DNA from: Alphaproteobacteria bacterium
Lineage (GTDB): Bacteria; Pseudomonadota; Alphaproteobacteria; UBA9219; RGZA01
Reading direction: 5' to 3'
NCBI GenBank assembly: GCA_028278105.1
Contig: JANQEX010000077.1
Coordinates: 2,030-66,029 of the forward strand
Length of the DNA stretch: 64,000 nucleotides
Shown: in pieces, positions 1 through 64,000 of the stretch
How the letters are laid out: each line of letters starts with the position of its first letter
How positions within the stretch are numbered: the stretch's first letter is position 1
Position numbers and translations under genes: made by a program
The notes under the pieces: model-generated
Databases searched by the model: none
What the model was told of the DNA's origin: nothing
The model's input: the letters and a program-made list of their open reading frames with translations, nothing else

Positions 1-31
1 TAGGGTGTTGGGTGTTGGGGTGTTCGGGTAT

Positions 32-155
32 TAGGTTTAATGGACAATGACCAACACGAACATTCCCGCGCCCAGCTTCGCCTGCGGCACCGCCGAGGTC
101 TTGGCGCACCCGTCGCGCCGAAGCTTTGCGGAGGCGGACAAGCAGGGGCCGGGGT
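32..155. repeat. Partial MITE-A left arm fused to a REP2 palindromic element
   Basis: TAGGTTTAATGGACAATGACCAACACGAACATTCCCGC matches the left arm of the MITE-A copies at 3130, 11290 and 50070. The following ~85 bp (GCCCAGCTTCGCCTGCGGCACCGCCGAGG...GCGGAGGCGGACAAGCAGGGGCCGGGG) is the palindromic REP2 unit also seen at 11328, 42044-42465, 47196 and 50108. Confidence 0.6.
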
Positions 156-203
156 GAGAAGTTGTTTTTTTGAATGAAAAGCTTGTTTAATTGAGCCCAG
201 GCC

Positions 204-438
204 CTAGGTTCAATGGACAATTAAACTCAAGTCATTGAAAAGGCTAAATGAACATTCCGGGCAAGGTTGCGCAGCAACCGCGACCCGGAATCCAGTTTGT
301 TCCTGAAAATAAATGGGATTCCCGCTTCCCTGCTTCGCCTTCGGCTTCGCAGGGCGCACTTGCAAAAAGGCCCGGCGCAGCTTTAGCGTAGCCGGGTCGC
401 GGGAATGTTCGTGTTGGTAATTGTCCATTGAACCTAAG
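204..438. mobile_element. MITE-A copy (20-bp TIR CTAGGTTCAATGGACAATTA / TAATTGTCCATTGAACCTAG) with a REP3 palindrome inserted at the central hairpin apex
   Basis: Both terminal inverted repeats are present. The core is colinear with the 165-bp copy at 3130-3294 in reverse orientation. About 76 bp (TTCCCTGCTTCGCCTTCGGCTTCGCAGGGCGCACTTGCAAAAAGGCCCGGCGCAGCTTTAGCGTAGCCGGGTCGCGG) is inserted between GGGATTCCCGC and GGGAATGTTCG; the same unit occurs at 18782, 26227 and 42168. Confidence 0.75.
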
Positions 439-1564
439 GCTTGCAAAGAAAATCCTCAATTATATTCAGATAAATCCCGTGCAGCGCCTCCAGGTCGTCG
501 AGCGCGATATTTTCATCCACCTTGTGCGCGGTGGCGCCGGACGGCCCCAGCTCCAGCACGGGGCACAGCGCGCGGATAAAGCGGGCATCGGACGTGCCGC
601 CCGCCGTGCTCAGGACCGGCGCGCGGCCCGTCACCGCCTGGGCGGCCCGGCTGACGCGCGCGGCGAAGGCCGGGTCCTCGGTGACGAAAGGCTCGGTCCC
701 CGAATAAATTTTCAACTCGTGGCGCGCGCCGGATTCCCGGCACATCTTCTCCAGCCATTCCGAAAGGCCTTTGCCCGAATGGCGGTCGTTAAAGCGGATG
801 TTGACCCTGGCGGTGACCTTGGCGGGGATGACGTTATAGGCCGCGTTGCCGGTGTCGATTCCGGTCAGGACCAGGCGCGAAGGCTCGAAATGTTCCGTGC
901 CCCCGTCCAGCGGCGTGTCGTTCAGCCTTTGCAGCAGGGCCAGCATTTTCGGTACGGGATTGTCGGCAAGCTGGGGGTAGGCGCTGTGGCCTTGCGTGCC
1001 GTGCAGGGTGATGACGGCCGAGAGATTGCCCCGCCGGCCGTTCTTGATCGTCTCGCCCGCGAAGGAAGGGGCGGTGGGCTCGCCGACGATGCAATAGTCC
1101 GGTTTTTCGCCGCGTTCCTTCAGGACGCCGACCACCTTCGCCGTGCCGTCGATGGATTCGGCTTCCTCGTCGCCGGTGACAAGGTAGGAAAGCGAGCCGG
1201 ACGGGGCGGGGTTGTCTCTCAAAAAATCCACGCCCGCGCCGAGAAAGGCGGCCACCGCCGCTTTCATGTCCGAGGCGCCGCGGCCGTAAAGTTTTCCGCC
1301 GCGCAACGCGGGCTCGAAAGGCGGGCTGGTCCAGGCGGCCTCGTCGCCGGGCGGCACCACGTCCACATGCCCGGCGAAGCACAGATGCGGAGACCCTGTT
1401 CCGATGCGGGCGTAAAGATTTTCCACCACGCCGAAGCGCAGCCGCTCGATGCGAAACCCGTAAGGCTTGAGGAAATCCTCCACCACGCCCATCGCCCCGT
1501 CGTCGATGGGCGTCACGCTGCGGCAGGCGATCAGCGCCTGGGCAAGACGAAGAATTTCCGTCAT
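434..1564 (-). CDS. dapE: Succinyl-diaminopimelate desuccinylase (M20 peptidase family)
   Basis: 376-aa ORF with a DapE-like sequence throughout ([12 protein letters not shown], metal-binding His/Asp/Glu pattern, C-terminal dimerisation region). Adjacent to dapD, as usual. Confidence 0.85.
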
Positions 1565-2421
1565 GCCACCCCGGCCTCGCGCAGCAATTCGTTGATCGAG
1601 GTCTTGGCGCGCGTTTTGGCGTCCACCCGCTTGACGATCACGGCGCAGGAAAGGGCGGGGCCGGGCGCGCCGTCCTTCATGGGCTTGCCGGGCAGGGCGC
1701 CGGGAACCACCACCGCGCCGGCGGGTACGCGGCCGGTGAACACCTCGCCCGTCTCGCGGTCGATGATTTTGCTTGATGCGCCCAGGAACACGCCCATGGA
1801 AAGCACCGCGCCCTGTTCCACGATCATGCCTTCGGCCACTTCGGCGCGCGCGCCGATGAAGCAGCCGTCCTCGATAATCACGGGCGTTGCCTGCAAGGGC
1901 TCCAGCACGCCGCCGATGCCCGCGCCGCCGGAGACATGGACGTTCCTGCCGATCTGCGCGCAGGAGCCCACGGTGGCCCAGGTGTCGATCATCGTGCCTT
2001 CGTCGACGCGCGCGCCCACATTGACGAAACAGGGCATCAGCACCGCGTTTCCGGCGATATAGGCCGAATGGCGCACCACGCAGCCCGGCACGGCGCGGAA
2101 GCCCGCGCCGCGAAACTGCTCCTCGTCCCAGTACTGGAACTTGCTGGGAATCTTGTCGAACCAGTGCCCGCCGTTCGGCGCGCCGGAGATGCGCGCGCTC
2201 TCATGCAGGCGGAAGGACAGCAGGATGCCTTTCTTGATCCATTGATGGGTGACCCAGCCGGTTGCCGTCTTTTCGGCGATGCGCAAGACGCCGGCGTCCA
2301 GGTCGTTCATCAGTTGCAGGACGGCGCGGCGGTAATCGCTTTCGTCGCGCAGCGGCAGGGTTTCGCGGTTGTCCCAGGCGTGATCAATCAGGCTTTCCAG
2401 TCGGGATGTCTCGAAGCTCAT
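1561..2421 (-). CDS. dapD: 2,3,4,5-tetrahydropyridine-2,6-dicarboxylate N-succinyltransferase
   Basis: 286-aa ORF with hexapeptide-repeat left-handed beta-helix motifs ([23 protein letters not shown]...) and a DapD-type N-terminal domain. Overlaps the dapE start by 4 nt. Confidence 0.85.
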
Positions 2422-3098
2422 GCGGCTCTCTTGGTCAGGTTTTCCAGGAAAGGGATTAAATCATTGGTGGCGTAATGGCAATGCGGGTAATGATGCGCCG
2501 GAAGGGGCGTGGTTTTCTGCCAGGCCGCTTCGTGCCGCAGCCAGAGGGTTTTCATGCCCAGACGCGCCGCCGTTTCGAGATTACGCTCCATGTCGTCCAC
2601 CATGCAACAGGAGGCCGGGTCAAGCGCGTATTTGGCGATCAGGGCGCGGTAGGGGCCTTCATCGGGCTTGCAGACATAGTTTGCATCCTCAATGCCGAAA
2701 ATATCCGAAAAGCGGAAGGAGACGCCAAGGCGTTCCAGAATCCGCCTGGCATGTTTCCGGTCGGCATTGGTGAAGACGACTTTTTCGCCGGGCAGGGCGG
2801 CAAGGGCCGCTTCCAGACGCGGCGCGGGGCCGATGGCGGCCAGATCGACATCATGCACGAAATCCATGAATTCATGCGGGTCCACGCCGTGCTCCAGCAT
2901 CAGCCCGCGCATGGTGGTGCCGTGGGCGTGGAAATAGTGCTCGCGCAGCCGCTCGGCCTCTTCCCGCGCGACGCTGAAGGCCTGCGCAATATACGCCGCC
3001 ATGCGCCGGTGCATTTGCGGGAAAATCGCCGCATGCGGCGAGTAAAGCGTATTGTCCAGATCGAAAAGCCAGGTGGTGATGCGATGAAGCGGGGTCAT
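2418..3098 (-). CDS. HAD-superfamily hydrolase (pyrimidine 5'-nucleotidase-like)
   Basis: DLDNTLY HAD motif I lies near the N-terminus, with the later HAD motifs ([19 protein letters not shown]). The track ORF runs to 3146, but that would read into the MITE at 3130. The start was chosen at ATG 3098 ([19 protein letters not shown]). Confidence 0.7.
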
Positions 3099-3129
3099 GG
3101 CCAATGCCGGCGTAGCCGTCCAGTGTGCG

Positions 3130-3294
3130 CTAGGTTCAATGGACAATTACCAACACGAACATTCCCGCGAAAGCGGGAATCCCATTTATTTTCAAGAACA
3201 AACTGGATTCCGGGTCGCGGTTGCTGCGCAACCTTGCCCGGAATGTTCATTTAGTCTTTTCAATGACTTGAGTTTAATTGTCCATTGAACCTAG
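3130..3294. mobile_element. MITE-A, 165-bp reference copy without insert
   Basis: Perfect 20-bp TIRs CTAGGTTCAATGGACAATTA...TAATTGTCCATTGAACCTAG. Internal arms pair as a long hairpin (GAACATTCCCGCGAAAGCGGGAATCCC at the apex). The same unit recurs at 204, 11290, 20990, 50070 and 54396. Confidence 0.85.
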
Positions 3295-4268
3295 CGGGAA
3301 AAATGCTCGAACCATTTAATGATGCCAGCTTTATCCATGCTGTTCGAGAGCATCAGCATCAAGGCAAGCCGCGCCTGGCGGGCATTCAGCCATCCTGAGG
3401 GAATGAGGCCGCGTTCGATCAGGTCCGGCTCGCTGCCGGGGTAGGTGTAGCTGGCCTGGAAGGTCTCGCCCTGCCCCGCGCGGCTGCTGAAAAGCACCGG
3501 CATGCGGGCGGCCAAGGGTTCAAGTTGGGACAGAACCGCCATGGAAATATGACCGACACCGGTGCTGTTAAGGACAATGCCATCCATATCGTCGCGCGCG
3601 AAGGCCGCGATCAGGCCGGGCTCGAAATTCAGCCCGGTCTCGATGAGTGGAACCACCGGACGGCGCTTGCCGAGAGTCAGCCGTGGCGGAGTCAGGGCCG
3701 GTTGAAGAAACAGGCGCGCGCGATTTTCCGCAACCCATCCCAGCGGGCCGAGCGAAGCGAACGCGCTGGGCAGGAAGCTGTGCGCCTTCCGCACGAAAAG
3801 CGCGGAATGTATTTCATCATTCATCACCACAAGCACGCCCTTGCCGCGCGCGGCTGGCGCGGCGGCGGTCTTGCAGGCGGCAAGGATGTTGGCGGGGCCG
3901 TCCGCGCCCGGCAGGTCAGCCCGGCGCATCGCGCCGGTCAGCACGACGGGCTTTTCCGTTTCAAGAAGCAGCGCCAGGGCAAAAGCGGTTTCCTCCAGCG
4001 TGTCGGTGCCGTGGGTGATGACGATGCCGCCGGACTCCGCAAGGGCCTTGTTTATGGCCGCCACGAGCCGCGACAGATCATCCAGGGTCAGGCTGGCGCT
4101 TGGCTTGGCGAGGACCTCTCCCCCCGTTACATCCGCAACGCCGGCAAGGGAGGGAATGGATTCAAGCAGTCTCTCCACGCCAAGCGCCGGCATGCCGTCT
4201 TTTGCTCCGGCCTGTATGGCGATGGTGCCGCCGGTGGTCAGGATCGTGATTTTCGGCCTTGGGATCAT
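3291..4268 (-). CDS. L-asparaginase
   Basis: 325-aa ORF with the asparaginase N-terminal threonine motif (ILTTGGTIA) and HGTDTLEETAFAL. The stop codon TAG is supplied by the terminal CTAG of the MITE at 3291-3294. Confidence 0.8.
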   Translation of the reverse strand: MIPRPKITILTTGGTIAIQAGAKDGMPALGVERLLESIPSLAGVADVTGGEVLAKPSASLTLDDLSRLVAAINKALAESGGIVITHGTDTLEETAFALALLLETEKPVVLTGAMRRADLPGADGPANILAACKTAAAPAARGKGVLVVMNDEIHSALFVRKAHSFLPSAFASLGPLGWVAENRARLFLQPALTPPRLTLGKRRPVVPLIETGLNFEPGLIAAFARDDMDGIVLNSTGVGHISMAVLSQLEPLAARMPVLFSSRAGQGETFQASYTYPGSEPDLIERGLIPSGWLNARQARLALMLMLSNSMDKAGIIKWFEHFSR

Positions 4269-4283
4269 TTCCTGGTTCTTGTC

Positions 4284-5165
4284 TCAGGGCGTGTCGCTAA
4301 TCAGCGTGCCGGTGCCTTCCGGCGTGAGCAGTTCCAAAAGTACGCTGTGCGGATCGCGTCCGTTGAGAATGACCGCGCCTTTCACGCCGCCTTTCACGGC
4401 GTCGATGCAGGTTTGCAGCTTGGGGATCATGCCGTCCGTGGCGACGCCGTTGTCGATGGCGGCCTGCGCGTCGGCCATGGACAGTTCGGGGATCAGCTTC
4501 CTGTCCGGGTCCATCAGCCCGTCCACGTCGGTCAGCAGCAAAAAACGCACGGCTTTCAGCGCGGCGGCGATGGCGCCGGCCGCGTGATCGGCGTTGATGT
4601 TCAGCGTCTGGCCGCTTTCGTCCACCGCCACCGGGGCGACGACCGGGATGGCGTCCTCCTCCACGATCTTGCGCAGGATATAGGGGTTCACCCAAACCGG
4701 CTCGCCCACCATGCCGAGATCCACCCCGCCCGGCAGGACCTTGCGCGCGGTGATCAGGTTGCCGTCCTTGCCCGAAAGGCCGAAGGCCACGCCGCCCGCG
4801 TTGCGGATGCCCTGCACCAGCTCCTTGTTCACCTTGCCGGACAGGACCATTTCCACCACTTCCATGGTGGCGGGGCCGGTCACGCGCAGACCGCCCTTGA
4901 ATTCGCTTTTGATGTCCAGCCGCTCCAGCATGGCGTCGATCTGCGGCCCGCCGCCATGGACGATGACGGGGTTGATGCCCACCTGCTTCAGCAGCACCAT
5001 GTCGCGGGCGAAGCGCAGGGCGGTCTCGCCGTCGTCCATGGCGTGGCCGCCATACTTGATGACGAAATACTGGCCGCGATAGCGCCGCAGGAAAGGCAGC
5101 GCCTCCGCCAGAATGCGGGCGATTTTTTCCCAGCCGTTTTTCTTGGTGCGGGCGTCGATTTTCAT
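4284..5165 (-). CDS. argB: Acetylglutamate kinase
   Basis: 293-aa ORF with amino-acid-kinase family motifs (VIKYGG, VHGGGPQI) and ArgB-like architecture throughout. Confidence 0.85.
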   Translation of the reverse strand: MKIDARTKKNGWEKIARILAEALPFLRRYRGQYFVIKYGGHAMDDGETALRFARDMVLLKQVGINPVIVHGGGPQIDAMLERLDIKSEFKGGLRVTGPATMEVVEMVLSGKVNKELVQGIRNAGGVAFGLSGKDGNLITARKVLPGGVDLGMVGEPVWVNPYILRKIVEEDAIPVVAPVAVDESGQTLNINADHAAGAIAAALKAVRFLLLTDVDGLMDPDRKLIPELSMADAQAAIDNGVATDGMIPKLQTCIDAVKGGVKGAVILNGRDPHSVLLELLTPEGTGTLISDTP

Positions 5166-5360
5166 TGGAGCGCGATCGTTTCAGGCTGAAGCGATCCGCT
5201 TCAGCCTGAAACGTGAATCGCCTCTAAAAACAAAAAAACCGGAGCGCGGTCCGTTCGTCGCATGAATCCAGTCCGGCCGGCCGGCGCTCCGGCGTATCCA
5301 AGCCGGTTTTCGGGGGTGATTCAAGGGAGAAGCCCGCGGAAATGCTTTCAGGTCCGATAA

Positions 5361-5449
5361 CAGGGTCTCAAGGGGCGCAAGGGTCATGAGGGTCTTTCTT
5401 ATTGACCCCATTGACCCTGTTGACCCTTCCGACCCTCTTGCAAGACCCC
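5361..5449. repeat. Family-4 palindromic heptamer array ((A/G)GGGTCA xN facing TGACCC(T) xN)
   Basis: CAGGGTCTCAAGGGGCGCAAGGGTCATGAGGGTC...ATTGACCCCATTGACCCTGTTGACCCTTCCGACCCTC. The same architecture is seen at 33189, 40325, 46172 and 49852. Confidence 0.7.
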
Positions 5450-5521
5450 ACTCCTTGATCCCCTCCCTTCCGCCTCCGCTCTGCAAGTTATGACGGGCGA
5501 GCTTCCTCACTCAGCGTCGGC

Positions 5522-6142
5522 CTATAAGCTCCGCGCCAGAAACAGCTTGAGTCCGGCAAGGCCGGTCCCCTTTTCGGCGCTGGTGGCGAACACGTCCGGC
5601 CAGGCGGGGGCGCATTTTTCAAGTTCGGGCAGAAGGGCCGTTTTGGCCGCGTCCACCTGCTTTGCGGCCAGCTTGTCGCATTTGGTCAACACGGCGGCGA
5701 AAGGCACGGCATGGGCGGCGAGCTTTTTCATGAATTCCCGGTCGGCCTCCATCAGCCCCCGCCGCGCGTCGATCAGAAGGCACAGGCGGCGCAGATGGGG
5801 CCGCTCGCGCAAATAATGATCAATGAGGGCGTGCCAGGCGGCGATCTTGCGCGGGGCGGCCTTGGCGAAGCCATAGCCCGGCATGTCCACCAGCATCAGC
5901 CGGTCGCCCAGGCGGAAAAACAAAAGCTCCTGCGTGCGTCCCGGCGTGGTGGAGGTGCGGGCGATTTTCCTGCGCGTCAGGGCGTTGATCAGGCTCGACT
6001 TGCCCACATTCGAGCGGCCGATAAAGGCGATTTCCGGGAAAGGCGCCGGGGGGATGGAAGAAGCGCCGCCGGCGCCCGCGACGAAAACCGCTTCCCCCGC
6101 AAAGAGGCTTTCCGCCTTTTTTGGGGAGACGTCCCCGGTCAT
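5522..6142 (-). CDS. engB: Ribosome biogenesis GTP-binding protein YsxC/EngB
   Basis: 206-aa ORF with a GTPase G1 motif (GRSNVGKSS) and DMPGYG. Its position between yidC and argB is typical. Confidence 0.85.
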   Translation of the reverse strand: MTGDVSPKKAESLFAGEAVFVAGAGGASSIPPAPFPEIAFIGRSNVGKSSLINALTRRKIARTSTTPGRTQELLFFRLGDRLMLVDMPGYGFAKAAPRKIAAWHALIDHYLRERPHLRRLCLLIDARRGLMEADREFMKKLAAHAVPFAAVLTKCDKLAAKQVDAAKTALLPELEKCAPAWPDVFATSAEKGTGLAGLKLFLARSL

Positions 6143-7842
6143 TTTCCCGCCGCCGCGGGCCGGATGCGGTGCTTGATGAGCGTTTGCTGGGCGATGGCCA
6201 GGATATTGCTGAAAGTCCAGTACAGCACCAGCCCGGCGGACATGTTCGCCAGCAGGAAGGTGAACATGACCGGCATGAGATTGAAAATCTGCTGGGTGGT
6301 TTTGTCGCCGGGCGGAGGGCTCAGCTTTTGCTGGATGTACATGGTGACGCCCATCAGGAGCGGCAGCGCGCCCAGATGCAGCCAGGCCGGCGTCGTGAAG
6401 GGCAGCAGGCCGAACAGGTTGAAGAGGTTGCTGGGATCGGGCGCGGAAAGGTCGCGGATCCAGCCGTAAAACGGCGCGTGGCGCATTTCAATCGACACGA
6501 GCAGCACCTTGTACAGCGCGAAGAACACCGGAATCTGGATCAGCATGGGCAGGCAGCCCGCGAGCGGGTTCAGCTTTTCCTTTTTATAGAGAGCCGTCAC
6601 GGCCTCGTTCATTTTCGCGGGATCGTTGCCGTGGCTCTCTTTCAGCTTCTGCATTTCGGGCTGAAGGGCCTTCATGCGCTCCATGGTGCGGTACGAGGTT
6701 TCCGACATGGGATAGAACACCGCGCGCAGCGCGATGGTGAAGACGATGATCGCAAGCCCGTAATTGCCAAGGAAGCGGTACAGGAAATCCAGAATCTGGA
6801 AAAAGGGCTTGGTGATGAAATAGAACCAGCCGAAATCGATGGCGCGGTCGAACATCGGGGCGCGCAGCGTTTCCATGTAGGCGTCCAGCACCGCCACCTC
6901 CTTGGCGCCGGCGAAGAAATGAAACGTGCTTTCGGCCGCGCCGCCCGCGGGCACGGTCACGGACGCCTTGCGCATGTCGGTCTGGTAGCGCCCGGTCCCG
7001 CCCTCGGCATAGAGGAACCGCCCGGTGATTTTGTCCTCCGGCCCGGCCATCAGGGCGGCCAGCCAGTAGATGTCGGTTATGCCGAGCCAGCCGCCGGTGG
7101 ACTCTTCCTTGAAAAGGGGGACCTCATGCAGTTTCTTGTAGGTTTCCTCGTGCAAGGTGCCGCCCAGAACGCCCAGCAGCCCTTCATGCAGGGTGTAAAA
7201 GCCGAGCGTGCGCGGCGTGCCGTGCCGCGAGATCAGCGCGAAAGGGGAAAGCGTCACCGGCTCGCCCATGGCGTTGCGCACCTTTTCGGTGACGGTGAAG
7301 ACGTAATTGTCGTCCAGAGAAATGCTGCGTGCGAAGCTGAGCCCCGCGCCATTGTCCCAGCGCAGGGTGACGGGCTTTCCCGGCCCCAGCCGGCCGGACG
7401 ATGTTTGCCACACGCTGTCGGCGTCGGGAAGGCGCGGACCGCCTTGCGCGCCCAGCCAGCCGAATTCGGCATAATAGGCGCTGTGCGGCGGCTCCGATCC
7501 CGTGGGCGACAAAAGGGTGATGGGCGGGCTGCCGGGCTCGATGGTTTCGCGGAAGTTGCTGAGGATCAGGTCGTCCACCCGCGCGCCGCGCAGGTTGATC
7601 GAGCCGCGGATCTTGTCATTGGCGAAGGGCAGCCTTTGGCCGGCCTTCAGGGCTTCGGCGCGCGGACGCAGGCGCGCGGGCGCGGAGGCGGCCACCGGCG
7701 CCGTGTCCGTTCCCAGGGCCTGAACGGCCTCGGTGCGGGCCTGCTGGGCTTTCTGGCGCGGCACTTCGTAAAACCAGTGCCAGCCCATGAGAATCCCGAT
7801 GGAAAGCGCGATGGCGATGAAGAAATTGGCGTTGTCGTTCAT
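6139..7842 (-). CDS. yidC: Membrane protein insertase YidC
   Basis: 567-aa ORF with an N-terminal TM segment, a large periplasmic domain and C-terminal five-TM core (conserved PMLIQIPVFFALY). Follows yidD and rnpA. Confidence 0.9.
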   Translation of the reverse strand: MNDNANFFIAIALSIGILMGWHWFYEVPRQKAQQARTEAVQALGTDTAPVAASAPARLRPRAEALKAGQRLPFANDKIRGSINLRGARVDDLILSNFRETIEPGSPPITLLSPTGSEPPHSAYYAEFGWLGAQGGPRLPDADSVWQTSSGRLGPGKPVTLRWDNGAGLSFARSISLDDNYVFTVTEKVRNAMGEPVTLSPFALISRHGTPRTLGFYTLHEGLLGVLGGTLHEETYKKLHEVPLFKEESTGGWLGITDIYWLAALMAGPEDKITGRFLYAEGGTGRYQTDMRKASVTVPAGGAAESTFHFFAGAKEVAVLDAYMETLRAPMFDRAIDFGWFYFITKPFFQILDFLYRFLGNYGLAIIVFTIALRAVFYPMSETSYRTMERMKALQPEMQKLKESHGNDPAKMNEAVTALYKKEKLNPLAGCLPMLIQIPVFFALYKVLLVSIEMRHAPFYGWIRDLSAPDPSNLFNLFGLLPFTTPAWLHLGALPLLMGVTMYIQQKLSPPPGDKTTQQIFNLMPVMFTFLLANMSAGLVLYWTFSNILAIAQQTLIKHRIRPAAAGK

Positions 7843-8111
7843 GGGGAAATTTTTTGGCGGTGTGAGCTTCTATCACAGGGCGGCACGGGGTCAAAACCCC
7901 ATCCGCCCCAGGGGTGGCAGCGGCCGAGGCGCTTGACGGCCAGAACGGTTCCGCGCAGGAAACCATGCCGGCGCAGGGCTTCCTGGGCATAGGCCGCGCA
8001 GCTCGGCTCGAACCGGCAGGCGTGGCCCAGCAAGGGCGAAAGCGTCCAGCGGTAAAGCTGGATCAGGCCGATGGTTACGTTTTTTGGCAGTGAATGGAGG
8101 AATTCGGGCAT
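7839..8111 (-). CDS. yidD: Membrane protein insertion efficiency factor YidD
   Basis: Conserved YidD motif LIQLYRWTLSPLLGHACRFEPSCAAYAQEALRRHG...RCHPWGG. The track ORF starts at 8135, but the internal ATG at 8111 gives the usual ~90-aa length. Confidence 0.75.
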   Translation of the reverse strand: MPEFLHSLPKNVTIGLIQLYRWTLSPLLGHACRFEPSCAAYAQEALRRHGFLRGTVLAVKRLGRCHPWGGWGFDPVPPCDRSSHRQKISP

Positions 8112-8173
8112 TTGTCTCGTTTCTCGTGCCGTCATTGCAAGGAGGCCCGAAGGCCCGGCGAGGCAATCCGGGG

Positions 8174-8593
8174 CTATGATTTTCTGGGTGGCTTCTCTTT
8201 GGATTGTTTCGCTCCGCCTTTGACCGGGCTCGCAAGGATGCGATCCTCAAGACATGAAAGTTTCTTCAGCGCTTTCTCAAGATCACGATGCATCGCCCGG
8301 AAATTCCTTGTTACCGCGCCGGGGCGCGCGACCAGAACATAATCGCCCGCCTTTGCTTTTGGCAGGACTTTTTCGGCCACGGCCCGCAAGCGCCGCCGGG
8401 CGCGATTGCGAATCACGGCGCCGCCCAGTTTTTTTGTTGCGGTCAGGCCATAGCGCGGCATTTTGGAAGCGGCCCGGCCGGTGAATTGAAGAATAAAGGC
8501 CGGGCCGGGCGCGCGGGCACCTTTCGCGGCCTTGAGGAATTCAGCCCGCTTTCGCAGGCGGGGAAGATGGAATGATTTCTTGCGCTTTGGCAC
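8174..8593 (-). CDS. rnpA: Ribonuclease P protein component
   Basis: 139-aa basic ORF whose N-terminus (LPRLRKRAEFLKA...) resembles RnpA. It starts 5 nt after the rpmH stop in the classic rpmH-rnpA-yidD-yidC arrangement. Confidence 0.75.
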   Translation of the reverse strand: MPKRKKSFHLPRLRKRAEFLKAAKGARAPGPAFILQFTGRAASKMPRYGLTATKKLGGAVIRNRARRRLRAVAEKVLPKAKAGDYVLVARPGAVTRNFRAMHRDLEKALKKLSCLEDRILASPVKGGAKQSKEKPPRKS

Positions 8594-8597
8594 GGAT

Positions 8598-8732
8598 TCA
8601 GGCGGACAGACGCTTGCGGCCCCTGGCGCGGCGGCGGGCGATCACCTTCCGGCCGGTTTTTGTCTTCATGCGGGCGCGCCATCCGTGGCGGCGTTTGCGA
8701 ACCAGGCGGCTCGGCTGATAGGTGCGTTTCAT
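8598..8732 (-). CDS. rpmH: 50S ribosomal protein L34
   Basis: Translated by hand: [44 protein letters not shown] (44 aa), the canonical L34 sequence. It is too short for the ORF track. Confidence 0.9.
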
Positions 8733-8869
8733 GACAAACCTGTATTTTCTTCTTTATGAAGCCCCAGCTTTTAATGGAACAAAGGCGGAAAAGTCAAGAA
8801 ACGATTGGTTCTTGCCGCATTCCCGACTTTGGGCGATAAAGCGGCTGTCCGTTCGTTAAGGGAGGCTCC

Positions 8870-9070
8870 ATGCTTGCCGGTCCGTGGCGTTGGATTTCCG
8901 TCGTTCTGCTGGCGGGCGCGGGGATCGGGGGACTGTTCTACGCCGCGAAGGGCGGCACGGAAGACGCCGCCACCATGGGCCTGGGCCTGTTCGTCATCGC
9001 CCTTGCCTGGATCGCGGTCATCATTCGCCGTGGCTGCGACGCGGCCGATGCGGCGGTGTCCACGAAATAA
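8870..9070 (+). CDS. Small hypothetical membrane protein (two predicted TM helices)
   Basis: 66-aa ORF preceded by a good RBS (AAGGGAGGCTCC ATG), with two hydrophobic stretches. No recognisable family. Confidence 0.45.
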   Translation: MLAGPWRWISVVLLAGAGIGGLFYAAKGGTEDAATMGLGLFVIALAWIAVIIRRGCDAADAAVSTK

Positions 9071-9103
9071 GCCGTCACCTGCAAACCAGAGGGGAAAATC
9101 GTC

Positions 9104-10315
9104 ATGGCCTGTCCGTTTCTTACGCTTGATGATATTGATGTTTCGGAAAAGCGTGTGCTGCTCAGGGGCGACCTGAACACGCCGGTTGAAAACGGCGCGG
9201 TGACCGACACCACCCGCCTGCAAAGGCTTGCCAAAACCATACATGATCTGACCGCCCGCAACGCGAAGGTGATTGTCCTGTCCCATTTCGGCCGCCCGAA
9301 AAACGGGCCCGACCCTTCGGCCTCCCTCAAGGTCGTGGCCGAAGCCTTGCAGCGCGTCGTGGGCCGGAGCGTGGCTTTTTGTCCTGAGACCATCGGCCCG
9401 GCCGCCGCGGCCGCCGTGGAGGCCCTTCCGCCGGGGGGCGTTCTGGTCCTTGAGAACACCCGCTTCCACAAGGAGGAGGAGAAAAACGATCCCGAATTCG
9501 CCCGGCAACTCGCCGGCCTCGGCGATGTGTATGTGAACGACGCCTTTTCCGCTTCGCATCGCGCCCACGCCTCGACCGAGGGCCTGGCGCGCCTTCTGCC
9601 GGCCTGCGCCGGGCGCGACATGGAAGAAGAGCTTTCCACGCTTTCCAGGGCGCTTGACAATCCCGAAAAGCCGGTGATGGCCATCGTGGGCGGGTCAAAA
9701 ATCTCCACCAAGCTGGATGTGCTGAAAAACCTCACCAAAAAAGTGGATATCCTGGTGCTGGGCGGCGGCATGGCCAATACCTTTCTGGCGGCCAAAGGAT
9801 CGGGCGTGGGCAAATCGCTGTGCGAATTCGACATGCTGGATACCGCCCGCGTCATCATGGAGGCCGCGGAGCAAAATAACTGCCGCATCCTCCTGCCCGA
9901 AGACGTGGTGGTGGCGGAGAAGCTGGACGCGCATGCGTCCGCGCAAACGGTTTCGGCGCAGGCCATTCCCGAAACCATGATGGCTCTGGATGTGGGTCCG
10001 GCCACGCGGCGCGCGATCGCGGCGGCCATGGAAAACGCCAAAACGCTTGTCTGGAACGGGCCGCTGGGCGCGTTCGAGTTTCCGCCTTTCGACGAAAGCA
10101 CGGCGAGCCTTGCCAGGGTGATCGCCGCGCGCACGCGCATGGGCAAGCTTTTGTCGGTGGCGGGCGGCGGCGACACGGTCGCGGCGCTGAACGCCGCGGG
10201 CGTGACGGCCAAATTCAGCTATGTGTCGGCCGCCGGGGGCGCCTTCCTTGAATGGATGGAAGGGCGCGCCCTTCCCGGCGTCGAAATCCTGCGCCGCAAG
10301 AAGGCGGCGGCTTGA
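9104..10315 (+). CDS. pgk: Phosphoglycerate kinase
   Basis: 403-aa ORF with Pgk signatures (RGDLNTP, VLSHFGRP, GGGMANTFL, GGGD). Confidence 0.9.
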   Translation: MACPFLTLDDIDVSEKRVLLRGDLNTPVENGAVTDTTRLQRLAKTIHDLTARNAKVIVLSHFGRPKNGPDPSASLKVVAEALQRVVGRSVAFCPETIGPAAAAAVEALPPGGVLVLENTRFHKEEEKNDPEFARQLAGLGDVYVNDAFSASHRAHASTEGLARLLPACAGRDMEEELSTLSRALDNPEKPVMAIVGGSKISTKLDVLKNLTKKVDILVLGGGMANTFLAAKGSGVGKSLCEFDMLDTARVIMEAAEQNNCRILLPEDVVVAEKLDAHASAQTVSAQAIPETMMALDVGPATRRAIAAAMENAKTLVWNGPLGAFEFPPFDESTASLARVIAARTRMGKLLSVAGGGDTVAALNAAGVTAKFSYVSAAGGAFLEWMEGRALPGVEILRRKKAAA

Positions 10316-11292
10316 CGGCGGAGCGGCGGATCAACCTTGCCCTGCAAGGCGGCGGCGCGCACGGCGCCTTTACCTGGGGCGTGTTGCACGCCTTGCTGGA
10401 AGACCGGCGGGTATCCTTTCGCGCCATAAGCGGCGCCTCCGCCGGCGCGCTGAACGCGGCGGTGATGGCCACGGGCCTCCTCGAAAGCCGGGAGAAGGCC
10501 ATGCGCCTGCTGGAGGATTTCTGGCGCGGGATCAGCGCCGCCAGTCCTTTCGGCGCTTTGTCCGCCTCCCGCCCGCCGCAGGCGTTTGGTTTTCAGGAAG
10601 GCCGGACGGCGAAAGGCGTGATGCAGGGGCTGGAGGCGCTTTCGCAGTTGTTTTCGCCCGGTCCGCATCCTGCGTCCATCCGCAATCCCCTGCGGCCCAT
10701 CCTGGCCGGATTTGTCGATTTCGGGGGTTTGCGAAGCCGCCCGGTTCCGGCCCTTCACGTCGCGGCCACCGATGTGCGCAAGGGATGCGCGCGCATCTTC
10801 GGCAATGCCGGACTTTCGGTGGAGGCGCTTCTGGCGTCCGCCTGCCTGCCGCAGTTGTTTCCGGCGGTGGAGATCGACGGCGCGCATTACTGGGACGGCG
10901 GCTTCACCGCCAACCCGCCGCTGCTTCCGCTGGCGCAGGACCGGAATACGCCCGACATCCTGATCGTGCGGATTAACGCCCTGGCCACGGACACGCTGCC
11001 GCGAACGGGACCTGCCATCGCCGGACGCCTGGGCGCCATTTGCTTCAACGCGCCGCTTCTGGCCGAATGGCGCGGCCTGTCGGGCCGGCCGGACCTTTTC
11101 TTTCACGCCATCGCCGATGACGAGCTGATGGCCATGCTCCCGCCGGAAAGCAAGCTTACGCCCGGCTGGGATTTTCTTTTGCGCCTTCATGACGCGGGCT
11201 ACCGGCGCGGGCGCGTGTGGCTGGAAGAAAATTATGACTTCCTTGGACAGAGAAGCACCGTGCAGCCGGAGACGCTGCTGGACATGGATTAG
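10312..11292 (+). CDS. Patatin-like phospholipase
   Basis: GGGAHGAF oxyanion motif, GASAGA serine hydrolase motif and the catalytic Asp region (DGG). The chosen start is TTG at 10312, overlapping the pgk stop (in-frame upstream codons lie inside pgk). The stop TAG is provided by the MITE terminus at 11290. Confidence 0.75.
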   Translation: MTAERRINLALQGGGAHGAFTWGVLHALLEDRRVSFRAISGASAGALNAAVMATGLLESREKAMRLLEDFWRGISAASPFGALSASRPPQAFGFQEGRTAKGVMQGLEALSQLFSPGPHPASIRNPLRPILAGFVDFGGLRSRPVPALHVAATDVRKGCARIFGNAGLSVEALLASACLPQLFPAVEIDGAHYWDGGFTANPPLLPLAQDRNTPDILIVRINALATDTLPRTGPAIAGRLGAICFNAPLLAEWRGLSGRPDLFFHAIADDELMAMLPPESKLTPGWDFLLRLHDAGYRRGRVWLEENYDFLGQRSTVQPETLLDMD

Positions 11293-11542
11293 GTTCAATG
11301 GACAATTACCAACACGAACATTCCCGCCCCCGCCTGTCCGCCTCCGCAAGCTCCGGCGCGACGGGTGCGCCAAGACCTCGGCGGTGCCGCAGGCGAAGCC
11401 GGGCGCGGGGGCAGGCTCCGGCGGGAATCCCATTTATTTTCAGGAACAAATTGGATTCCGGGTCGTGGTTGCTGCGCAACCTTGCCCGGAATGTTCATTT
11501 AGTCTTTTCAATGACTCGAGTTTAATTGTCCATTGAACCTAG
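11290..11542. mobile_element. MITE-A copy with a REP2 element nested at the hairpin apex
   Basis: TIR TAGGTTCAATGGACAATTACC...GTTTAATTGTCCATTGAACCTAG. A ~96-bp REP2 palindrome (CCCCGCCTGTCCGCCTCCGCAAGCTCCGGCGCGACGGG...GCAGGCGAAGCCGGGCGCGGGGGCAGGCTCCGGCG) is inserted between CATTCCCGC and GGGAATCCC, the same site as in the copy at 50070. Confidence 0.8.
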
Positions 11543-11554
11543 AGCATACAGGCG

Positions 11555-12802
11555 TCATTCGCCCATATGGGCCGGTTTGTCCGGTATATCCATCATCGGT
11601 GGCGCGTCGGGGCAGGCCTGGGGCGGCAGGACAAGCTCTTCCGGCGGCATCGAATGGACGACGCGGAACAGGTCGAATGGCCCGCCGCGGTCTTCGGGCT
11701 TTTTGCTGGACAAAAGATTCAGGCGGTGAATCACCACCCCGTCGCGCCGCACATGACCCCCGTCGAAAAGGCTGTCGCGCAAGGGGCGCGCGCGCATCTG
11801 CGCCAGGACCGCGCCGGCCGCCGTCCGGCCCTGGGCCGCGTCCACCGCCTGGAGATAATGCCGGACGGCCGAATAGACCGATGCGTGAATGGCGGTCGGC
11901 ATCATGCCGCGGTTGCGCCCGGCAAACCGTTTGGCGAAGGCGCGGGTATGGTCGTTCTGGTCCCAGTAGAAAGAGGCCAGGGTGTAAAAAGGCGGCATGG
12001 GAACACGCTTCAAGTCATACAGGTCGCTGAATGGAAGACTGCCGAAAGCCAGCGGGGGCGTCCGCCCGTCGGGCGGCGGCGGCCAGCGCCGGAGCAGGTG
12101 CAGGATTTCGGGCCGCTCGAAAGAAAGCAGAACAATGTCGGCTTCCGTTTTCCGTATCTGCGCGGCAATGGCGCGAAGCCCCCCCATGCGGCGCCTTAAA
12201 TAAGCTTCGCCAACAATCTCGGCGCCGAATGTCCGCAGCATCCCCTTGGCCGACGCGGCAAGCCAAGCCGCATGGGGATTCTCGCCCCCCAGAATGAACC
12301 AGCGCCGCTTGCCTTCGGCCACAAGCGCGCGGATCAGGTTTTCCGTCATGGTGTCGCGGCCATAGAGCCAGTGAAGGGCGGTGCCTTCACAGGACACCGA
12401 CGCGGCTTCCGGTCGCCGCGGTGTGCTGGTCAGGAGAATCTTTCCTTCCCGGTGGAACAAACCCCGTAGCCGGGCGGCGATGGCGGCGTTGGGAACATCC
12501 GCCACCATGTCGATATTCTGCCGCCGGATCCAGTCCCGGCTGATATGCCGCGCGAGGCCGCCGCGGCTCTGGTAGTCGGCGGTGACGATGGTCACGCGCA
12601 GGCCGGTGGCGGCGCGGACATCCTCGGCGGCCATGGTCGCGGCCTCAATGGAGCCGCGCCCGGCCGCGCCCGCCATGCTGCCCGAAAGGTCGGTCAGCAC
12701 GCCGATGCGGATCACGCCGTCTTCCGCTAGGGCCGGGGAGGCAAGGGCGCCAGACGCAAACAAAGCGCCGCAGAAGAACAAAAGGACCAAAAGCCGTCGC
12801 AT
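11555..12802 (-). CDS. ABC transporter periplasmic substrate-binding protein (type I PBP, branched-chain amino acid/LivK-like family)
   Basis: 415-aa ORF with an N-terminal signal peptide (MRRLLVLLFFCGALFASGALASPALA) and a type I periplasmic-binding-protein fold signature (IRIGVLTDLSGSMAG...). Confidence 0.65.
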   Translation of the reverse strand: MRRLLVLLFFCGALFASGALASPALAEDGVIRIGVLTDLSGSMAGAAGRGSIEAATMAAEDVRAATGLRVTIVTADYQSRGGLARHISRDWIRRQNIDMVADVPNAAIAARLRGLFHREGKILLTSTPRRPEAASVSCEGTALHWLYGRDTMTENLIRALVAEGKRRWFILGGENPHAAWLAASAKGMLRTFGAEIVGEAYLRRRMGGLRAIAAQIRKTEADIVLLSFERPEILHLLRRWPPPPDGRTPPLAFGSLPFSDLYDLKRVPMPPFYTLASFYWDQNDHTRAFAKRFAGRNRGMMPTAIHASVYSAVRHYLQAVDAAQGRTAAGAVLAQMRARPLRDSLFDGGHVRRDGVVIHRLNLLSSKKPEDRGGPFDLFRVVHSMPPEELVLPPQACPDAPPMMDIPDKPAHMGE

Positions 12803-12928
12803 CCCGGCAAGCTAGGAACAGTTTTTGGCGAATTGGAGGCCAAAAGCAGACAGAAGAACAAGGATGTTCTTGAAATGTTGGCGGTCAGACCCTAAACCAG
12901 CAGGGTTCCTGTAACCTGGTTCCCGGAC

Positions 12929-14611
12929 ATGGCTTCCTACCAGTATATTTACGTGATGAAGGGCCTGAACAAGGCCTGGCCCGGCGGCAAGACGGTGCTG
13001 AGCGACATCTGGCTGTCCTTCCTGCCGGGGGCGAAGATCGGCGTTCTGGGCGTAAACGGCGCGGGCAAGTCCACGCTGATGCGCATCATGGCGGGGATCG
13101 ACACCGACTTTACCGGAGAGGCCTGGGCGGCCGAAGGAGCCACGGTCGGCTATCTGCCACAGGAACCGCGGCTTGATCCCGCCCGGAATGTTGAGCAGAA
13201 CATCATGCAGGCGCTTGGCGCGAGCCTGGATCTGGTCAGGCGGTTCGAGGAAGTCTCGGCGAAGCTCGGCGAAGTCACCGATGAAAATGAAATGACCGCG
13301 CTCATCGAAGAGCAGGCGGACTTGCAGGAAAAGATCGACGCCGCCGGCGCGTGGGATCTCTCGCGCACGGTCGGAATCGCCATGGACGCGCTGCGCTGCC
13401 CGCCGGGCGACGCCGATGTTGCGAAGCTTTCGGGCGGGGAGCGCCGCCGCGTGGCGCTGGCCCGCCTGTTGCTGCAAAAGCCGGACCTGCTGCTGCTGGA
13501 CGAGCCCACCAACCATCTGGACGCCGACAGCGTGGCGTGGCTCCAGCGCTTTTTGCGCGAATACGCGGGCACGGTGGTGATGGTCACCCATGACCGCTAT
13601 TTTCTTGACGAGGTCACCGGCTGGATTCTTGAGCTGGACCGCGGATCGGGCATCCCCTATCAGGGCAATTATTCGGCCTGGCTGGAGCAAAAACAGAAAA
13701 GGCTGGAGCAGGAGCAACGCGAGGAAGGCGCGCGGCAAAGGGTTCTCGCGCGCGAGCTGGAGTGGATCCGCCAAAGCCCCCGCGCCCGGCAGGCCAAAAG
13801 CAAGGCGCGCATCACGGCCTATGAAAATCTGGTCCGGCAAAGCCAGGAAAAAGCACCCGACACGGCGGCCATCGCCATTCCCGTTCCGCCCAAGCTTGGC
13901 GAGAACGTGATCGAGGCGCGGAAAATTTCCAAGGCTTATGGCGACCGTCTGCTGATCGATGATCTGTCTTTTCGCCTGCCGCCGGGCGGCATCGTGGGCG
14001 TGATCGGTCCGAACGGCGCGGGAAAAACAACCCTGTTCCGCATGATTACGGGACAGGAAAAGCCGGATGCCGGCGTCTTCAAGGTCGGGGAATCGGTGGC
14101 GCTGGGCTATGTGGACCAGAGCCGCGACAGCCTGGACGGCAAAAAAACGGTGTGGGAAGAAATCTCCGGCGGGCACGATGTGCTGGACCTCGGCCCGCGC
14201 AGGCAGGTGCCAAGCCGCGCCTATGTGTCCAGCTTCAATTTCAAGGGGCCGGACCAGCAGAAGAAAGTCGGCGTGCTGTCGGGCGGCGAGCGCAACCGCG
14301 TGCATCTGGCCCGGATGCTGAAATCCGGCGCGAATGTCATCCTGCTGGACGAACCGACGAACGACCTTGACGTCGACACGCTTCGCGTGCTGGAAGAGGC
14401 CTTGAGCGATTTCGCCGGCTGCGCCGTCATCATCAGCCACGACCGCTGGTTTCTTGACCGCATCGCCACGCATATCCTCAGCTTCGAGGGCGACAGCCAT
14501 GTGGAATGGTTCGAAGGCAATTATCAGGATTACGAAGCCGACCGCCGCCGGCGTTTGGGCGCCGAGGCCGACCAGCCCCACCGCATCAAGTACAAGCCGC
14601 TGACGCGGTGA
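12929..14611 (+). CDS. ettA: Energy-dependent translational throttle protein EttA (ABC-F ATPase)
   Basis: 560-aa ORF with two ABC ATPase domains (Walker [10 protein letters not shown] and GPNGAGKTT; LSGGE signatures) and the EttA-specific N-terminus [21 protein letters not shown]. Confidence 0.9.
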
Positions 14612-14631
14612 AGCCGGGGGTTGTGCCGGAC

Positions 14632-14922
14632 ATGAAACGCGCTAGTTTTGAATGGGATGATGCCAAGAACCGCGTCAATCTTGAAAAGCATGGTGTAGCC
14701 TTCAAGGATGCCCAGGAAGCATTTTTCGACCCGGATAGGATTATCTTTCGTGATCTGGAGCACGAAAAAAGCGAAAAACGTTTCTTTTGTTTGGGACTGG
14801 TCAAGGACCGGGTCATGACCGTAAGATTTACAATGCGTCGCAAGCAAATACGCATATTCGGCGCGGGTTACTGGAGACAGGGCAGGAAACGCTATGAGGA
14901 AGAAAACGGGATACGCCGATGA
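14632..14922 (+). CDS. brnT: BrnT-family toxin (DUF497 ribonuclease)
   Basis: 96-aa ORF MKRASFEWDDAKNRVNLEKHGVAFKDAQEAFFDP...RIFGAGYW matching the DUF497/BrnT signature. Immediately followed by an overlapping antitoxin gene. Confidence 0.8.
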   Translation: MKRASFEWDDAKNRVNLEKHGVAFKDAQEAFFDPDRIIFRDLEHEKSEKRFFCLGLVKDRVMTVRFTMRRKQIRIFGAGYWRQGRKRYEEENGIRR

Positions 14923-15130
14923 GCCTTTAAAATTCGGAAAAAGGGTGAAGGACTTTCTTCCCCCGCCCTCCGAATTGGTAAGGCGCGGGCAGACGGAACA
15001 GGTTACTCTTGAACTCAGCCGCAGCAGCCTTGATTTTTTCAGGAAGCGCGCGCGGCGCGGCGGTGTGCCTTTCCGCCGGATGCTCAGCGGGCTGATAGAT
15101 GCCTACGCGCGCAAGCATGATTCAGCCTGA
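14894..15130 (+). CDS. brnA: BrnA-family antitoxin
   Basis: 78-aa ORF overlapping the brnT 3' end by 29 nt, with a C-terminal ribbon-helix-helix-like region (RRGGVPFRRMLSGLIDAYARKH). Typical brnT-brnA operon order. Confidence 0.75.
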   Translation: MRKKTGYADEPLKFGKRVKDFLPPPSELVRRGQTEQVTLELSRSSLDFFRKRARRGGVPFRRMLSGLIDAYARKHDSA

Positions 15131-15200
15131 AGCCGGCCCCACCGCATCAAATACAAGCCGCTGACGCGGTAAAAATGGAGAATGTTCTATAGGAAAGCCC

Positions 15201-17048
15201 ATGACGGAAAATTCATCCCAACCCCAGCCCTTTCAGGCCGAAGTCGGGCGGCTGCTCGACATCGTGGTGCATGCGCTCTACAGCCAGAAGGAAATCTTCC
15301 TGCGCGAGCTGATCTCGAACGCCGCCGATGCCTGCGATCATCTGCGTTATCTGGCGTTGTCCGAGCCCGGACTCGGGCCGCAAAAATACGCCATTCATCT
15401 TGTCGTGAATGAGGAGGAGGGCACGCTCACCGTCTCCGACAACGGCGTCGGCATGAACCGCGAGGAGTTGCAGCAGAATCTTGGCACCATCGCGCGTTCG
15501 GGGACCAAGGCGTTTCTGGAGCGGCTTTCGGGCGACGCCAAAAAAGACATCAACCTGATCGGCCAGTTCGGCGTGGGCTTTTATTCGGCCTTCATGGTGG
15601 CGGACCATGTGAAGGTCATCAGCAAAAAGGCGGGGGACGCGGCGACCCATTGCTGGGAGTCCGACGGCAAGGGCGCGTTCACCCTTGCCGAAACCGCGAA
15701 AAACCTGCCCGGCACCGATGTGGTGCTGCGTCTCAAAAGCGAGGCGCGCGAATTTCTGGACGAGCCGCGCCTGAAACAGGTGGTGCAGGCCTATTCCGAC
15801 CACATCCCCGTGCCCATCTTTTTTGGCGAGGATGAATCCACCCGCCTCAACCGCGCCGCGGCGCTCTGGATGCGGCCGAAAGCCGGGATCACGGCCGAGG
15901 AATACAAGGAATTTTATCACCACGTCGCGCATGCGTTCGACGAGCCCTCGCTCACCATACACTGGAAGGCGGAAGGGGCGCTGGAATACACCGGACTGCT
16001 GTTCGTGCCGTTCCAGCGGCCCTATGACCTTTTCGATCCGCGCCGCACGGGCCGGGTGAAGCTCTACGTCAAGCGCGTGTTCATCACCGACAATGCCGAA
16101 GGGCTGTTGCCGCCCTGGCTGCGCTTTCTGCGCGGCGTGATCGACAGCGAGGATCTGCCGCTGAACATCAGCCGCGAGATGCTGCAACTGAACCCGGTTC
16201 TGGCCAGGATCCGCTCCGGCGTGACGCGGCGCGTACTTTCCGAATTGCAGAAAATGGCGGAGGAGAAAGAGAAATACGCCGCCTTCTGGGACAAATACGG
16301 GGCCATCATCAAGGAAGGCCTCTACGATGATTACGACTTCCGCGACGACATTTTCAAACTCTTCCGCGCCAGTTCCACGAAAGGCGAGGGCGTGTCGCTT
16401 GAGGAGTACCTGTCGCGCATGCCGGAATCGCAGGACTGCATCTATTTCATCACCGGCGATAACGCGGCCATGCTCAAATCCAGCCCGCAGCTTGAGGGCT
16501 TCCGCGCCCGCGGCATCGAGGTGCTTTTGCTCAGCGACGCCATCGACGACTTCTGGGTATCGGCGGTGGGGTCCTATAAGGAAAAGCCGTTCAAATCCGC
16601 CACGCGGGGCGAGGCAAAGCTGGATGATATCAAAAAACCCGAAGAGCCGCCCGCCGAAAGGCCGCCCGCGCCGTCCACCGAGGCTCTCATTAAATCGCTG
16701 AAGGAAATTTTTGGCGAGGCGGTGACCGATATACGTCCCTCGCCGCGCCTGACCGAAAGCGCGGTCTGCCTCGTGGCGGGCGATGGCGACGTGGATATTC
16801 ACCTGGAGCGTCTGTTGCGCCAGAACAAGGCGCTGGGCTACGCGCCCCGGCGCGTGCTGGAAATCAATCCCGCGCACAGCCTCATCCGCCGCATGGCGGA
16901 GATGGCCGAAAAGGGCGAAAAAGAGCCGCTGGCCGATCTTGGCTGGCTGCTGCTGGATCAGGCCCGTCTTCTGGAGGGCGAGCCGCTTTCCGACCCGCGG
17001 GCCTTCTCGCAACGTTTGACTCGACTCGCCGAAAAAGCGGTGGCATGA
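15201..17048 (+). CDS. htpG: Molecular chaperone HtpG (Hsp90)
   Basis: 615-aa ORF with GHKL ATPase motifs ([32 protein letters not shown]) and Hsp90 middle and C-terminal domains. Confidence 0.9.
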
Positions 17049-17130
17049 GTCGGAAATCAGTCATCAGAAATCGGAAGTCAGAAATCGACAACATGTCCGC
17101 GCAAGCGCGCATCCAGCAACAAGGAAAACC

Positions 17131-18354
<1,224 letters not shown>

Positions 18355-18363
18355 AAAAACAGC

Positions 18364-19006
18364 GTCATCCTGAAAGCCGCGAAGCGGCTATTCAGGATCT
18401 CCTTGCCAATGAAGAAATTTGTCGTTTACATCATGACGAACAAAAAATATGGAACGCTTTATATTGGCGTTACGTCAAACTTGTCGCGGCGCTCTTTTGA
18501 ACACAAGAACGGCACGCTTGGCGGCTTTTGCAAAAAATACAATCTGGACAAACTTGTATATTACGAGATCTATGATGAAGCGGTTCCTGCAATAACGAGG
18601 GAAAAGAAACTCAAGTTATGGAAACGTGCATGGAAAATTGAGCTAATTGAAAGCATGAACCCGCAATGGAATGATCTGGTAAATCATTTGATTAATTGAT
18701 CGCACACGCTATGTATCACAAGATCCTGGATAAACCTCGCCGCCATGCGGCTCGGTTTTCCAGGATGACGTTTTTTATTTCTTGCCCACCGGAACCTTCC
18801 CCCGCGACCCGGCTTCGCTAAAGTGACGCCGGGCCGTTTTTCAAGCTCGTCCTGTGGAGCCGAAGGCGGTGCGGAATTCTGACAAACAGCGTCATCCTGG
18901 AAAACCGAGCCGCATGGCGGCGAGGTTTATCCAGGATCTCGTTGCATGTATTGCTTCACCGGTAAAGATATCCTGAACAGCCGCTTCGCGGCTTTCAGGA
19001 TGACGT
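18364..19006. repeat. AT-rich cassette bounded by inverted family-6 hairpin repeats (GTCATCCTG...CAGGATCTC), carrying a GIY-YIG gene plus inner palindromes
   Basis: Outer pair: 18364-18401 and its reverse complement 18968-19006. Inner pair: 18722-18770 and its exact reverse complement 18891-18940, flanking a REP3 copy (18782-18860). GC drops sharply across 18403-18720. Confidence 0.6.
18409..18699 (+). CDS. GIY-YIG nuclease family protein (COG2827-like, ~96 aa)
   Basis: KKFVVYIMTNKKYGTLYIGVTSNLSRRSFEHKNG carries the GIY...YIG...R...E core. Codon usage is AT-rich, unlike the neighbouring genes. The start was chosen at ATG 18409 (the track ORF begins at TTG 18403). Confidence 0.7.
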   Translation: MKKFVVYIMTNKKYGTLYIGVTSNLSRRSFEHKNGTLGGFCKKYNLDKLVYYEIYDEAVPAITREKKLKLWKRAWKIELIESMNPQWNDLVNHLIN

Positions 19007-19011
19007 TCTCG

Positions 19012-19872
19012 TTATCGTTCCTTTGCCGCCTTCAGCGTGTTGGCCATCAGGCAGGCGATGGTCATGGGTCCCACGCCGCCGGGCACGGGGGTGATGGCGC
19101 GGGCCCTTTCTTTCGCGGCGTCGAATTCCACGTCGCCGGTCAGCCCGGACTGGCCGCCGGGCCGGGCGATGCGGTTGATGCCCACGTCGATCACAATCGC
19201 GCCGTCCTTGATCCACGATCCTTTAATCATCTGCGGCCGGCCCACGGCGGCTACCAGAATATCGGCGCGGGCGCAGACATCGGGCAGATCGCGCGTGCGT
19301 GAATGGGCGATGGTCACGGTGCAGTTGGCCGCCAGCAGCAGTTGCGCCACCGGCTTGCCCACGATGTTCGAACGGCCGACGACCACGGCGTTCAGCCCCT
19401 CAGGCTGGCTTTCCACCTCCTGAATCAGGCGCATGCAGCCCAAGGGCGTGCAGGGCGCGAGGCCGGGGCGGCCGGAGGCCAGCAATCCCGCGTTCACGGG
19501 ATGGAACCCGTCCACATCCTTGCGCGGGTCCACCGCCATCAGGACCGTGCCGGCGTCCATGGTTTCGGGCAGAGGCAGTTGCACCAGAATGCCGTGCACG
19601 GCCGCATCGGCATTCAGCCTGCCGATCAGTGCCAGCAGTTCGTCTTGAGATGTATTGGCGGGCAGGTGGTGGGGAAAAGAGGCCATGCCGGCCTCGGCCA
19701 CCGCCTTTTCCTTGTTGCGCACGTAGATTTCGGAGGCCGGATCGTCCCCCACCAACACCACCGCAAGGCCGGGGGTGATGCCCCTGCTTTCCTTGAGTTG
19801 CCTGACGTCTTCCGCCACTCGCGCGCGAAGGGCGGCGCCAAGGGCCTTGCCGTCGATCAACGCCGCCGTCAT
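19012..19872 (-). CDS. folD: Bifunctional methylenetetrahydrofolate dehydrogenase/cyclohydrolase
   Basis: FolD motifs (GKALGAAL..., [31 protein letters not shown]). The track ORF is N-terminally over-extended. The start was chosen at ATG 19872 ([10 protein letters not shown]), giving 286 aa. Confidence 0.85.
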
Positions 19873-20288
19873 CCCGCCACTCCCGGCAGGACAACCGCCT
19901 GGCCAAGGGGCCCGTATTCGCGCAGCAGGCTGCGCACCAAAACGATCAGCAGGTAAAACACAAGGAACGACCAGTCGAACCCGCCCATGGGCGGCAGGTA
20001 GCGGCGGATGGGGCGCAGCAAAGGCTCGAACATGGTTTGCAACGTGCCCCACACCAGGCTGGTGATGCGGCCATAGGGTTTCAGGACGCCGAAAAACACC
20101 AGCAGGCTGAAGATGGCGTAGATCACCATCATCGTTTCCAGAAAACCCAGAAGGATGTCGGTGACATAGAAAAGCGAGTACAAGAGTGCCCCTCCGTTCG
20201 TGCCGGCCCAGTCTCGCAAAGACGGGTTTTCAAGGCAAGGCGGCGCTTGCTTGACAGAAGAGGCGGGGAAGCCATAGAAACAGGGCAC
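19869..20288 (-). CDS. yggT: YggT-family membrane protein (start uncertain)
   Basis: A YggT domain ([15 protein letters not shown]...[26 protein letters not shown]) lies downstream of folD with a 4-nt overlap, as commonly found. The true start is probably internal to the maximal ORF. Confidence 0.55.
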
Positions 20289-20292
20289 GAAA

Positions 20293-20368
20293 GGGCCTGT
20301 AGCTCAGCTGGGAGAGCGCATCGTTCGCAATGATGAGGTCGTCGGTTCGATCCCGATCAGGTCCACCA
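20293..20368 (+). tRNA. tRNA-Ala (anticodon CGC)
   Basis: GGGCCTGTAGCTCAGCTGGGAGAGCGCATCGTTCGCAATGATGAGGTCGTCGGTTCGATCCCGATCAGGTCCACCA folds as a cloverleaf with a G3:U70 alanine identity pair. The anticodon loop is TTCGCAA and CCA is encoded. Confidence 0.85.
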
Positions 20369-20493
20369 GCCTTCGCAAGCGAAGCGCTGCGAAGGCTGCC
20401 GCGCCGTAGCCTGAAAGGCGAAGGCGGGCATTTGCCCCTTTCGCTTGCTACGGCTCGGCAGGCCAGTTCAGTTGTTAGGCTTAGGCCATTCCC

Positions 20494-20730
20494 ATGAAGT
20501 ATGTCTACATATTGCAGAGTAAAGAAGGGGGACACTTCTATGTGGGAATGACTGATGATTTGCGCAAGAGGATTGCGCAGCATAATGCCGGGAAAGTTCC
20601 ACACACTACGAAATTCAAACCATGGACAATAAAAACATATATCGCTTTTTCCAGCGAGAAACAGGCGATCACGTTTGAAAAATATCTCAAGTCACCTTCT
20701 GGAAGAGCATTTGCAAAAAAGAGGCTTTAA
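20494..20730 (+). CDS. GIY-YIG nuclease family protein (~78 aa)
   Basis: MKYVYILQSKEGGHFYVGMTDDLRKRIAQHNAG carries the GIY-YIG core. The gene is AT-rich and sits immediately downstream of tRNA-Ala and a structured palindromic spacer. Confidence 0.7.
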   Translation: MKYVYILQSKEGGHFYVGMTDDLRKRIAQHNAGKVPHTTKFKPWTIKTYIAFSSEKQAITFEKYLKSPSGRAFAKKRL

Positions 20731-20803
20731 TCAGTGGAGGATGCCGTGAACTGGGTGAATCGAACCGGAAGCAACAAGCAACAATTAAAGCGAGGAGGGC
20801 GTT

Positions 20804-20986
20804 ATGTCTGAGGAAGGCGGCGCGGCCACGGGCAGGGTGCGGATCATTCTTGGCGTCATCCTGGCGCTGGCGGCCGGATTCCTGCTCTATCGCAGCAACA
20901 CGCTGGGCGTTGAAAAGGCCGAGATCACGGTCGAGCTTCCCAAGGAGGCGGCGCCAAAGGCCGGGGTCCCCGATCCGGCCGAATAA
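20804..20986 (+). CDS. Small hypothetical membrane protein
   Basis: 60-aa ORF with a strong RBS (AGCGAGGAGGGCGTT ATG) and one TM helix (IILGVILALAAGFLLY). It ends at the MITE boundary. Confidence 0.45.
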   Translation: MSEEGGAATGRVRIILGVILALAAGFLLYRSNTLGVEKAEITVELPKEAAPKAGVPDPAE

Positions 20987-20989
20987 GCC

Positions 20990-21150
20990 CTAGGTTCAAT
21001 GGACAATGACCAACACGAACATTCCCGCCCCCGCTTGCGCGGGGGCAGGCTCCAGCGGGAATCCCATTTATTTTCAGGAGCAAATGGGATTCCGGGTCGC
21101 GGTTGCCGCGCAACCTTGCCCGGAATGTTCATCGGGTCTTTTCGATTTTT
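20990..21150. mobile_element. MITE-A, right-truncated copy with a short REP2 remnant at the apex
   Basis: The left TIR CTAGGTTCAATGGACAATGACC is intact, and the apex carries CCCCGCTTGCGCGGGGGCAGGCTCCAGCG. The right arm ends at GGAATGTTCATCGGGTC without the terminal TIR. Confidence 0.7.
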
Positions 21151-21151
21151 C

Positions 21152-22516
21152 CTATGAGCCGGAATTCTCACGAAGCGCGGCATGCAGGGCCTTGCCAAGC
21201 CCTTCCAGCGGCAATTCTTTCTGCGCGCCGGTTTTCAGGTTTTTCAGCGCGGCAATGCCCGCCTCTTTCTCGCGGCGGCCCAGCACCAGAATATGGGGGA
21301 TGCCGCTGCGGTCGGCGTATTTGATCTGCCTGCCCAGCTTGTCGTCTTCCAGATAGAGCGCGGTATTGAGGCCCGCCGCGCGCAAGGACGTGGCGAGCTT
21401 GCGCGTTTCCGCCTCCAGGTCCGGCTCCATGCGGCAGACCAGGATTTTTGTCGGGCTGGCCGCCTCCTGCACGAGCCCGGCCTGGCGCATCTGGTCGAAC
21501 AGCCGCGTCGCGCCGATGGAGATGCCGACGCCCGGCAGTCTTGATTTCGTGTAGTGGCTGGCCAGATTGTCATACCGCCCGCCGGAGCAGACGCTGCCGA
21601 AGCCTTCATGGCCCGCGAGGAAGGTCTCGTACACCGTGCCGGTATAGTAATCCAGCCCGCGGGTGATGGCGGGGTTGAAGCGGATGACGCCGTCCGCACC
21701 CATGTCCGCCGTCATGCGCAGCAGCAGGCTGATTTCCCTCAGGCCTTCTTCCGCCAGGGCGTTGCCCGCGCAAAGCTTTTGCAGTTCCCGCGCCAGTACG
21801 TCGTTATCCGCATCGCGGATTTTTAGAACGCCAAGCAGCGCCCGTGCGGGACCGGCCGGAAGGCCGAGGGCAAGAATGTTCTTTTCCGCCGAATCCCAGC
21901 CGGTTTTGGCGGCCTTGTCGATTTCGCGCAGGGCCAGGGTTTTGGTGTTTTCGTCCGCGCCCAGCTTTTCAAGATAGCCTTTCAGGATTTTCCGGTTCGA
22001 GACATGGATGGTGAAAGCGCCCAGGGACAGCTCGCGGAAAATATCGGCGATCACCACGGGCGCTTCGGCGTCATAGGCGGGAGAAAGCGCGTCCTTGCCG
22101 ATAATGTCGATATCGCACTGGTAGAATTCGCGGAAACGGCCTTTCTGCGCCCGCTCGCCGCGATAGACGCGCTGGATCTGGTAGCGGCGGAAGGGAAAGG
22201 CCAGTTCGTGCTCGTGTTGCGCCACGTAGCGGGCCAGCGGCACGGTCAGGTCGAAGCGCAGCGCGAGGCCGGGCTCATGCCCCTGGGCGCGGCCGCCGGT
22301 GGACTGCGCGAAATAAACCTGCTTCTCCGTCTCGCCGCCGCTTTTGGTGAGGAGGATGTCCGCCTCCTCGAACACGGGCGTTTCGATGGCGGTGAAGCCG
22401 TGCCGCTCGTAGCTGGCGCGGATCGCGTCCAGCATTGCCTGGAATGCGGCCTGCGCGCGCGGCAGAAGCTCCAGCGTGCCCGCGGGCGTCTTGGGCGTGA
22501 TGATTTTCGTGGTCAT
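21152..22516 (-). CDS. hisS: Histidine--tRNA ligase
   Basis: 454-aa ORF with class II aaRS motifs, the HisRS-specific GGRYD, and a C-terminal anticodon-binding domain. The anticodon-binding domain argues against the paralogue HisZ. Confidence 0.8.
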   Translation of the reverse strand: MTTKIITPKTPAGTLELLPRAQAAFQAMLDAIRASYERHGFTAIETPVFEEADILLTKSGGETEKQVYFAQSTGGRAQGHEPGLALRFDLTVPLARYVAQHEHELAFPFRRYQIQRVYRGERAQKGRFREFYQCDIDIIGKDALSPAYDAEAPVVIADIFRELSLGAFTIHVSNRKILKGYLEKLGADENTKTLALREIDKAAKTGWDSAEKNILALGLPAGPARALLGVLKIRDADNDVLARELQKLCAGNALAEEGLREISLLLRMTADMGADGVIRFNPAITRGLDYYTGTVYETFLAGHEGFGSVCSGGRYDNLASHYTKSRLPGVGISIGATRLFDQMRQAGLVQEAASPTKILVCRMEPDLEAETRKLATSLRAAGLNTALYLEDDKLGRQIKYADRSGIPHILVLGRREKEAGIAALKNLKTGAQKELPLEGLGKALHAALRENSGS

Positions 22517-22673
22517 GAAGTGAAGGCTTTTACCGGCGTTTTGCCCGCAAGTCCATATGTGAAAAAAGTGTTACGCCGCGCGGGCGGAATGTTGACCTGT
22601 CCCGCGCCAAAACGTCCGAACGTAAAGCTTGGTTTACCATTCCCTAACCCTATCTTAAACCGCCGGTGGCAAA

Positions 22674-23663
22674 GTGAAGGTCTCTTCGGGTGAAGCGGCT
22701 GTCAGGGAATTCATGCCTTCTCTTTTCCGGGATCTGAACGTGACGGATTTATACATCCGTCTCGACGCCAGCGATCCGGCGATTTACCAGCGCCAGAAAC
22801 GCGGGCGTTTCCGCTCGAACGCGCTCGTGCCCGACCGCTATGAGAAAGAGGTCCGCCAGATCGGCGAATTCATCCGCAACCAGGGCCTGAAGGAAGACAG
22901 CGTTTTGCATGTGAACGGCGTGCGCATGCGTCTGGCGCGCCAGAAAATGGCCGATGGCGAGGACTGGATCTGCCTGCGCGTCATCAAGACCATCATTCCC
23001 GAACTGGAGGATCTGGGCATTCCGCCCGCCTATGTGGAGGCGCTGCGCGAGCTTGGCCAGCGCGACGGACTCATCATGCTCACCGGCGCCACCGGCCACG
23101 GCAAGACCACCACGGCCGTGTCGCTCCTTTCCGATTGCCTCCGGCGTCACGGCGGCATCGCCGTCACCATTGAAGATCCGGTTGAATACGTGCTGAAGGG
23201 TCACCATGGCGAGCGGGGCTTCTGCTTCCAGTCGGAAGTGAACGACGACGAGGAATGGGCCGGGGCGATCAAGCGCAGCCTGCGCTGGGCGCCGCATTAC
23301 ATTTTCGTCGGGGAAATCCGCACGCCGAAGGCGGCGGAGCAGGTATTGCGCGCGGCCACCACCGGCCATCTGGTGCTGACCACCGTTCATGCCGGCTCGC
23401 CGGAAGAGGCGCTGATGGGCCTGATGCATCTGGCCGAGCAGACCATGGGCGGCGCATCGCAAATGATCCTTGCCGCCGGCTTGACGGCGGTTCTGCATCA
23501 AACCATGACCGAGTCCGGCCCGCATGTGCGCCTGGTGACGACCGAATCCGGCAATATGGGCGATCCGGTCCGGGCGCTGGTGCGCGAGAACAAGGTCGGG
23601 ATGCTCGGCACCTATATTGATAAAATGACGGCCCGGCTCTCCGCGGCGGGACGGGAAAGGTAG
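22674..23663 (+). CDS. PilT/PilU-family hexameric secretion ATPase, divergent (paralogue 1)
   Basis: Walker A GATGHGKTTT, IEDPVEY, Walker B/Asp box YIFVGEIRTP and His box TGHLVLTTVHAG, colinear with PilT over the whole length. The N-terminal 13 residues are uncertain; an alternative start is ATG 22713. Confidence 0.65.
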   Translation: MKVSSGEAAVREFMPSLFRDLNVTDLYIRLDASDPAIYQRQKRGRFRSNALVPDRYEKEVRQIGEFIRNQGLKEDSVLHVNGVRMRLARQKMADGEDWICLRVIKTIIPELEDLGIPPAYVEALRELGQRDGLIMLTGATGHGKTTTAVSLLSDCLRRHGGIAVTIEDPVEYVLKGHHGERGFCFQSEVNDDEEWAGAIKRSLRWAPHYIFVGEIRTPKAAEQVLRAATTGHLVLTTVHAGSPEEALMGLMHLAEQTMGGASQMILAAGLTAVLHQTMTESGPHVRLVTTESGNMGDPVRALVRENKVGMLGTYIDKMTARLSAAGRER

Positions 23664-23669
23664 GGTTCC

Positions 23670-24656
23670 ATGCACAAGCTCAGCAAATTCGACTTCATGG
23701 ACCTTTACGTGCGGCTCGACGGCGCGTCCACGCCGCGCTATCGCGCGCCGCGCCTGGACAAGCACAATGTCTGGACGCAGCTTCTGCCCGAACTTTATCA
23801 TGCCGACGCCGACCATCTTATCATGCATCTGCGTCAGGACGCGCACCGGCCCGACGCCGCGTTCGACTATGACGGCATGCATTTCCGCATCTCGCAGCAG
23901 AAAATGGCCAGCGGCGAGGAATGGGTGTGCCTGCGCAAGGTGAACCCGGTCGTGCCCCGCCTGGTCGATCTGGGCTATGTGCCGCATATCGCCAACTACC
24001 TGCTGAACCTTGGGCGGCGCGACGGGCTGGTGCTGCTCTCCGGCGCCACCGGCCACGGCAAGACGACGACATGCTTTTCGCTGCTGCAGGAATATCTGGA
24101 GCGCTATGGCGGCGTCGGCATGACCGTGGAAGATCCCGTGGAATACGAATTGGAGGGCGAACGCGGCGCGCATGGCTATTGTTACCAGATTCAGGTGTCG
24201 GACGAAGAGGACTGGGCCCCGCCCCTGAAGCGCTGCCTGCGCTGGACGCCGCGTTACCTGCTGGTGGGTGAAATCCGCTCGCCTGAGGCGGCCGAGCAGA
24301 TCCTGCGCGCGGCCACCACCGGCCATCTGGTGCTGACCACCATTCATGCCGGCTCGATTGAGGAAAGCCTGCTCGGCCTTTTGCATCTGGCCTATCGCGC
24401 CGTCGGCGAGAGCGCGCGGATCATGCTGGCGCAGGCGCTGACGGCGGGCATTCACCAGACCCTCAATCCCACCGGGCCGTTCATCCGCTACATCTTTACC
24501 GAAGAGAACAACAACGGCGACCCGGTGCGCGCCCTGATCCGCGAGGACCGGGTGGGCATGATCAATACCTATATCGACCGGCAGATCGCCCGCATGCAGC
24601 TTTTGCAGAATCCCACGCTTCCGCCGCCGCCCACCACCGCGCCGCGGAAGAAGTGA
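23670..24656 (+). CDS. PilT/PilU-family hexameric secretion ATPase, divergent (paralogue 2)
   Basis: Tandem paralogue of the upstream gene with the same motif set (GATGHGKTTT, VEDPVEY, LLVGEIRSP, TGHLVLTTIHAG). Its N-terminal domain is distinct and it has a proline-rich C-terminal tail. Confidence 0.65.
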   Translation: MHKLSKFDFMDLYVRLDGASTPRYRAPRLDKHNVWTQLLPELYHADADHLIMHLRQDAHRPDAAFDYDGMHFRISQQKMASGEEWVCLRKVNPVVPRLVDLGYVPHIANYLLNLGRRDGLVLLSGATGHGKTTTCFSLLQEYLERYGGVGMTVEDPVEYELEGERGAHGYCYQIQVSDEEDWAPPLKRCLRWTPRYLLVGEIRSPEAAEQILRAATTGHLVLTTIHAGSIEESLLGLLHLAYRAVGESARIMLAQALTAGIHQTLNPTGPFIRYIFTEENNNGDPVRALIREDRVGMINTYIDRQIARMQLLQNPTLPPPPTTAPRKK

Positions 24657-25055
24657 CTTTCTGGCGTCATCCTGGAAAGCGCGCGCCGCGCGTTTATCCG
24701 GGATCTCCTGAGCAGGAGAAAGATCCTGAATAAAGCTCGCGCCGCTCGCTTTTTCAGGATGACGCCTCATGGGGCACTGATTTCTGACTTCTGATTACTG
24801 AATGTCATCCTGGAAACCGCCGCAGGCGGTTATCCATGATCTCTTTCTTCCATGGGCACAAGATCCCGGATAAACGCGCGGCGCGCAGTTTCCGGGATGA
24901 CGCCTCATGGGGTACTGATTTCTGACCTCTGATTACTGAATGTCATCCTGGAAACCGCCACGGGCGGTTATCCAGGATCTCTTTCCCCCATGGGCACAAG
25001 ATCCCGGATAAACGCGCGGCGCGCAGTTTCCGGGATGACGCCCTTTTGGCAAGAT
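24657..25055. repeat. Cluster of family-6 hairpin repeats including a ~140-bp tandem duplication
   Basis: Units GTCATCCTGGAAA..TTATCC(A/G)GGATCTC occur at 24666, 24722(rc), 24806, 24862(rc), 24943 and 25003(rc). The composite 24757-24896 is repeated about 95% identically at 24896-25036. Confidence 0.8.
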
Positions 25056-25059
25056 GGCG

Positions 25060-26061
25060 TTACCCTCGCTCCGCCGCGATTGCGTCCATGATTTCGCGGA
25101 TCAGCCCCGGCCCCTTGTACACGAGCCCGGTATAAAGCTGGATGGCGTCCGCTCCGGCTTTCAGCAGACGCAGGGCGTCCGCGCCGCCTTGCACGCCGCC
25201 CACGCCGATGATGGGCATGCCGGCTCCGGCCCGCGCGCGCAGTTCCTTCACCATCCAGCAGGATATGGGCAGAAGCCCCGGCCCGCTATAGCCGCCCACC
25301 GGCGCGCCGTCACGCATCGGCCAGTCGATGGACCGGGTCTCGGCAAGCGCGCGGCCGGCATGGGGCAGGGTGTTGGTGGCCACGAAACCATCCACGCCCG
25401 CTTCCAGCGCCGCATCCGCCATGCGGCGCAGAACATCGCCGTCCATGGCGGGGCCAGGCTTGAGAAGAACGGGCCTGCTTCCGGCTCCTTCCTTGCAGGC
25501 CTTGATCTGGCGCGCCGCCGCTTGTTCCGGCGCATCATGGCCCGTGGCATCCGCCACGTTGACGCAGGAGACATTCAGCGTCAGGTAATCCGCATAAGGC
25601 GCGCAAGTTTTGGCGAGTTGCGTGAATTCCTCCAGCCTGCCGCCAGACGAGGCGAGGCTGACGCCAATCGTCAGGTGTTGGCGCTCCGGGCGGCTCTGGA
25701 AAGCCTGCAAGTTGGCGGCAAAGACATCAATACCCGGTCCCGGCAGGCCCATCCAGTTGATCAGGCTGCGTTGCGGCTTGAAGCGCCACAGGCGCGGGCG
25801 CGGATTGCCCGCGCGCGGCGCGGCGCTGCAAACCGTTCCCGCTTCCACAAGGCCGAAGCCCATGCGCGACCAGCCCGCGAGAGCTTCAGCCTTTTTGTCG
25901 GCGCCGGCCGGGAGGCCGATGGGGTTGCGGATTTTCCGGCCGAACAGTTCGAGGCCTATATCCCGCTTTTCGTTGATCACGGGGCCAAGGCCGAGCTTCA
26001 GCGCCGCCAGCGTCACGCCATGCGCGGTTTCGGGTTCCAGCAGATGCAAAAGCCCCATCAT
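25060..26061 (-). CDS. pyrD: Dihydroorotate dehydrogenase (quinone)
   Basis: Class 2 DHODH motifs (NPIGLPAG, FGLVEAGTV, catalytic Ser region, GVGGV). The track ORF is N-terminally extended. The start was chosen at ATG 26061 (MMGLLHLLEPETAHG), aligning with the PyrD N-terminal helix. Confidence 0.8.
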   Translation of the reverse strand: MMGLLHLLEPETAHGVTLAALKLGLGPVINEKRDIGLELFGRKIRNPIGLPAGADKKAEALAGWSRMGFGLVEAGTVCSAAPRAGNPRPRLWRFKPQRSLINWMGLPGPGIDVFAANLQAFQSRPERQHLTIGVSLASSGGRLEEFTQLAKTCAPYADYLTLNVSCVNVADATGHDAPEQAAARQIKACKEGAGSRPVLLKPGPAMDGDVLRRMADAALEAGVDGFVATNTLPHAGRALAETRSIDWPMRDGAPVGGYSGPGLLPISCWMVKELRARAGAGMPIIGVGGVQGGADALRLLKAGADAIQLYTGLVYKGPGLIREIMDAIAAERG

Positions 26062-26226
26062 CCGGCAAGGCTCCAGGGAATGGTTGTTGTGCTGGCGGGT
26101 TGCGCCAGCATGCCGATGGGCAGGGTAAAGCTTAAGGTCACGGCGTCGATATTTGCAGAAAAACCCCGGCGAAGCGAGAGTCAATCAATGGTTTGAAAAG
26201 GCGATGGCATATCCCGTTCAAACAAA

Positions 26227-26545
26227 AAACGTCCTGCCCGCGACCCGTCTTCGCTAAAGCTATGCCGGGCCGTTTTGCAAGCGCGCCCTGCGAAGCCGAA
26301 GGCGAAGCAGGGAGGCGGGCATCCACAGCTTGCGGAGGCGGAAAAGCGGGCGCCGGGGTAAACTCCAGCCGGGGTCCGGCATGAAGCCGGAGGCTTCATG
26401 CAACCGCCTCCGGCGGTTGCTGGATTCCGGCTTTCGCCGGAATGAGAAGTTGTCTGTCTGGTTTGATCCGTTCCCAATCAAGTTTGGACCTAAACAAACG
26501 GGATTCCGGGTCGCGCGAGCTTCGCTCGCTTGCCCGGAATGTTCA
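26227..26545. repeat. REP3 palindrome plus a degenerate MITE-A fragment
   Basis: 26227-26330 CGCGACCCGTCTTCGCTAAAGCTATGCCGGGCCGTTTTGCAAGCGCGCCCTGCGAAGCCGAAGGCGAAGCAGGGAGGCGGG is a REP3 unit. 26490-26545 AAACGGGATTCCGGGTCGCG...GCCCGGAATGTTCAT is a MITE-A core arm. Confidence 0.6.
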
Positions 26546-26552
26546 TTCAAGC

Positions 26553-27560
26553 TCAATCATAATCCAGGTCGCCCGCCTTGCCGTGAAAGATTCTGTAGGC
26601 AAGGAAGGTATAGCCGATCAGCACCGGCAGGACGATCAGTGTGCCCACCAGGATAATCATCAGGGAGTCCGGAGCGCTGGCCGCCTCCACAATCGTCATG
26701 CGGCCGGGCACGATATAGGGATAGAAGCTGTAGGCGAGTCCAAGGAAGCACAGGACATAAATCCCGATGGTCAGCATGAAGGGAACCCAGCATCCCCGGT
26801 CATCCGCGCGCGGCTGGGTTTTGAGCGAGCGGTGTAGCAGGTAGACAAGGCCCATGGTCAGCAGCGGGATGGGCGCGAGAAACAAGAAGTTGGGCAAGGC
26901 GAACCATTTGTCGAAGATGCGCGCGCTGACAAGCGGCGTGGCCGCCGACACCAGCAGGATGCCGCCGGCCGTGCCGTAAAGCGCGAGCCGCGCCCAGCGC
27001 GCCGCCTTGCGTTGCAGCGCGCCTTCGGTTTTCATCAGCAGCCAGCAGGCGCCGATCAGCGTATAGCCCGCCGCGAGGCACAGGCCCACGAGCCCCGAAA
27101 AGCAGCAGGCGCTCCAGCTCTGCTCAAAGCCGAGAATGTAGGAACCAAGCATGTATCCCTGCGCCAGCGCCATCAGCAGGGAGCCCGCGAAGAAGGTGAA
27201 ATTCCACGTCTCCTTGTGCGCGATATGCGCCTTGGTGCGGAAGTCAAACGACACGCCGCGCATGATCAGTCCCGCCAGCATCACCGCCACCGGCAGGTAG
27301 AGATTGGTCAATATGATGCCGTGCGCGGCGGGAAAGGCCACCAGCAGCAACCCCACGCCCAGCACCAGCCAGGTTTCGTTGGCGTCCCAGAAAGGGCCGA
27401 TGGAGGCGATCATCCGGTCCTTTTCCTCGCCGGTGGCGCCGTTCAGCAAAAGGCCCACGCCCAGGTCATAGCCGTCCAGCGCGGCATAGACCAGCATCGC
27501 AAGGCCCATCAGGCCGGCGAAGACCAGGGGCAGCCATTGTCCGTCCGCGAAGATTTCCAT
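26553..27560 (-). CDS. cydB: Cytochrome bd ubiquinol oxidase subunit II
   Basis: 335-aa polytopic membrane ORF immediately downstream of cydA. Its N-terminus (DGYDLGVGLL) is typical of CydB. Confidence 0.85.
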   Translation of the reverse strand: MEIFADGQWLPLVFAGLMGLAMLVYAALDGYDLGVGLLLNGATGEEKDRMIASIGPFWDANETWLVLGVGLLLVAFPAAHGIILTNLYLPVAVMLAGLIMRGVSFDFRTKAHIAHKETWNFTFFAGSLLMALAQGYMLGSYILGFEQSWSACCFSGLVGLCLAAGYTLIGACWLLMKTEGALQRKAARWARLALYGTAGGILLVSAATPLVSARIFDKWFALPNFLFLAPIPLLTMGLVYLLHRSLKTQPRADDRGCWVPFMLTIGIYVLCFLGLAYSFYPYIVPGRMTIVEAASAPDSLMIILVGTLIVLPVLIGYTFLAYRIFHGKAGDLDYD

Positions 27561-27570
27561 AAAATCTCCT

Positions 27571-28959
27571 TCAGCCTTTCAACGCGCCCGGCGCCGGCAG
27601 CGGACCCTTGATCTCTCCCGCCTTGCGCGCCATGTGGAAAAGCGTGCCGATAAAGGCCACCAGCAGCACCGCGTAAATGACAAGGTAAAGGGTCAGGCTC
27701 ACGCCGATCAGGGAAGCGGGAACCTGCGACGCGGCCTCATAAGTGCGCAGCACGCCCTGCACCAGCCAGGGCTGGCGGCCGATTTCGGTCACATACCAGC
27801 CCGCGACGCTGGCGATCCAGCCCGAAAAGCTCATGCCGACCAGGGCAACGGCCAGCCACCGGCCGATCGGCTTGCGCCGGAGCAGTTGCAGGGCCGCCGT
27901 CCAGGACACGAGCAGCATCAGCAGGCCCGTGCCCACCATCACCCGGAACGACCAGAAGACGGGCGCGACCGGCGGGTGATTGCCCCGGAAATCGTTCAGC
28001 CCGCGCACCACGCCGTCGATGTCATGCGTGAGGATCAGGCTGCTGATTCCCGGAAGCGCAAGGCTGTTCTTGTTGGCGCGCGCCTCCTCGTCGATATGGG
28101 CGAAAAGGACAAGCGGCGCGCGGGCTTGCGTCTCCCACAGCCCCTCCATCGCCGCGACTTTCGCGGGCTGATGCTCAAGCGTGTTGAGCCCGTGCTGGTC
28201 GCCCACGATGATTTGAAGGGGAATCAGGAGCGCCGCCGCCATCACGCCGGTGGAAAGCGCCGCCTTCACGGAAGAAGCGATATCGCCGCGCAGCATGCGG
28301 TAGGCCGAAAGCCCCGCCATCAAAAAGGCCGCCGTCAGGCCCGAACCCAGAAGCACATGAGTGAGACGGTAGGGGAAAGAGGGGTTGAAGACGATCCGCG
28401 TCCAGTCGGTGGCCATGGCCTTGCCGTCCACCATTTCGAATCCCGCGGGCGTTTGCATCCAGCTGTTCAGGGCCAGAATCCAGAAGGCCGAGAGCGTCGT
28501 GCCGGCGGCCACCAGAAAAGTGGCGAGATCGTGCAGCCATCCCGGCACGCGCCGGAAGCCGAACAGCATGATGCCGAGAAAAGTGGCCTCCAGGAAAAAG
28601 GCGGTCAGCACCTCATAGGCCAGAAGCGGCCCGGCGACGTTGCCGACCTTGATCATGAAGCCCGGCCAGTTGGTGCCGAACTGGAAAGACATCGTCACGC
28701 CGCTGACGACGCCGAGGGCGAAGCACAGCGCGAAAACCTTGGTCCAGAAAAAATAGGCTTCCATCCATTTCAGGTCGCGCGTGACGTTGTGGCGCCATTT
28801 GAAGAAAAGCAAAAACCAGCCGAGCGCGATGGTGATCGTCGGAAAAAGGATGTGAAAGGTGATGTTCGCGGCGAACTGAATCCGCGCCAGAAATACGGGG
28901 TCGGTGTCCACGGGTCCGTCTCCTCGCGGCTCGAATCGGTTTTTCAAGCCAAGCAGCAA
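27571..28959 (-). CDS. cydA: Cytochrome bd ubiquinol oxidase subunit I
   Basis: 462-aa ORF with CydA motifs (FQFGTNW, Q-loop region, GWYVTEIGRQPW). The start may lie a few codons internal to the maximal ORF. Confidence 0.85.
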   Translation of the reverse strand: MLLGLKNRFEPRGDGPVDTDPVFLARIQFAANITFHILFPTITIALGWFLLFFKWRHNVTRDLKWMEAYFFWTKVFALCFALGVVSGVTMSFQFGTNWPGFMIKVGNVAGPLLAYEVLTAFFLEATFLGIMLFGFRRVPGWLHDLATFLVAAGTTLSAFWILALNSWMQTPAGFEMVDGKAMATDWTRIVFNPSFPYRLTHVLLGSGLTAAFLMAGLSAYRMLRGDIASSVKAALSTGVMAAALLIPLQIIVGDQHGLNTLEHQPAKVAAMEGLWETQARAPLVLFAHIDEEARANKNSLALPGISSLILTHDIDGVVRGLNDFRGNHPPVAPVFWSFRVMVGTGLLMLLVSWTAALQLLRRKPIGRWLAVALVGMSFSGWIASVAGWYVTEIGRQPWLVQGVLRTYEAASQVPASLIGVSLTLYLVIYAVLLVAFIGTLFHMARKAGEIKGPLPAPGALKG

Positions 28960-29209
28960 TCGAAAGCCGTTTCAACCGGTTTGAGAAATGGGTAGTGGGT
29001 CAGTTTAAAAAAATCACCCCCGCGACGGCGGGGGTCCCATTTGATTTCCAAAATAAAATGGGATGCCCGCCAGAGCCTGTCCCCGCGAAGGCGGGGGCGG
29101 GCATGATTTTCGGAGCAAGTTGACCCGCTACCGAGAAACCGCCATGGGTTTTTCCGCTTCCGCTTTGGGTTTTCCTGTGCTTGGCTATGGGCGAATGTTG
29201 CGGAGAAGC

Positions 29210-29884
29210 ATGATGCCATCATCCCCCGTTGCGCGGCAAACGGCCAAAATCCTTTTCGATATCGGCGCGGTTCATTTCAACGCCGAAAAGCCGTTTATCT
29301 TCACCTCCGGCTGGGCGAGCCCGGTCTATGTGGATTGCCGCTGGATCATTTCCTGGCTGGAGGCGCGGCGCACCCTGATGCGTCTCGGCGCGGAAAAGCT
29401 GAAAGACGTCGTGGGCGGCGTGGATATCGTGGCGGGGGGCGAGACGGCGGGCATTCCCTTCGCCGCCTTTCTGTCGGAAGAGCTTGGCCGGCCCATGGTT
29501 TACGTGCGCAAGCAGCCCAAGGGCTTCGGGCGCATGGCGCAGATCGAGGGCGATCTGAAAGACGGCGCGCGCGTTCTGCTGGTGGAAGACCTGTCCACCG
29601 ACGGCAAAAGCAAGATCCGGTTCTGCGAAGCGTTGCGCAAGGCGGGCGCGACGGTCGAGCATGCTTTCGTCATTTTCGATTACGGCATCTTCCCGAACGC
29701 CGGAGAGAACATGAAAAAGCTTGGCGTCGCCATGCATCACCTTTGCACCTGGTGGGACGCGCTGGAAGAAGCGCGCGCCGGCAAGCGTTTCGATCAAAAA
29801 ACCCTTGACGAGGTCGAGGCGTTTTTGAAAGACCCGGTCTCGTGGTCGGTGGCCCATGGCGGCGCGACGGGGACGGGGGGGTAG
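29210..29884 (+). CDS. pyrE: Orotate phosphoribosyltransferase
   Basis: PRPP-binding motif VLLVEDLSTDGKS and OPRT N-terminal region. The track ORF starts at 29063, but RBS GGAGA plus ATG at 29210 (MMPSSPVARQTAKILFDIGAV) gives the canonical length. Confidence 0.8.
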   Translation: MMPSSPVARQTAKILFDIGAVHFNAEKPFIFTSGWASPVYVDCRWIISWLEARRTLMRLGAEKLKDVVGGVDIVAGGETAGIPFAAFLSEELGRPMVYVRKQPKGFGRMAQIEGDLKDGARVLLVEDLSTDGKSKIRFCEALRKAGATVEHAFVIFDYGIFPNAGENMKKLGVAMHHLCTWWDALEEARAGKRFDQKTLDEVEAFLKDPVSWSVAHGGATGTGG

Positions 29885-30909
29885 CCATATTCTGGATTGC
29901 GGACTATCGACCTTTGACCTCCGCGCAATGACGCTTTGATAACCGTCATTGCGAGGGAGCTTTGCTCCCGAAGCAATCCAGTGTGATACATTATTCCGCG
30001 AAACACGTCCTTGTGAACGCATCTAAGGTCCTCCCAGGTCCGCGCCCGGACCTCGTCCGTCTCCTGCAAAAGCTCATGCGCGGCGTCCTTGATGAAATGC
30101 GCGGCGCAGTTGGGAAGAAGGGCCGCGATGTCCTTCATCGCCCGCGAGTCCACCAGCGGATCGTCTTCGGGGCCCAGCAGCAGGTAAGGGCCATTCGGCG
30201 CGCCGCGCTTCAAGGCGCGTTCCAGCCTGCGGGCCGAGGCGAAGGCGGCTGAAAGCCAGCCCAGCGTCACGCCGCCCGCTTTCAGCATGGGATTGTCGCG
30301 CAAGGTCATTTGCAGGACGCGATAGCGCCCGGCGTCGCGGGTAAGGGAGTTGCCCGCGAAGGGCCGGGTCGCGGGGTCGGCGTTTTTCTGTCCCGGCGCG
30401 AAAAGCTTTCCAAGACCAAGCAGGGCGGCCGATCCGGCAATCCACTCCGCCACGGGACAGGCGATGCGTCCGGTCTTCACCCGCTGCATGGGGCTCAGCA
30501 AAATCGCGCCCTTGATGTTTTCGGCGGGCCGCGCCTCGGCATACCAGCGCAGCAGCAGATGCGCGCCCATCGAATGGCCCATGAGCAACAGCGGCGTGGC
30601 GTCGCCCATGAAATACTCTTTGTAGAAAGCGCTGAAATCCCGCAGAAGAACGTCGAATCCCGGAAGCCAGGCGCGGCTCCGGTCGTTCTCCAGAAAGCGG
30701 GAGGAAAGCCCCTGCCCCCGCCGTTCCGCCACCACGGTCTCGAACCCGCGCTCGTGCCAAAGCTGCGCGATGCTCTCGTATTTCTCCAGCCATTCGCCCC
30801 AGCCCATGAAGACCAGCACGCAGCCGCGCGCGGGCTTCGGCCCGGCAAGCCGCGCCCAGCGCATGAAGCCCCCGCCCGGACAGGGAAAGGTGGAGATTTC
30901 GTAGCTCAT
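29794..30909 (-). CDS. Alpha/beta hydrolase (lysophospholipase-like)
   Basis: 371-aa ORF with the nucleophile elbow GHSMGA, an HGxxE-type region near the N-terminus (LVFMGWGEWLEKY), and a catalytic His region (AAHELL). The 3' end overlaps pyrE convergently. Confidence 0.6.
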   Translation of the reverse strand: MSYEISTFPCPGGGFMRWARLAGPKPARGCVLVFMGWGEWLEKYESIAQLWHERGFETVVAERRGQGLSSRFLENDRSRAWLPGFDVLLRDFSAFYKEYFMGDATPLLLMGHSMGAHLLLRWYAEARPAENIKGAILLSPMQRVKTGRIACPVAEWIAGSAALLGLGKLFAPGQKNADPATRPFAGNSLTRDAGRYRVLQMTLRDNPMLKAGGVTLGWLSAAFASARRLERALKRGAPNGPYLLLGPEDDPLVDSRAMKDIAALLPNCAAHFIKDAAHELLQETDEVRARTWEDLRCVHKDVFRGIMYHTGLLREQSSLAMTVIKASLRGGQRSIVRNPEYGYPPVPVAPPWATDHETGSFKNASTSSRVF

Positions 30910-31074
30910 CGGGGGAAAAGGTTAGGGGCCCGCCGGATTTTTGTCATCTGGAGACAAATGAAAAAGCCTATGAGAAAGCCTATTCTGTTATGAGCGGAAA
31001 TCATTGGGCGTAAGCCAAAAACATGCATGTTCGCGGATGGCAAAGAGGCAGGAGTTGTTCGGGGCCTGGTAGTA

Positions 31075-31977
31075 TTATACAAGAAGCCGCAGAAACCTTG
31101 ATTTTGTTGAATCACTCGCGTAACGCTGCGGAGGGGCTTTTATTTTTCGCAAGCGCTCATAGCGTTGTTCATGGTCCGGATGCCTTTGGAACAGTGTGTA
31201 CCTTAAGAACCTTACAGGCAAGCGCAGGTACGCCCATGTTTTTTTGGAAATGGAATAACGTTTCCATGTTTTTCCGTAACGCTTTGTCCTTGACTTCGCC
31301 CCGGAAAAGTCTGCGGCAGCCGTTTCAGGATCTCTGGTAAGAACGGCGCCAACCCGGTCGGCTTGAAACTCGTTCTGGCGGGAATGGTACATAAGAGTCC
31401 CAAACGCGGGCAGGAACCCTAAAAGGAAACTCGTATAGAAAGTGGGGCTGAACAGAAAAAGAAGGGCTATATTCTGGGGAGAATGCCTGAGCTTTACGTG
31501 AGCCAACTCATGACCAAGAATAGCCCGAAGCTCTTTCTTGGTTTTATATTGTAGGTAATCTGAAGAAAATGCGATTATGTCTTTATGAAACATGCGTAGC
31601 GTAGCGGTCCGTTTAGGATGGATGCGTATATCAGGAGGGCGTCGTAATCCCATCCTTGCGCACAATTTTTCATTTTCTTTTCGCAGATATGTTAGTTTTT
31701 CTTGAATGTCGGGATCACTGGTTTCCCTGGTTCTGTAAATGAATTGATTTAATAGCATGCGCCCCCCAAAAATAGCCATAGTCATCGTTAACCCCGTCAC
31801 CGAACGAAGTGGAGAAAGGTAAAAAGAAGCGCAACACTCCAGCCCCGCGAGTGCAAAGCAGGCCAAAGTTCGTCTTTTTTCTCGCGGCAACGGTTCGAGC
31901 GTATCAAGCTCTGGCGCAATGCCCGGAGTTTTTTTCATTGCCGCCGGTTGCCGCATTTTTTGCAGTTGGGATGTCAT
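31075..31977 (-). CDS. M48-family zinc metallopeptidase (HtpX-like), in an AT-rich island
   Basis: HELAHVKLRH zinc-binding HExxH motif within a hydrophobic protein. The island at roughly 30910-32240 has much lower GC than its surroundings. Confidence 0.6.
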   Translation of the reverse strand: MTSQLQKMRQPAAMKKTPGIAPELDTLEPLPREKRRTLACFALAGLECCASFYLSPLRSVTGLTMTMAIFGGRMLLNQFIYRTRETSDPDIQEKLTYLRKENEKLCARMGLRRPPDIRIHPKRTATLRMFHKDIIAFSSDYLQYKTKKELRAILGHELAHVKLRHSPQNIALLFLFSPTFYTSFLLGFLPAFGTLMYHSRQNEFQADRVGAVLTRDPETAAADFSGAKSRTKRYGKTWKRYSISKKTWAYLRLPVRFLRYTLFQRHPDHEQRYERLRKIKAPPQRYASDSTKSRFLRLLV

Positions 31978-32240
31978 GCATCAGGGGCTCACGTCTTAAT
32001 CTCATCATTATATCATAATGGCATTGAAACTAATCTCAGGAATTGATCCGGTTTCCGGCTTGCGTTTTCGGCCGTCGCCATTTTTGTCGTCCAAATCAAG
32101 CTCTGTGTTTGCGCTTCGCCTTTTTGAAACTTGAATCACGTCCCTCTTTAACGCATGTTCAAAGAGGTTAATGCCCTGCAAAATGCCCCGTCGCCGGCAT
32201 TCGCCGGAAGCATGCGAAATTTCAAAAGAATTTCTGAATC

Positions 32241-33167
32241 ATGCAAATTTATTCCAACACCGCCGCGCTGCCGCGGGAAGCCAGGGGAGCCGTGGCGGCG
32301 CTTGGCAATTTTGACGGGCTGCATCGCGGCCACCGGGCGGTGCTGCATGCCGCCCGCGCCTTGGCCGCCGCCGGGAACCGGCCGTTCGCCGCCGTGACCT
32401 TCGAGCCGCATCCGCATCGCGTTTTCTTTCCCGGTGATGCGCCTTTCCGCCTCACGCCGCCGGTGTTGAAGCGCGAATTGCTGGCCGAAATGGGCGTGGA
32501 AATTCTCTACGAAATTCCCTTCACGCCCGAATTCGCAAAGGTCCCGGCGCGGGAATTCATGCAGCGCATTTTGCTGGAGGAGCTGGACCTGGCCCATGCC
32601 GTGGCGGGGCATGATTTCGTGTTCGGCCACAAGCGCGCGGGCGGCATGCCGATGCTGCGCGATTTCTTCGGCGGGCGCGAGCGCAGCGTGACCGAAATCG
32701 CCCCCCAGCGCGACGCCGGGCGGAATATCTGGTCCTCCACCCGCATCCGCGCGCAGTTGCAGGCGGGCGATGTGAAAGGCGCGGCCGAGGCGCTGGGCCG
32801 TCCCTGGGAGATTGAAAGCGTCGTGCAAAAGGGCGACGGCGCGGGGCGGCGGCTCGGCTTTCCCACGGCCAATCTTGATCTGGGCGAAACCCTGCGCCCG
32901 CGCCTGGGCGTTTACGCGGTCCGCGCGAAGCTGGATGGCGTGAAAATTCCGGGCGTGGCCAATCTTGGCGTGCGCCCCACCCTGGGCGGCAGGGACGAGC
33001 GCTTCGAGGTGCATCTGTTCGATTTTTCGGGTGAGATTTACGGCAAAACCCTGCGCGTGGCGTTGCTGCACTTCATCCGGCCGGAGCAGGCCTTTCCCTC
33101 CCTCGCGGCGCTTTCCGCCCGCATCGCCGAGGATTGCGACGCCGCCCGCGCGCTTCTTGGCCCATGA
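32241..33167 (+). CDS. ribF: Bifunctional riboflavin kinase / FMN adenylyltransferase
   Basis: 308-aa ORF with an N-terminal FAD synthetase domain (GNFDGLHRGH) and a C-terminal riboflavin kinase domain (GFPTANL, PTLGG, EVHLFDF). Confidence 0.9.
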   Translation: MQIYSNTAALPREARGAVAALGNFDGLHRGHRAVLHAARALAAAGNRPFAAVTFEPHPHRVFFPGDAPFRLTPPVLKRELLAEMGVEILYEIPFTPEFAKVPAREFMQRILLEELDLAHAVAGHDFVFGHKRAGGMPMLRDFFGGRERSVTEIAPQRDAGRNIWSSTRIRAQLQAGDVKGAAEALGRPWEIESVVQKGDGAGRRLGFPTANLDLGETLRPRLGVYAVRAKLDGVKIPGVANLGVRPTLGGRDERFEVHLFDFSGEIYGKTLRVALLHFIRPEQAFPSLAALSARIAEDCDAARALLGP

Positions 33168-33188
33168 TCGCCATGAGGATCGGGGCGC

Positions 33189-33258
33189 GAGGGTCATAAG
33201 GGTCAACAGGGCCGGCACGGACCCTCACGACCCTTGTGACCCTTTCGACCCTTTTCAC
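33189..33258. repeat. Family-4 GGGTCA/TGACCC palindromic array
   Basis: GAGGGTCATAAGGGTCAACAGGGCCGGCACGGACCCTCACGACCCTTGTGACCCTTTCGACCC. Confidence 0.7.
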
Positions 33259-33302
33259 ATGGGTGATTCCATTTGGAAAGGAAATACTCTAAAAGCAGGC
33301 GC

Positions 33303-36092
33303 ATGACTGATTACAAGGACACCGTCTTCCTCCCCCAAACGGCTTTTCCGATGCGGGGCGGCCTGCCGAAGAAAGAGCCGGAGATTCTGGCGCTATGGGC
33401 GCGGCTCGGCCTTTACCAGCGCCTGCGCGCGCAGGCGGCGGCGTCCGGCAAATTTGTTCTGCACGATGGCCCGCCTTATGCCAACGGCAACATCCATATC
33501 GGCCACGCGGTCAACAAGATCCTGAAGGACGCCGTCAACCGGTGCGCGCAGATGCTGGGCTATGACGCGCCCTATGTGCCCGGCTGGGATTGCCATGGCC
33601 TGCCCATCGAATGGAAGATCGAGGAAAAATACCGCGCGGCCGGCAAGGACAAGGATGCCGTGCCCATCCTTGATTTCCGCGCCGAGTGCCGCGCGTTCGC
33701 CAGGCACTGGCAGGAGGTGCAAGGCGCCGAGTTCCAGCGTCTGGGCGTGGTGGGCGACTGGGACAATCCCTACAGCACCATGGATTTCCTGTCGGAAGCC
33801 GGTATCGTCCGCGAGATCCACGCATTCGCATCGAACGGCGGGCTTTATCGCGGCGTGAAGTCGGTCATGTGGTCGCCGGTTGAAAAGACGGCGCTGGCCG
33901 AGGCCGAGGTGGAGTATCACGACATCACCTCCACCACGGTTTACGTGAAGTTTCCCATCGTCAAGACCGGCATGCCGGAATTGCAGGGCGCTTCCGTTGT
34001 TGCCTGGACCACCACGCCATGGACCCTGCCGAGCAACCGGGCGCTGGCCTGTGGCACGTTCAGCTATAGCGTGGTGGAAAGCGCCGCCGGAAAACTGGTC
34101 CTGGCTTCCGGTCTTGTGGCTGCCTTTGCAAAAGCCACGGGAATTGAGTTGAAGGAAACCGCCCGCATTCCCGGCGCCGCGCTGCCGGGGACGGTCTGCG
34201 CCCATCCCTTGCGCGGCAGGGGTTATGACTATGACGTGCCGCTTCTGGCGGGCGATTTCGTGACGACCGAGGCCGGCACGGGCTTCGTGCATATCGCCCC
34301 CTCGCATGGCGAGGACGATTACCAGCTTGGCCTGAAACACAAGATCGAGATGCCCGACAACGTGGATGATGAAGGCCGTTTCCGTCCCCACGTGCCCTTG
34401 TTCGCGGGCAGGCTGATCTACAGGCCCAATGGCAAGGAAGGCGACGCCAACCGCGCCGTGACCGGCGCCCTGAAGGAAGCCGGCGCGCTTTTGGGCGAGC
34501 AGAAGATCACCCATTCCTATCCGCATTCCTGGCGCTCGAAAGCGCCGGTTATTTTCCGCGCCACGCCGCAATGGTTCGTGTCGATGGAGGCGAACGGCCT
34601 GCGCGCCGCGGCCCTCGAAGCCATCGGCAAGACGCGCTGGGTGCCGCCGCAGGGCGAACACCGCATCCGCGCGATGATCGAACAGCGGCCCGACTGGTGC
34701 GTCAGCCGCCAGCGCGCCTGGGGCGTGCCGATTGCCATTTTCGTGGAGAAAAAAACCGGCGAAATCCTGCGCGATTCCGAGGTGTTCACGCGCATCGCCC
34801 TTGCCTTTGAAAAGGAAGGAGCCGACGCCTGGTTCGCCCGGCCCGCGCAGGAATTCCTGGGGAACGGTTACAAGGCGGCGGATTACGAACAGGTGTTCGA
34901 TATCGTGGATGTGTGGTTTGAATCCGGCTCCACCCACGGATTCGTGCTGGAGCGGCGCGGCGAGTTGCGCCGCCCGGCGGATTTGTACCTGGAAGGCTCC
35001 GACCAGCATCGCGGCTGGTTTCATTCCTCCTTGCTGGAATCCTGCGGCACGCGCGGCGAAGCGCCCTTCGAGGCGGTGCTGACGCATGGTTTCGTGCTGG
35101 ATGAAAAAGGCAATAAAATGTCGAAATCGGCCGGCAACACCGTCGCGCCGCAGAAGGTGATCGAGCAAATGGGCGCGGACATCCTGCGTCTTTGGGTCCT
35201 CGGCGCCGATTACACCGAAGACCTTCGCGTCGGCCCCGAAATACTCAAGCAGACATCCGAGACCTACCGCCGCCTGCGCAACACCTTGCGCTATCTGCTG
35301 GGCGCGCTGGCCGGGTTTGGCGAGGAAGAGAAAATCCCCCCCCGCGACATGCCGGAGCTTGAGCGCTGGGTGCTGCACCGTTTGTTCGAGCTGGACGGCG
35401 TGGCGCGCGCCTGCATCCGCGATTTCAACTTCACGCGGTTGACGGGCGAGCTTCACCATTTCTGCGCGGTGGATCTTTCGGCCTTCTATTTCGACATCCG
35501 CAAGGACAGCCTCTATTGCGACGCGCGCCGCAGCCCCCGCCGCCGCGCGGCCCGCACGGCGATGAACGCGGTTTTTGAAAAGCTCGTTCTCTGGCTTGCG
35601 CCGCTTCTGTGCTTTACGGCGGAAGAGGCGTGGCAGGTCCGCCGCGCGGAAGGCGGCAACGGCGCGGAATCCGTGCATCTGGAGTTGTTCCACGGCATTC
35701 CCGAAGACTGGCGGGATGCGGCGCTGGCCGGAAAATGGGCCGGCTTGCGCCGGCTGCGCGCGGTCGTGACCGGCGCGCTGGAAATCGCGCGCCATGACGG
35801 GAAAATCGGCTCCGGCCTTCAGGCCGCGCCCGTCCTTTACGTCGACGCCGGCCAGGCCAAACTTCTTGAGGGCGCGGATTTTGCCGAAATCTGCATCACC
35901 TCGTCACTGCGGGTTGAAGAAACGCCGCCGCCCGCCGGCGCCTTCACGCTTGCCGATGTTCCGGGCGCCGGGGTTGTGGTGGACGAAGCGCCGGGGCATA
36001 AATGCGCGCGCTGCTGGCGCGTCCTGCCCGAAGTTGGCCAAAGCGCCGCCCATCCCGCCCTGTGCCGCCGCTGCGAGGACGTGGTGGGATGA
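33303..36092 (+). CDS. ileS: Isoleucine--tRNA ligase
   Basis: Class I aaRS HIGH (PYANGNIHIGH) and KMSKS motifs, a CP1 editing domain and a C-terminal zinc-binding cysteine cluster. The start was chosen at ATG 33303 (MTDYKDTVFLPQT). Confidence 0.9.
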   Translation: MTDYKDTVFLPQTAFPMRGGLPKKEPEILALWARLGLYQRLRAQAAASGKFVLHDGPPYANGNIHIGHAVNKILKDAVNRCAQMLGYDAPYVPGWDCHGLPIEWKIEEKYRAAGKDKDAVPILDFRAECRAFARHWQEVQGAEFQRLGVVGDWDNPYSTMDFLSEAGIVREIHAFASNGGLYRGVKSVMWSPVEKTALAEAEVEYHDITSTTVYVKFPIVKTGMPELQGASVVAWTTTPWTLPSNRALACGTFSYSVVESAAGKLVLASGLVAAFAKATGIELKETARIPGAALPGTVCAHPLRGRGYDYDVPLLAGDFVTTEAGTGFVHIAPSHGEDDYQLGLKHKIEMPDNVDDEGRFRPHVPLFAGRLIYRPNGKEGDANRAVTGALKEAGALLGEQKITHSYPHSWRSKAPVIFRATPQWFVSMEANGLRAAALEAIGKTRWVPPQGEHRIRAMIEQRPDWCVSRQRAWGVPIAIFVEKKTGEILRDSEVFTRIALAFEKEGADAWFARPAQEFLGNGYKAADYEQVFDIVDVWFESGSTHGFVLERRGELRRPADLYLEGSDQHRGWFHSSLLESCGTRGEAPFEAVLTHGFVLDEKGNKMSKSAGNTVAPQKVIEQMGADILRLWVLGADYTEDLRVGPEILKQTSETYRRLRNTLRYLLGALAGFGEEEKIPPRDMPELERWVLHRLFELDGVARACIRDFNFTRLTGELHHFCAVDLSAFYFDIRKDSLYCDARRSPRRRAARTAMNAVFEKLVLWLAPLLCFTAEEAWQVRRAEGGNGAESVHLELFHGIPEDWRDAALAGKWAGLRRLRAVVTGALEIARHDGKIGSGLQAAPVLYVDAGQAKLLEGADFAEICITSSLRVEETPPPAGAFTLADVPGAGVVVDEAPGHKCARCWRVLPEVGQSAAHPALCRRCEDVVG

Positions 36093-36107
36093 GTCAGAGC
36101 CAAGGCA

Positions 36108-36425
36108 CACCATATTTCCTCTCCCCCAAGGGGAGAGGTTGCAACAACTTCCGTTTAGCGAAGCTAAACGGTTATACCAACGAACTTATGAACGGACACA
36201 CGCCAATAAGGTAATGCGTCATGCCCGCGGAGGCGGGCATCCACGCTGAAAAACCATCAAAACAAAAGTTTTAAAGCGTGGACCCCCGCCGTTGCGGGGG
36301 TGACGGTTGTGCTTTTGGTGTGAGTCATTTCATAAGACCGCTGGTATTAGTTGTTGCTGGTGAGGGGTTCTCTTTCCCAACCGCATAACCCCACCCCTTA
36401 ATCCCCTCCCTCAAGGGGAGGGGAA
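36108..36425. repeat. Intergenic region with two family-5 CCCCTCCC/GGGAGGGG hairpins and additional palindromes
   Basis: 36108-36139 CTCTCCCCCAAGGGGAGAGG. 36391-36425 CCCCACCCCTTAATCCCCTCCCTCAAGGGGAGGGG. Also GTCATGCCCGCGGAGGCGGGCATCC and GTGGACCCCCGCCGTTGCGGGGGTGACGG. Confidence 0.65.
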
Positions 36426-36434
36426 ATGTTATGA

Positions 36435-36947
36435 TTGTTCTATAGCCCCATGAAACAGAACACCGCCACCTTTCGCCTTCTCGTCCTTCCGCTGCTGCTG
36501 GCCCTGGCGGTGGCCGTGCTGGATCAGGCCACGAAGCTGGCCGTCCTGAACCATTTTTCGCAAGCGCATGGGGCGGTGGAGGTCACGTCCTTTTTCAACA
36601 TCGTTCTGGTCATGAACAGGGGCATCAGCTTTGGCCTGTTCGGCCAGGCCCCGGCGCCGGATCTTTTCGCGCTGCTGGCGCTGGCCATTTTTGTGGCGCT
36701 GATGCTCTGGCTTGCCCGCGCCAAAAGCGCGTTCACGGCCTGTGCGCTGGGCCTGCTCATGGGCGGGGCCGTCGGCAACACCATCGACCGGCTGCGTCTG
36801 GGCGCGGTGGTGGATTTCCTTGATTTTCACGCTTTTGGCCAGCATTGGCCGTCTTTCAATGTTGCTGACAGCGCGGTTGTCACGGGGGTGACGCTGCTTT
36901 TGCTGCAAACCCTTGTTTTTGACAAAAAAACGCGGCATTCCTCATAG
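36435..36947 (+). CDS. lspA: Lipoprotein signal peptidase II
   Basis: 170-aa four-TM ORF with LspA motifs (NRGISFGLF, GGAVGNTIDR, VVDFLDFH). Follows ileS as usual. Confidence 0.85.
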   Translation: MFYSPMKQNTATFRLLVLPLLLALAVAVLDQATKLAVLNHFSQAHGAVEVTSFFNIVLVMNRGISFGLFGQAPAPDLFALLALAIFVALMLWLARAKSAFTACALGLLMGGAVGNTIDRLRLGAVVDFLDFHAFGQHWPSFNVADSAVVTGVTLLLLQTLVFDKKTRHSS

Positions 36948-36968
36948 TCCTCCCTTTGGCTTGAAAGC

Positions 36969-37547
36969 GTGACTCTCATGCGGATTTTACCTTTCTGTTC
37001 CGTCTTTCTCGCGGCGCTGGCCCTTGGCGGCTGTTCGGATACGCGCGCGTTTCTGGGCCTGACCAACACGCCGCCCGACGAATTCATGGTCGTCGATCAT
37101 CCGCCGCTTTCCATGCCGCCCGATTACGAGCTTCGCCCGCCCAAGCCCGGCGCCGCCTCGCCGCAAAAGGTGTGGCCGTCCGGCATGGCGGCCGAGGCGC
37201 TCTACGGCAAGGGCAGGATGGAAATGGTGCAGGCCAGGGGCGCGCCCAGCGTGGCGCGGGACAATCTCAGCACGGCGGAGCGGGCGCTGGTGGCCGGCGC
37301 GGGCGTGCAGGCGGCCGATCCGCATATCCGCAGCACGCTGGACCGCGAAGCCTCGCAGCAGGTGGTGGTCCGCCGCCGCCTGATCGACGCCATCCTGTTC
37401 TGGCGCGAGCCGGCAAGGGCCGCCGCTCCGGTGGTCGACGCCGTGGCCGAGCATCAGCGCCTGAAAGCGGCGCAAAAGGCCAAACAGCCCGTCACGGCGG
37501 GCGGCACGCCCATCCTGACCCCCGCGGGCGGAAGCACGATTCCGTAG
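36969..37547 (+). CDS. DUF3035-family lipoprotein
   Basis: 192-aa ORF with a lipoprotein signal peptide and lipobox (LAALALGGCS). Its conserved position between lspA and the M16 peptidase pair is seen in other alphaproteobacteria. Confidence 0.6.
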   Translation: MTLMRILPFCSVFLAALALGGCSDTRAFLGLTNTPPDEFMVVDHPPLSMPPDYELRPPKPGAASPQKVWPSGMAAEALYGKGRMEMVQARGAPSVARDNLSTAERALVAGAGVQAADPHIRSTLDREASQQVVVRRRLIDAILFWREPARAAAPVVDAVAEHQRLKAAQKAKQPVTAGGTPILTPAGGSTIP

Positions 37548-37552
37548 GCGTG

Positions 37553-38983
37553 ATGCATAAGACGGCTTGGCTCTTCGGGCATGTTCGGGACAAACAGACG
37601 GGTCACCCCCGCGCCCGTCATAAACTTGTCATTGCCCTGTTCTTGTTTTTTTCGCTGGCCGCGCCGGTGGCGGATGCCGCGGTTTTCAACGCCAGGACAC
37701 AGACCCTTGCCAACGGACTTCAGGTCGTGGTGGTGGAAAACCACCGCGCGCCGGTGGTGGCGCATATGCTGTGGATCAAGGCGGGCGCGGCCGACGATCC
37801 GCCGGGCAAATCGGGCCTGGCCCATTATCTTGAGCATCTCATGTTCAAGGGCACGAAGAAATATCCCGAAGGCGAATACAGCCGCCGCATCGCCCGCATC
37901 GGCGGCACGGAAAACGCCTTCACCTCCTACGACATGACCGCCTATCACGCGATGGTGGCAAGGCAGCATCTGCCGCGCGTGATGGAGCTGGAGTCCGACC
38001 GCCTGGCCCATCTGGCCATCATGCCCGAAGCGGCGGAGCGGGAACGGAAGGTTGTTCTGGACGAGCGCCGCCAGCGCATGGACACCAATCCCTATGCGCC
38101 CTTTGCCCTGCGCATGGCGGCGACGCTGTTCCCGCGTCATCCCTATGGCACGCCGGTGATCGGCTGGCAAAAGGAGGTGGAAAGCTTTACCGCCGAAGAC
38201 GCGCGCGCCTTTTACCGGCGCTGGTACCGGCCCGCCAACGCGGTTCTGGTGGTCAGCGGCGACGTGAAGGCGGAAGAGGTTTTCGCGCTGGCCGGAAAAT
38301 ACTATGGCCCGCTGGAGGGCGGCGGAAAAATCACCCGCGCCCGCCTGGCCGACCCTGATCTGCCGGGCGACATCCATATAACCATGAAAGTTGAAGGCGC
38401 GCGCGAGCGCCTGCTGCGGTTTAAGGTGCGCGCGCCGTCATCCCGGCTGGACGGGAAACGCGCGCTGGCCCTTCAGGTGCTGCAGGAGGTGCTGGACGGC
38501 TCCGACGCCGCGCGCCTGCCCCGCGCCATGGTGGAGGAAAAGCGGTTGGCCAGCAGGGTGAATTGCGGCTACGACCCTGATGATTACGACGCGACCGCTT
38601 TTTCCATCACCCTTGTTCCAGGGGAAGGAAAAACGGATGACGCGGTGAAAGAAGGCCTTCGCGGGACGCTTCAGGCCGCCGAAACCGGCATCACCGTCGC
38701 CGAGGTGGAGAAAGCCAAAAGCAGCCTGCAACGCGCGGCGATCTTCGCCCGCGACAGCGTCATGGGCCCGGCCTATACCATCGGCCGGGCGCTGGCCGGC
38801 GGGCAAAAGCTGGATGCGGTGGAGAACTGGCCCGAACACATCGCCGCCGTCACGCGCGATGACGTCATCGCCGCCCTGAAGAGCATCAACGCCGCGCCCG
38901 CCGTTTGGGGCAGCGTCGTGCCGGGGACGGCGGCCGGTGGCGTGACCGCGCCGCTCCCTGCGCCGGTGAAGGAGATACGATGA
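37553..38983 (+). CDS. M16-family zinc peptidase (pitrilysin/insulinase-like, active subunit)
   Basis: Inverted zinc motif HYLEHLMFKGT (HxxEH) and a signal peptide. The start was chosen at ATG 37553; the track ORF begins at 37172. Confidence 0.75.
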   Translation: MHKTAWLFGHVRDKQTGHPRARHKLVIALFLFFSLAAPVADAAVFNARTQTLANGLQVVVVENHRAPVVAHMLWIKAGAADDPPGKSGLAHYLEHLMFKGTKKYPEGEYSRRIARIGGTENAFTSYDMTAYHAMVARQHLPRVMELESDRLAHLAIMPEAAERERKVVLDERRQRMDTNPYAPFALRMAATLFPRHPYGTPVIGWQKEVESFTAEDARAFYRRWYRPANAVLVVSGDVKAEEVFALAGKYYGPLEGGGKITRARLADPDLPGDIHITMKVEGARERLLRFKVRAPSSRLDGKRALALQVLQEVLDGSDAARLPRAMVEEKRLASRVNCGYDPDDYDATAFSITLVPGEGKTDDAVKEGLRGTLQAAETGITVAEVEKAKSSLQRAAIFARDSVMGPAYTIGRALAGGQKLDAVENWPEHIAAVTRDDVIAALKSINAAPAVWGSVVPGTAAGGVTAPLPAPVKEIR

Positions 38984-40311
38984 CGCGCGCCTTTTTGCTC
39001 TGCCTGATCCTGCTGGCCTTGCCGCTTGCCGCGCAGGCCGGGACGGAGGTGCGGAAAGTCACCTCGTCCCGCGGCATCACCGCCTGGCTGCGCGAGGATC
39101 AAAGCCTGCCCATCGTCTCCATCGCCTTTGCCTGGCGCGGCGGGTTCGAGCGGGATCCCGAAAACCGCCAGGGCCTCGGCGCGCTGGCCACGGCCATGCT
39201 CACGCGCGGGGCCGGGCCGTGGGACGACAATGCCTATCAAAAGGAATTGCAGGAAAACGTCATCGGCATTTCCTTCGGTTCCGCGCGCGACCAGGTGAGC
39301 GGCCGGCTGAAAAGCCTGAAGGAAACCCTGCCCCTGGCCACAAGGCTTCTGGCCGCCGCGGTGAACGAGCCGCGCTTTGGCCCGGAAGCCCTGGCCCGCC
39401 AGAAGGCGCGGCAGCAAAGCGCGTTGAAATTCCGCCTGTCCGACCCGGAATGGCTTCTGGCGCGCCTGGCCATGCGCGAGGTGTTCGCGGGCCATCCCTA
39501 TGGCTTGCGCGCGCAGGGAACGGCGCGGAGCATCGCGGCGGTCACGGCGGAAGACTTGCGCCATTGGCATGCCCGCCATCTGGCGCGCGGCAATCTTCTG
39601 GTGACGGCGTCGGGCGCCATCAGCGCCGCCGGCCTCTCAAGGCTTCTGGATCAGGTGTTCGGCGCGCTTCCCGAAAATCCGCCTCCTGCGTCCGTTCCCG
39701 ATGCCGCGTTTGAAATCGGCGGAAAAAATTTTCTTTTGAAAAAACCGGGCCCGCAGGCCGAAATGCTGCTCATCTGGCCAGGTCTGCCGCGCGCGTCGCC
39801 CGACTGGCATGCCGGCGAGGTGATGAACTACATTCTGGGCGGCGGCGGCTTTTCCTCGCGGCTGATGAAGGAAATCCGCGTGAAACGGGGCCTGACCTAT
39901 GGCGTCAGCACGGGCTTTTCGCCGCTGGACCACGCGGCGCTGTTCCTGTTGCAGGTTTCCGCGCGCGGCAAGGACGCGGGCCGGGTTCTGCGTCTTGCGC
40001 GCGATGAAATCAGGAAGCTGGCCGCGACGCCGCCGGACGGCGATGAATTGCAGGCCGCCAAGGATGACCTGATCGGCTCTTACCCGCTTGCGTTGACCTC
40101 CACCTCCGCCATCGCGGGGCACGATTTGCGGCTGCGGCTGGATGATCTTTCCCCGGACGAGGAAGAGCGCCGCGCCCAGGCCATCCGCGCGGTCACGGCG
40201 GAGCAGGTGCGCGACCTTGCCAAGCGGCTGCTCTCCCGCCCGCCCGCGCTGTTCATGGTGGGCGAGCCGGAAGGCGTCACGCCCGGCGAAATATTTACAG
40301 AAATTGATTAA
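38980..40311 (+). CDS. M16-family peptidase (second, likely non-catalytic subunit)
   Basis: Translationally coupled to the upstream gene (ATGA overlap). Signal peptide MTRAFLLCLILLALPLAAQA and an M16 fold, but no intact HxxEH motif. Confidence 0.7.
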   Translation: MTRAFLLCLILLALPLAAQAGTEVRKVTSSRGITAWLREDQSLPIVSIAFAWRGGFERDPENRQGLGALATAMLTRGAGPWDDNAYQKELQENVIGISFGSARDQVSGRLKSLKETLPLATRLLAAAVNEPRFGPEALARQKARQQSALKFRLSDPEWLLARLAMREVFAGHPYGLRAQGTARSIAAVTAEDLRHWHARHLARGNLLVTASGAISAAGLSRLLDQVFGALPENPPPASVPDAAFEIGGKNFLLKKPGPQAEMLLIWPGLPRASPDWHAGEVMNYILGGGGFSSRLMKEIRVKRGLTYGVSTGFSPLDHAALFLLQVSARGKDAGRVLRLARDEIRKLAATPPDGDELQAAKDDLIGSYPLALTSTSAIAGHDLRLRLDDLSPDEEERRAQAIRAVTAEQVRDLAKRLLSRPPALFMVGEPEGVTPGEIFTEID

Positions 40312-40324
40312 GGCGCTTTCCAGT

Positions 40325-40397
40325 CAGGGTCACGAGGGGCGGAAGGGTCAACAGGGTCGAAAAAAGACCCCCATGACCCTTCTGACCCCTATGCCCC
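40325..40397. repeat. Family-4 GGGTCA/TGACCC palindromic array
   Basis: CAGGGTCACGAGGGGCGGAAGGGTCAACAGGGTCGAAAAAAGACCCCCATGACCCTTCTGACCCC. Confidence 0.7.
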
Positions 40398-40404
40398 TGC
40401 GTTA

Positions 40405-40547
40405 GGTGATGTTTACAAAGACGCTATGCCTAAGGATTTTCGGCGTTTTCGAGAACCGGCGCGCAGTGTACGTCCATGTACATGAGCACCGGAAGCGCAG
40501 AAAACGCCGAAAAGCCAACGGCAGAGTTCGTCTTTGTAAACATCACC
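40405..40547. mobile_element. MITE-B: 143-bp element with perfect 19-bp TIRs GGTGATGTTTACAAAGACG / CGTCTTTGTAAACATCACC
   Basis: Perfect terminal inverted repeats. The interior is itself palindromic (TTTTCGGCGTTTTCGAGAACCGG ... CGCAGAAAACGCCGAAAAG; GTACGTCCATGTACATG). The right TIR abuts the xthA stop codon. Confidence 0.7.
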
Positions 40548-41332
40548 TAGCCCAATTCCGCCATCACCGGCACGTGGTCGCTGGGCTGGTCCCAGCCGCG
40601 GGCGTCTTTCAGGATGGCGATGCGCTTGACGTTCCCGGCCAGCGCGGGATCGGCCCAGATATGGTCCAGCCGCCGCCCGCGGTCGGAGGCGCGCCAGTCC
40701 CGCGCGCGGTAGCTCCACCAGGAATAAAGCTTCTGGCTGTGGGGCACGAAGGCCCGCGCCACGTCGACGCCGCCAAAGGCTTTTTGCAGCTTGCCCAGCT
40801 TGTCCACCTCCACCGGCGTATGCGACACCACGTCCAGCATCTGCCGGTGCGACCACACATCATGCTCCAGCGGCGCGATGTTCAGGTCGCCCACCAGAAG
40901 GCGCGGCTTTTGCGTGGCCTGCCCGCGCCACCAGGCCGTCAACTCGTCCAGAAACCGGAGCTTGTGCGCGAATTTGGGATTGGCCTTCGCGTCCGGCGCG
41001 TCGCCGCCCGCCGGCACGTAAACGCAGTGAAGCTCCGGCCCCTTTTCCAGCTTCACATGGATATGGCGGCAATCCTCCATGCCGCACCAGTGCCGCACGG
41101 CCGGCGCGGCGAAGGGACGGCGCGAAAGGATCGCCACGCCGTTGTAGCCCTTCATGCCGCTGACGTGCCGGTGGCGGTAGCCCTGTTCGGCGAAAGGCCC
41201 GTGCGGAAAAAGCTCGTCCGGGACCTTGGTTTCCTGGAGGCAGATCACGTCGGGCCGGGCCGCGTCGATCAGCCGCAGGACAAGAGGCAGGCGCAGCCGC
41301 ACCGAATTGATGTTCCAGGTGGCCAGACGCAT
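40547..41332 (-). CDS. xthA: Exodeoxyribonuclease III
   Basis: 261-aa ORF with the EEP-family AP-endonuclease N-terminus MRLATWNINSVR and catalytic motifs (LQETK, GDLN, DH). Confidence 0.85.
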   Translation of the reverse strand: MRLATWNINSVRLRLPLVLRLIDAARPDVICLQETKVPDELFPHGPFAEQGYRHRHVSGMKGYNGVAILSRRPFAAPAVRHWCGMEDCRHIHVKLEKGPELHCVYVPAGGDAPDAKANPKFAHKLRFLDELTAWWRGQATQKPRLLVGDLNIAPLEHDVWSHRQMLDVVSHTPVEVDKLGKLQKAFGGVDVARAFVPHSQKLYSWWSYRARDWRASDRGRRLDHIWADPALAGNVKRIAILKDARGWDQPSDHVPVMAELG

Positions 41333-41335
41333 GGA

Positions 41336-42043
41336 TCAGAAACGGCCCTTTCTGGGGGGATCGAACAGGAAGGTGGAGGACGGCACCTCCACGTTCGCCT
41401 GCGCGTTGGAAAGGGCGACGCGCGTGGTCAGCCCCTGCGCGTCGGTCACGCGCCAGTTGCGCAGGACCAGCGGGTTGTCCTCGAACTCCAGCGTCATCAT
41501 GCCGGCGTCGGGATTGCCGGCTTGCGTTACGTCGATCTCCAGCATGGAAGGATAATAATGCACGGCGGTCACGGTGATATCGCCCGAAAACGTGAAGGGG
41601 TCGCGCAGGATGATGTCGGCCAGCGACTGTCCCAAGGGCACGCTGGAAGACGTCTTCGCCCGGCTGTCCCAGGCGTGGATGAAAAGCCCGTCCGCCACCA
41701 GAAGATCACGATGGGGCGGCGCGTATTCCAGGCGCATCCTGCCCGGACGTTTCAACACCAGCTTGCCCCTGGTGATCCTGCCGTCCGGCAGGGTTTGCGT
41801 GAAGTCGGCTCTCAGGCTGCGCAGTTCGTTCAAATAGGTTTCCACCCGTGCGATGGTGGCGCGGTCCCTGGCGGCATGGGCCGCTTTCGATTCATCCTTG
41901 CCCCCGGTTTTGGGCGCGATCAGCGGCGTCACCGCCGGCCGCGGGCCGGAAGGCGCGGGCTCTTCGGCGCCCAGCGGCGGGGCAAGAACCAGAAAGGCAA
42001 GAAAAGCGAAGAGGGGGTAGTGTCTCGGTTTGAAAAGCATCAT
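41336..42043 (-). CDS. LolA-like outer-membrane lipoprotein carrier protein
   Basis: Signal peptide MMLFKPRHYPLFAFLAFLVLAPPLGA and a LolA-like fold signature (ADFTQT..., RMRLEY). The maximal track ORF extends a further 155 codons into the REP2/REP3 cluster and was trimmed to ATG 42043. Confidence 0.65.
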   Translation of the reverse strand: MMLFKPRHYPLFAFLAFLVLAPPLGAEEPAPSGPRPAVTPLIAPKTGGKDESKAAHAARDRATIARVETYLNELRSLRADFTQTLPDGRITRGKLVLKRPGRMRLEYAPPHRDLLVADGLFIHAWDSRAKTSSSVPLGQSLADIILRDPFTFSGDITVTAVHYYPSMLEIDVTQAGNPDAGMMTLEFEDNPLVLRNWRVTDAQGLTTRVALSNAQANVEVPSSTFLFDPPRKGRF

Positions 42044-42465
42044 GCCCGCCCCCGCCTGCCCGCCTCCGCAAAAGCTTCGGCGCGACACATGCGCCAGGAC
42101 ATCGGCGGTGCCGCAGGTGAAGCCGGGCGCGGGGGCAGGTTCCGGCGGGGGTCTCAAAATCCAGGCGTCCCCGCGACCCGTCTTCGCTAAAGCTACGCCG
42201 GGCCATTTTGCAAGCTCGCCCTGCGAAGCCGAAGGCGTAGCAGGGAAGCGGGGACCCAGTTTGTTTATAATAAAACCAGGCCCCCGCTTGTCCGCCTCCG
42301 CAGGCTTCGGCGCGACGGACACGCCAAGACCTCGGCGTAGCCGCAGGCGAAGCCGGGCGCGGGGGCGCCTGAGTGTGTGGTGACTGCCGGGTCCGGCCTG
42401 TCCGCCTCCGCAAGCTTCGGTGCGACGGGCACGCCAAGACCTCGGCGAAGCCGGGCGCGGGGGTG
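42044..42465. repeat. Cluster of three REP2 copies and one REP3 copy
   Basis: REP2 at 42044-42145, 42280-42366 and 42390-42463. REP3 at 42168-42255. All are GC-rich imperfect palindromes sharing GCGAAGCCGGGCGCGGGGG arms. Confidence 0.75.
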
Positions 42466-42567
42466 ATTTCCAAGGTGAGGCATTGCCAAGAAGAGGGGCG
42501 GAAAGTTTCATGCCCCCATGTTAGACTATGATTTATGGCAAGAATGAAGCGTCTTTTTTTGGCCCGA

Positions 42568-43185
42568 TCAGGCCAGAACGCTCAGGTTCCGTCCGGCCAG
42601 CGCCGCGCCGCTGGCCGTCGCCACGCCCTGGTAAACCCCGCTGCCGCGGCCCAGAACGCTGGGCAGGGAAAGGGCTTTCGCGGGTGATAATGCATTATCT
42701 TTTCCGGTCAATTCCGGGGTGGCTTTGAGGCCCACGGCAAAATCCGTTTTATCCTTGCTTTCTTCATCTTCCTTCTCTCTTTTATCGTCCGCGTCGATGG
42801 CCTCCAGGCCGCGCGGAAAAGCGTAGACATTGCCCTGCACCTTGTTCAGGGCGCGGTCTTCGTCGAGATCGCTTTGGCTGGTTGACGTAACCTCCCCGCC
42901 CTCGCGGCTGGTCTTGACCTTGGCGCTTTTTTCGGTTTCCAGAAACAGGACATTGCGCGGCAGCTTGGTAAGCGAAAACTGGCTGAGCGGCAGCCCGCCT
43001 CCGTGCTGCAACGCGGCAATCGTCGCGGCCTGCTCGGCGTTGCCGACAATTCCCGCGGAGCGAATGGCGGTGCCCGTGCCGGTGTAATTGGCGACGTCAT
43101 TGTAAACAGGAAAGTAACTGTGAATCAGCGCGGCCATGCCCGCTCCCGTGCCTTTGAAAAAGACGCTCTTGAAACAGGGGGGCAT
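42568..43185 (-). CDS. Hypothetical protein (low complexity, Asp/Glu/Lys-rich centre), start uncertain
   Basis: 205-aa ORF; a plausible start is MAALIHSYF at 43137. No recognised motifs. GC is lower than in the neighbouring genes. Confidence 0.35.
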   Translation of the reverse strand: MPPCFKSVFFKGTGAGMAALIHSYFPVYNDVANYTGTGTAIRSAGIVGNAEQAATIAALQHGGGLPLSQFSLTKLPRNVLFLETEKSAKVKTSREGGEVTSTSQSDLDEDRALNKVQGNVYAFPRGLEAIDADDKREKEDEESKDKTDFAVGLKATPELTGKDNALSPAKALSLPSVLGRGSGVYQGVATASGAALAGRNLSVLA

Positions 43186-43360
43186 TATGGAACGGAAATG
43201 CTTGAAAAGGCTTTAAATGGAGGGGAAATTCCCGCGATGTTTTCCCGGAAACGGCAAAAAAGCCGGTTTTTGGTTAACGCATGTTAGTATTTTATCGTGG
43301 GCTTGTGTTTGTATAAGAATGAACAGGATTTGTCCGGAAACAAGGAAAAGGAAACATGAC

Positions 43361-43660
43361 ATGATGGAGGCCGTCACGCCTATGATCGGACATTACTATG
43401 AGGTGAGAATGGAAATTGTAGCGCCGCTCCGGCGTGGTCCAAGCATGCTCGCTCCTGTAACAGTTCAGGAAAAAGACGTGGTTTTTGTCCTGAACATGGT
43501 TCCGGCGGATGAGGGGCATGATTCTCTTGTCGAAGTTGCTCCTGTGGACGGAATGGGGAAACCGTTCGAAGATTTGACCCTGCGTATGCCAACAGAGGAA
43601 TTTAGAAGGATCGCCCGGCTTCATCCCCATGACCCGCTGTTAAACGCCGGAATGCAGTAG
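43361..43660 (+). CDS. Hypothetical small protein
   Basis: 99-aa ORF with RBS AAGGAAA upstream of a tandem ATG ATG. No family recognised. Lies in an AT-richer patch. Confidence 0.35.
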   Translation: MMEAVTPMIGHYYEVRMEIVAPLRRGPSMLAPVTVQEKDVVFVLNMVPADEGHDSLVEVAPVDGMGKPFEDLTLRMPTEEFRRIARLHPHDPLLNAGMQ

Positions 43661-43671
43661 CGCGCACAGGC

Positions 43672-46041
43672 TTAATCATCCAGGCTCCGGCCCAGAATTT
43701 CCCGCTTGCCCACATGGTTGGGCGCGCCGACGATGCCGTCCTTCTCCATCAAATCCATGATGCGCGCGGCGCGGTTGTAGCCGATCTGCAAATGGCGCTG
43801 GATGAAGCTGGTGGAGGCCTTGCGCTCGCGCAGAACGAGATCCACCGCCTTGTCGTAGAGTTCATCACCGTCCTGGCCTTCGCCGGGGCCGGCTCCCTCG
43901 CCGCCGCCTTCGGCCTCGTCCTCGGTGATGTCCTCGACATATTCCGGCTCGCCCTGTTCCTTGAGGAAGGCCACCACCTCTTCCACCTCGACCTCGCTCA
44001 CGAAGGGGCCGTGCACGCGGGTCAGGCGGCCGCCGCCCGCCATGTGAAGCATGTCGCCCTGTCCCAGAAGCTGCTCGGCGCCCTGCTCGCCCAGAATGGT
44101 CCGGCTGTCGATTTTGGAGGTCACCTGAAAGCTGACGCGCGAGGGAAAGTTGGCCTTGATCGTGCCGGTAATCACGTCCACCGAGGGCCGCTGCGTGGCC
44201 ATGATGAGGTGAATGCCGGCCGCGCGCGCCATCTGCGCCAGGCGCTGGATGGCGGCCTCGATGTCCTTGCCCGCCACCAGCATCAGGTCGGCCATTTCAT
44301 CGACGATCACCACGATATAGGGCAGGTCGGTCAAATCCAGCGGCTGGTCCTCGAACACCGGCTTGCCGGTGTCGGGGTCGAAGCCGGTCTGCACCTTGCG
44401 CAACAGGGTCTTGCCGGCCTCGCGCGCCTCGCGCACGCGCATGTTGTAGCCCTCGATGTTGCGCACGCCCAGCTTCGACATGGCGCGATAGCGCTCCTCC
44501 ATCTCGCGCACCGTCCATTTCAGGGCGAAGACGGCCTTGCGCGGCTCGGTCACCACCGGAGCCAGCAGATGCGGGATGCCCTCATAGGCCGACAGCTCCA
44601 GCATCTTGGGGTCGATCATGATGAAGCGGCATTCGCGCGGCCCGTGGCGGTAGAGCAGCGACAGGATCATGGTGTTGACGGCCACCGACTTGCCCGATCC
44701 GGTCGTGCCCGCCACCAGAAGATGCGGCATGCGCGACAGGTCCGTCAAAACCGGTGCGCCGCCGATATCCTTGCCAAGAGCGAGCGGCAGGCGCAGCGCC
44801 GGGTCCCGGTGCGCCTCGGTCATCAGGATTTCGCGCAGATAAACCATCTCGCGCCGGCGGTTGGGCAGTTCGATGCCGATGCGGGTGCTGCCCGGCACCA
44901 CGGCGATGCGCACCGAAATGGCGCTCATCGAGCGGGCCACGTCGTCGGCCAGGCTCACGACGCGCGAGGACCGTATGCCGGGCGCCGGCTCCAGCTCGTA
45001 GAGCGTGATGACCGGGCCGGGGCTGACCTCGACGATGCGGCCCTGCACGCCGAAATCGCCCAGGACGCCTTCCAGCATGCGGGCGTTTTTTTCCAGCATG
45101 GCTTCGTCGGGACCGTCCCCGCCGCGCGAGACGGCATCGGGCAGTTGCAGGAGATTGAGCGGCGGCAGGATGCCGCCGCCGGTGCTTTCGGCGAAGTCCA
45201 GCCGGGTTTGCACGGGCGTTCTGGTCTTGCGCAGCACGGCGCGGCGTTTTTTCTTGCGCACCAGGGTGGGGGCGACGCTTTCTTCCTGCTCCTCCTCGGC
45301 GGCGGGCTCGTCGAGCACGAGGCGCGGCGCGTCCTCCACATCCTCTTTCCTGATCCAGGCCGCGAAGGATTTCGCCGCCCACCACAGAAAGGAAAGCGCG
45401 TGCGCCGACACCTTGTGAACGAATTTCAGCACACGCTGCCATTCCTCCAGCGACAGGCCGCAGCAAAGATAGAGAAAGCCGGTTGCCAGAACGGCGCAGA
45501 AAACGCCCAGCCCCGCCACGACTCCCTGGCCAAAGGCCGAATGACGCAGCAGCGTGTGGGCGATCTGTCCCGGAAGCCCGCCGCTTGACGCGCCTGCGGC
45601 CGGCGGCTCGCCGAAGCCGTAGGCCAGGCCCTGCAAGGCGGCCGCGGAGAGGGCAAGGGTGACGAGCGCGGTCACGCAGCGCAGGAGAAAGGGGCTCAGG
45701 CCCCGTCCCGTCGCCACCCGCCAGGCCCAGGCCGCGAAGATGATGACCAGCAGGTAAGAGCCCCAGCCGAATCCCTGATGCAGGATATCGGCGGCATAGC
45801 TGCCCCCTGGACCCAGCCAGTTCCGCGGGGCGAGGTTTTCCACGTTCGAGGCGGTGTTCAGCGAGGGATCGGCGCTGTCATAGGTCAGCAACGCCACGAG
45901 GCAGCAAAGCGCCAGGCCCAGCAAGGCGAACCCGCCCAGTTGCATCAGCCGTTTCATCAGCCCTTCATACAGGCTTTCGGGCAGCCATTGCCGCTCGCGG
46001 ACGCGCGGGGACTTGAAACGGTGGGAGAGAAGACGGGGCAT
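43672..46041 (-). CDS. ftsK: DNA translocase FtsK
   Basis: 789-aa ORF with N-terminal TM helices, a proline/acidic linker, a motor domain with Walker A GTTGSGKS and a C-terminal gamma (winged-helix) domain. Confidence 0.9.
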   Translation of the reverse strand: MPRLLSHRFKSPRVRERQWLPESLYEGLMKRLMQLGGFALLGLALCCLVALLTYDSADPSLNTASNVENLAPRNWLGPGGSYAADILHQGFGWGSYLLVIIFAAWAWRVATGRGLSPFLLRCVTALVTLALSAAALQGLAYGFGEPPAAGASSGGLPGQIAHTLLRHSAFGQGVVAGLGVFCAVLATGFLYLCCGLSLEEWQRVLKFVHKVSAHALSFLWWAAKSFAAWIRKEDVEDAPRLVLDEPAAEEEQEESVAPTLVRKKKRRAVLRKTRTPVQTRLDFAESTGGGILPPLNLLQLPDAVSRGGDGPDEAMLEKNARMLEGVLGDFGVQGRIVEVSPGPVITLYELEPAPGIRSSRVVSLADDVARSMSAISVRIAVVPGSTRIGIELPNRRREMVYLREILMTEAHRDPALRLPLALGKDIGGAPVLTDLSRMPHLLVAGTTGSGKSVAVNTMILSLLYRHGPRECRFIMIDPKMLELSAYEGIPHLLAPVVTEPRKAVFALKWTVREMEERYRAMSKLGVRNIEGYNMRVREAREAGKTLLRKVQTGFDPDTGKPVFEDQPLDLTDLPYIVVIVDEMADLMLVAGKDIEAAIQRLAQMARAAGIHLIMATQRPSVDVITGTIKANFPSRVSFQVTSKIDSRTILGEQGAEQLLGQGDMLHMAGGGRLTRVHGPFVSEVEVEEVVAFLKEQGEPEYVEDITEDEAEGGGEGAGPGEGQDGDELYDKAVDLVLRERKASTSFIQRHLQIGYNRAARIMDLMEKDGIVGAPNHVGKREILGRSLDD

Positions 46042-46270
46042 GATTCAGAGATCAGAGATCAGAGGTCAGAGGTCAGAAGTTAGAGGTCAATAGTCGATTG
46101 CAGAAAAGCTTATACAACGCAGGAAGGCCGGACTCCCCTCCCCTTGAGGGAGGGGTTGGGGGTGGGGTTTAAGCAGGGTCTCAAGGGTCATAAGGGTCAT
46201 GAGGGTCTTTTATGTTGACCCCTTCTGACCCTATTGACCCTTACGACCCTTTCACGACCCTCTCGACCCT
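46041..46270. repeat. Composite repeat region: heptamer tandem (TCAGAGA/TCAGAGG x7), a family-5 hairpin and a family-4 array
   Basis: 46041-46095 TCAGAGATCAGAGATCAGAGGTCAGAGGTCAGAAGTTAGAGGTCAATAGTC. 46128-46169 CCCCTCCCCTTGAGGGAGGGGTTGGGGGTGGGGTT. 46172-46270 is a GGGTCA/TGACCC array whose last CTAG supplies the stop of the next gene. Confidence 0.75.
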
Positions 46271-47108
46271 AGAAGCTCACCATCTCCACCACGCCGCCCT
46301 GCGCGTCAAGGCAGGTGGCGTGAATCATACCATCAAGGGGTTTGCCGTCATCAAGGGTTAACAGAAAGCCTTTTTTTCCGGTATTTTCTCCGCCCGCGCC
46401 CCGGATGACCCGCGCATAGGGCGGCCAGGCTTTCGGCGGCGGCCCGCCGGGCAGGGGCCGGGTCAGCGCCTCGCGTTGCAGGTTGAGAGGCCGGCGCGGG
46501 TCGAATCCCTCCGGCACGAAGGCAAGAGGATGGGGCCCTTCGCTGCGCGCGGCGGCGAACTGGTTTTCAAAAAAAGGCAGATGGCCCGGTTGCGCGGCAA
46601 GCCGCCTGCGCCATTCGCTGGCGAAACGGTTGGCGGAGATCCGGTCGCCGGTCGCGGTTTGCAGGTCGCCGGGTCCGAACCCGTAGGGGCCGAGCGCGCA
46701 TTCCAGCCCGTCCGCCAGCGCTTTTTCCGCCCATTCCCGCGCGTCCGGCAAAAAGGCAAGGCGCGGCAGATCCTGCACCATCGCTTCCATTTTTCCGCGC
46801 AGGAAAACCACGTCGCGCGCGAAAAAACCCGGTATGGCGATGATGGCGTTGCGGAACGCCACCAGCTCGCCGATCAACGCCAGCCCCTCGCCGGTCCAGT
46901 GGCTGTGGGGACCCAGGTAGTTGCCAAGATACACCACGCGCTCGAACGGCCTCAGCCGGCGGATCAGCATTTCGTGCAACTGGCACAGCCCGCCATGGCG
47001 TCCGTGCAGCGATCCGATGGCCCAGATACGCTCCGGCCGTCCCAGCGCCGCGGCGGGGCTTGCGGCTGGCGGGCGAAAATCGGCGAAAGAGGCGGCAGGC
47101 AAGGACAT
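46269..47108 (-). CDS. Calcineurin-like metallophosphoesterase
   Basis: 279-aa ORF with phosphoesterase motifs (WAIGSLHG, GNYLGPH, a later GH region). Confidence 0.55.
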   Translation of the reverse strand: MSLPAASFADFRPPAASPAAALGRPERIWAIGSLHGRHGGLCQLHEMLIRRLRPFERVVYLGNYLGPHSHWTGEGLALIGELVAFRNAIIAIPGFFARDVVFLRGKMEAMVQDLPRLAFLPDAREWAEKALADGLECALGPYGFGPGDLQTATGDRISANRFASEWRRRLAAQPGHLPFFENQFAAARSEGPHPLAFVPEGFDPRRPLNLQREALTRPLPGGPPPKAWPPYARVIRGAGGENTGKKGFLLTLDDGKPLDGMIHATCLDAQGGVVEMVSF

Positions 47109-47195
47109 AAGAGGCTCAAATTATGCCGGGAATCGGCCAAAAGCCAAGCCGCAAGGCGTGTTGATTTATTGCTCATCACAAAAGCATGAAATCAC

Positions 47196-47382
47196 CGGGC
47201 GCGCCCGCGCCCGGCTTCGCCTGCGGCACCGCCGAGGTTTTGGCTATTCGTCACGCCGAAGCTTGCGGAGGCGGAAAAGCCGGGGCCAGCATGACATGAA
47301 TATATTTCCCCTCCCTCAAGGGGAGGGGAGTCAAGGCGGGCAGAGGGAGGAGGAGGTGATTTTCATTCCCCTCCCTCCGGCC
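47196..47382. repeat. REP2 copy followed by two family-5 hairpins
   Basis: 47196-47290 GCGCCCGCGCCCGGCTTCGCCTGCGGCACCGCCGAGG...GCGGAGGCGGAAAAGCCGGGGCC. 47304-47382 TTCCCCTCCCTCAAGGGGAGGGGAG...TTCATTCCCCTCCCTCC. Confidence 0.7.
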
Positions 47383-47681
47383 TAGCTTTGTCAAAGCTCC
47401 AGCAGGGGCGGGAGTGATTTGTTCAAACGGTTCCACAACCCCCGCGAAATACGGGTTGACCCCTGTTCATGAATCCCCCAGTATTTTCGCGGAAACGGCC
47501 TCTGCCGTTTCCGGGGTGTAGTAACCTCACACAAAGCGGTGTTTAGCGTTGCCGATACGAACGTTGCCTCCGGTCCGTCGGGCTGGGAGGCAGTGGCGTA
47601 TGTCCAAGCCTCACGGCCAAAGGCCTCTGCAATCGTCTTTGTGCGATTTACTAACTCCCAGTCACCAGGGGGAGTTTGAGC

Positions 47682-47978
47682 GTGGGCGCTTGCCGGGCCA
47701 TCGCCGTTATGGGCGTCATCGCAGGAATCGCGACTCTAACTGTTGCCGCTGCCGCAAGCGCACCGCCGGTAACGGGCGGGCTGAAGGACGAGACTCTTGT
47801 CCCTGAAAAAGCAATTACGCAGAACGAACGCGCGAAGCCGCCGCCGCCCTGTCCCAAGGTGATCGGCACGGAGCCGGTGGACATGTCGCGCTGCCGGCAT
47901 CGCGTCGTGACCGGTGCGGCAAGGCCCAAGCCCTATCCCGTCATCCCCGCCCTTTTCCCTACGCCGGGTAAGCCATGA
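47682..47978 (+). CDS. Small hypothetical secreted protein, translationally coupled to the downstream repeat protein
   Basis: RBS GGGGGAG seven nt upstream of GTG 47682. Signal-peptide-like N-terminus (AIAVMGVIAGIATLTVAAAASA). The stop overlaps the downstream ATG (ATGA). Confidence 0.45.
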   Translation: MGACRAIAVMGVIAGIATLTVAAAASAPPVTGGLKDETLVPEKAITQNERAKPPPPCPKVIGTEPVDMSRCRHRVVTGAARPKPYPVIPALFPTPGKP

Positions 47979-49711
47979 CGGGCCGGTTTGCCTTCCTTGC
48001 CGTCTTTTACGCCGCGCTGCTGGCAGGCTCCCCGCTTTATGCCGGCTGCGTGAACCCGCCGGGCGTGAACGGGGAGGCGATTTATAACGCGGATCACAAC
48101 GTCATGCAGTTCTGTGACGGCGCAAGCTGGATCAGCATGGCGGCTTCCGGTTCGGCCACCGAGGTGGACCCCAAGGTGGGCACGCTGGAAAACGGCAAAT
48201 GGTGTTCATCCAATGGTGTCATCATCACCTGCACCGAGGATGCGCCCGTCAGCGGCGCGGGCGGCTCCAGCGGGCAGGTGCAGTATAACACCGGCACCGG
48301 GCTTGGTGGTGCCGTGGCCGTCACCTATGCCACCTCCGGTGATCTGCTGATGCTTATATCGCAGGCGGCCACCGACATTCCCCTGGTGATAAAGGGCGCG
48401 GCGGACCAGACGGGGAATCTTCTGGAAATACGGGACTCCGATGACACGCCGCTGGTCACGGTCTCTTTTGCGGGCGTAATCGGCGGCTCCGGCGCATCGC
48501 TCACCAGCCTGAACGCCGATAGCCTCGCCAACGGCACAATCCCCGACGCGCGGTTTCCGGCCACGCTTCCCGCATCTTCGGGCGCGAACCTCACCGCCTT
48601 GAACGCCGGCAACATCTCCAGCGGCACGGTGGCCACGGCGCGGCTGGGTTCGGGAACGGCCAACAGTTCCACTTATCTGCGCGGGGACGGCGCCTGGACA
48701 AGCGTGAGCGCGGGCACGACCCTGCCCGATTGCGCGGACGGGCAAATCGTCGTGCGCCTGGACGGCGGATGGGTGTGCAAGAATCAGTTCACATGGGTCT
48801 GCTCCGTCACATGGACGCAGCGCACCGGCGCGGGCAGCCGGATCTGGTTCGACATCGCCAGCAGCAGCGACGGCGCCAAACTGGCGGCGGTGGTCCGCGG
48901 CGGCTATATCTACACCAGCAGCGACGGCGGCGCGACCTGGACGGCGCGCACCAGTGCGGGCAGCTGGGAGTGGATCGCCATCGCCAGCAGCAGCGACGGC
49001 GTCAAGCTGGCGGCGGTGAACGACTCCGACGACTATATTTACACCAGCAGCGACTCCGGCGCGACCTGGACGGCGCGCACCAGTGCGGGCAGCCGGAGGT
49101 GGAGCGGCATCGCCAGCAGCAGCGACGGCGTCAAGCTGGCGGCGGGAGTCTACGGCGGCTATATCTACACCAGCGATGACTTCGGAATGACCTGGACGGA
49201 ACAGACTGCCGCGGGCAGCCGGGAGTGGCTCTACATCGCCAGCAGCAGCGACGGCAGCAAGCTGGCGGCGGCGACAGCCAGAAGCTTCGGCTATATCTAC
49301 ACCAGTAGCGACAGCGGTGCGACCTGGACGGCGCGCACCGGCGCAGGCAGCCGGAGGTGGAAGGCCATCGCCAGCAGCAGCGACGGCGTCAAGCTGGCGG
49401 CGGGGGTCTACAACGGCTATATCTACACCAGCAGCGACAGCGGCGCGACCTGGACGGAGCAGGCCGGCGCGGGCAGCCGGGTCTGGTACCGCATCGCCAG
49501 CAGCAGCGACGGCAGCAAGCTGGCGGCGACCGGCGTCGGCGGTTATATCTACACCAGCAGCGACAGCGGCGCGACCTGGACGGAGCAGTCCGGCGCGGGC
49601 AGCCGGACCTGGTACCGCATCGCCAGCAGCAGCGACGGCAGCAAGCTGGCGGCGGCTGTCTACAACGGCTATATTTACACCGGCGCCACAACTTGCGATT
49701 TTTTTGAGTGA
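47975..49711 (+). CDS. Secreted mosaic protein: phage-tail-fibre-like repeats plus eight BNR/Asp-box-like beta-propeller blades
   Basis: Signal peptide MTGRFAFLAVFYAALLAGSPLYAG. The central region (SLNADSLANGTIPDARFPATLPASSGANLTALNAGNISSGTVATARLGSGTANSSTYLRGDGAWTSV) resembles phage tail fibre repeats. It is followed by eight ~40-aa repeats IASSSDG.KLAA....GYIYTSSDSGATWT..T.AGSR.W containing S-x-D-x-G-x-T-W boxes. Confidence 0.65.
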   Translation: MTGRFAFLAVFYAALLAGSPLYAGCVNPPGVNGEAIYNADHNVMQFCDGASWISMAASGSATEVDPKVGTLENGKWCSSNGVIITCTEDAPVSGAGGSSGQVQYNTGTGLGGAVAVTYATSGDLLMLISQAATDIPLVIKGAADQTGNLLEIRDSDDTPLVTVSFAGVIGGSGASLTSLNADSLANGTIPDARFPATLPASSGANLTALNAGNISSGTVATARLGSGTANSSTYLRGDGAWTSVSAGTTLPDCADGQIVVRLDGGWVCKNQFTWVCSVTWTQRTGAGSRIWFDIASSSDGAKLAAVVRGGYIYTSSDGGATWTARTSAGSWEWIAIASSSDGVKLAAVNDSDDYIYTSSDSGATWTARTSAGSRRWSGIASSSDGVKLAAGVYGGYIYTSDDFGMTWTEQTAAGSREWLYIASSSDGSKLAAATARSFGYIYTSSDSGATWTARTGAGSRRWKAIASSSDGVKLAAGVYNGYIYTSSDSGATWTEQAGAGSRVWYRIASSSDGSKLAATGVGGYIYTSSDSGATWTEQSGAGSRTWYRIASSSDGSKLAAAVYNGYIYTGATTCDFFE

Positions 49712-49739
49712 CAATCCTTCAAGGGACGCGGCTTTTTTT

Positions 49740-50050
49740 ATCCCCCTCCCTTTGGCCCGCCTTCGCTAAAGCTCCGGCGAGGTCCTTGAAGAAAGCCCGT
49801 CCGCCGAAGCCCGCAGGGCGGAGGCGGAGAGGGGTTAGGGGAGGGTGTGTAAACAGGGTCACAAGGGTCAGGAGGGTCAAAGACCCTTTTGACCCTTTCG
49901 CCCCCTTATGCCCCTCAGTTATCCCTCCCCCTTGCCCCCTCCCGGAGGGAGGGGGGATGGGATTTTCATTCCCCTCTCTCTGGCCGCCTGCGCTAAAGCT
50001 GCGGCGGGCGCATTTGCAAGTGTGCCCTGCGAAGCCGAAGACGAAGCAGG
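49740..50050. repeat. Composite repeat region (family-5 hairpins, a family-4 array and REP3-like palindromes)
   Basis: 49852-49912 is a GGGTCA/TGACCC array. 49925-49975 CCCTCCCCCTTGCCCCCTCCCGGAGGGAGGGGGGATGGGATTTTCATTCCCCTCTC. 49985-50050 is REP3-like (GCGCTAAAGCTGCGGCGGGCGCATTTGCAAGTGTGCCCTGCGAAGCCGAAG). Confidence 0.65.
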
Positions 50051-50069
50051 CTGGCGGGAGCGGGAATGC

Positions 50070-50323
50070 CTAGGTTCGATGGACAATTACCAAGACGAAC
50101 ATTCCCGCCCCCGCCTGTCCGCCTCCGCAAGCTTCGGCGCGACGGGTACGCCAAAACCTCGGCGTAGCCGCAGGCGAAGCCGGGCGCGGGGGCAGGCTCC
50201 AGCGGGAATCCCATTTGTTTTCAAGAACAAATTGGATTCCGGGTCGCGGTTGCTGCGCAACCTTGCCCGGAATGTTCATCTCGTCTTTTCAATGACTTGA
50301 GTTTAATTGTCCATTGAACCTAG
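50070..50323. mobile_element. MITE-A copy with a REP2 element nested at the apex
   Basis: TIRs CTAGGTTCGATGGACAATTACC...GTTTAATTGTCCATTGAACCTAG. The REP2 insert (about 50108-50205) sits between CATTCCCGC and GGGAATCCC, exactly as in the copy at 11290. Confidence 0.8.
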
Positions 50324-50403
50324 GGGCTGGACTCATTATACCAACAAGCTTACGAACCGACACAGGCTCCGGCGGGAACAGGAATGCGCATATTCCAAAA
50401 TGC

Positions 50404-51561
50404 TCAAAGCCCGGAAACGGCCAGAACTTCCGCCGCCGGGTTTTGGGCGCGGAAACCCGCCGTCATCTCGGCATGATGCGCGCCGCCATTCAAAAGGATC
50501 AGGGCCGGTTTGCCTTCCATCACAGCCGGCGCAAAAACCTGCATCCGTGTGCCGTAAAGCCGCCGGCCCTGCTTGACGAGGCTGTTGTCCAGCAGTCCCT
50601 TGATCTTTGATTGATCCAGGCCGAAGGTGAACAGATATTGCGAATAGATGCTGGCCGGAGCGACATAGACCGGCGCTTCGCTTTGCGTAACCCGCCGGTT
50701 CAGCGCTTCAACCTTGCGCTGGAAGGTGGCGAAATATTCCCGCACGAGATGAAGAGTGGCGTCCCCGCCGCCCGCAAAGGGCGTGGCGCTTTCGAATGCC
50801 CCGTCCCGCTCGAACGCCAGGAAAACCGAATGGCCGGCGCCATGGGCTTCACGCGCGGCAAGCCGGAAACCGTGCTGCCGGAACAAAACAACCAGATTAT
50901 CGACCGGGCAATAAAAACTGTGTTCCCAGTTGACCGCGCCCGGTTCGCCGCGCGCCAGCCATTTCGCCAGATCGGGCCAGGCCACAAGCACCCGTCCGCC
51001 CCGCGGCAGACGCTGGCCCAGCAGGTTTACGATTTCGCGCGGCTTATACATGTGTTCCAGCGAATGGCAGAAAACCAGGGTGCGCACGCCTTCGGGCAGG
51101 CTGAAACTTTCATCAAAAAAGCCGCGCGCCAGCTTTAAGTTGGGGATCGGATCGCCGCTGATCAGCGGATTCGGCTCCAGAATATGCCAAACGGGCTCGG
51201 CATTGCTGGCGCGGAACGCGCGCGCAAGACGTCCGCCGCCGCCACCGACTTCCAGAACATCCGCCACCCGGTTCGCCGCGACGAATCCGGCAAAGGCGGC
51301 ATTGTGCGCATCCCACGCCTTGCCGAGGCCGGTGGCGTGCCCGCCCTGATACACGATTTCCAGCGGCACAAGCTCCGCCAACTGGGCGGCGCCGCATGTT
51401 TCGCACGCCTCCCAACGCATGGGAAAGGCCAGGTCTTCCGATGCGGGCGTATCCACGCATCCCTGGAACAGGGGCATGGGCGGCGTGGCGAAGGCCGGGA
51501 CAAGCTTTGTCCCGTGGCACAACATACAGCGCGCGCGGGGAATGAGTTCTGGCGGCATCAT
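50404..51561 (-). CDS. Class I SAM-dependent methyltransferase with an N-terminal zinc-ribbon (sugar C-methyltransferase-like)
   Basis: N-terminal CxxC...CxxC (CMLCHG...CETCG), SAM-binding motif VLEVGGGGG, and a C-terminal methyltransferase domain typical of NDP-sugar C-methyltransferases. Confidence 0.6.
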   Translation of the reverse strand: MMPPELIPRARCMLCHGTKLVPAFATPPMPLFQGCVDTPASEDLAFPMRWEACETCGAAQLAELVPLEIVYQGGHATGLGKAWDAHNAAFAGFVAANRVADVLEVGGGGGRLARAFRASNAEPVWHILEPNPLISGDPIPNLKLARGFFDESFSLPEGVRTLVFCHSLEHMYKPREIVNLLGQRLPRGGRVLVAWPDLAKWLARGEPGAVNWEHSFYCPVDNLVVLFRQHGFRLAAREAHGAGHSVFLAFERDGAFESATPFAGGGDATLHLVREYFATFQRKVEALNRRVTQSEAPVYVAPASIYSQYLFTFGLDQSKIKGLLDNSLVKQGRRLYGTRMQVFAPAVMEGKPALILLNGGAHHAEMTAGFRAQNPAAEVLAVSGL

Positions 51562-52367
51562 GACCGGAATCCCTTTTCGGCAACCGTCTGGCAGGTATAG
51601 CGAAAACCGGGCGCGCCGTGATTTTCCTCCAGAAACTTTTTTCGCGCAAAACTGTAGGAAACCAGTACGCCAAGAATTTTCGCGGCCTGCCTGAACAATC
51701 TGGCGTTGGAAACCTGATCCTCCTCATGCCAGTTGACCGGCACATATTTCAGCTTCCGCCCCTTGGCGCACATGGTGAGAAGAAAATAGCAGTGAAAGGT
51801 CAGGTCGTCCGCGGCTTTGGCGTAGTCACCCTCTTTCAGCACCGTGGGGCCGTAAAGATTGAGGCCGGAGCCCATGTCGCGGATCAGCCGCCCGCTGCAC
51901 AGCGTGAACAGGGTGTTGAACACAAAATTGCCGAACTGCCGGAAAGTGCCGTACCCATAAAGCCGCGAGCCCTTCATGAAGCGCGAGCCGAGCATCACAT
52001 CGGCCTGCACATGCTCCCCCGCCTGAAGATGCGGAACGAAATCGCGGATATCGGCCTGATCGTCGCCATGCAGGGCGATGACATGCGTGAAGCCGTGATC
52101 CAGCGCATGGCGGAACGCCACCTTGTGCGAGCCGCCAAGACTGTAATTCGCATCGTTGATGACAAGCCGCGTGGGGATGGGCGGGGCCGCGCCCATGGCG
52201 GCTTCGGCCGCCTCCAGGCTGCCGTCGGGCGAGCGGTTGTCAACAACCAGAACCTCCGCCACCACGCCCGCGGCGTATTTGTAAACCTTTTCCAGCACGC
52301 GCCCGATCTGCGGCGCGCAGCGGTACATGGGAATAAAAAGAAGGATTTTCCCTGGGGGAACGCTCAC
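51558..52367 (-). CDS. Family 2 glycosyltransferase (polyprenyl-phosphate sugar synthase-like)
   Basis: 269-aa ORF with GT2 motifs (VLVVDNRSPDGS, DxD-like HGDD). Overlaps neighbours by 4 nt on both sides, indicating an operon. Confidence 0.65.
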   Translation of the reverse strand: MSVPPGKILLFIPMYRCAPQIGRVLEKVYKYAAGVVAEVLVVDNRSPDGSLEAAEAAMGAAPPIPTRLVINDANYSLGGSHKVAFRHALDHGFTHVIALHGDDQADIRDFVPHLQAGEHVQADVMLGSRFMKGSRLYGYGTFRQFGNFVFNTLFTLCSGRLIRDMGSGLNLYGPTVLKEGDYAKAADDLTFHCYFLLTMCAKGRKLKYVPVNWHEEDQVSNARLFRQAAKILGVLVSYSFARKKFLEENHGAPGFRYTCQTVAEKGFRS

Positions 52368-52433
52368 GCCATACTCCGAAAAACGTCAGCCTGTTTTTAC
52401 CATTCCACACATACGGACACAAATATATGGATT

Positions 52434-54353
52434 TCATCCCTTCCGGGCCGGTTTCCCCGTCCCACCGCAATCGACTTTCAGCGCCTTCACGGTTGCGTCG
52501 AAATAGTCCTGCGGCAAGTTGATGTGCCAAACATAACGATCATCGGCCATCTGCGCGATGGGCTGGGTCGGCACCGGCACAAAGCCGGGGCGCGTGCGTT
52601 TCTCCAGCAGCACGGCCCGGTCCGGGCAGGCCTCGCGCGCCACCGCCTGCGGGAAATTCACCTCTTCATGATAGCGGGCCGAGGGCCAGATGAAGGTGAA
52701 AATCACCGCACCATGCGTGAGGACCAGAAAAGCCAGCAGCGCCGGGCCAAAGAGCACCAGCTTTTTCATGCGCCCGCCCAGGCGCCGCGCGGCAAGGTCC
52801 AGCAGCAGCAGCACCGCGACCATGCCCATGATGTTCAGCCCGTAGTAATAACGGTCGGGGAAACTGGTGCCGTAATGACCAAGAAAAGCCGACAGGCCGC
52901 GCCGCTGGACGGCCACGCCCAGAATGTAAACCGCAAAGCCGCTCCAGGCGCACCAGACCGGAAGCAGGTCGTCAAGCTTGCATGCGCGCAAACGCCAGTA
53001 AAGCCATGCGGCGGCGGCGGCAAATAATAGCGCCAGCTCCACCACCAGCGTGTCGTTCAGCAGACGGTAAACCGGCGCGATGATCGGAAACAACAGCATG
53101 CGCGCCAGCACGAACTCGATCATCGCCTCGCGCTTGACCTCAAGGCCGCCCGCTCCTCCGGCAAAAGTGAACATGTCGGACGGCATCAGCAAGAAGGTTC
53201 CGCCCATCAGCAGCAACGCCGCCACGGGAACGCCCCATAAAAAAGCCTTGCGCGTTCCGCGCTGCCGCCGCCAAAGCCACAGGGCGTAAAACGCCGCGTA
53301 AACCGGCACAAGGCCGAAGGTGACCGGAAAGGTCAGCATGCAAATGAAGAACACGGCAAGGCAAGCGGCCTGAAGGCGCAGATCCTCCGGCTTCATCAGG
53401 GCGCGGATCATGACGACCAGCGCGATGACCGGAAACAGATAGGCCAGGTTCAGGATCCGCCCCAGCACCTCGTTATTCTCGCCGCCCATGGGCATCAGCA
53501 GCAGGAAGCCCCACAGGGAAAGCCGGGTCAGAAGATGAAAGCGCTTGCGGAAAAGCGCAAAAGGCAGCAGCGCCACGCCCGCCATGAAGGCCCAGGAGAC
53601 GCAGGCGTAAATCTGCGGCAGATAAACCAGCGACTTGCCGAAAAACAGCCCGTTCAGGCCAAGGCCGATGAAATGAAGGATGGAGGAGCCCAAAACGGGA
53701 AAGCCCTGCCGCGCGTGAAGGCCCGTTTCCCATACGCCTTTTTCCAGAAGCTTGCCGGTCCAGGGGCCGTCCTCGCCGTAAAGGATGGGAAAAACGAAAG
53801 GATCGGCATTGCGCAGCACCAGCAACGCCACGCCAAGAATGAACAGCGCCGCCATGAACAGCCGGGGCCGGCTATCGTCCAGCCGCTTGAGGGCGCGATA
53901 CCAATTGCGCAGGAACGCGCCGCGCAGCACCAGCCTTTCGCTTGTCAGCCGCGCCACCAGAAAGTTCAGGGCCAACGTGAAGGGCGTAACGATGATCTTG
54001 GCGGCAACGGCGGCGGCGGCGGGATTCAGAAAGGGCAGCATCAGGGGTTGCAACGCGCCGATGGCGGCCGAAGCGGCGATAATCGCCGCCAGGGAATAAA
54101 CAATGTAAAAGGCTATTTTCCTGGTCAGCGCCGTTTCGTTTTTGCGGAAGATGCGCTCATGCGCCACGATGAAGGCAAAGGTCATGCCCACGCAGCCGCT
54201 GACCAGATTGGCGACGAAGGGAGAAAATCCCGTCCACGACACCAGAGCCGTGAACACGGCCATGTCCAGCAGCCATCCCAGCCCCGACGCCGCCGCGAAA
54301 GGCAGAAAGGTTCTGGGCGGAAGAATTTTGAAAACCCGTGCGAGAGGATTCAT
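52434..54353 (-). CDS. GtrA-domain fused to a large polytopic membrane protein (putative GT-C-type glycan transferase)
   Basis: The N-terminal ~140 aa form four TM helices with the GtrA-family pattern (FAAASGLGWLLDMAVF...GMTFAFIVAHERIF...AKIIVTPFTLALNFLVAR). About 500 further aa contain more than 10 TM helices. Confidence 0.55.
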   Translation of the reverse strand: MNPLARVFKILPPRTFLPFAAASGLGWLLDMAVFTALVSWTGFSPFVANLVSGCVGMTFAFIVAHERIFRKNETALTRKIAFYIVYSLAAIIAASAAIGALQPLMLPFLNPAAAAVAAKIIVTPFTLALNFLVARLTSERLVLRGAFLRNWYRALKRLDDSRPRLFMAALFILGVALLVLRNADPFVFPILYGEDGPWTGKLLEKGVWETGLHARQGFPVLGSSILHFIGLGLNGLFFGKSLVYLPQIYACVSWAFMAGVALLPFALFRKRFHLLTRLSLWGFLLLMPMGGENNEVLGRILNLAYLFPVIALVVMIRALMKPEDLRLQAACLAVFFICMLTFPVTFGLVPVYAAFYALWLWRRQRGTRKAFLWGVPVAALLLMGGTFLLMPSDMFTFAGGAGGLEVKREAMIEFVLARMLLFPIIAPVYRLLNDTLVVELALLFAAAAAWLYWRLRACKLDDLLPVWCAWSGFAVYILGVAVQRRGLSAFLGHYGTSFPDRYYYGLNIMGMVAVLLLLDLAARRLGGRMKKLVLFGPALLAFLVLTHGAVIFTFIWPSARYHEEVNFPQAVAREACPDRAVLLEKRTRPGFVPVPTQPIAQMADDRYVWHINLPQDYFDATVKALKVDCGGTGKPARKG

Positions 54354-54395
54354 GCGGACGCCTCATCATCTGACAAACGACAGGAACACTTTACT

Positions 54396-54518
54396 CTAGG
54401 GCCAATAGACAATTACCAACATGAACATTCCCGCGAAAGCGGGAATCCCATTTATCTTCAAAAACAAACGGGATTCCGCAGGCGCGGCTGCTTCACAACC
54501 TTACCCGGAATGTTCATT
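54396..54518. mobile_element. MITE-A, degenerate right-truncated copy
   Basis: CTAGGGCCAATAGACAATTACCAACATGAACATTCCCGCGAAAGCGGGAATCCCATTTATCTTC...GGAATGTTCATTAATGG lacks the right TIR. Confidence 0.65.
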
Positions 54519-55920
54519 AATGGAAGTCATTGCCTCCGCCGCGATAGGGACCCAGGCGCCGCTCATGCAGTCTTTGCTTGATGGCCAGCGCCTCGGATGC
54601 CGAAGGGTAAAGCGATGAATCCTCCGGCACGCTTTTGTCATGCACGGCATAGGCTTTGCTTAAACTCCGGTTCAGGCCTTGCGCCTCGTCCACAATCGCC
54701 CAGGCCCGCGCATAAGTTGTGCAGCTAAGCGCCAGAAGAAGCACGGCCGCGGCCCATCCCGCTCGCGCGGCGAATCCGCCTTTCAGCCGGGTCAAAAACG
54801 GCAAGGCCCTTTGAAGATCACAACAAGCCGCAAGCAGTCCGAAATACATGATATTCGCAACAATGGTGGTGGGCGACACGCCGGCATGGGCAACGCCATA
54901 TCCGGGGAGCGCGCCGCGTCCATAGCCGACGGCGCCGGCGACCAGAACCGCATAGGACACGGCCAGCACAAAAAAACCATTGCGTGTTTCCGCCAGTCTT
55001 TCGCGTTTTCGCAGAACATGAATGAAATACGCTGCGGCAAGGGCGCAGACGACGCCGCCGCAAACGGCGTTGATCGCGTATTCGCTGGCATGGCCGAACA
55101 TGCCGATGTGATACATCCAGACAAGGTTGCCAAGCGGCTTGCCCAGAAATACGAGCACGTAAAGCGCAAGATCAATGACTCCCGGATGTTCCTGCGCCGT
55201 AAACGGCAGTCCCGGAAAATACAGCGCCGCCGCCGCCGTGGCATTGGCGATCCAGAAGGCTCTTTCCATCCATGTCGTTTTTCGCAGAAACAGCACCAGC
55301 AGCAACACCGGCAAGAAGGCCAGGATGCCGCTGGCAAAGCTGTAAGTGGCGAACCATAGAAGAATGGCCGCCAAAATCCGCGACGGCCAGCGCCGGGCGG
55401 CTTGCGCCAGCAATACATAGGCGCAGAGCACATAGGCGCAGCACATCACGAGTTCGATCATGAAGCTCCACCACATGTTCACATGCTGCGCGGGCGAAAA
55501 GCCAAGAATGGCCGCCGCGCCCAGTATCGCCGTCCGTTCCCAGCCTCCAACATTGGCCGGGAGGACGCGATGGAGGAAAAAAAGAACGGCCGCCACCTGC
55601 CCGGTCTGGAACAGGTTGAGCAGAACGAATTCCCAGCGCAGGTTCCATCCCGACAGCAGGGCGGGACCCAGCAGCAAAAGCCGTGGCGCGGCGATGCGAT
55701 GCTCGTTATGCGGCTGGAAGATGCGGGAAAGCGTCAGCGCGCCGTCATGGGCGGAAGCGACCAGCGAGGAAGTGTCCCCCGCATGATCCCAGAAGGGATG
55801 GACCAGCGCGCCCGACTGGGAAAAGGCCACATAGTAAAGCGCGGGCAGAAGGACGAGCAGCCACGCTGTCCAAGCAGGCAGTGATATTTTGTCAGCGAAG
55901 AAAGGCTTTGTCATCGGCAT
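54517..55920 (-). CDS. Polytopic membrane protein (possible GT-C glycosyltransferase / polymerase)
   Basis: 467-aa ORF with at least 10 hydrophobic helices, located in the glycan cluster. No soluble-domain motifs. Confidence 0.45.
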   Translation of the reverse strand: MPMTKPFFADKISLPAWTAWLLVLLPALYYVAFSQSGALVHPFWDHAGDTSSLVASAHDGALTLSRIFQPHNEHRIAAPRLLLLGPALLSGWNLRWEFVLLNLFQTGQVAAVLFFLHRVLPANVGGWERTAILGAAAILGFSPAQHVNMWWSFMIELVMCCAYVLCAYVLLAQAARRWPSRILAAILLWFATYSFASGILAFLPVLLLVLFLRKTTWMERAFWIANATAAAALYFPGLPFTAQEHPGVIDLALYVLVFLGKPLGNLVWMYHIGMFGHASEYAINAVCGGVVCALAAAYFIHVLRKRERLAETRNGFFVLAVSYAVLVAGAVGYGRGALPGYGVAHAGVSPTTIVANIMYFGLLAACCDLQRALPFLTRLKGGFAARAGWAAAVLLLALSCTTYARAWAIVDEAQGLNRSLSKAYAVHDKSVPEDSSLYPSASEALAIKQRLHERRLGPYRGGGNDFH

Positions 55921-56007
55921 GAAGAGTATTCAGAAGGCTCTAGACTGGCCGAACGTAGTGTTTTTTGATTATAACGAGTTGTCGGACAAGGTCATCGGTT
56001 TTTTGGC

Positions 56008-56214
56008 CTAGCGCCATTCGCATTCCTTGAGGCACCGGCCGAAGTTCTTCTTCACGCCGCTGAACTTGGAGAGACGGCGTTTGACGAAGGACCAGAAACT
56101 TTCAATGCCGTTGATGCGCGCGCCGTGCAGGGCGAAGGCCTTTCTTTTGTTGATGCGCGAATGCTTGTCAAAGTCCACATCCATCAACCCGTCATAGCCG
56201 CTCCACACAAACAA
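56008..56214 (-). pseudogene. IS1595-family (ISXO2-like) transposase C-terminal fragment
   Basis: The 68-aa ORF ...INGIESFWSFVKRRLSKFSGVKKNFGRCLKECEWR matches the conserved C-terminal DDE-domain end of IS1595-family transposases. No N-terminal region or IS ends were found. It lies in an AT-rich patch. Confidence 0.7.
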
Positions 56215-56215
56215 A

Positions 56216-56295
56216 AACGGCAGGCCGGAGCCTGCCGTCTCATTTTGTGAACAACGTCTTGTTAACGGTAAGACGCCGTTTTCTAATCAGCTGTT
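56216..56295 (-). ncRNA. Predicted tracrRNA of the type II-C system
   Basis: The minus strand at 56272-56292 is a perfect 21-nt complement of the crRNA repeat segment GACGCCGUUUUCUAAUCAGCU, extendable with a bulge. Downstream on the minus strand lie the hairpin AACAAGACGTTGTT and the terminator GACGGCAGGCTCCGGCCTGCCGT-TTTTTGTTT. The upstream promoter is TTGACG-N18-TAAAAT (56300-56329). Confidence 0.7.
56217..56238 (-). terminator. Rho-independent terminator hairpin (tracrRNA 3' end)
   Basis: ACGGCAGGC-CGGA-GCCTGCCGT stem-loop followed on the minus strand by UUUUUGUUU. Also U-rich on the plus side. Confidence 0.7.
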
Positions 56296-56299
56296 GCGA

Positions 56300-56329
56300 A
56301 TTTTAGCCGGCCGGGCTTATCGTCGTCAA
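56300..56329 (-). promoter_or_regulatory. Predicted sigma70 promoter of tracrRNA (minus strand -35 TTGACG, 18-bp spacer, -10 TAAAAT)
   Basis: Reverse complement of 56324-56329 is TTGACG and of 56300-56305 is TAAAAT. The hexamers are the same as in the repeat-embedded promoters of the array. Confidence 0.5.
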
Positions 56330-56353
56330 GGCAATTTAATAGGGGGACAAGCA

Positions 56354-59300
56354 ATGAAAACCCGTCTTGCGCTTGATCTAGGCTCAACATCACTCGGATG
56401 GTGCCTTCTGGAAATGAACAATGAGGCGCCCACAGGCATAAAAGCCATGGGAGTACGCATATTTCCCGACGGACGCGACAATCAGTCCAAGAAGCCCCTG
56501 GCTGTTGCCAGGCGCTTGGCGCGCGGCATGCGCCGCAATCATGACCGGCGAAAATGGCGGCGGCAATTGCTGATGTCTTATCTCGTGGAGAAAGGACTTA
56601 TGCCTTCCACGAAAAGCGAACAAAAGGAACTGGAAAAGCTTGACCCATACGAACTTAGGGCCAGGGCAATCAAGGAAAAACTGTCGCCCTTTCAAATTGG
56701 CCGGGCCTTGTTTCATATAAATCAGCGCCGCGGATTCAAAAGCAATCGAAAAACAGATAAAAAGGAAAATGACGCAGGCGCAATGAAGAACGCCATAAGG
56801 GATTTGGATGGCAAGCTAATGTCTTCCGGCTACCGGACACTTGGCGCCTATTTGAACAATCTCCATCAAGAGAACAAGCCCGTTCGCGTTCGCCGCGCTG
56901 TGGTCGGGAAAGAGACTTCGTATAACTTCTATCCTGAAAGAAAAATGTACGAAGAAGAAGTTGACCGGATTCTGAAAGAGCAGGAAAAGCACCACCCAAT
57001 CCTTACCGAAGAGATTTGCAGGCGAATCAAGGAAATCATTTTTTTCCAGCGCCCCCTGAAACCAGCGAAAGTTGGGAATTGCGTCTTTGAAAATAGAGAG
57101 CCCAGAGCCCGGCTCGCCCTGCCAATTGTGCAAAAATTCCGCATTCTGCAAGAAGTAAACAACCTGGAGATTGAAGATTTTGGTTGTGGCGAAAGGCAAT
57201 TAACGCAGGAGGACCGGAAAAAGATCATCGAGCGCCTCCGCGTCAACAGGCGGATAACCTTTAAGGGTTTACGGAAATTTCTCAAGCTTGGCAGCGATCT
57301 CCGGTTCAATCTTGAAAGTGACAAAAGAGATGAACTGGCTGGTGATGTAACCTCGTGCCTGTTATCCGACGACAGGGCTTTTGGTTCACGGTGGCAAAAA
57401 CTGACGGACGATGAACGGGAAAAAATTGTTGAATTGCTTTTTGAGGAATCTCATGAGGAGAAACTAATCCATGCGCTTGCAGGGCAATTTGGGGCCACGC
57501 CCGAACAGGCCCTTTATGTTTCCGGCCTTGATCTTCCCGACGGCTATGGCCGTGTGAGCAAAAAAGCCATTCAGAAAATGCTTCCTCATCTGGAGGCGGG
57601 TTGCCGTTATGCGGAAGCCGCAAAAAGGGCCGGTTATCATCATTCTGACTTTCGAACAGGAGAGGTTTTCGACGAGCTACCCTATTACGGGCAGGTCTTG
57701 CAAAGCCAGGTGATCGGCGGAAGTTACAGCGAAGATGATAAGGCGAGTCCCGAACTCTATTACGGCAGAATTAACAACCCTTCGGTGCATATTGCGCTCA
57801 ACCAGTTGCGCAAGCTTGTTAACTCCATCATCGCCGCATACGGCAAGCCGGATGAGTTCGTCATCGAACTGGCGCGGGATTTAAAAGAACCTGCCGGCAA
57901 GATTCTTGAGGAACAGTCAAAAAACACAAAAGACAACAAACGCATCAGCGCCGAACTGGAAAAACTTGGCGTGAGAAACAATTATCGCAACCGCATGCTT
58001 TATAAATTGTGGGAAGATTTGGCCAAACAGCCGGAACGGCGTTGTTGCCCCTTCAGTGGCACGCAAATTTCCGCCGCGGACATTTTTTCAGGAAAATTCG
58101 AGGAAGAGCATCTTCTGCCCTTCTCCCGCAGCTTTAACGATGGAAGGGCCAACAAGGTTCTCTCCCGTGTCGACTGGAACCGGAAGAAAGGCAACCGCTC
58201 TCCTTTCGACGCTTTTGGTCACGAGCCTTTCTGGCCGGATATTATGGCCCGTGTACAAAATCTGCCTGCAAACAAGCAATGGCGGTTTAAAAAAGACGCA
58301 TGGACGCGGATGGAAGGCGAAGACGGCGTCATTGCCCGCATGCTGAACGACACACGCTACATGTCGCGTCTTGCCAAAGCCTATCTATCCGCTGTCTACG
58401 ATAACGAGAAAGGCAAAAGCAGTGTTTGGGCGTCAAACGGACAGCTTACGGCGCTGCTTCGCAAAAAGCTGGGCCTGAACGCTCTCCTTGGCGAGGACGA
58501 TTCCAAGGACAGGGCCGATCATCGTCATCATGCGGTTGACGCTTTTGTTGTCGGCCTTGGTGACCGGGGCTTATTGAGAAAGGTTTCGGATGCCGCCCGA
58601 CGCATGGAAACCACGGAGGGGCTTTGGGAAAAACGCCAGAAACTCGTGGAAGGTCTGGAAGAACCTTTTCCCGAATTCAGGGAAAAACTGGTCAATCATC
58701 TGGAGACCCTGGTTGTTTCCTTCAAACCGGATCACGGCAATGCACAAAAAGCCGTCCATGCAGCCCCGCCCTACACCATTGCCCCGCTGCACGATCAAAC
58801 GGCTTGCGGATTTATCGGCAAGGGAGAAGGAAATAACACTGTACTTGTCGCAACCCGCAGGCCCGTTGAAAGTCTTGAAAAGATCAAGCATATAGAGGAA
58901 ATAGCCGACGCCGTTATCCGCAATGAACTGCTTCAGGCCGTAAAAGGCCTTAAAGAAAAAAGCACGGAGTGGAAACAGGCCCTCGCGGCCTTCACGGCAC
59001 GGACAGGCACGAGAAGAGTTCGTGTCCACATTAAGCGGAGCAAGGACACCCTTATTGGCATTTCCTCCGGCCATCAGCAAAACAATCCCTACAAATACTA
59101 TGCAACCGGCGGAAATTACTGCGCGGAAATTTATTGTCCTGACAAGGGCAGGCTTGCCGGCAAATGGCAATGCGAGGTGATTTCGAACTATGACGCGCAC
59201 CGGAAGGACTTTGTGCCCGAATGGAAAAAACAGAATCCTGCCGCAAAACGGGTCATGCGCCTGCAAATAGACGACATGGTTGCCTACGAGAAGGATGGGG

Positions 59301-59500
59301 AAACCGTCATCGCGCGCGTGAAAAAAATTGCAAAAGGCCATGGCGGCCGAATCTACTTCCGCAAGCACACCGTTGCGAAGGAAGAGGCCGACAAACTTAG
59401 TTGGTGTGCTTTTGTTTCACGCATGCAAGCGGCAAATTTGCGAAAAATTTCCGTTGATATTATTGGCCGCGTGCGTGACCCAAGGGCCAGAGTCGCATAG
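56354..59500 (+). CDS. cas9: CRISPR-associated endonuclease Cas9, type II-C (1048 aa)
   Basis: RuvC-I MKTRLALDLGSTSLGWCLLE at the N-terminus (RBS AGGGGGA upstream). HNH motif EEEHLLPFSRSFNDGRANKVL...NRKKGNRSPFDAF. Arginine-rich bridge helix (RRLARGMRRNHDRRKWRR). Compact size and no csn2/cas4 nearby. The track ORF start at 56294 is an upstream in-frame extension. Confidence 0.9.
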   Translation: MKTRLALDLGSTSLGWCLLEMNNEAPTGIKAMGVRIFPDGRDNQSKKPLAVARRLARGMRRNHDRRKWRRQLLMSYLVEKGLMPSTKSEQKELEKLDPYELRARAIKEKLSPFQIGRALFHINQRRGFKSNRKTDKKENDAGAMKNAIRDLDGKLMSSGYRTLGAYLNNLHQENKPVRVRRAVVGKETSYNFYPERKMYEEEVDRILKEQEKHHPILTEEICRRIKEIIFFQRPLKPAKVGNCVFENREPRARLALPIVQKFRILQEVNNLEIEDFGCGERQLTQEDRKKIIERLRVNRRITFKGLRKFLKLGSDLRFNLESDKRDELAGDVTSCLLSDDRAFGSRWQKLTDDEREKIVELLFEESHEEKLIHALAGQFGATPEQALYVSGLDLPDGYGRVSKKAIQKMLPHLEAGCRYAEAAKRAGYHHSDFRTGEVFDELPYYGQVLQSQVIGGSYSEDDKASPELYYGRINNPSVHIALNQLRKLVNSIIAAYGKPDEFVIELARDLKEPAGKILEEQSKNTKDNKRISAELEKLGVRNNYRNRMLYKLWEDLAKQPERRCCPFSGTQISAADIFSGKFEEEHLLPFSRSFNDGRANKVLSRVDWNRKKGNRSPFDAFGHEPFWPDIMARVQNLPANKQWRFKKDAWTRMEGEDGVIARMLNDTRYMSRLAKAYLSAVYDNEKGKSSVWASNGQLTALLRKKLGLNALLGEDDSKDRADHRHHAVDAFVVGLGDRGLLRKVSDAARRMETTEGLWEKRQKLVEGLEEPFPEFREKLVNHLETLVVSFKPDHGNAQKAVHAAPPYTIAPLHDQTACGFIGKGEGNNTVLVATRRPVESLEKIKHIEEIADAVIRNELLQAVKGLKEKSTEWKQALAAFTARTGTRRVRVHIKRSKDTLIGISSGHQQNNPYKYYATGGNYCAEIYCPDKGRLAGKWQCEVISNYDAHRKDFVPEWKKQNPAAKRVMRLQIDDMVAYEKDGETVIARVKKIAKGHGGRIYFRKHTVAKEEADKLSWCAFVSRMQAANLRKISVDIIGRVRDPRARVA

Positions 59501-59511
59501 GAACAGGGATA

Positions 59512-60420
59512 ATGCTTGCCCGCATCATAGAAATAACAACGGATAACAGGCACCTTTATGTTGAACGCGGCTTTATGTGCATCAGCGCGCATGGAGAAGA
59601 GCAGGCCAGAATAGCGCTTGATGACATAGGCGCTGTTATCTCCTGCGCGCATGGCCTGACCTTCAGCAACAATCTTCTTGTCCAACTGGCGGCGCGGAAT
59701 ACCCCGTTTATCGCATGTGGGTCGAATTTTGTTCCTGTTGCGTGCCTTTGGTCCCTGGAGGGAAACTACAACCAGTCCTCCCGCATGGATGCCCAGATCG
59801 AGGCGACAAAACCAAAAAGCAAGCAATTGTGGAAACAAATCGTTCAGGTGAAGATTACCCAGCAGGCCGCCGTTCTGGAAGCTGTTGGCGCAAACCCGGC
59901 GCCGGTCAAGGCCCTTGTCAGGTTTGTGCGTTCGGGTGATCCTGAAAACATTGAAGCGCAGGCGGCGCGGCGTTATTGGCAGGCCTTGTTCGGAACGGAC
60001 TTTCGCAGGGACCAGACCGCGGGCGGGATAAACGCACTCCTTAACTACGGATATATGATTATCCGTTCATGCGTCGCCAGAGCCATTATGGGCGCGGGCC
60101 TGCACCCTTCGCTTGGCATACATCATTCCAATGCCGGCAACCCCATGCGCCTGGTCGATGACCTGATGGAACCCTACCGCCCTTTTGTTGATTTCGCCGC
60201 GTGGCATTTGAAACAGCGAAAACAGGAAGAAGTGACGGCGGAAACCAAACGGGAGCTTGTCGCCGTTCTGGATAAGGAAATTGCAACGGAAAAAGGCATG
60301 ACAACCCTTCGAAACAATATTCAGGATGCGGCAACAGGCCTCGCTTTCATTTTCATGGATAAACAAAAAAGCCTTGAACTTCCCAGCCCCCAACCCCCGC
60401 TCTGGCTCGAAACATCATGA
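59512..60420 (+). CDS. cas1: CRISPR-associated endonuclease Cas1 (type II)
   Basis: 302-aa ORF directly after cas9. Type II Cas1 features include the N-terminus MLARIIEITTDNRHLYVERG, the NYGYMIIRSCVARAIMGAGLHPSLGIHH region and a conserved E/H/E catalytic arrangement. Confidence 0.85.
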   Translation: MLARIIEITTDNRHLYVERGFMCISAHGEEQARIALDDIGAVISCAHGLTFSNNLLVQLAARNTPFIACGSNFVPVACLWSLEGNYNQSSRMDAQIEATKPKSKQLWKQIVQVKITQQAAVLEAVGANPAPVKALVRFVRSGDPENIEAQAARRYWQALFGTDFRRDQTAGGINALLNYGYMIIRSCVARAIMGAGLHPSLGIHHSNAGNPMRLVDDLMEPYRPFVDFAAWHLKQRKQEEVTAETKRELVAVLDKEIATEKGMTTLRNNIQDAATGLAFIFMDKQKSLELPSPQPPLWLETS

Positions 60421-60755
60421 GCCAGGTCCCTTACAGCAGGTTCCGACTCATGTGGATGATGGTGATGTTCGACCTCCCGGTCATGACGTCCGCCGAAAGA
60501 AAGATGGCAACGAAATTTCGTAATTTCCTTCTCGATAAAGGATTTGAAATGTCGCAGTTTTCAGTGTATTTTCGTTTTTGTGGGGACAGAAGCAACACAA
60601 CGCCCTATGTGAACAGCATCAAAAAGAATGCGCCAAAAGGCGGGCGCGTCAGTATTCTTTTTTTCACGGATAAACAGTTTTCCGAAATCATCAATATCCA
60701 GAACAGGGCCGTGCAACCACCAACAAAAAATCCGGATCAACTGGTGTTGATATGA
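60417..60755 (+). CDS. cas2: CRISPR-associated endoribonuclease Cas2
   Basis: 112-aa ORF overlapping the cas1 stop by 4 nt, with the Cas2 N-terminal beta strand MWMMVMFDLPV and conserved FSVYFRF. Confidence 0.8.
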   Translation: MSQVPYSRFRLMWMMVMFDLPVMTSAERKMATKFRNFLLDKGFEMSQFSVYFRFCGDRSNTTPYVNSIKKNAPKGGRVSILFFTDKQFSEIINIQNRAVQPPTKNPDQLVLI

Positions 60756-60825
60756 CTTTTTTCCCCGAATTTTCAGCAAAAAAAGAAAAGATAAGCCCTC
60801 TGTTTCAAGGGCTTATCTCAAAGGC

Positions 60826-61785
60826 ATTATAGCTGATTAGAAAACGGCGTCAAACCGCAACGACGGCAGTATCCATCATTTTTATGACACGATTATAGCT
60901 GATTAGAAAACGGCGTCAAACCGCAACAGACCCCTGCTCGCCATCGCCAAACAACGCATTATAGCTGATTAGAAAACGGCGTCAAACCGCAACTTACGGT
61001 GGTCGGCGGCGTAGCTACGGCTCATTATAGCTGATTAGAAAACGGCGTCAAACCGCAACGCGCTGTAGGTGCGGACGATTACGTAATCTATTATAGCTGA
61101 TTAGAAAACGGCGTCAAACCGCAACAGCGCACTGCCCAATGTGACTGACCATTAAATTATAGCTGATTAGAAAACGGCGTCAAACCGCAACTGCTCACCG
61201 CGTCCGAAATAGACTGGAACGATTATAGCTGATTAGAAAACGGCGTCAAACCGCAACTCGCGGCGTGGGCGGCTGCAATATGCGATTATTATAGCTGATT
61301 AGAAAACGGCGTCAAACCGCAACTTGAGCTCGGCCTGGCTGTTCAGGAGGCTCATTATAGCTGATTAGAAAACGGCGTCAAACCGCAACGACAAAACCGT
61401 TCGGTATTTATCCGTTTTGATTATAGCTGATTAGAAAACGGCGTCAAACCGCAACCCAAACAACGCACTCGACTGCCAATACTCAATTATAGCTGATTAG
61501 AAAACGGCGTCAAACCGCAACAGCTGCGCTGCCGCCTGCGCTGTTGTCTGCATTATAGCTGATTAGAAAACGGCGTCAAACCGCAACTGGCGATGCGCGC
61601 GCAAGCGGCATAGAGAAATTATAGCTGATTAGAAAACGGCGTCAAACCGCAACAGTCAAGGTTCGGAGGGACGGAGGTTCGTAATTATAGCTGATTAGAA
61701 AACGGCGTCAAACCGCAACATACCGATAGCAGCGGCGCGTAGCGCGTCCATTATAGCTGATTAGAAAACGGCGTCAAACCGCAAC
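60826..61785 (-). CRISPR. CRISPR array of 15 identical 36-bp repeats and 14 spacers of 30 bp
   Basis: Plus-strand repeat ATTATAGCTGATTAGAAAACGGCGTCAAACCGCAAC. Canonical orientation is the reverse complement GTTGCGGTTTGACGCCGTTTTCTAATCAGCTATAAT, which resembles the Neisseria type II-C repeat ends GTTG...ACAAT and contains TTGACG-N16-TATAAT. The period is exactly 66 bp. The minus strand was assigned from the repeat-internal promoter orientation. Confidence 0.95.
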
Positions 61786-61817
61786 AATTTCGGCGATGAT
61801 AAGAAGCTTCTTAAAAA

Positions 61818-61894
61818 TGGCGCGCCCGAAGAGATTCGAACTCCTAGCCTTCTGATCCGTAGTCAGATGCTCTATCCAGTTGAGCTACGGGCGC
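61818..61894 (-). tRNA. tRNA-Arg (anticodon ACG)
   Basis: Minus strand GCGCCCGTAGCTCAACTGGATAGAGCATCTGACTACGGATCAGAAGGCTAGGAGTTCGAATCTCTTCGGGCGCGCCA has a 7-bp acceptor stem, D and T arms, anticodon loop CTACGGA and an encoded CCA. Confidence 0.85.
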
Positions 61895-62036
61895 GATTCC
61901 ACGGCATGTCCCCCTGGGACGCCTGCCTTTCGGGAAGGCAGGAAACTAATCACATATGCCGGTAATTGCAAGCTTTTGCGCAAGAACACGCCATGACGCG
62001 GAAGGCTCGCGTTTTAACCGGCAGGCGGCTATACAC

Positions 62037-62909
62037 ATGGACATGTCAACGGCGGCACCTTCCCTGCAAACCCTGACCCATGCCCTGCCGCGCGCGGGGC
62101 ACGCGCTGCCCGCCCCGGCTTCCCTGGCCGTGTCCGTGGTCCTGTCCGTGGCCAACGAGGAAGGCAACATCCTGCCCCTGTGCGATGAAATCGCGGCATC
62201 CATGGAAGGCCTCGCCGGCCCCGGCGGTTATGAGATTGTCTTTGTCGACGACAAAAGCACCGACGGCACGCGCGATGAAATCCTGCGCGCCATGCAAAAA
62301 AATCCCGCCATCCGCCTGATCTGCCACGAAACGCGCCATGGCAAAAGCCAGGGCGTGTGGACCGCCCTGCGCCACGCGCGCGGGGCCTGGATCGTGACCA
62401 TGGACGGCGACGGCCAGAACGACCCCGCCGATATCGGCAAGCTGCTGGATATCGCCTGGAGCAAGGGGCGCGCGGCCAATCTTCTGGTCAGCGGCGTGCG
62501 CGTCAACCGCAAGGGCACGCGGACAAAGCGATGGGCCAGCCGCTTCGCCAACGCCCTGCGCCGCTTTTTGCTGAAAGACGATTGCCCCGACACCGGCTGC
62601 GCGCTGAAAGCCTTTCGCCGCGACGCCTACCTGGCCCTGCCCTATTTCGACGGCATCCACCGCTACGAGCCCGCCCTGTTCCGCCTATACGGACATGAGA
62701 TCATTTACGTTCCCGTTCATGACCGCGACCGCCGCCATGGCGTTTCCAAATACGGCAATGCCAAAAGGGCGCTGGTGGGAATCTTCGACCTGATCGGCCT
62801 GATGTGGCTGCAACGGCGTTACAAGGCGCGGCGGGAGCAAAGCGTGGAGGTGGAGCTGATCGCCGCCTCCGCGCCGCAGGCCGCGCGGCAAAACGCCAGG
62901 GACGGCTGA
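62037..62909 (+). CDS. Family 2 glycosyltransferase, GtrB/ArnC/DPM1-like polyprenyl-phosphate sugar transferase
   Basis: GT2 motifs (LSVVLSVANEEGNI, YEIVFVDDKSTDGT, DGDGQND) and a C-terminal TM helix (LVGIFDLIGLMWL). The start was chosen at ATG 62037. Confidence 0.7.
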   Translation: MDMSTAAPSLQTLTHALPRAGHALPAPASLAVSVVLSVANEEGNILPLCDEIAASMEGLAGPGGYEIVFVDDKSTDGTRDEILRAMQKNPAIRLICHETRHGKSQGVWTALRHARGAWIVTMDGDGQNDPADIGKLLDIAWSKGRAANLLVSGVRVNRKGTRTKRWASRFANALRRFLLKDDCPDTGCALKAFRRDAYLALPYFDGIHRYEPALFRLYGHEIIYVPVHDRDRRHGVSKYGNAKRALVGIFDLIGLMWLQRRYKARREQSVEVELIAASAPQAARQNARDG

Positions 62910-62914
62910 CCGGC

Positions 62915-64000
62915 ATGGCCGCCGCGCTTGAACAGGCCATGGCGCTGCACCGGCTGGGTCTTTTCGACAAGGCCGAGGCCGCCTATCGCCGGATTCTGGA
63001 ATCCGATCCCCAAAACGCCGATGCGCTGGCCTTGCTGGGCTGCGCCCTGTCGGAGCGGAAAAAGCACCCCGAAGCCGTCGCCGCGATTGAAGCCGCGCTG
63101 AAGCTGGACCCGCAAGCGGCGCTGTTTCATTTTCATCTTGGCAACGCGCAGGACAAGGCGGGCAATCCCGAAAAGGCGGAAGCGGCCTTCGCCCGCGCCA
63201 TCGCGCTCAAACCGGATTGGGACGAGGCCTGGTACAATCTTGGCAATGCCCAACGCGCCTTGCGCAAGACCGGCGACGCCGCGACAAGCTATGAGCGCGC
63301 GCTGAAAATCAACCCGTCGCATTTTCTGGCGCTGAATAATCTGGGCGCGATGCTTTTGAAAAAGGGTAAACCGCAGGAAGCCCGCAAGCTGTTTAACGCG
63401 GCGCGGGCGCTGAATCCCAATCATGTGCAGACACTGCTCAACCTGACCGACGCCGCTTTTGAACTGAACGATTTGCCCGCCGCCTTCGAAGCCGCGCAAC
63501 GCGCCGCCGAAATCAAGCTGGGGCTGGACGCCAGGGCCGAAGGCTGGCTTTCGCGCGCGGGGCTGTTCAAAAATCTGGACGAGGAAGGCATCAACAGTTT
63601 CCTGACCCTTGCCACCAGCCTGTCGCTTCAGGGAAGGCTGGCCGAGAGTGGCGCGATCTTGCGCGGGCTTCTGGCCGAGGAACCGGACATGGCCGAGGCT
63701 TTCTCCTGCCTTGGCGTCCTCGCGCTTGCCCGCAATCGTCTGGACGCCGCCGAGGAATGCTATGCGCTTTGCTTCGCGCTTGATCCTTCCGGCGCTCCGG
63801 CGCCCTGGAACCGCGCCATGGTTCAGCTTGTGCGCGGCGACCTGCATGACGGCTTCCGCCGCTACCGCTGGCGCTGGCACGCGCTACAGAAGTTCCGCGG
63901 CCTTCGCCTTGACGGACCCATGTGGGATGGGCGCGATCTGGAGGGCAAAACCATCCTGCTGCATGAAGAGCAGGGCTACGGCGACAGCTTGCAGATGCTG
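62915..64000 (+). CDS. TPR-repeat protein with a C-terminal glycosyltransferase-like domain (partial, continues beyond the window)
   Basis: Translated by hand from ATG 62915: MAAALEQAMALHRLGLFDKAEAAYRRILESDPQNADALALLGCAL... shows tandem TPR motifs, then RYRWRWH...DGRDLEGKTILLHEEQGYGDSLQM, typical of TPR-linked glycosyltransferase domains. There is no stop before 64000, which is why it is absent from the ORF track. Confidence 0.6.
   Translation, partial: MAAALEQAMALHRLGLFDKAEAAYRRILESDPQNADALALLGCALSERKKHPEAVAAIEAALKLDPQAALFHFHLGNAQDKAGNPEKAEAAFARAIALKPDWDEAWYNLGNAQRALRKTGDAATSYERALKINPSHFLALNNLGAMLLKKGKPQEARKLFNAARALNPNHVQTLLNLTDAAFELNDLPAAFEAAQRAAEIKLGLDARAEGWLSRAGLFKNLDEEGINSFLTLATSLSLQGRLAESGAILRGLLAEEPDMAEAFSCLGVLALARNRLDAAEECYALCFALDPSGAPAPWNRAMVQLVRGDLHDGFRRYRWRWHALQKFRGLRLDGPMWDGRDLEGKTILLHEEQGYGDSLQML

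Follow-up and report, generated by a model that had tools for sequence, protein, structure and literature searches.

Bacterial MITEs are small elements, generally under ~600 bp in length. Among those described, RUP of the pneumococcus is a MITE thought to be mobilised by IS630-Spn1, and the pair uses a TA target (PMC2229807). The IS427 group of IS5 is common in the Alphaproteobacteria (PMC2266754, PMC3281130); IS711 duplicates the TA of YTAR, has 20-bp inverted repeats and prefers palindromic repeats as targets, its palindromic insertion sites being the Bru-RS sequences (PMC2266754), and the IS427-group elements of Paracoccus are associated with 2-bp direct repeats (PMC3281130). In Neisseria, the palindromic dRS3 repeat is 20 bp long with the consensus ATTCCCN8GGGAAT (PMC1797815), and an IS110-type recombinase has been proposed to act on it. 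Here we describe MITE-A, a family of short repeats found throughout a 64-kb stretch of bacterial DNA (the whole of which we refer to as the window), and conclude, with a probability of roughly 0.8, that it is a non-autonomous cut-and-paste DNA transposon of an uncultured alphaproteobacterium.

The 20-nt end of the element, CTAGGTTCAATGGACAATTA, occurs 11 times in the 64-kb window, counting both strands and allowing up to three mismatches, compared with 0.00 occurrences expected from dinucleotide-preserving shuffles, and the terminal repeat proposed in the initial annotation is thus real. Facing pairs of these ends delimit four complete copies, at 204-437, 3130-3294, 11289-11542 and 50070-50323, each with 20-nt ends carrying 0-1 mismatch that form 18-20-bp terminal inverted repeats (TIRs). 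An nhmmer search with the 165-bp copy as query also recovers 20990-21147, 54397-54531, 26489-26554 and 32-70, bringing the total to eight loci in 64 kb: four complete copies, three that are right-truncated, and one fragment comprising only an internal hairpin. The truncated copies (20990-21146, 54396-54518 and 31-73) retain the left end and lack the right, which is not so for 26489-26554, where hairpin 2 stands alone. At least eight copies had been claimed at the outset, in both orientations and always intergenic. Our count agrees with the first of these statements; the second holds, but 204-437 is the sole copy of the eight in the opposite orientation; and the third holds except that, at several ends, a flanking gene has the terminal TAG as its own stop codon. 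The coordinates first assigned are also right overall, with corrections of one base at 204-437 (previously ending at 438) and 11289-11542 (previously starting at 11290).

The minimal complete copy, of 165 bp, is at 3130..3294 on the forward strand, with the TA and left TIR at 3130-3149, hairpin 1 at 3161-3180, a T-rich spacer at 3181-3206, hairpin 2 at 3207-3246, and the right TIR and TA at 3275-3294. Its left end is 30 nt upstream of the ATG (3099) of a pyrimidine 5'-nucleotidase gene, and at its right end the CTA at 3291-3293 is the TAG stop of an asparaginase gene, 3291..4268(-). The inverted copy at 204..437(-) is 234 bp long, with a 73-nt module, C (326-398), nested in the loop of hairpin 1, and dapE, 434..1564(-), takes its TAG stop from the CTA at 434-436. 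The two remaining complete copies are both 254 bp in length and on the forward strand. That at 11289..11542 has a 93-nt module, B (11328-11420), in the hairpin 1 loop, and follows a patatin-like gene, 10252..11292(+), whose stop is the TAG at 11290-11292; a convergent Peripla_BP gene ends at 11555. That at 50070..50323 has the same architecture, with its B module at 50109-50201, and is located between a BNR-repeat gene, 47975..49711(+), and a convergent methyltransferase gene, 50404..51561(-).

The incomplete copies are all on the forward strand. The copy at 20990..21146 has the left TIR, hairpin 1 with a short B-type loop, and hairpin 2, lacks the right TIR, and abuts the stop of hisS, 21152..22516(-). 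The copy at 54396..54518 is more diverged (~86%); its left end is 42 nt upstream of the start of a GtrA-like gene, 52434..54353(-), and it ends at the TAA stop (54517-54519) of an open reading frame at 54517..55920(-). At 31..73 there is only a left TIR with 3 mismatches and the 5' arm of hairpin 1, followed by an inverted B module at 65-155 and then possibly a degenerate right end extending to ~203. The solitary hairpin 2 at 26489..26554 has no TIRs and abuts the stop of cydB, 26553..27560(-). A fifth complete copy lies outside the window. A search of 185,579 GTDB species genomes for the exact TIR pattern gave 16 matches, 15 of which are single matches attributable to chance and one of which is real, at 1949-2113 of the MAG contig JANQMY010000021.1 ('Alphaproteobacteria bacterium PL25b_bin.64'; hereafter L004), 97% identical to 3130-3294.

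Comparison of the five complete copies defines the unit, which reads GGTTCAATGGACAATTA...TAATTGTCCATTGAACC. Each consists of 39 nt, a variable insert and 122 nt, such that a 161-bp core is invariant in length and 94.4-98.1% identical among them, and the size classes of 165, 234 and 254 bp differ solely by the presence of 4, 73 or 93 nt in the loop of hairpin 1. This hairpin has the form ATTCCCGC-loop-GCGGGAAT, with an 8-bp stem and a GAAA loop in the 165-bp form; hairpin 2 (ATTCCGGG..CCCGGAAT) has a stem of ~16 bp. Although the interior was initially described as a nearly perfect extended palindrome, the predicted fold of the 165-bp form is instead a 20-bp terminal stem closing a multiloop from which two separate hairpins (3161-3180 and 3207-3246) emerge. 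The predicted fold is very stable, with z ~ -9 as RNA and as DNA and on both strands. The two hairpins share a conserved base, ATTCC(C/G)G...C(C/G)GGAAT, topped by an exchangeable tip; in the solo hairpin 2 (26499-26548) the basal stem is kept and the tip is a different perfect palindrome, which gives three compensatory pairs.

The element is non-coding and the open reading frames within it are artefacts, as first suggested, since the inserts of 4, 73 and 93 nt shift the frame and there are essentially no protein relatives. The peptides from two reading frames of the 165-bp copy were used in protein searches. The first finds only spurious open reading frames of 60 aa (P0121 and P0122) in two other NCBI contigs (24 and 78 kb), which imply at least one more copy with another loop variant. 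The second has no match in an indexed protein search, and an exhaustive search yields a zinc-finger false positive (P0123) and a repeat open reading frame derived from hairpin 1 (P0124). No Rfam family matches the element at either the gathering or a relaxed threshold, the best being FtrB, which scores 19 bits where the gathering score is 66, and two tRNAs alone reach threshold in an Rfam scan of the whole window.

The contents of the hairpin 1 loop vary, and consist of GAAA in the 165-bp copy, the 73-nt C module in 204-437, the 93-nt B module in both 254-bp copies, and, in 20990-21146, a B module that is shortened. The two modules belong to independent families of GC-rich intergenic repeats of ~90-95 nt, B running CCCGCC...GGCGGG and C running CCCGCGACCCG...GGGAAGCGGG, and solo examples are located in an array downstream of lolA (42050-42476) and at 47198-47292, 26237-26360, 18801-18889 and 49976-50064. 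There are no ATTCCC...GGGAAT units in the solo array. The same 254-bp architecture is found at two unrelated positions, 11289-11542 and 50070-50323, and the form carrying B was therefore propagated as one unit; the size variants would then have arisen when GC-rich B and C modules came to occupy the hairpin 1 loop, with the 254-bp B form subsequently moving whole.

A different view of this modularity is that the short GC-rich palindromes, hairpins 1 and 2, are the real units, spread and reshuffled by a RAYT (Y1 transposase) or an IS110-type recombinase in the manner of a REP/BIME- or NIME-like mosaic, and that the 165-bp unit is simply a frequent arrangement of them. We regard this as unlikely, even though hairpin 1 (3161-3180) matches the dRS3 consensus (PMC1797815) and its 23-mer CATTCCCGCGAAAGCGGGAATCC (3160-3182) has exact matches in Azospirillum, Sphingobium, Sphingopyxis and Novosphingobium, at 15 places in Photobacterium and, as the dRS3 repeat, at no fewer than 40 places in N. 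gonorrhoeae, a cross-taxon spread far beyond chance for a 23-mer. Hairpin 1 also underlies the spurious repeat open reading frame found elsewhere (P0124), a solitary hairpin 2 with an exchanged palindromic tip is present at 26489-26554, B and C are found both solo and nested, and a hairpin-spacer-hairpin relative without TIRs is present at 29007-29100. However, the sequences on either side of the loop (39 nt on the left, 122 nt on the right), including the TIRs and non-palindromic stretches, are conserved as one block of invariant length that is sharply bounded at TA, which is not predicted by REP/BIME spread. There is no RAYT or IS110-type gene in the window, and the B and C modules, taken alone as candidate strong palindromes, fold no better than shuffled sequences (z -0.7 to -1.8). 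A mosaic of this type may account for the nested inserts, but not for dispersal of the whole unit, which is better explained by transposition of a TIR-bounded element. An origin in the Neisseriales, suggested by the dRS3-like hairpin, was considered and rejected, the host being alphaproteobacterial and related to Azospirillaceae.

The window contains several other repeats and low-GC features. The 29007-29100 segment, located between the divergent genes cydA and a phosphoribosyltransferase gene, consists of a GC hairpin, TCCCATTTGATTTCCAAAATAAAATGGGA and a second GC hairpin, an arrangement resembling the MITE-A interior. A small low-GC GIY-YIG nuclease gene (18403..18699) is situated within nested long inverted repeats in the region 18346-19022 (18346-18418 with 18950-19022, and 18718-18776 with 18884-18942); the building block of these repeats is 'GGCGTCATCCTGGAAA...TTTATCCAGGATCT', which is found again as tandem 138-bp units at 24751-25026, within the region 24663-25042, and the structure may represent a separate mobile unit. 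Short intergenic repeats of reiterated (A/C)AGGGTC(A/T) are present at 5361-5409, 33182-33214, 40325-40373, 46174-46222 and 49850-49900, and a separate palindromic family, 'CCCCTCCC/GGGAGGGG', at 47290-47385, 49724-49757 and 49930-49985. The BNR/Asp-box repeat protein gene (47975..49711) has tandem 126-129-bp repeats (at least 6 units, 61-80% identical) at 48733-49782. GC-rich repeats extend or create long open reading frames at 41336-42511 (-), 2418-3146 (-) and 49708-50073 (+), which are annotation traps, and the 'LolA' open reading frame, for example, is lengthened by 228 aa at its N-terminus where it runs across the B/C array. A low-GC CRISPR-Cas locus of type II-C-like organisation (56294-61894; GC 0.49-0.53 vs 0.62) includes cas9 (56294..59500, with RuvC_III, HNH_4 and Cas9_a matches), cas1 (59512..60420) and cas2 (60417..60755), and an array at 60826-61785 with 15 identical 36-nt repeats, ATTATAGCTGATTAGAAAACGGCGTCAAACCGCAAC, and 30-nt spacers, abutting tRNA-Arg (61818-61894). 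None of the spacers matches the window, and hence none targets the element.

The ends of all copies conform to Y-TA-GGTTC...GAACC-TA-R. Only the outermost base varies; in the canonical orientation it is G at the right end and either C or T at the left, and the bases immediately inside the TA are invariantly G...C. Two copies, 204-437 and 11289-11542, read TTAG...CTAG, which fits a 2-bp TA duplication better than a 4-bp duplication, since the latter would require the same mutation to have happened twice. This arrangement is consistent with TA duplication at a YTAR or CTAG target, a reading formally inseparable from a TIR that simply includes the TA, as the TA lies inside palindromic ends. The motif CTGGRCTCAWT, considered as a possible older variant of the TIR, occurs no more often than expected by chance and was set aside.

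There is a close relationship between the element ends and the stop codons of neighbouring genes. At five of the ten termini of the five complete copies, the TA together with the G of the element is the stop codon of the adjacent gene, which argues that the TA was present prior to insertion. The window genes stopping in a terminal TAG are dapE, the asparaginase gene and the patatin-like gene; for the first two the family profile matches reach to within a few residues of the C-terminus, and the patatin orthologue in a syntenic relative (L026) aligns to within four codons of the stop, such that all three proteins are of normal length. The copy in L004 is positioned exactly between two convergent open reading frames, 693..1952(+) and 2110..2655(-), neither of which has a Pfam match, and both of their stops are formed by its termini. 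Removal of the element and one TA from L004 leaves a single CTAG with overlapping stops, and this locus would therefore be the simplest evidence for both a duplicated TA and silent insertion into a stop codon, as reconstructed from the occupied site rather than seen at an empty one. CTAG is depleted in the window, with 18 occurrences observed compared to ~40 expected from a second-order model, and 8 of the 18 are element ends; at least three of the other ten are stop codons, and only two are inside coding sequence. Over the whole window, CTAG sites other than MITE ends are mostly at stop codons and in spacers.

The flanks of the different loci are unrelated and similarity ends sharply at the TA. 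The genes alongside are ordinary chromosomal ones (dapE, dapD, argB-like, yidC, pgk, htpG, argG, folD, hisS, cydAB, ileS, ftsK and others). It had been recognised from the beginning that extended similarity beyond the ends would point to segmental duplication, and none is found apart from a single case of ~20 nt to the right of 204-437 (as its reverse complement) and of 50070-50323. This shared stretch is the one observation in favour of the copies having arisen by segmental duplication or gene conversion of an intergenic block without any transposition. It resembles degenerate element ends, with a motif that is not above chance, and has the appearance of older, degenerate copies lying next to the elements; the flanks are otherwise unrelated, with similarity stopping exactly at TA, and the copies adjoin unrelated housekeeping genes. 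Duplication of this kind thus appears to be largely refuted by the sharp boundaries, and we consider it highly improbable.

Comparison with relatives is also informative. In L026, a distant relative whose HisS is 72% identical, the gene order is conserved and the convergent patatin/Peripla_BP pair is 10 bp apart, whereas the corresponding gap in the window is 262 bp, 254 bp of which is the element. An nhmmer search finds no element in either of the syntenic relatives L026 and L027. The HisS protein has no match above 74% identity elsewhere in the database, and its closest named relatives, at ~59%, are from Azospirillum; on this protein evidence the host is an alphaproteobacterium related to Azospirillaceae. 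Exact-protein look-ups for other strains return the same strain only, in Logan run SRR20820740, whose contigs match the window at 100% identity and are interrupted within the element, as a multicopy repeat would be expected to cause.

All eight copies in the window and the L004 copy adjoin at least one gene 3' end, and there is an enrichment between convergent genes: on our approximate gene map, 4 of ~9 convergent junctions contain a copy compared with 2-3 of ~38 other junctions (Fisher p ~0.01-0.02). This distribution is what might be expected if MITE-A were primarily a functional RNA or DNA structure, either a bidirectional intrinsic terminator or an mRNA-stabilising 3' structure, kept by selection and mobile only secondarily, and there are precedents in SPRITE and REPs (PMC3184786). 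In addition to the very stable fold (z ~ -9), CCCATTTATTTT follows hairpin 1 on one strand and AATCCAGTTTGTTCTTG follows the reverse complement of hairpin 2 on the other, and a consensus terminator scan scores hairpin 1 as terminator-like on both strands. Terminator-like matches are more numerous than in shuffles in 46000-56000 (24 vs 13.0 +/- 3.8) but not in 1-12000 (18 vs 16.4 +/- 5.1), which contains three complete copies; the U-tracts are not continuous and are separated from the stem by 3 nt; and none of the Rfam families matches. The 3'-end bias is equally well explained by targeting of CTAG and stop codons together with selection against other sites, and because neither the TIRs nor the TA ends are accounted for by a terminator, such a role could only be an added one. 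We therefore think it very unlikely that selection for such a structure, rather than transposition, is what maintains the family, and any terminator role of MITE-A would be an inferred one.

We can also speculate that the two themes are combined, with MITE-A acting as a mobile, orientation-independent 3'-end cassette that homes to CTAG stops, including overlapping convergent stops, and regenerates TAG on both sides. Its hairpins and T-rich tracts would terminate or stabilise transcripts in both directions, and its dRS3-type hairpins would act as docking sites for module-swapping recombination, a NIME-like behaviour outside Neisseria. This is a doubtful proposition, offered as a conjecture.

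Searches for further copies and for an autonomous partner help to define the distribution of the family. The exact TIR pattern has seven matches in the JGI metagenomes, all attributable to chance and none real, and no match among viral contigs, and blastn of the element against 72,556 plasmids finds no TIR match, only the 23-nt hairpin 1. No transposase was found among the ~45 window genes scanned with Pfam or NCBIfam, and no autonomous element with ends GGTTCAATGGACAAT...ATTGTCCATTGAACC was found in the window, the GTDB species genomes, the JGI metagenomes, the viral contigs or the plasmids. A search for a full-length partner with the same TIRs had been proposed at the outset as a check, and none, whether of the IS630 or the IS5/IS427 type, was found in the window or the collections searched. 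Neither the TIR string nor the hairpin string led to anything relevant in a search of the literature. The family is new, in that its ends are not matched in the literature, it corresponds to none of the Rfam families and it is absent from other sequenced species, although the kind of element is well known.

Taken together, these features agree with the initial interpretation of the repeats as MITEs, which is supported by their size, TIRs, absence of coding capacity, unrelated flanks, core identity and TA ends, and by the gap seen in comparison with L026. MITE-A has the characteristics of a MITE in being 165-254 bp long, non-coding, bounded by TIRs and present at multiple unrelated loci with sharp boundaries and an inferred target-site duplication; a cognate autonomous IS with matching TIRs is absent from the collections searched. 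Recent activity, first suggested from the density of copies, is a possibility. A plausible mechanism is that a DDE transposase acting in trans, not encoded in the window, binds the terminal repeats and directs insertion at the TA of a YTAR target, mostly CTAG, with duplication of the TA. As the element starts with G, a TAG or TAA stop codon interrupted at its TA would be restored as TAG. Given the depletion of CTAG, and that stop codons make up several of the sites not belonging to the element, copies would be expected to build up without harm at the 3' ends of genes, with a preference for spacers between convergent genes.

As to the mobilising family, IS630/Tc1-mariner and the IS427 group of IS5 would fit equally well, since TA duplication at NTAN/CTAG (IS630) and at YTAR with 13-21-bp inverted repeats (IS427) both agree with the ends and do not discriminate between them. 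The earlier suggestion of an IS630-like partner is thus plausible, given the TA/CTAG ends, but has no privileged status, as the IS5/IS427 group fits too.

Recognition of the MITE-A family explains several spurious open reading frames, breaks in short-read assemblies, and the unusually long spacers of some convergent genes. It provides a clean example of a TA/CTAG-specific element in a GC-rich, CTAG-depleted genome being channelled onto stop codons that it regenerates, and likewise of a MITE as a carrier of other palindromic repeat modules. It opens no new question, and would surprise specialists only if a terminator or module-swapping role were demonstrated.

Several patterns emerge from comparison of MITE-A with known systems. 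First, the SPRITE and REP elements are biased to convergent gene ends, but differ from MITE-A, which has long TIRs, TA ends and weak terminator features. Secondly, the Correia elements (CREE/NEMIS) of Neisseria are similar in being ~105-155 bp in length and TIR-bounded, with a high copy number, an RNA stem-loop, locations near genes, and size variants (PMC2229807, PMC1797815); their sequence is unrelated, however, their TIRs are of another length, and their size variants are internal deletions rather than nested foreign modules. Thirdly, the dRS3 repeats and NIMEs of Neisseria share with MITE-A both the hairpin, in that hairpin 1 (ATTCCCGCGAAAGCGGGAAT) fits the dRS3 consensus and the exact variant is present in gonococcal chromosomes, and the association with modules of 73-93 nt. 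In NIMEs, complete dRS3 units flank RS elements in arrays, whereas in MITE-A the modules are inside the split palindrome of a TIR-bounded element; the MITE-A host is, unlike that of NIMEs, alphaproteobacterial, and the window contains no dRS3-specific recombinase or phage. Fourthly, IS711 and the IS427 group resemble MITE-A in using the TA of YTAR, in their ~20-bp inverted repeats, in the 2-bp direct repeats of the IS427 group, and in occurring in the same class of hosts (PMC2266754, PMC3281130). They are autonomous, ~830-870 bp in length and encode a transposase, whereas MITE-A encodes nothing, and no similarity of its TIRs to any plasmid-borne IS was detected by blastn against the plasmids. 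Finally, RUP is like MITE-A in being ~100-170 bp long and non-coding, with TIRs, insertion at TA, many intergenic copies and an end-to-end stem-loop (PMC2229807). It differs in having a known partner with matching TIRs and a Gram-positive host, and the sequences are dissimilar; neither nested GC-rich modules nor a coincidence with stop codons is reported for RUP, whereas MITE-A has both.

Follow-up and report, generated by a model that had tools for sequence, protein, structure and literature searches.

How does one hairpin within a small repeated element come to hold quite different contents in different copies? The window analyzed here, a 64,000-nucleotide stretch of alphaproteobacterial DNA, carries several copies of an element, MITE-A, whose first hairpin ends in a tetraloop in some copies and in a much longer segment in others. 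A sequence-only reading had proposed that two foreign palindromes, REP2 and REP3, were repeatedly inserted at the hairpin tip by a single-strand transposase.

MITE-A and the contents of its first hairpin

MITE-A is a 166-bp element with 20-bp perfect terminal inverted repeats (TIRs) and no ORF. A TIR 15-mer has 10 matches in the window against 0.09 expected, GAACATTCCCGC has 7 against 0.72, and CCCGC-N4-GCGGG has 8 against 0.86. Folded whole as DNA, the reference copy gives z = -9. TA borders the element on both sides in 4/4 complete copies and on the left side in 3/3 truncated ones. Because of these TA flanks and the 20-bp TIRs, MITE-A movement is assigned to the IS630/mariner type and predicted to proceed by double-strand DDE transposition. 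A Pfam search of the window found no parent insertion sequence with MITE-A ends and a DDE transposase, and MITE-A has no match in plasmids, genome contigs or metagenome contigs. The size, TIRs, TA flanks, missing ORF and onward copying of composites recall IS630/Tc1-mariner MITEs and nested MITEs. Unlike nested MITEs, however, the units nested here are not MITEs, lack a target site duplication (TSD) and occupy one fixed internal site rather than arbitrary TA sites. Hairpins 1 and 2 form a tail-to-tail, SRM-like pair. The copies and their parts are as follows.

3130..3295, plus strand: MITE-A reference copy with an empty apex, CTAGGTTCAATGGACAATTA...TAATTGTCCATTGAACCTAG, TA on both sides (from fold and sequence comparison)
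3161..3180, plus strand: MITE-A hairpin 1, ATTCCCGC-GAAA-GCGGGAAT, with upstream tag GAAC instead of CGTC
3204..3249, minus strand: MITE-A hairpin 2, GAAC-ATTCCGGG-(22-nt loop with nested hairpin)-CCCGGAAT-CCAG (from sequence reading and fold)
204..438, minus strand: MITE-A copy with REP3 in hairpin 1
326..398, minus strand: REP3 module of 73 nt, GACCCGGCTACGC...GAAGCAGGGAA, between ATTCCCGC and GCGGGAAT
11289..11543, plus strand: MITE-A::REP2a composite copy
11328..11420, plus strand: its 93-nt apex content, comprising most of an inner hairpin, GCCCCCGC (71-nt REP2 core) GCGGGGGC, and the bulge AGGCTCCG
50070..50324, plus strand: second MITE-A::REP2a composite, apex content 50109-50201
20990..21140 (right end approximate), plus strand: copy of the MITE-A::REP2a lineage, truncated on the right side
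31..149, plus strand: truncated MITE-A whose left arm (31-69) meets, at CATTCCCGC, a REP2 in opposite orientation (65-149)
54396..54520, plus strand: old degenerate MITE-A, ~90% identity, with an empty GAAA apex

REP2 and REP3 lie exactly in the MITE-A apex, at the coordinates and with the sequences first described, in repeats far above chance. Between ATTCCCGC and GCGGGAAT, the apex is GAAA (4 nt) in 3130-3295 and in the degenerate copy 54396-54520, as reported for the insert-free state; it holds 93 nt in 11289-11543 and 50070-50324, 26 nt in 20990-~21140, and 73 nt, namely REP3, in 204-438. Insertions at variable positions within MITE-A, which would argue against nesting, were not seen: length change in 7/7 copies is confined to the interval between the two stem halves, and the backbone is otherwise indel-free.

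The inserts themselves are less simple than palindromes replacing a GAAA loop. The REP2 of ~96 bp is in place, but as a 93-nt composite of an inner 8-bp hairpin around 71 nt and an 8-nt bulge, AGGCTCCR; in copy 11289 the inner hairpin spans 11326-11412, and its first two bases are common to the outer stem. The position of the REP3 insert is likewise exact, but its junction is ambiguous and simple replacement does not describe it, because the insert reads GA...AA, so that GAAA equals its first two plus its last two bases.

Copies 11289 and 50070 show 94% identity across 253 nt, and with 20990 they have one backbone substitution in common; these three copies therefore trace to one apex event followed by MITE-A copying, and not to the repeated REP2a insertion first supposed. 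Copy 20990 groups with 50070 inside the filled lineage (TTCATC and CTCCAG in both). Its inner hairpin is empty, GCCCCCGC-TTGC-GCGGGGGC at 21027-21046, with only G+CAA of the inner loop retained and the bulge, AGGCTCCA, kept, and so looks like at least one core loss. In the truncated copy 31..149, the left arm is 95% identical to MITE-A and the REP2 core is 95% identical to that at 11326. Because the arm runs directly into REP2 at the end of CATTCCCGC, this copy is a further apex-nested one, and the interval 69-155 is not free-standing, as had been thought. More loci with REP2 directly between ...CCCGC and GCGGGAATG..., again in the orientation opposite to 11289, are found in three spurious database ORFs (P0001-P0003). 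REP2 thus occurs in both orientations in one MITE-A hairpin.

One module family in one class of hairpin

REP2 and REP3 are both 71-73 nt long and begin alike, with CCCGCG(A)CCCGGCTTCGC. Their identity of 60-65% (z = 3-4 relative to shuffled sequence) is a modest likeness, and a reverse-complement alignment scores about equally. We class them, from these alignments, as subfamilies of one non-coding module rather than as the distinct foreign palindromes of the earlier account. As a palindrome REP2 is poor, its DNA fold giving z = -0.9 to -1.5 relative to shuffled sequence; REP3 reaches z = -1.9 to -3.5 and has inverted ends of 11-12 nt and two sub-hairpins. The window contains these further copies, as well as two empty doublets.

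26230..26325, plus strand: CGTC-tagged canonical hairpin with REP3 in the loop, CGTC CTGCCCGC (73 nt) GCGGGCAT CCA
42167..42255, plus strand: REP3 in a GTCCCCGC...GCGGGGAC hairpin with CCA tail
18798..18882, plus strand: REP3 copy with decayed right end, between an inverted pair of CGTC hairpins
42048..42136, minus strand: REP2 in a GCCCCCGC hairpin, with the outer bulge architecture of the MITE-A composite
42280..42366, minus strand: REP2 in a GCCCCCGC...GCGGGGGC hairpin
42392..42478, minus strand: internally deleted REP2; its tag and left stem, AATC-ACCCCCGC, match those of the empty hairpin 29019
47201..47292, plus strand: REP2 copy with decayed right stem
36217..36305: empty doublet, tail to tail, CGTC ATGCCCGC GGAG GCGGGCAT CCA (plus strand) and CGTC ACCCCCGC AACG GCGGGGGT CCA (minus strand)
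29013..29104: empty doublet, ACCCCCGC-GACG-GCGGGGGT followed by ATGCCCGC and GCGGGCAT enclosing CAGAGCCT plus GTCCCCGC-GAAG-GCGGGGGC, a hairpin in a hairpin laid out as in the REP2a composite

Wherever REP2 or REP3 occurs in the window, inside MITE-A or elsewhere, it occupies the same 8-bp hairpin, CCCGC...GCGGG, and such hairpins also occur empty, so the MITE-A hairpin is not a target in itself. All three complete REP3 copies lie between CCCGC and GCGGG with interiors of 73 nt and exactly 8 paired positions; four REP2 copies do so with 8 paired positions and interiors of 71, 71, 71 and 73 nt.

The stem consists of CCCGC/GCGGG and three covarying outer pairs. The latter are paired in 29/30 cells, with 12 two-sided changes, whereas the three positions beyond the stem are unpaired in 23/30; the covariation score of 0.305 (0.167 in shuffles) was reached by 0/500 shuffles. 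Each of five stem variants is found empty and filled. Stem ATT has GAAA, REP3 and REP2 states. ATG is empty (GGAG) at 36224 and REP3-filled at 26237, and ACC is empty at 29019 and 36285 and REP2-filled at 42392. GCC is empty at 21030 and filled in four REP2 copies, and GTC is empty at 29082 and filled at 42170. The same core, 90-95% identical, is therefore present in five different covarying stems that also occur without it.

These states bear on the order of events. The REP3-carrying MITE-A is 98-100% identical to the empty copy 3130. An identical GAAA closes the empty apex of the most diverged copy (54396) and that of the young copy 3130, to which the REP3 copy is so close. By parsimony, a hairpin that was first empty and later filled is preferred to a MITE-A that was longer in the ancestor; at least one loss, in copy 20990, appears to have followed. 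An account by deletion only would start from long, module-carrying ancestors and treat the empty tetraloops as remnants left after replication skipped the inner secondary structure. The match of GAAA to the GA and AA of REP3 fits it, as does the inner hairpin of 20990, for which the best reading is that a filled lineage lost its core, and the internal deletion at 42392 falls between short direct repeats. It would, however, need two independent but identical precise losses (3130 and 54396) and a REP3-to-REP2 replacement in two lineages, against three gains, and stems that diverged by double changes while the cores stayed constant; canonical CGTC REPs and NTS elsewhere have basically 4-5-nt loops. 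We consider deletion alone very improbable.

Alternatively, the module could be immobile relative to its hairpin, the whole tagged hairpin being copied with its loop content in the manner of RPE and the MITE-A versions arising by homologous recombination with the doublet family. Hairpin, tag and tail do act as units at unrelated loci (26230 and 36217), REP3 keeps a constant orientation relative to the tag in 4/4 cases, and the flanks of some supposedly free copies resemble those in MITE-A (42156-42280 against the MITE-A spacer). Yet each MITE-A backbone keeps 97-100% identity as far as the 8-bp stem, left and right, and conversion tracts are not seen beyond it; REP2 lies in both orientations within the same MITE-A hairpin; and the two states of each stem variant are left unexplained. 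This account is distinctly unlikely.

The host hairpin itself can be placed. MITE-A hairpin 1 is an exact dRS3, ATTCCC-N8-GGGAAT, at 3161-3180 and 54427-54446 (2 matches against 0.03 expected). Its central 21 nt, ATTCCCGCGAAAGCGGGAATC, are identical to the NTS consensus taken from PMC11893778; its tag is GAAC and its tail CCA, and the full 28-nt consensus with the oriented CGTC tag, CGTCATTCCCGCGMAVGCGGGAATCYRG, has no match in the window at <=3 mismatches. CGTC-tagged REPs are defined by a CGTC/TGTC tag, an 8-9-bp stem starting A-T, a 4-5-nt loop and a CCA-like tail (Di Nocera 2013, PMC3733652), the same format as the hairpins of the window. Tag, 8-bp stem, 4-5-nt loop and CCA tail are all present at 36217 and 36279; 26230 differs only in that its loop is the 73-nt REP3, and the MITE-A hairpins have the stem, loop and tail but GAAC for a tag. 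A further stem class, ATCCTGRA, has loops of 16-28 nt. The published SRM motif, HGTCWYN(0-2)YYVSBRHN(0-5)WNVSBRGN(0-2)RNCYNB, has 0 exact matches; one-mismatch matches include 36217(+), 36278(-) and 26420(-), but their total is not above shuffles, and the mismatch-tolerant motif, unspecific in this GC-rich window, was left out of counting. A scan for tag plus stem with one stem mismatch was near chance (78 matches against 53 in shuffles), and only perfect-stem matches starting A-T or A-C were kept. By its core, stem and tail, the host hairpin is assigned to the class of dRS3/NTS and CGTC-tagged REPs, the "Ssn-related motifs."

Rickettsia palindromic elements (RPE) are alphaproteobacterial elements of ~100 nt that end in CGTC and often lie within genes. 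They are CGTC-tagged (PMC3733652), and the filled hairpin here (tag, stem, 73 nt, stem and tail, 96 nt) is of similar size, a likeness in description. Bradyrhizobium CGTC-1 repeats have loops of unusual length (PMC3733652). As candidates for filled loops, the long "loops" that the tag-plus-stem scan gave in Bradyrhizobium, Rhodopseudomonas and other loci were rejected; they are head-to-head dimers with tags on both sides. In T. roseum, REPs lie inside CCGSSCC(n3,4)GGSSCGG palindromes that are also present empty in hundreds of copies (PMC3733652). There a GTAG REP is the guest, in a relation mentioned in passing; in the window, a CGTC-type hairpin hosts an untagged, imperfect palindrome of 73 nt.

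An Ssn-like gene and the search for a transposase

The known partner of the NTS class is Ssn, a GIY-YIG ssDNA nuclease (Chenal et al. 2025, PMC11893778), and the window encodes a putative homologue between two hairpins of the class.

18409..18699, plus strand: Ssn-like single-domain GIY-YIG nuclease gene, 96 aa, low GC3
18363..18401, plus strand: hairpin CGTC ATCCTGAA (16 nt) TTCAGGAT, upstream of the gene
18720..18770, minus strand: hairpin CGTC ATCCTGGA (28 nt) TCCAGGAT, inverted, downstream of the gene

The 96-aa protein matches PF01541 only (E = 6e-13), as a single-domain protein of <150 aa, and has >7000 relatives of 91-138 aa; an NCBIfam search gave only a weak group I intron endonuclease match, and no solved structure was found for it. 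Inverted CGTC hairpins flank the gene on both sides (18363 and 18770), and homologues are likewise flanked in five other genomes (L087, L033, L088, L089 and L090); in Caldithrix the flanking hairpins have ATTCCCGC stems. The NTS-ssnA-NTS layout is already published (PMC11893778). The hairpin-flanked GIY-YIG gene is no new finding but a case of this published family.

By analogy with that family, the cognate enzyme of the host hairpin would be Ssn, not a RAYT. Hairpin 1 shares its core with NTS, and the other CGTC-tagged 8-bp hairpins, with their C/CCA tails, and the flanked gene likewise fit the NTS/dRS3/SRM-Ssn system. Unlike in that system, the loop here is often occupied, either by the conserved 71-73-nt module or by other nested hairpins (16-28 nt), and on both sides of the ssn-like gene the stems are of another kind, ATCCTGRA. 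PMC11893778 describes neither loop-resident modules nor carriage by MITEs. The SsnA of N. meningitidis does not need a particular loop sequence and tolerates a loop that has been removed or lengthened (PMC11893778).

The sequence-only reading had instead invoked a RAYT or IS200/IS605 TnpA and suggested a search for such genes. A Pfam scan of ~50 ORFs in the 64-kb window found no RAYT, IS200-type, Y1_Tnp or other transposase. The window has no RAYT flanked by REPs and no conserved GTAG at a REP end; in the alignment, GTAG appears only as a polymorphism inside some REP2 copies. Aligning the junctions, as also suggested, gave a left boundary, CCCGC|G(A)CCCGGCTTCGC, that is constant in all copies, but the right flank (GCGGG) is equally fixed rather than free. 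The left flank is always CCCGCG, with no TSD.

Nevertheless, REP2 and REP3 might be REP/REPIN-type sequences mobilized in trans by a Y1 HUH transposase (RAYT or IS200/IS605 TnpA), through precise ssDNA excision and integration at one short sequence, CCCGCG^, that the hairpin exposes. The constant left boundary and core length would fit, as would the small-REPIN-like inverted ends and sub-hairpins of REP3 and the resemblance of copy 20990 to seamless excision. An IS200/IS605-like non-autonomous element would be expected to have a constant tetranucleotide just 5' of it, no TSD, hairpins set in from the ends, and seamless excision. Here the left flank is constant, a TSD is absent and one loss looks seamless, but the right flank is just as constant and the hairpins lie at the very ends. 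In ssDNA, IS200/IS605 elements integrate on the 3' side of a tetranucleotide and are not known to target hairpin tips; even so, those CCCGCG sites of the window that lie outside hairpins are unoccupied. Moreover, the REP2a composites lack loop bases, which would be expected to flank the insert.

REPIN excision has been observed in P. fluorescens (PMC3116915), and REPIN/RAYT systems (Bertels and Rainey 2011, PMC3116915; Nunvar 2010) resemble the modules in several respects: hairpin-forming non-autonomous doublets of ~70-110 nt, lineage specificity, placement in intergenic mosaics, and excision that leaves part of the element behind. The window differs in having no RAYT and no GTAG tag, and REPINs are not reported inside the loop of another hairpin. 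The hairpin class was, further, reported without RAYT association (PMC3733652) and is now tied to Ssn (PMC11893778). Together, these points make Y1 HUH mobilization unlikely. As cited in PMC3116915 and PMC4390886, IS1397/ISKpn1 insert into REP loops, IS110-family elements into REP centers, and SDR5 (21-27 nt) inside HIP1, an 8-bp palindrome, in Nostoc. These cases share precise, repeated insertion into the center of a palindromic repeat, but the ISs are autonomous with their own transposase, and the SDR5 host is not a hairpin loop.

Proposed gain and loss at the hairpin loop

In our preferred reading, to which we assign a probability of about one half, MITE-A hairpin 1 has switched states several times, modules being gained or lost at its loop by copy-choice, followed by ordinary MITE-A transposition. 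The sequence shows where exactly the modules lie, that they are related, to which class the hairpin belongs, that the same stem variants occur empty and filled, and that the window has no transposase; the mechanism goes beyond this. The home of the 71-73-nt module is the loop of an 8-bp Ssn-class hairpin, and MITE-A is an IS630/mariner-like MITE that targets TA and contains two such hairpins, set tail to tail. Hairpin 1 exists as empty GAAA, with REP3, with REP2 in an inner hairpin, or with REP2 in the other orientation, and each state would then have been multiplied by TA-targeted transposition. Modules may enter or leave while single-stranded DNA has the hairpin extruded, joining at its CCCGC and GCGGG halves. 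We infer that they most likely come from another hairpin of the class, by template switching or short-patch conversion as the DNA is replicated or repaired, a step possibly started by Ssn-type ssDNA cleavage beside the hairpin. We propose that insertions persist only in the loop because it is the one part of the hairpin dispensable for Ssn recognition.

Several observations count against copy-choice. Eight base pairs offer very little homology for conversion, and a purely symmetric stem-guided copy does not predict the constant REP3 orientation (4/4). For cleavage by SsnA the CGTC tag matters, and the MITE-A hairpins have GAAC in its place. The cut made by Ssn falls upstream of the hairpin and not in the loop, so a part for it in loop loading is conjecture. 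A dedicated transposition reaction would account just as well for the exact boundaries and the constant length of the core. It is a tentative and rather doubtful further idea that REP2 and REP3 are undescribed tiny mobile elements that integrate and excise at Ssn-related hairpin loops in an Ssn-dependent way, parasites of the NTS/SRM-Ssn system hitch-hiking on MITEs.

Event counts are small and come from one 64-kb window, pattern scans of genome and metagenome collections having given no other copies. An exact-pattern scan with the MITE-A left arm found nothing in genome or metagenome contigs, and a REP2 24-mer had only two chance matches in metagenome contigs, both in coding sequence. MITE-A, REP2 and REP3 were not found in the FtsK-anchored loci of 80 related genomes (unclassified Alphaproteobacteria and Rhodospirillales MAGs, at best 68-77% amino-acid identity). 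An exact look-up of window proteins returned only short Logan contigs of SRR20820740, which break at MITE-A. Rfam reported only two tRNAs at the gathering threshold and, across the REP cluster, no meaningful match with E <= 1, ruling out a known structured RNA as the identity of the repeats. In a Rhodospirillales MAG (L071), one SRM doublet has an 8-nt loop and four carry an additional apex module of 42 nt, an independent parallel in a second genome, with the same behavior and a different module.

The pattern is real, and it is a variant of known bacterial repeat mosaics rather than a new kind of element. One 73-nt module is found in five stem variants and in both orientations, and it also lies within a MITE, which went on to copy the composite. 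A warning follows for "REP" families that are defined by eye: they can be host and guest parts of one system. Ssn-bound hairpins were characterized only in 2025, and here their loop is a natural cargo site. If the modules do prove to be Ssn-dependent mobile elements, this would explain the long-loop SRMs and RPE-like elements of Alphaproteobacteria and give Ssn a role in repeat dynamics. If gain and loss are enzyme-driven, the locus would open a direct approach to the assembly of CGTC-type REPs, RPE-like elements and intergenic mosaics; if they are not, it would be a clean example of loop tolerance shaping the mosaic structure of bacterial repeats.

MITE-A and the contents of its apex

The reference copy of the miniature element MITE-A (3130-3295) spans 166 bp, carries perfect terminal inverted repeats (TIRs) of 20 bp, and forms a much stronger fold than shuffled sequence (z = -9). 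All four complete copies have TA on either side; such flanks combined with TIRs mark MITEs of the IS630/Tc1-mariner type. Searches of the window, the plasmids, and the genome and metagenome contig collections gave no parent IS. The copies, named by their start, align without indels except at the apex, the loop of hairpin 1, whose contents all lie between ATTCCCGC and GCGGGAAT.

Apex contents of MITE-A copies
3130 and 54396: empty apex, GAAA
204-438, minus strand: REP3 apex, 73 nt
11289 and 50070: 93-nt apex
20990: 26-nt apex

The precise nesting of REP2 and REP3 (modules of ~71 to 73 nt) in this apex, proposed in the sequence-only reading, is thus borne out, and insertion at other MITE-A positions was not seen. 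One REP2 listed there as free-standing (69-155) is not so: it occupies 65-149 and directly continues the left arm (31-69) of copy c31 at ...CATTCCCGC, in opposite orientation. Translated searches with the MITE-A composite returned three spurious ORFs in NCBI records (P0001 to P0003). P0002 and P0003 each span a complete MITE-A, translated from its minus strand; in both, REP2 has the same opposite orientation and abuts ...CCCGC on one side and GCGGGAATG... on the other. P0001 has REP2 flanked by GACGAACATTCCCGC and GCGGGAATGCTCGTC. REP2 occurs in MITE-A in both orientations.

Copies 11289, 50070, and 20990 share a CAAAT backbone change and an identical bulge, and count as a single apex event multiplied by later copying of MITE-A. 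The GCAAAGCTT variant similarly unites c31, P0002, and P0003. Because the copies group in this way, there are four apex states: empty, REP3, REP2a (inverted, within an inner hairpin), and REP2b (direct). Since the REP2 cores of c31 and 11326 are 95% identical, REP2a and REP2b may be related via inversion and deletion instead of being separate entries. Two gains into the apex (REP3 and REP2) are a firm minimum, and three are more likely. The ancestral apex was likely empty, as this state is found in both the oldest copy (54396, ~90% identity) and a young one (3130), to which the REP3-carrying copy is 98 to 100% identical. Copy 20990, which clusters with 50070 (two characters for, one conflicting) and keeps G+CAA, is the one probable case of precise module loss.

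The apex of hairpin 2 is also swapped (26493-26547 versus 3197-3251): GCGAGC-TTC-GCTCGC takes the place of the inner stem GGTTGC-TGC-GCAACC, and both flanking bulges (TCGC and TTG) are retained.

The host hairpin and its modules

A scan of intergenic DNA in the window for paired CCCGC...GCGGG placed all complete REP3 (interiors of 73, 73, and 73 nt) and four REP2 (71, 71, 71, and 73 nt) exactly between these halves. Exactly three further complementary bases extend the stem outward. Across ten distinct hairpins, these outer pairs are paired in 29/30 cells with 12 two-sided changes, and the three positions beyond are unpaired in 23/30. The covariation score is 0.305 versus 0.167 in shuffles (0/500 as high) and clearly above all slid controls. 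Five stem variants are each found in both forms.

Stem variants, empty and filled
ATT: empty, GAAA; filled, REP3 and REP2
ATG: empty, GGAG at 36224; filled, REP3 at 26237; same CGTC tag and CCA tail
ACC: empty, 29019 and 36285; filled, REP2 at 42392; same AATC flank
GCC: empty, 21030; filled, four REP2
GTC: empty, 29082; filled, 42170

The window holds 8 matches to CCCGC-N4-GCGGG against 0.86 expected. A hairpin-in-hairpin form, in which the outer stem encloses a second stem plus an 8-nt bulge (CRGAGCCT), also occurs both ways.

29066-29101: hairpin-in-hairpin, empty
MITE-A composites and 42040-42156: hairpin-in-hairpin, filled

The feature that matters for the module site is the hairpin, not MITE-A.

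Oriented alike, REP2 and REP3 share the start CCCGC-G(A)CCCGGCTTCGC, GCCGAAG, a GGCG-rich end, and their length, and are related to each other. Their alignment gives 60 to 65% identity (z = 3 to 4 versus dinucleotide shuffles), with a similar score in reverse orientation, as expected because both are imperfect palindromes; identity within either family is 80 to 95%. REP3 has inverted ends of 11 to 12 nt and folds moderately, REP2 folds no better than shuffles, and an Rfam search gave no family matching either.

The window holds other repeats as well. An array at 24665-25040 consists of CGTC/TGTC-ATCCYGGA hairpins of alternating orientation, partly in 138-bp tandem units (24751-25026), with 18- to 22-nt loops that differ from each other and are each self-complementary. 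GGGTC-containing 11-nt units (CAGGGTCTCAAGGGGCGCAAGGGTCATGAGGGTC) form a dispersed intergenic repeat (5361-5409, 33182-33214, 40325-40373, and 46174-46222). Hairpins of a CCCCTCCC...GGGGAGGGG family (e.g., TCCCCTCCCTCAAGGGGAGGGGA; 36120-36140, 36400-36425, 47300-47385, and 49950-49985) often adjoin REP2, REP3, or MITE-A copies.

Hairpin class and an Ssn-like gene

The host hairpin belongs to a known repeat class, which the sequence-only reading had overlooked. Hairpin 1, ATTCCCGC-GAAA-GCGGGAAT, is an exact dRS3 (a Neisseria repeat, ATTCCC-N8-GGGAAT) and agrees with the Neisseria NTS consensus CGTCATTCCCGCGMAVGCGGGAATCYRG at every position of a 21-nt stretch (PMC11893778). The match takes in the C following the palindrome, the base on which SsnA binding depends most (PMC11893778); the full NTS is not matched by hairpin 1, its upstream tag being GAAC. 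Since hairpin 2 reads GAAC-ATTCCGGG-[22]-CCCGGAAT-CCAG on the minus strand, the MITE-A core is a tail-to-tail pair of such hairpins and resembles two doublets that lack TIRs (29013-29104 and 36217-36305). The format that Di Nocera et al. defined for CGTC-tagged REPs (tag, 8-bp stem, CCA tail; PMC3733652) is seen in three hairpins.

36217: CGTC ATGCCCGC GGAG GCGGGCAT CCA
36279, minus strand: CGTC ACCCCCGC AACG GCGGGGGT CCA
26230: CGTC CTGCCCGC (REP3) GCGGGCAT CCA

Because the published degenerate Ssn-related motif (SRM) has 0 exact matches in the window and is non-specific there once mismatches are allowed, we file these hairpins as CGTC-class and NTS-like, not as SRMs in the strict sense.

Inverted CGTC-ATCCTGRA hairpins (18363-18770) flank one gene.

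18409-18699: single-domain GIY-YIG ORF, 96 aa, low GC (low GC3)

Its homologues are likewise flanked in five other genomes (L033 and L087 to L090). The Caldithrix abyssi homologue has the flanking stems ATTCCCGC and ATTCCGGC, as in MITE-A, and in L090 the two loops are 4 nt and 25 nt. Gene and hairpins together match the published NTS-ssnA-NTS layout of the Ssn family of GIY-YIG ssDNA nucleases. Binding of the hairpin by Ssn enzymes requires that it be ssDNA, and they cleave a few nucleotides upstream of it; the loop is not needed and can be removed or extended (PMC11893778). A weaker GIY-YIG-like ORF (20494-20730; 78 aa, 34% identical to the 96-aa one, E = 2e-5) lies just 3' of tRNA-Ala (20293-20368), after a GC-rich palindromic stretch (20368-20461).

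The window is chromosomal (GC ~62%), with the housekeeping genes ftsK, htpG, hisS, ileS, pgk, yidC, cydAB, and argG. By its FtsK relatives, the window falls among unclassified Alphaproteobacteria and Rhodospirillales-like MAGs (top segment identities, 68 to 77%).

56294-61803: type II-C CRISPR-Cas locus, lower GC, with cas9 (1068 aa), cas1, cas2, and at least 15 copies of a 36-nt repeat separated by 30-nt spacers
61818-61894: tRNA-Arg, after this locus

Tandem repeats of 126/129 bp (48733-49782) lie within a BNR/Asp-box repeat protein gene (47975-49711). A 673-aa ORF (22749-24770) has zero Pfam matches; its codon-position GC is unusual (GC1 0.81), and it contains a 300-nt repeat (23043-23342/24000-24299).

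Proposed passage of modules between hairpins

The module site is exact, the same module lies in different covarying stems, and the same stems also occur empty. We suggest that modules pass between hairpins of the CGTC/NTS-like class while single-stranded, with the stem halves acting as junctions. A serious rival is a dedicated transposition reaction by RAYT or another enzyme: the core does not vary in length, its left boundary is fixed, and REP3 keeps a single orientation relative to the tag, all of which fit such a reaction. The earlier proposal of a transposase targeting ssDNA hairpins holds in that the behavior is hairpin specific and probably ssDNA linked; it names the wrong partner family. 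A search for RAYT and TnpA genes found neither these nor any other transposase within the window; the Ssn-like GIY-YIG gene is present. For passage between single-stranded hairpins, copy-choice or short-patch conversion is the favored route, possibly triggered by Ssn cuts, and modules would be retained in the loop alone because the loop is functionally free.

Precedents exist: Di Nocera et al. described REPs nested in small palindromes of which empty copies are also known, and noted that some CGTC REPs of alphaproteobacteria have unusual loops (PMC3733652); in Nostoc, SDR5 is placed precisely inside HIP1, and REP loops are targets of ISs (cited in PMC3116915/PMC4390886). In a Rhodospirillales MAG (L071; JAJECC010000128.1, 9804-18449), a doublet CGTC-ATGGCCGG...CCGGCCAT-CCAC/CGTC-ATGCCCGG... 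has an 8-nt loop once and an extra 42-nt apex module four times, its copies being otherwise alignable. Given these precedents and this independent parallel, the loop-module behavior is not unique to the window's genome.

Follow-up and report, generated by a model that had tools for sequence, protein, structure and literature searches.

The closest described relatives of the gene pair reported here are the BrnT/BrnA systems, with the prototype from Brucella abortus (PF04365/PF14384), in which the toxin gene likewise comes first, the antitoxin gene second, and the two overlap. Repeats of a gene end around inserted DNA are a hallmark of integrative elements, as for e14 and phage 21 in icd and for ICESt1/CIME in fda. 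Integron gene cassettes carry toxin-antitoxin (TA) pairs as well, and BrnT/BrnA is listed among them (PMC7370490). In the stretch of DNA that was analysed (64,000 nucleotides, referred to as the window), a foreign 0.5-kb brnT-brnA pair has been inserted at the tight ettA|htpG junction of an alphaproteobacterial chromosome, with the 11 final ettA codons now present on either side of it. The locus is a clean and fairly ordinary insertion scar. Nothing equivalent to TA cassettes flanked by gene-end duplications was found in the literature searched; a case in Microcystis concerns 152-bp intergenic repeats (PMC7935541).

The upstream gene, ettA (12929..14611, + strand), encodes an intact ABC-F translation factor of 560 aa, which matched TIGR03719 over its full length (947.6 bits against a cut-off of 806.75) and NF008775 (941 bits against 599), and which contains two ABC_tran domains and one ABC_tran_Xtn domain of Pfam. 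Its last 11 codons and stop form the first repeat copy, and this is a genuine EttA end, since the 11-residue C-terminus is normal in 80 other genomes. The inserted segment (14612..15136, + strand) comprises 525 nt between the 36-nt repeat cores and holds brnT and brnA only. brnT (14632..14922, + strand) encodes a predicted DUF497/BrnT ribonuclease toxin of 96 aa, residues 8-82 of which matched PF04365 (E = 5.1e-23, 81.6 bits, cut-off 34.5), and it keeps all 25 residues that are invariant across 37 aligned homologues. brnT has an alternative GTG start at 14608, which forms a GTGA with the ettA stop, and public record P0001 has a 104-aa gene call for BrnT. The brnA-like antitoxin gene (14894..15130, + strand; 78 aa) overlaps brnT by 29 nt. 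Its product had no NCBIfam match and reached PF14384 only below the threshold (E = 0.017, 16 bits, cut-off 26.1); we identified it as brnA because a homologous partner ORF, at 31-62% identity, is conserved in the overlapping position in about 90 brnT loci. Together the two genes make up a predicted brnT-brnA type II toxin-antitoxin system. Downstream, the htpG leader and gene occupy 15173..17048 (+ strand), with 28 nt of leader ahead of htpG itself (15201-17048, 615 aa, Pfam HSP90 match at E = 1e-110). The gap from the ettA stop to the brnT ATG is 20 nt and that from the brnA stop to the second repeat copy is 6 nt, and these ORF positions bear out the first-pass annotation in that the copies bracket just brnT and brnA.

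The repeat consists of two direct copies, at 14576-14611 (stop TGA) and 15137-15172 (stop TAA), which share a 36-nt core, CCCCACCGCATCAA[G/A]TACAAGCCGCTGACGCGGT[G/A]A. Two substitutions separate the cores, at 14590/15151 and 14610/15171, the number already given by the first-pass annotation; copy 1 reads ...AAG...TGA followed by AGCCGG, and copy 2 reads ...AAA...TAA followed by AAATGGAG. According to a repeat search, the longest aligned pair is 14572..14612 for copy 1 against 15133..15173 for copy 2 (both on the + strand), with 38 of 41 nt identical and a start-to-start spacing of 561. Copy 1 completes the ettA frame, while copy 2 is non-coding now and contiguous with the htpG leader. The earlier description had both copies right but not their length, as the strings it quoted, which begin at positions 14577 and 15138, are 35 nt long, not 32; the end of the second is 15172 instead of 15170, and the gap between them is 526 nt instead of 524. 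Its main point, that the ettA 3′ end is duplicated downstream, stands, since no further match to the core with up to 3 mismatches was found within the 64-kb window and 0 were expected by chance in 100 shuffles. In alignments, similarity outside the 41 nt equalled that of shuffled controls on either side. A longer repeat including a gapped match into the brnA end was not significant compared to shuffles. The repeat gave no Rfam match at E ≤ 1 and no promoter-like site, and terminator-like sites were seen on the opposite strand only, at chance level; these searches rule it out as a known RNA element, terminator or promoter. Copy 2 is in frame with brnA, by chance.

The junctions of the insert read GCGGTGAAGCCGGGGGTTGTGCCGGACATGAAACG and TTCAGCCTGAAGCCGGCCCCACCGCATCAAATAC. 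Both edges carry a 9-mer, TGAAGCCGG, which went unnoticed in the first-pass annotation. Its first copy (14609..14617, + strand) consists of the ettA stop and 6 nt at the left edge, and its second (15128..15136, + strand) of the brnA stop and 6 nt at the right edge, directly before repeat copy 2, giving the layout X-Y-insert-Y-X with the 9-mer as Y. The window has 6 occurrences of this 9-mer where 1.3 would be expected; the four away from the insert lie in unrelated contexts, and it was rejected as a repeated genomic element.

In relatives of the host, the gene order is Peripla_BP(-)-ettA-[variable]-htpG-argG, and ettA-htpG-argG is conserved in loci L170-L173. These relatives are at the family level, with HtpG at most 75% identical and ettA about 78% identical in nucleotides. 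The junction in L171 shows a single ettA end, TAA, 12 nt and then htpG, and thus represents the empty site that the first-pass annotation had proposed to look for. From this empty site with its one ettA end, we infer that copy 2 is the old resident ettA terminus, now a non-coding relic, and that copy 1 closes ettA today. The ettA stop is TAA in L170 and L171, two of the three relatives examined, and so matches copy 2. L170 and L172 have unrelated ORFs at the ettA|htpG junction, without a repeat. A degenerate second ettA end before htpG in L170 looked plausible by eye and was no better than shuffles. No mosaic tract was visible in the sliding identity of ettA against L170 and L171, which is uninformative at 78% identity.

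We also compared 80 ettA loci from species-representative genomes. None of them had htpG, brnT or brnA near ettA, and none had a second copy of the ettA 3′ end within 4 kb (0/80 each), which rules out the ettA end as a general attachment site. The idea of a site-specific insertion, raised in the first-pass annotation, thus finds no support in these loci, nor in the repeat-less ORFs of the two relatives or in the closest BrnT homologues, which lie at other sites. Its view of the TA pair as a discrete insert between ettA and htpG holds, on the evidence of the empty site in L171, the PF04365 match and the low GC and GC3 of the insert.

The pair is foreign to its host because its GC3 is 0.52 in brnT and 0.65 in brnA, compared to 0.80 in ettA and 0.79 in htpG. 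Overall GC is 0.53 in the insert and 0.61-0.63 in its surroundings. No sigma-70-like promoter site was found in the insert, and the operator palindrome CCATAT..ATATGG, which relatives keep directly upstream of brnT, is absent in the window; an autoregulated promoter and operator of its own were not found upstream of the pair, where only 20 nt are available. Since only these 20 nt, or a GTGA stop/start overlap, separate ettA and brnT, the pair is probably expressed via read-through from ettA, and the missing promoter and operator suggest that transcription from ettA probably takes the place of autoregulation. A promoterless TA pair transcribed with a translation factor gene and placed directly upstream of a heat-shock chaperone gene may couple their expression.

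The best BrnT homologue is 75% identical, and the searches gave neither a donor nor a near-identical cassette. The closest BrnT homologues are located at rlmH|gpmI (P0002 and P0003), phaC and trpA|accD. At three other brnTA loci (L081, L094 and L101), it is another upstream gene whose end region is present twice, and the gene-end scar thus recurs in the brnTA family. The search for other brnTA copies with the same flanks, suggested by the first-pass annotation, therefore yielded comparable duplications at three loci but not the same flank sequence, the upstream genes being unrelated. In L081, brnTA follows phaC and encodes a BrnT 72% identical to that of the window; on either side of it lie 26-32 nt of the phaC end, the first copy having TAG and the second TAA. 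The 3′ end of a convergent methyltransferase gene reaches into the second copy, so that both neighbours are intact. The ends of the insert are alike in the window and L081, being GAAGCCGG and GAATGCGG on the left and AGCCGG and CCCGG on the right, respectively. The duplication in L094 covers the end of an NAD(P)HX dehydratase gene plus 44 nt, and that in L101 is a segment inside the upstream ORF. Homology between the cassettes of these two loci is limited to a stretch that begins about 65 nt before brnT and ends just after brnA, and the sequence between this shared core and the repeats is unrelated; a transposon-like element is therefore disfavoured, as the cassettes have no fixed ends. Repeat lengths across the other loci range from 26 to 70 nt, and the repeats of the four loci have no sequence relationship to one another.

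Among the 48 loci whose upstream gene points the same way as brnTA, only 3-4 have such duplications. brnTA at trpA|accD (L175-178), at an equally tight junction, has no repeat, and neither has L179, which lies in roomy intergenic space. No flanking repeats were found at viral brnTA loci (0 of 17 in IMG/VR), and a plasmid collection gave only two distant matches. Of 78 related brnTA loci, 8 are bounded by attC sites, and brnA runs into attC there.

As for the route of insertion, we tentatively prefer that a small DNA with a spare ettA end was acquired by recombination, a reading to which we would give slightly less than an even chance. The first-pass annotation had named two mechanisms, and the evidence leans to this one, a cassette with a spare gene end, because the repeat stops at the stop codon, the stops differ between the copies, and the TAA of copy 2 matches two of three relatives; the other, in-place duplication of the target, stays a close rival. 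The incoming DNA may have been a fragment closed into a circle or the last piece left of an integrative element, and a crossover with the chromosome inside or just upstream of the approximately 35 bp, by Campbell-type single crossover or one-sided homologous recombination, would have brought it in. The outcome would be a whole ettA, an intact sequence immediately upstream of htpG, and a direct repeat ending where coding homology ends. Once in place, the insert would be stabilised by the addictive nature of the TA pair, and recombination between the copies could delete it cleanly.

A comparison of copy 1 with other ettA ends bears on this route. Copy 1 and the 20 nt upstream of it (56 nt including TGA) are identical to the ettA end of L061, with 33 of 33 sense nt of copy 1 matching, although over the whole gene ettA of this distant locus has only 74% identity. 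With the amino acids identical, all 17 codons would match with a probability of about 3e-4 per locus, or about 0.03 after 82 loci. Judged from these alignments, the identity shows that ettA ends of different lineages can offer a short stretch of common homology, and it is a weak hint of an imported copy 1; it tops a continuous distribution, in which the next loci match at 15 of 17 codons and runs of 40-49 nt occur elsewhere in ettA. The recurrence of this geometry at L081, L094 and L101 also speaks for the import of a spare end. Against it, 35 bp is near the lower limit for a RecA-dependent crossover, and the copies differ at few positions, where the changes could postdate an in-place duplication; the lack of a donor among the matches and the repeat-less brnTA at trpA|accD count against it too. 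The presence of TGAAGCCGG at both ends of the insert is also unexplained by this route unless an earlier donor event is assumed.

The close rival, which we consider unlikely but worth serious attention, is repair of staggered breaks. Nicks about 35 nt apart around the ettA end would have broken the chromosome, end-joining or replication template switching would have captured the cassette, for example as a linearised circle, and fill-in would have copied the 35-nt target; had the circle been opened with a 9-nt stagger, TGAAGCCGG would have been duplicated as well. This is the only model that gives X-Y-insert-Y-X in one step. The variable repeat lengths (26-70 nt) and non-conserved cassette ends are what random breaks predict, and mismatches near the repeat edges, in both the window and L081, are compatible with error-prone fill-in. 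Synonymous and non-synonymous differences between the copies, counted by hand, involve too few sites for separating the models. Capture of heterologous DNA by non-homologous end-joining (NHEJ) is documented in alphaproteobacteria, which further favours staggered breaks. In addition, relatives of the cassette are found in integrons, and integron cassettes are cut out in the form of small circles (PMC7370490). However, the top-strand break must have hit the boundary between sense codons and stop of ettA exactly, with an insert that happened to start with an in-frame stop, and the same coincidence is required at phaC in L081, where the insert has no clean terminal redundancy (TAGAATGCGG vs TAGGGCCCGG). 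Staggered breaks also leave the differing stops, and the agreement of the copy 2 stop with relatives, to be accounted for, as well as the missing repeat at the 17 IMG/VR loci and L179. A remnant of an integrase-driven element, or a CIME-like mini-element, of which all but the TA pair was later deleted and whose attL and attR are the two copies, appears improbable. The repeat is indeed the 3′ end of the target gene, ends with the gene, and has the element-supplied end beside the gene body; TGAAGCCGG around the core in a reconstructed attP could be recombinase-binding repeats, and TA pairs resist deletion more than any other part of an island. Nevertheless, the insert is 525 nt with two ORFs, has no integrase and is flanked by syntenic core genes, and none of the 80 other loci has a second ettA end. 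Deletions would have had to end no more than 20 nt and 6 nt from the TA genes, similarly in L081, and unrelated repeats at four loci would need four integrase specificities.

Readings that rely on mobility of the cassette itself fare less well. It is rather improbable that brnTA of this clade are non-autonomous mini-cassettes which, set free as small circles from integrons or elsewhere, get into tight junctions by an undescribed route that systematically duplicates 26-70 bp of the upstream gene end and lets both neighbours survive; if this were true, the window, L081, L094 and L101 would be four footprints of one mechanism and not four accidents. A dedicated, undescribed mobility mechanism that places brnTA mini-cassettes into gene termini with 26-70 bp target-site duplications is very improbable. 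It would explain why gene-end duplications at four unrelated targets involve one TA family, and why insert ends are similar in the window and L081, but just 3-4 of the 48 loci have the duplication, L094 and L101 lack conserved termini, and no enzyme candidate is present; transposition systems of bacteria are not known to make duplications of this length and variability. A transposon or IS was rejected, as there are no terminal inverted repeats (the repeat search found no inverted repeat pairing the insert ends) and no transposase ORF, and the duplication is long (35-41 nt) and not fixed in length. Least probable of all is an integron gene cassette placed by IntI at a secondary site. In its favour, the 8 relatives noted above lie between attC sites, and the attC strands of two of them, L144 and L165, fold with z of -3.1 and -3.6; the window cassette is tight and promoterless, as integron cassettes are, and GTTRRRY is matched at 6 of 7 positions both by the left junction of the window (GTGAAGC) and by that of L081 (GTAGAAT). 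In comparison, 15105-15185 of the window gave no attC-like fold better than shuffles on either strand (z +0.7 and +1.0), nor did the 3′ end in L081 (z -0.1). The R'' TAACAA motif is missing and no intI lies nearby, and, to our knowledge, recombination by IntI is conservative and does not duplicate 35 nt of the target. The missing attC folds rule out an integron cassette for the window and L081, whereas it is true for the 8 relatives.

The locus overturns no current view; its value lies in being a well-documented case and in pointing the way to a wider survey. It offers a natural example of a selfish TA pair wedged between packed housekeeping genes with neither damaged. Here a short stretch of the upstream gene occurs in two copies, of which the first ends the gene and the second stays with the leader of the downstream gene. 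The same trick is seen at other genes with this TA family, and in L081 it separates two convergent, originally overlapping genes. A duplicated gene end would be a simple recognition rule for such inserts, and it predicts their precise loss via recombination between the repeats.

Compared to BrnT/BrnA systems, the partner in the window matches BrnA only below the threshold, and the cassette comes without the promoter and the CCATAT..ATATGG operator. With integron TA cassettes it shares the compact, promoterless two-gene module with almost no flanking non-coding DNA, but it has no attC and no intI, is not in an array, and its repeats are a host coding end. Integrative elements at gene 3′ ends (e14 and phage 21; ICESt1/ICESt3 and the integrase-less CIME) resemble it in that the element-proximal copy keeps the gene intact and the displaced end lies at the far side; they differ in that the window insert is 525 nt without an integrase, the site is unused in 80 genomes, and analogous scars occur at unrelated genes. 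Transposons, IS and casposons likewise leave a direct target duplication around the insert, but theirs is 2-15 nt, compared to 35-41 nt here and 26-70 nt elsewhere. Campbell-type integration, homology-facilitated illegitimate integration and NHEJ capture share with the four loci a duplication of variable length and the lack of element-specific ends, and these are generic processes, not a gene family.

The ettA gene (12929-14611; 560-aa EttA, TIGR03719, 948 bits) and htpG (15201-17048; Pfam HSP90, E 1e-110) are separated by brnT (14632-14922), encoding a 96-aa BrnT/DUF497 toxin (PF04365, E 5e-23), and by a 78-aa brnA-like ORF (14894-15130) that overlaps brnT and matches BrnA below threshold (E 0.017). 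This BrnT keeps all residues invariant among 37 homologues, and about 90 brnT loci have a homologue of the brnA-like ORF that overlaps brnT in the same way; the first gene belongs to the BrnT family and the second probably to the BrnA family. In composition the segment is foreign: GC dips to about 0.49 within brnT, and GC3 is 0.52 and 0.65 in the two inserted ORFs, compared to 0.80 in ettA and 0.79 in htpG. A promoter and a CCATAT..ATATGG operator lie just 5′ of brnT in relatives, while the window copy has only 20 nt there, and no promoter-like site was found upstream of it. At 14608, a GTG shares bases with the ettA stop in the sequence GTGA, and a likely consequence is expression of brnTA by read-through from ettA or coupling to it.

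The final 36 nt of ettA, CCCCACCGCATCAAGTACAAGCCGCTGACGCGGTGA (14576-14611, copy 1), recur after brnA at 15137-15172 (copy 2), reading ...AAA...TAA. The pair can be extended to 41 nt (38/41 identical, spacing 561), beyond which alignment on either flank was no better than chance; no further copy was present in the whole window at up to 3 mismatches, nor in 100 shuffles. The 9-mer TGAAGCCGG abuts both copies on the insert side: after copy 1 it consists of the ettA stop and 6 further nt, before copy 2 of the brnA stop and 6 further nt. This gives the layout X-Y-insert-Y-X, where X is the ettA-end repeat and Y the 9-mer. The discrete insert between two copies of the ettA end that was proposed in the first-pass annotation was borne out; the repeat itself had been correctly observed, with its coordinates and lengths a few bases out. 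It is unlikely that the duplication arose in assembly, since the two copies differ and the same geometry was found in independent assemblies.

Several other repeats were seen in the window. TGAAGCCGG occurs six times (14609, 15128, 26382, 42118, 43615(-) and 53387(-)) against 1.3 expected from shuffles, and its occurrences away from the insert ends have unrelated contexts. Dispersed repeats of about 40-100 nt (families D5, D6, D8 and D9; 28-323, 3127-3212, 50067-50279, 54393-54517), some with palindromes, look MITE- or REP-type. Two further regions (24751-25026 and 48733-49782) hold a tandem duplication of 138 nt (93% identity) and a series of repeats with a period of 126-129 nt, the latter in or beside ORFs. 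A type II CRISPR-Cas locus (56294-61803) encodes a 1068-aa Cas9 with RuvC_III, HNH_4 and Cas9_a domains and Cas1 (59512-60420); its array begins at 60826, where 36-nt repeats, at least 15 in number, recur every 66 nt.

Species-representative genomes yielded 80 ettA loci, which were distant (71-79% identity), and htpG adjoined ettA in none of them. The nearest HtpG relatives (74-75%) share the window's order Peripla_BP(-)-ettA-(variable)-htpG-argG...folD. In one of them, L171, a single ettA end reading ...CAT TAA is followed after 12 nt by htpG, and this junction is an empty site. Unrelated ORFs occupy the junction in the others, of 350 aa in L170 (2832-3884, -) and 373 aa in L172/173 (L172:1199-2320, +), neither with a Pfam match at E <= 1, and no second ettA end was found at these junctions. 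The ettA|htpG junction is therefore variable, and accessory genes have landed there repeatedly. From the relatives' junctions it also follows that copy 2, which carries TAA and adjoins the htpG leader, is the ancestral ettA end, and that the TGA of copy 1 and the sequence following it are new. A second small variable spot lies nearby between argG and folD, where the window has an AT-rich 98-aa GIY-YIG nuclease ORF (18403-18699, flanks 18355-19010) with a CAGCGTCATCCTG...GGATC motif in inverted copies around it, and L170 and L171 have different small ORFs.

Flanking repeats were scanned in 78 non-redundant brnTA loci by comparing the 400 nt before brnT with the region after brnA. Mismatched locus pairs supplied the null, whose 99th percentile was 13.5, and fifteen loci exceeded it. 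In eight, the two copies are integron attC sites; brnA runs into the attC, and the attC strands fold with z of -3.1 and -3.6, in agreement with the listing of BrnT/BrnA among integron cassette TA systems (PMC7370490). In four, including the window, the upstream host gene has its end region duplicated: L081 has a 26-32-nt repeat of the phaC end (copy 1 TAG, copy 2 TAA), L094 the last 24 nt of an NAD(P)HX dehydratase gene with its stop and 44 nt beyond, and L101 a 54-nt stretch within the upstream ORF. Copy 2 of L081 extends over the 3′ end of a methyltransferase gene convergent with phaC. The two genes originally overlapped, and the duplication allows both to survive; at L081:4506-4537, their overlap before brnTA insertion must have been about 20 nt, and the duplicated segment now serves each gene separately. 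The other three loci show a duplicated promoter region of 194 nt, a stretch of low complexity and an intergenic repeat with a hairpin in it, and one more above the null shows a terminator-like repeat. The 194-nt direct repeat (L174, 1106-1299 and 1857-2050), in a TA-rich island, includes the cassette's own promoter/operator region and suggests tandem duplication of cassettes. The gene-end pattern occurs in only 3-4 of 48 brnTA loci with a co-oriented upstream ORF; no flanking repeat was found in 17 viral-contig brnTA loci, in L175-178 (tight junction) or in L179 (roomy junction). Our analysis adds the observation that gene ends are duplicated in the same manner at several loci of this TA family.

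A general attachment site at the ettA end was rejected, as none of 80 other ettA loci had a second copy of the end within 4 kb. The closest BrnT homologues are located between rlmH and gpmI (75% and 74% identity), after phaC (72%) and between trpA and accD (70%), some of the closest being in TA-rich islands. These two results do not support the "site-specific" insertion suggested earlier. Inverted repeats pairing the insert ends and Rfam family matches were not found, and the 525-nt insert is too small to contain an integrase or transposase.

We tentatively favor, at somewhat less than even confidence, that the incoming DNA brought along a spare copy of the ettA end, through which it recombined; this might have proceeded by a Campbell-type crossover, by one-sided homologous recombination, or as the last remnant of an integrative element; the integrase-remnant version is improbable. 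Import of the end would explain why the repeat ends at a stop codon in the window and L081, why the stops of the two copies differ, with copy 2 having TAA as in two of three relatives, and why the repeats vary in length and the filler varies as well. The ettA terminus is conserved enough to act as a cross-lineage homology patch. Together, copy 1 and the 20 nt 5′ of it (56 nt, counting the TGA) show no difference from the ettA end of a distant locus, L061 (CAYNIS010000231.1, about 2289-2344), whose ettA is otherwise 74% identical, and this is the longest run identical to the window's ettA among 82 loci compared. Given identical amino acids, 17 identical codons have a position-specific chance of about 3e-4 per locus, or about 0.03 after 82 loci tested; L061 is only the top of a continuous distribution, and its identity is a weak hint of import.

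The imported end gives no explanation for the 9-mer at both insert ends. Capture of the cassette by a staggered break, duplicating the target in place, is the only simple explanation of X-Y-insert-Y-X, with overhang fill-in on both partners producing the 35-nt and 9-nt duplications in one step. However, it requires a break exactly at the sense/stop boundary and an insert opening with an in-frame stop, twice, and we consider it possible but rather unlikely. A dedicated long-duplication mechanism is slightly less probable still than an integrase remnant. The L094 and L101 cassettes are homologous only from about 65 nt 5′ of brnT to just past brnA, and the sequences that separate this shared part from the repeats are unrelated; this speaks against an element with defined ends. 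An integron secondary-site event is very improbable; no attC-like fold was found at the window and L081 cassettes (z +0.7, +1.0 and -0.1).

Compared with elements targeting gene 3′ ends, the window scar works like their att-site duplications, but it lacks the integrase and the recurrence of the site. Integron cassettes are similarly compact, but have the attC that is missing here. The window locus combines two known kinds, a BrnTA module and a recombinational insertion scar.
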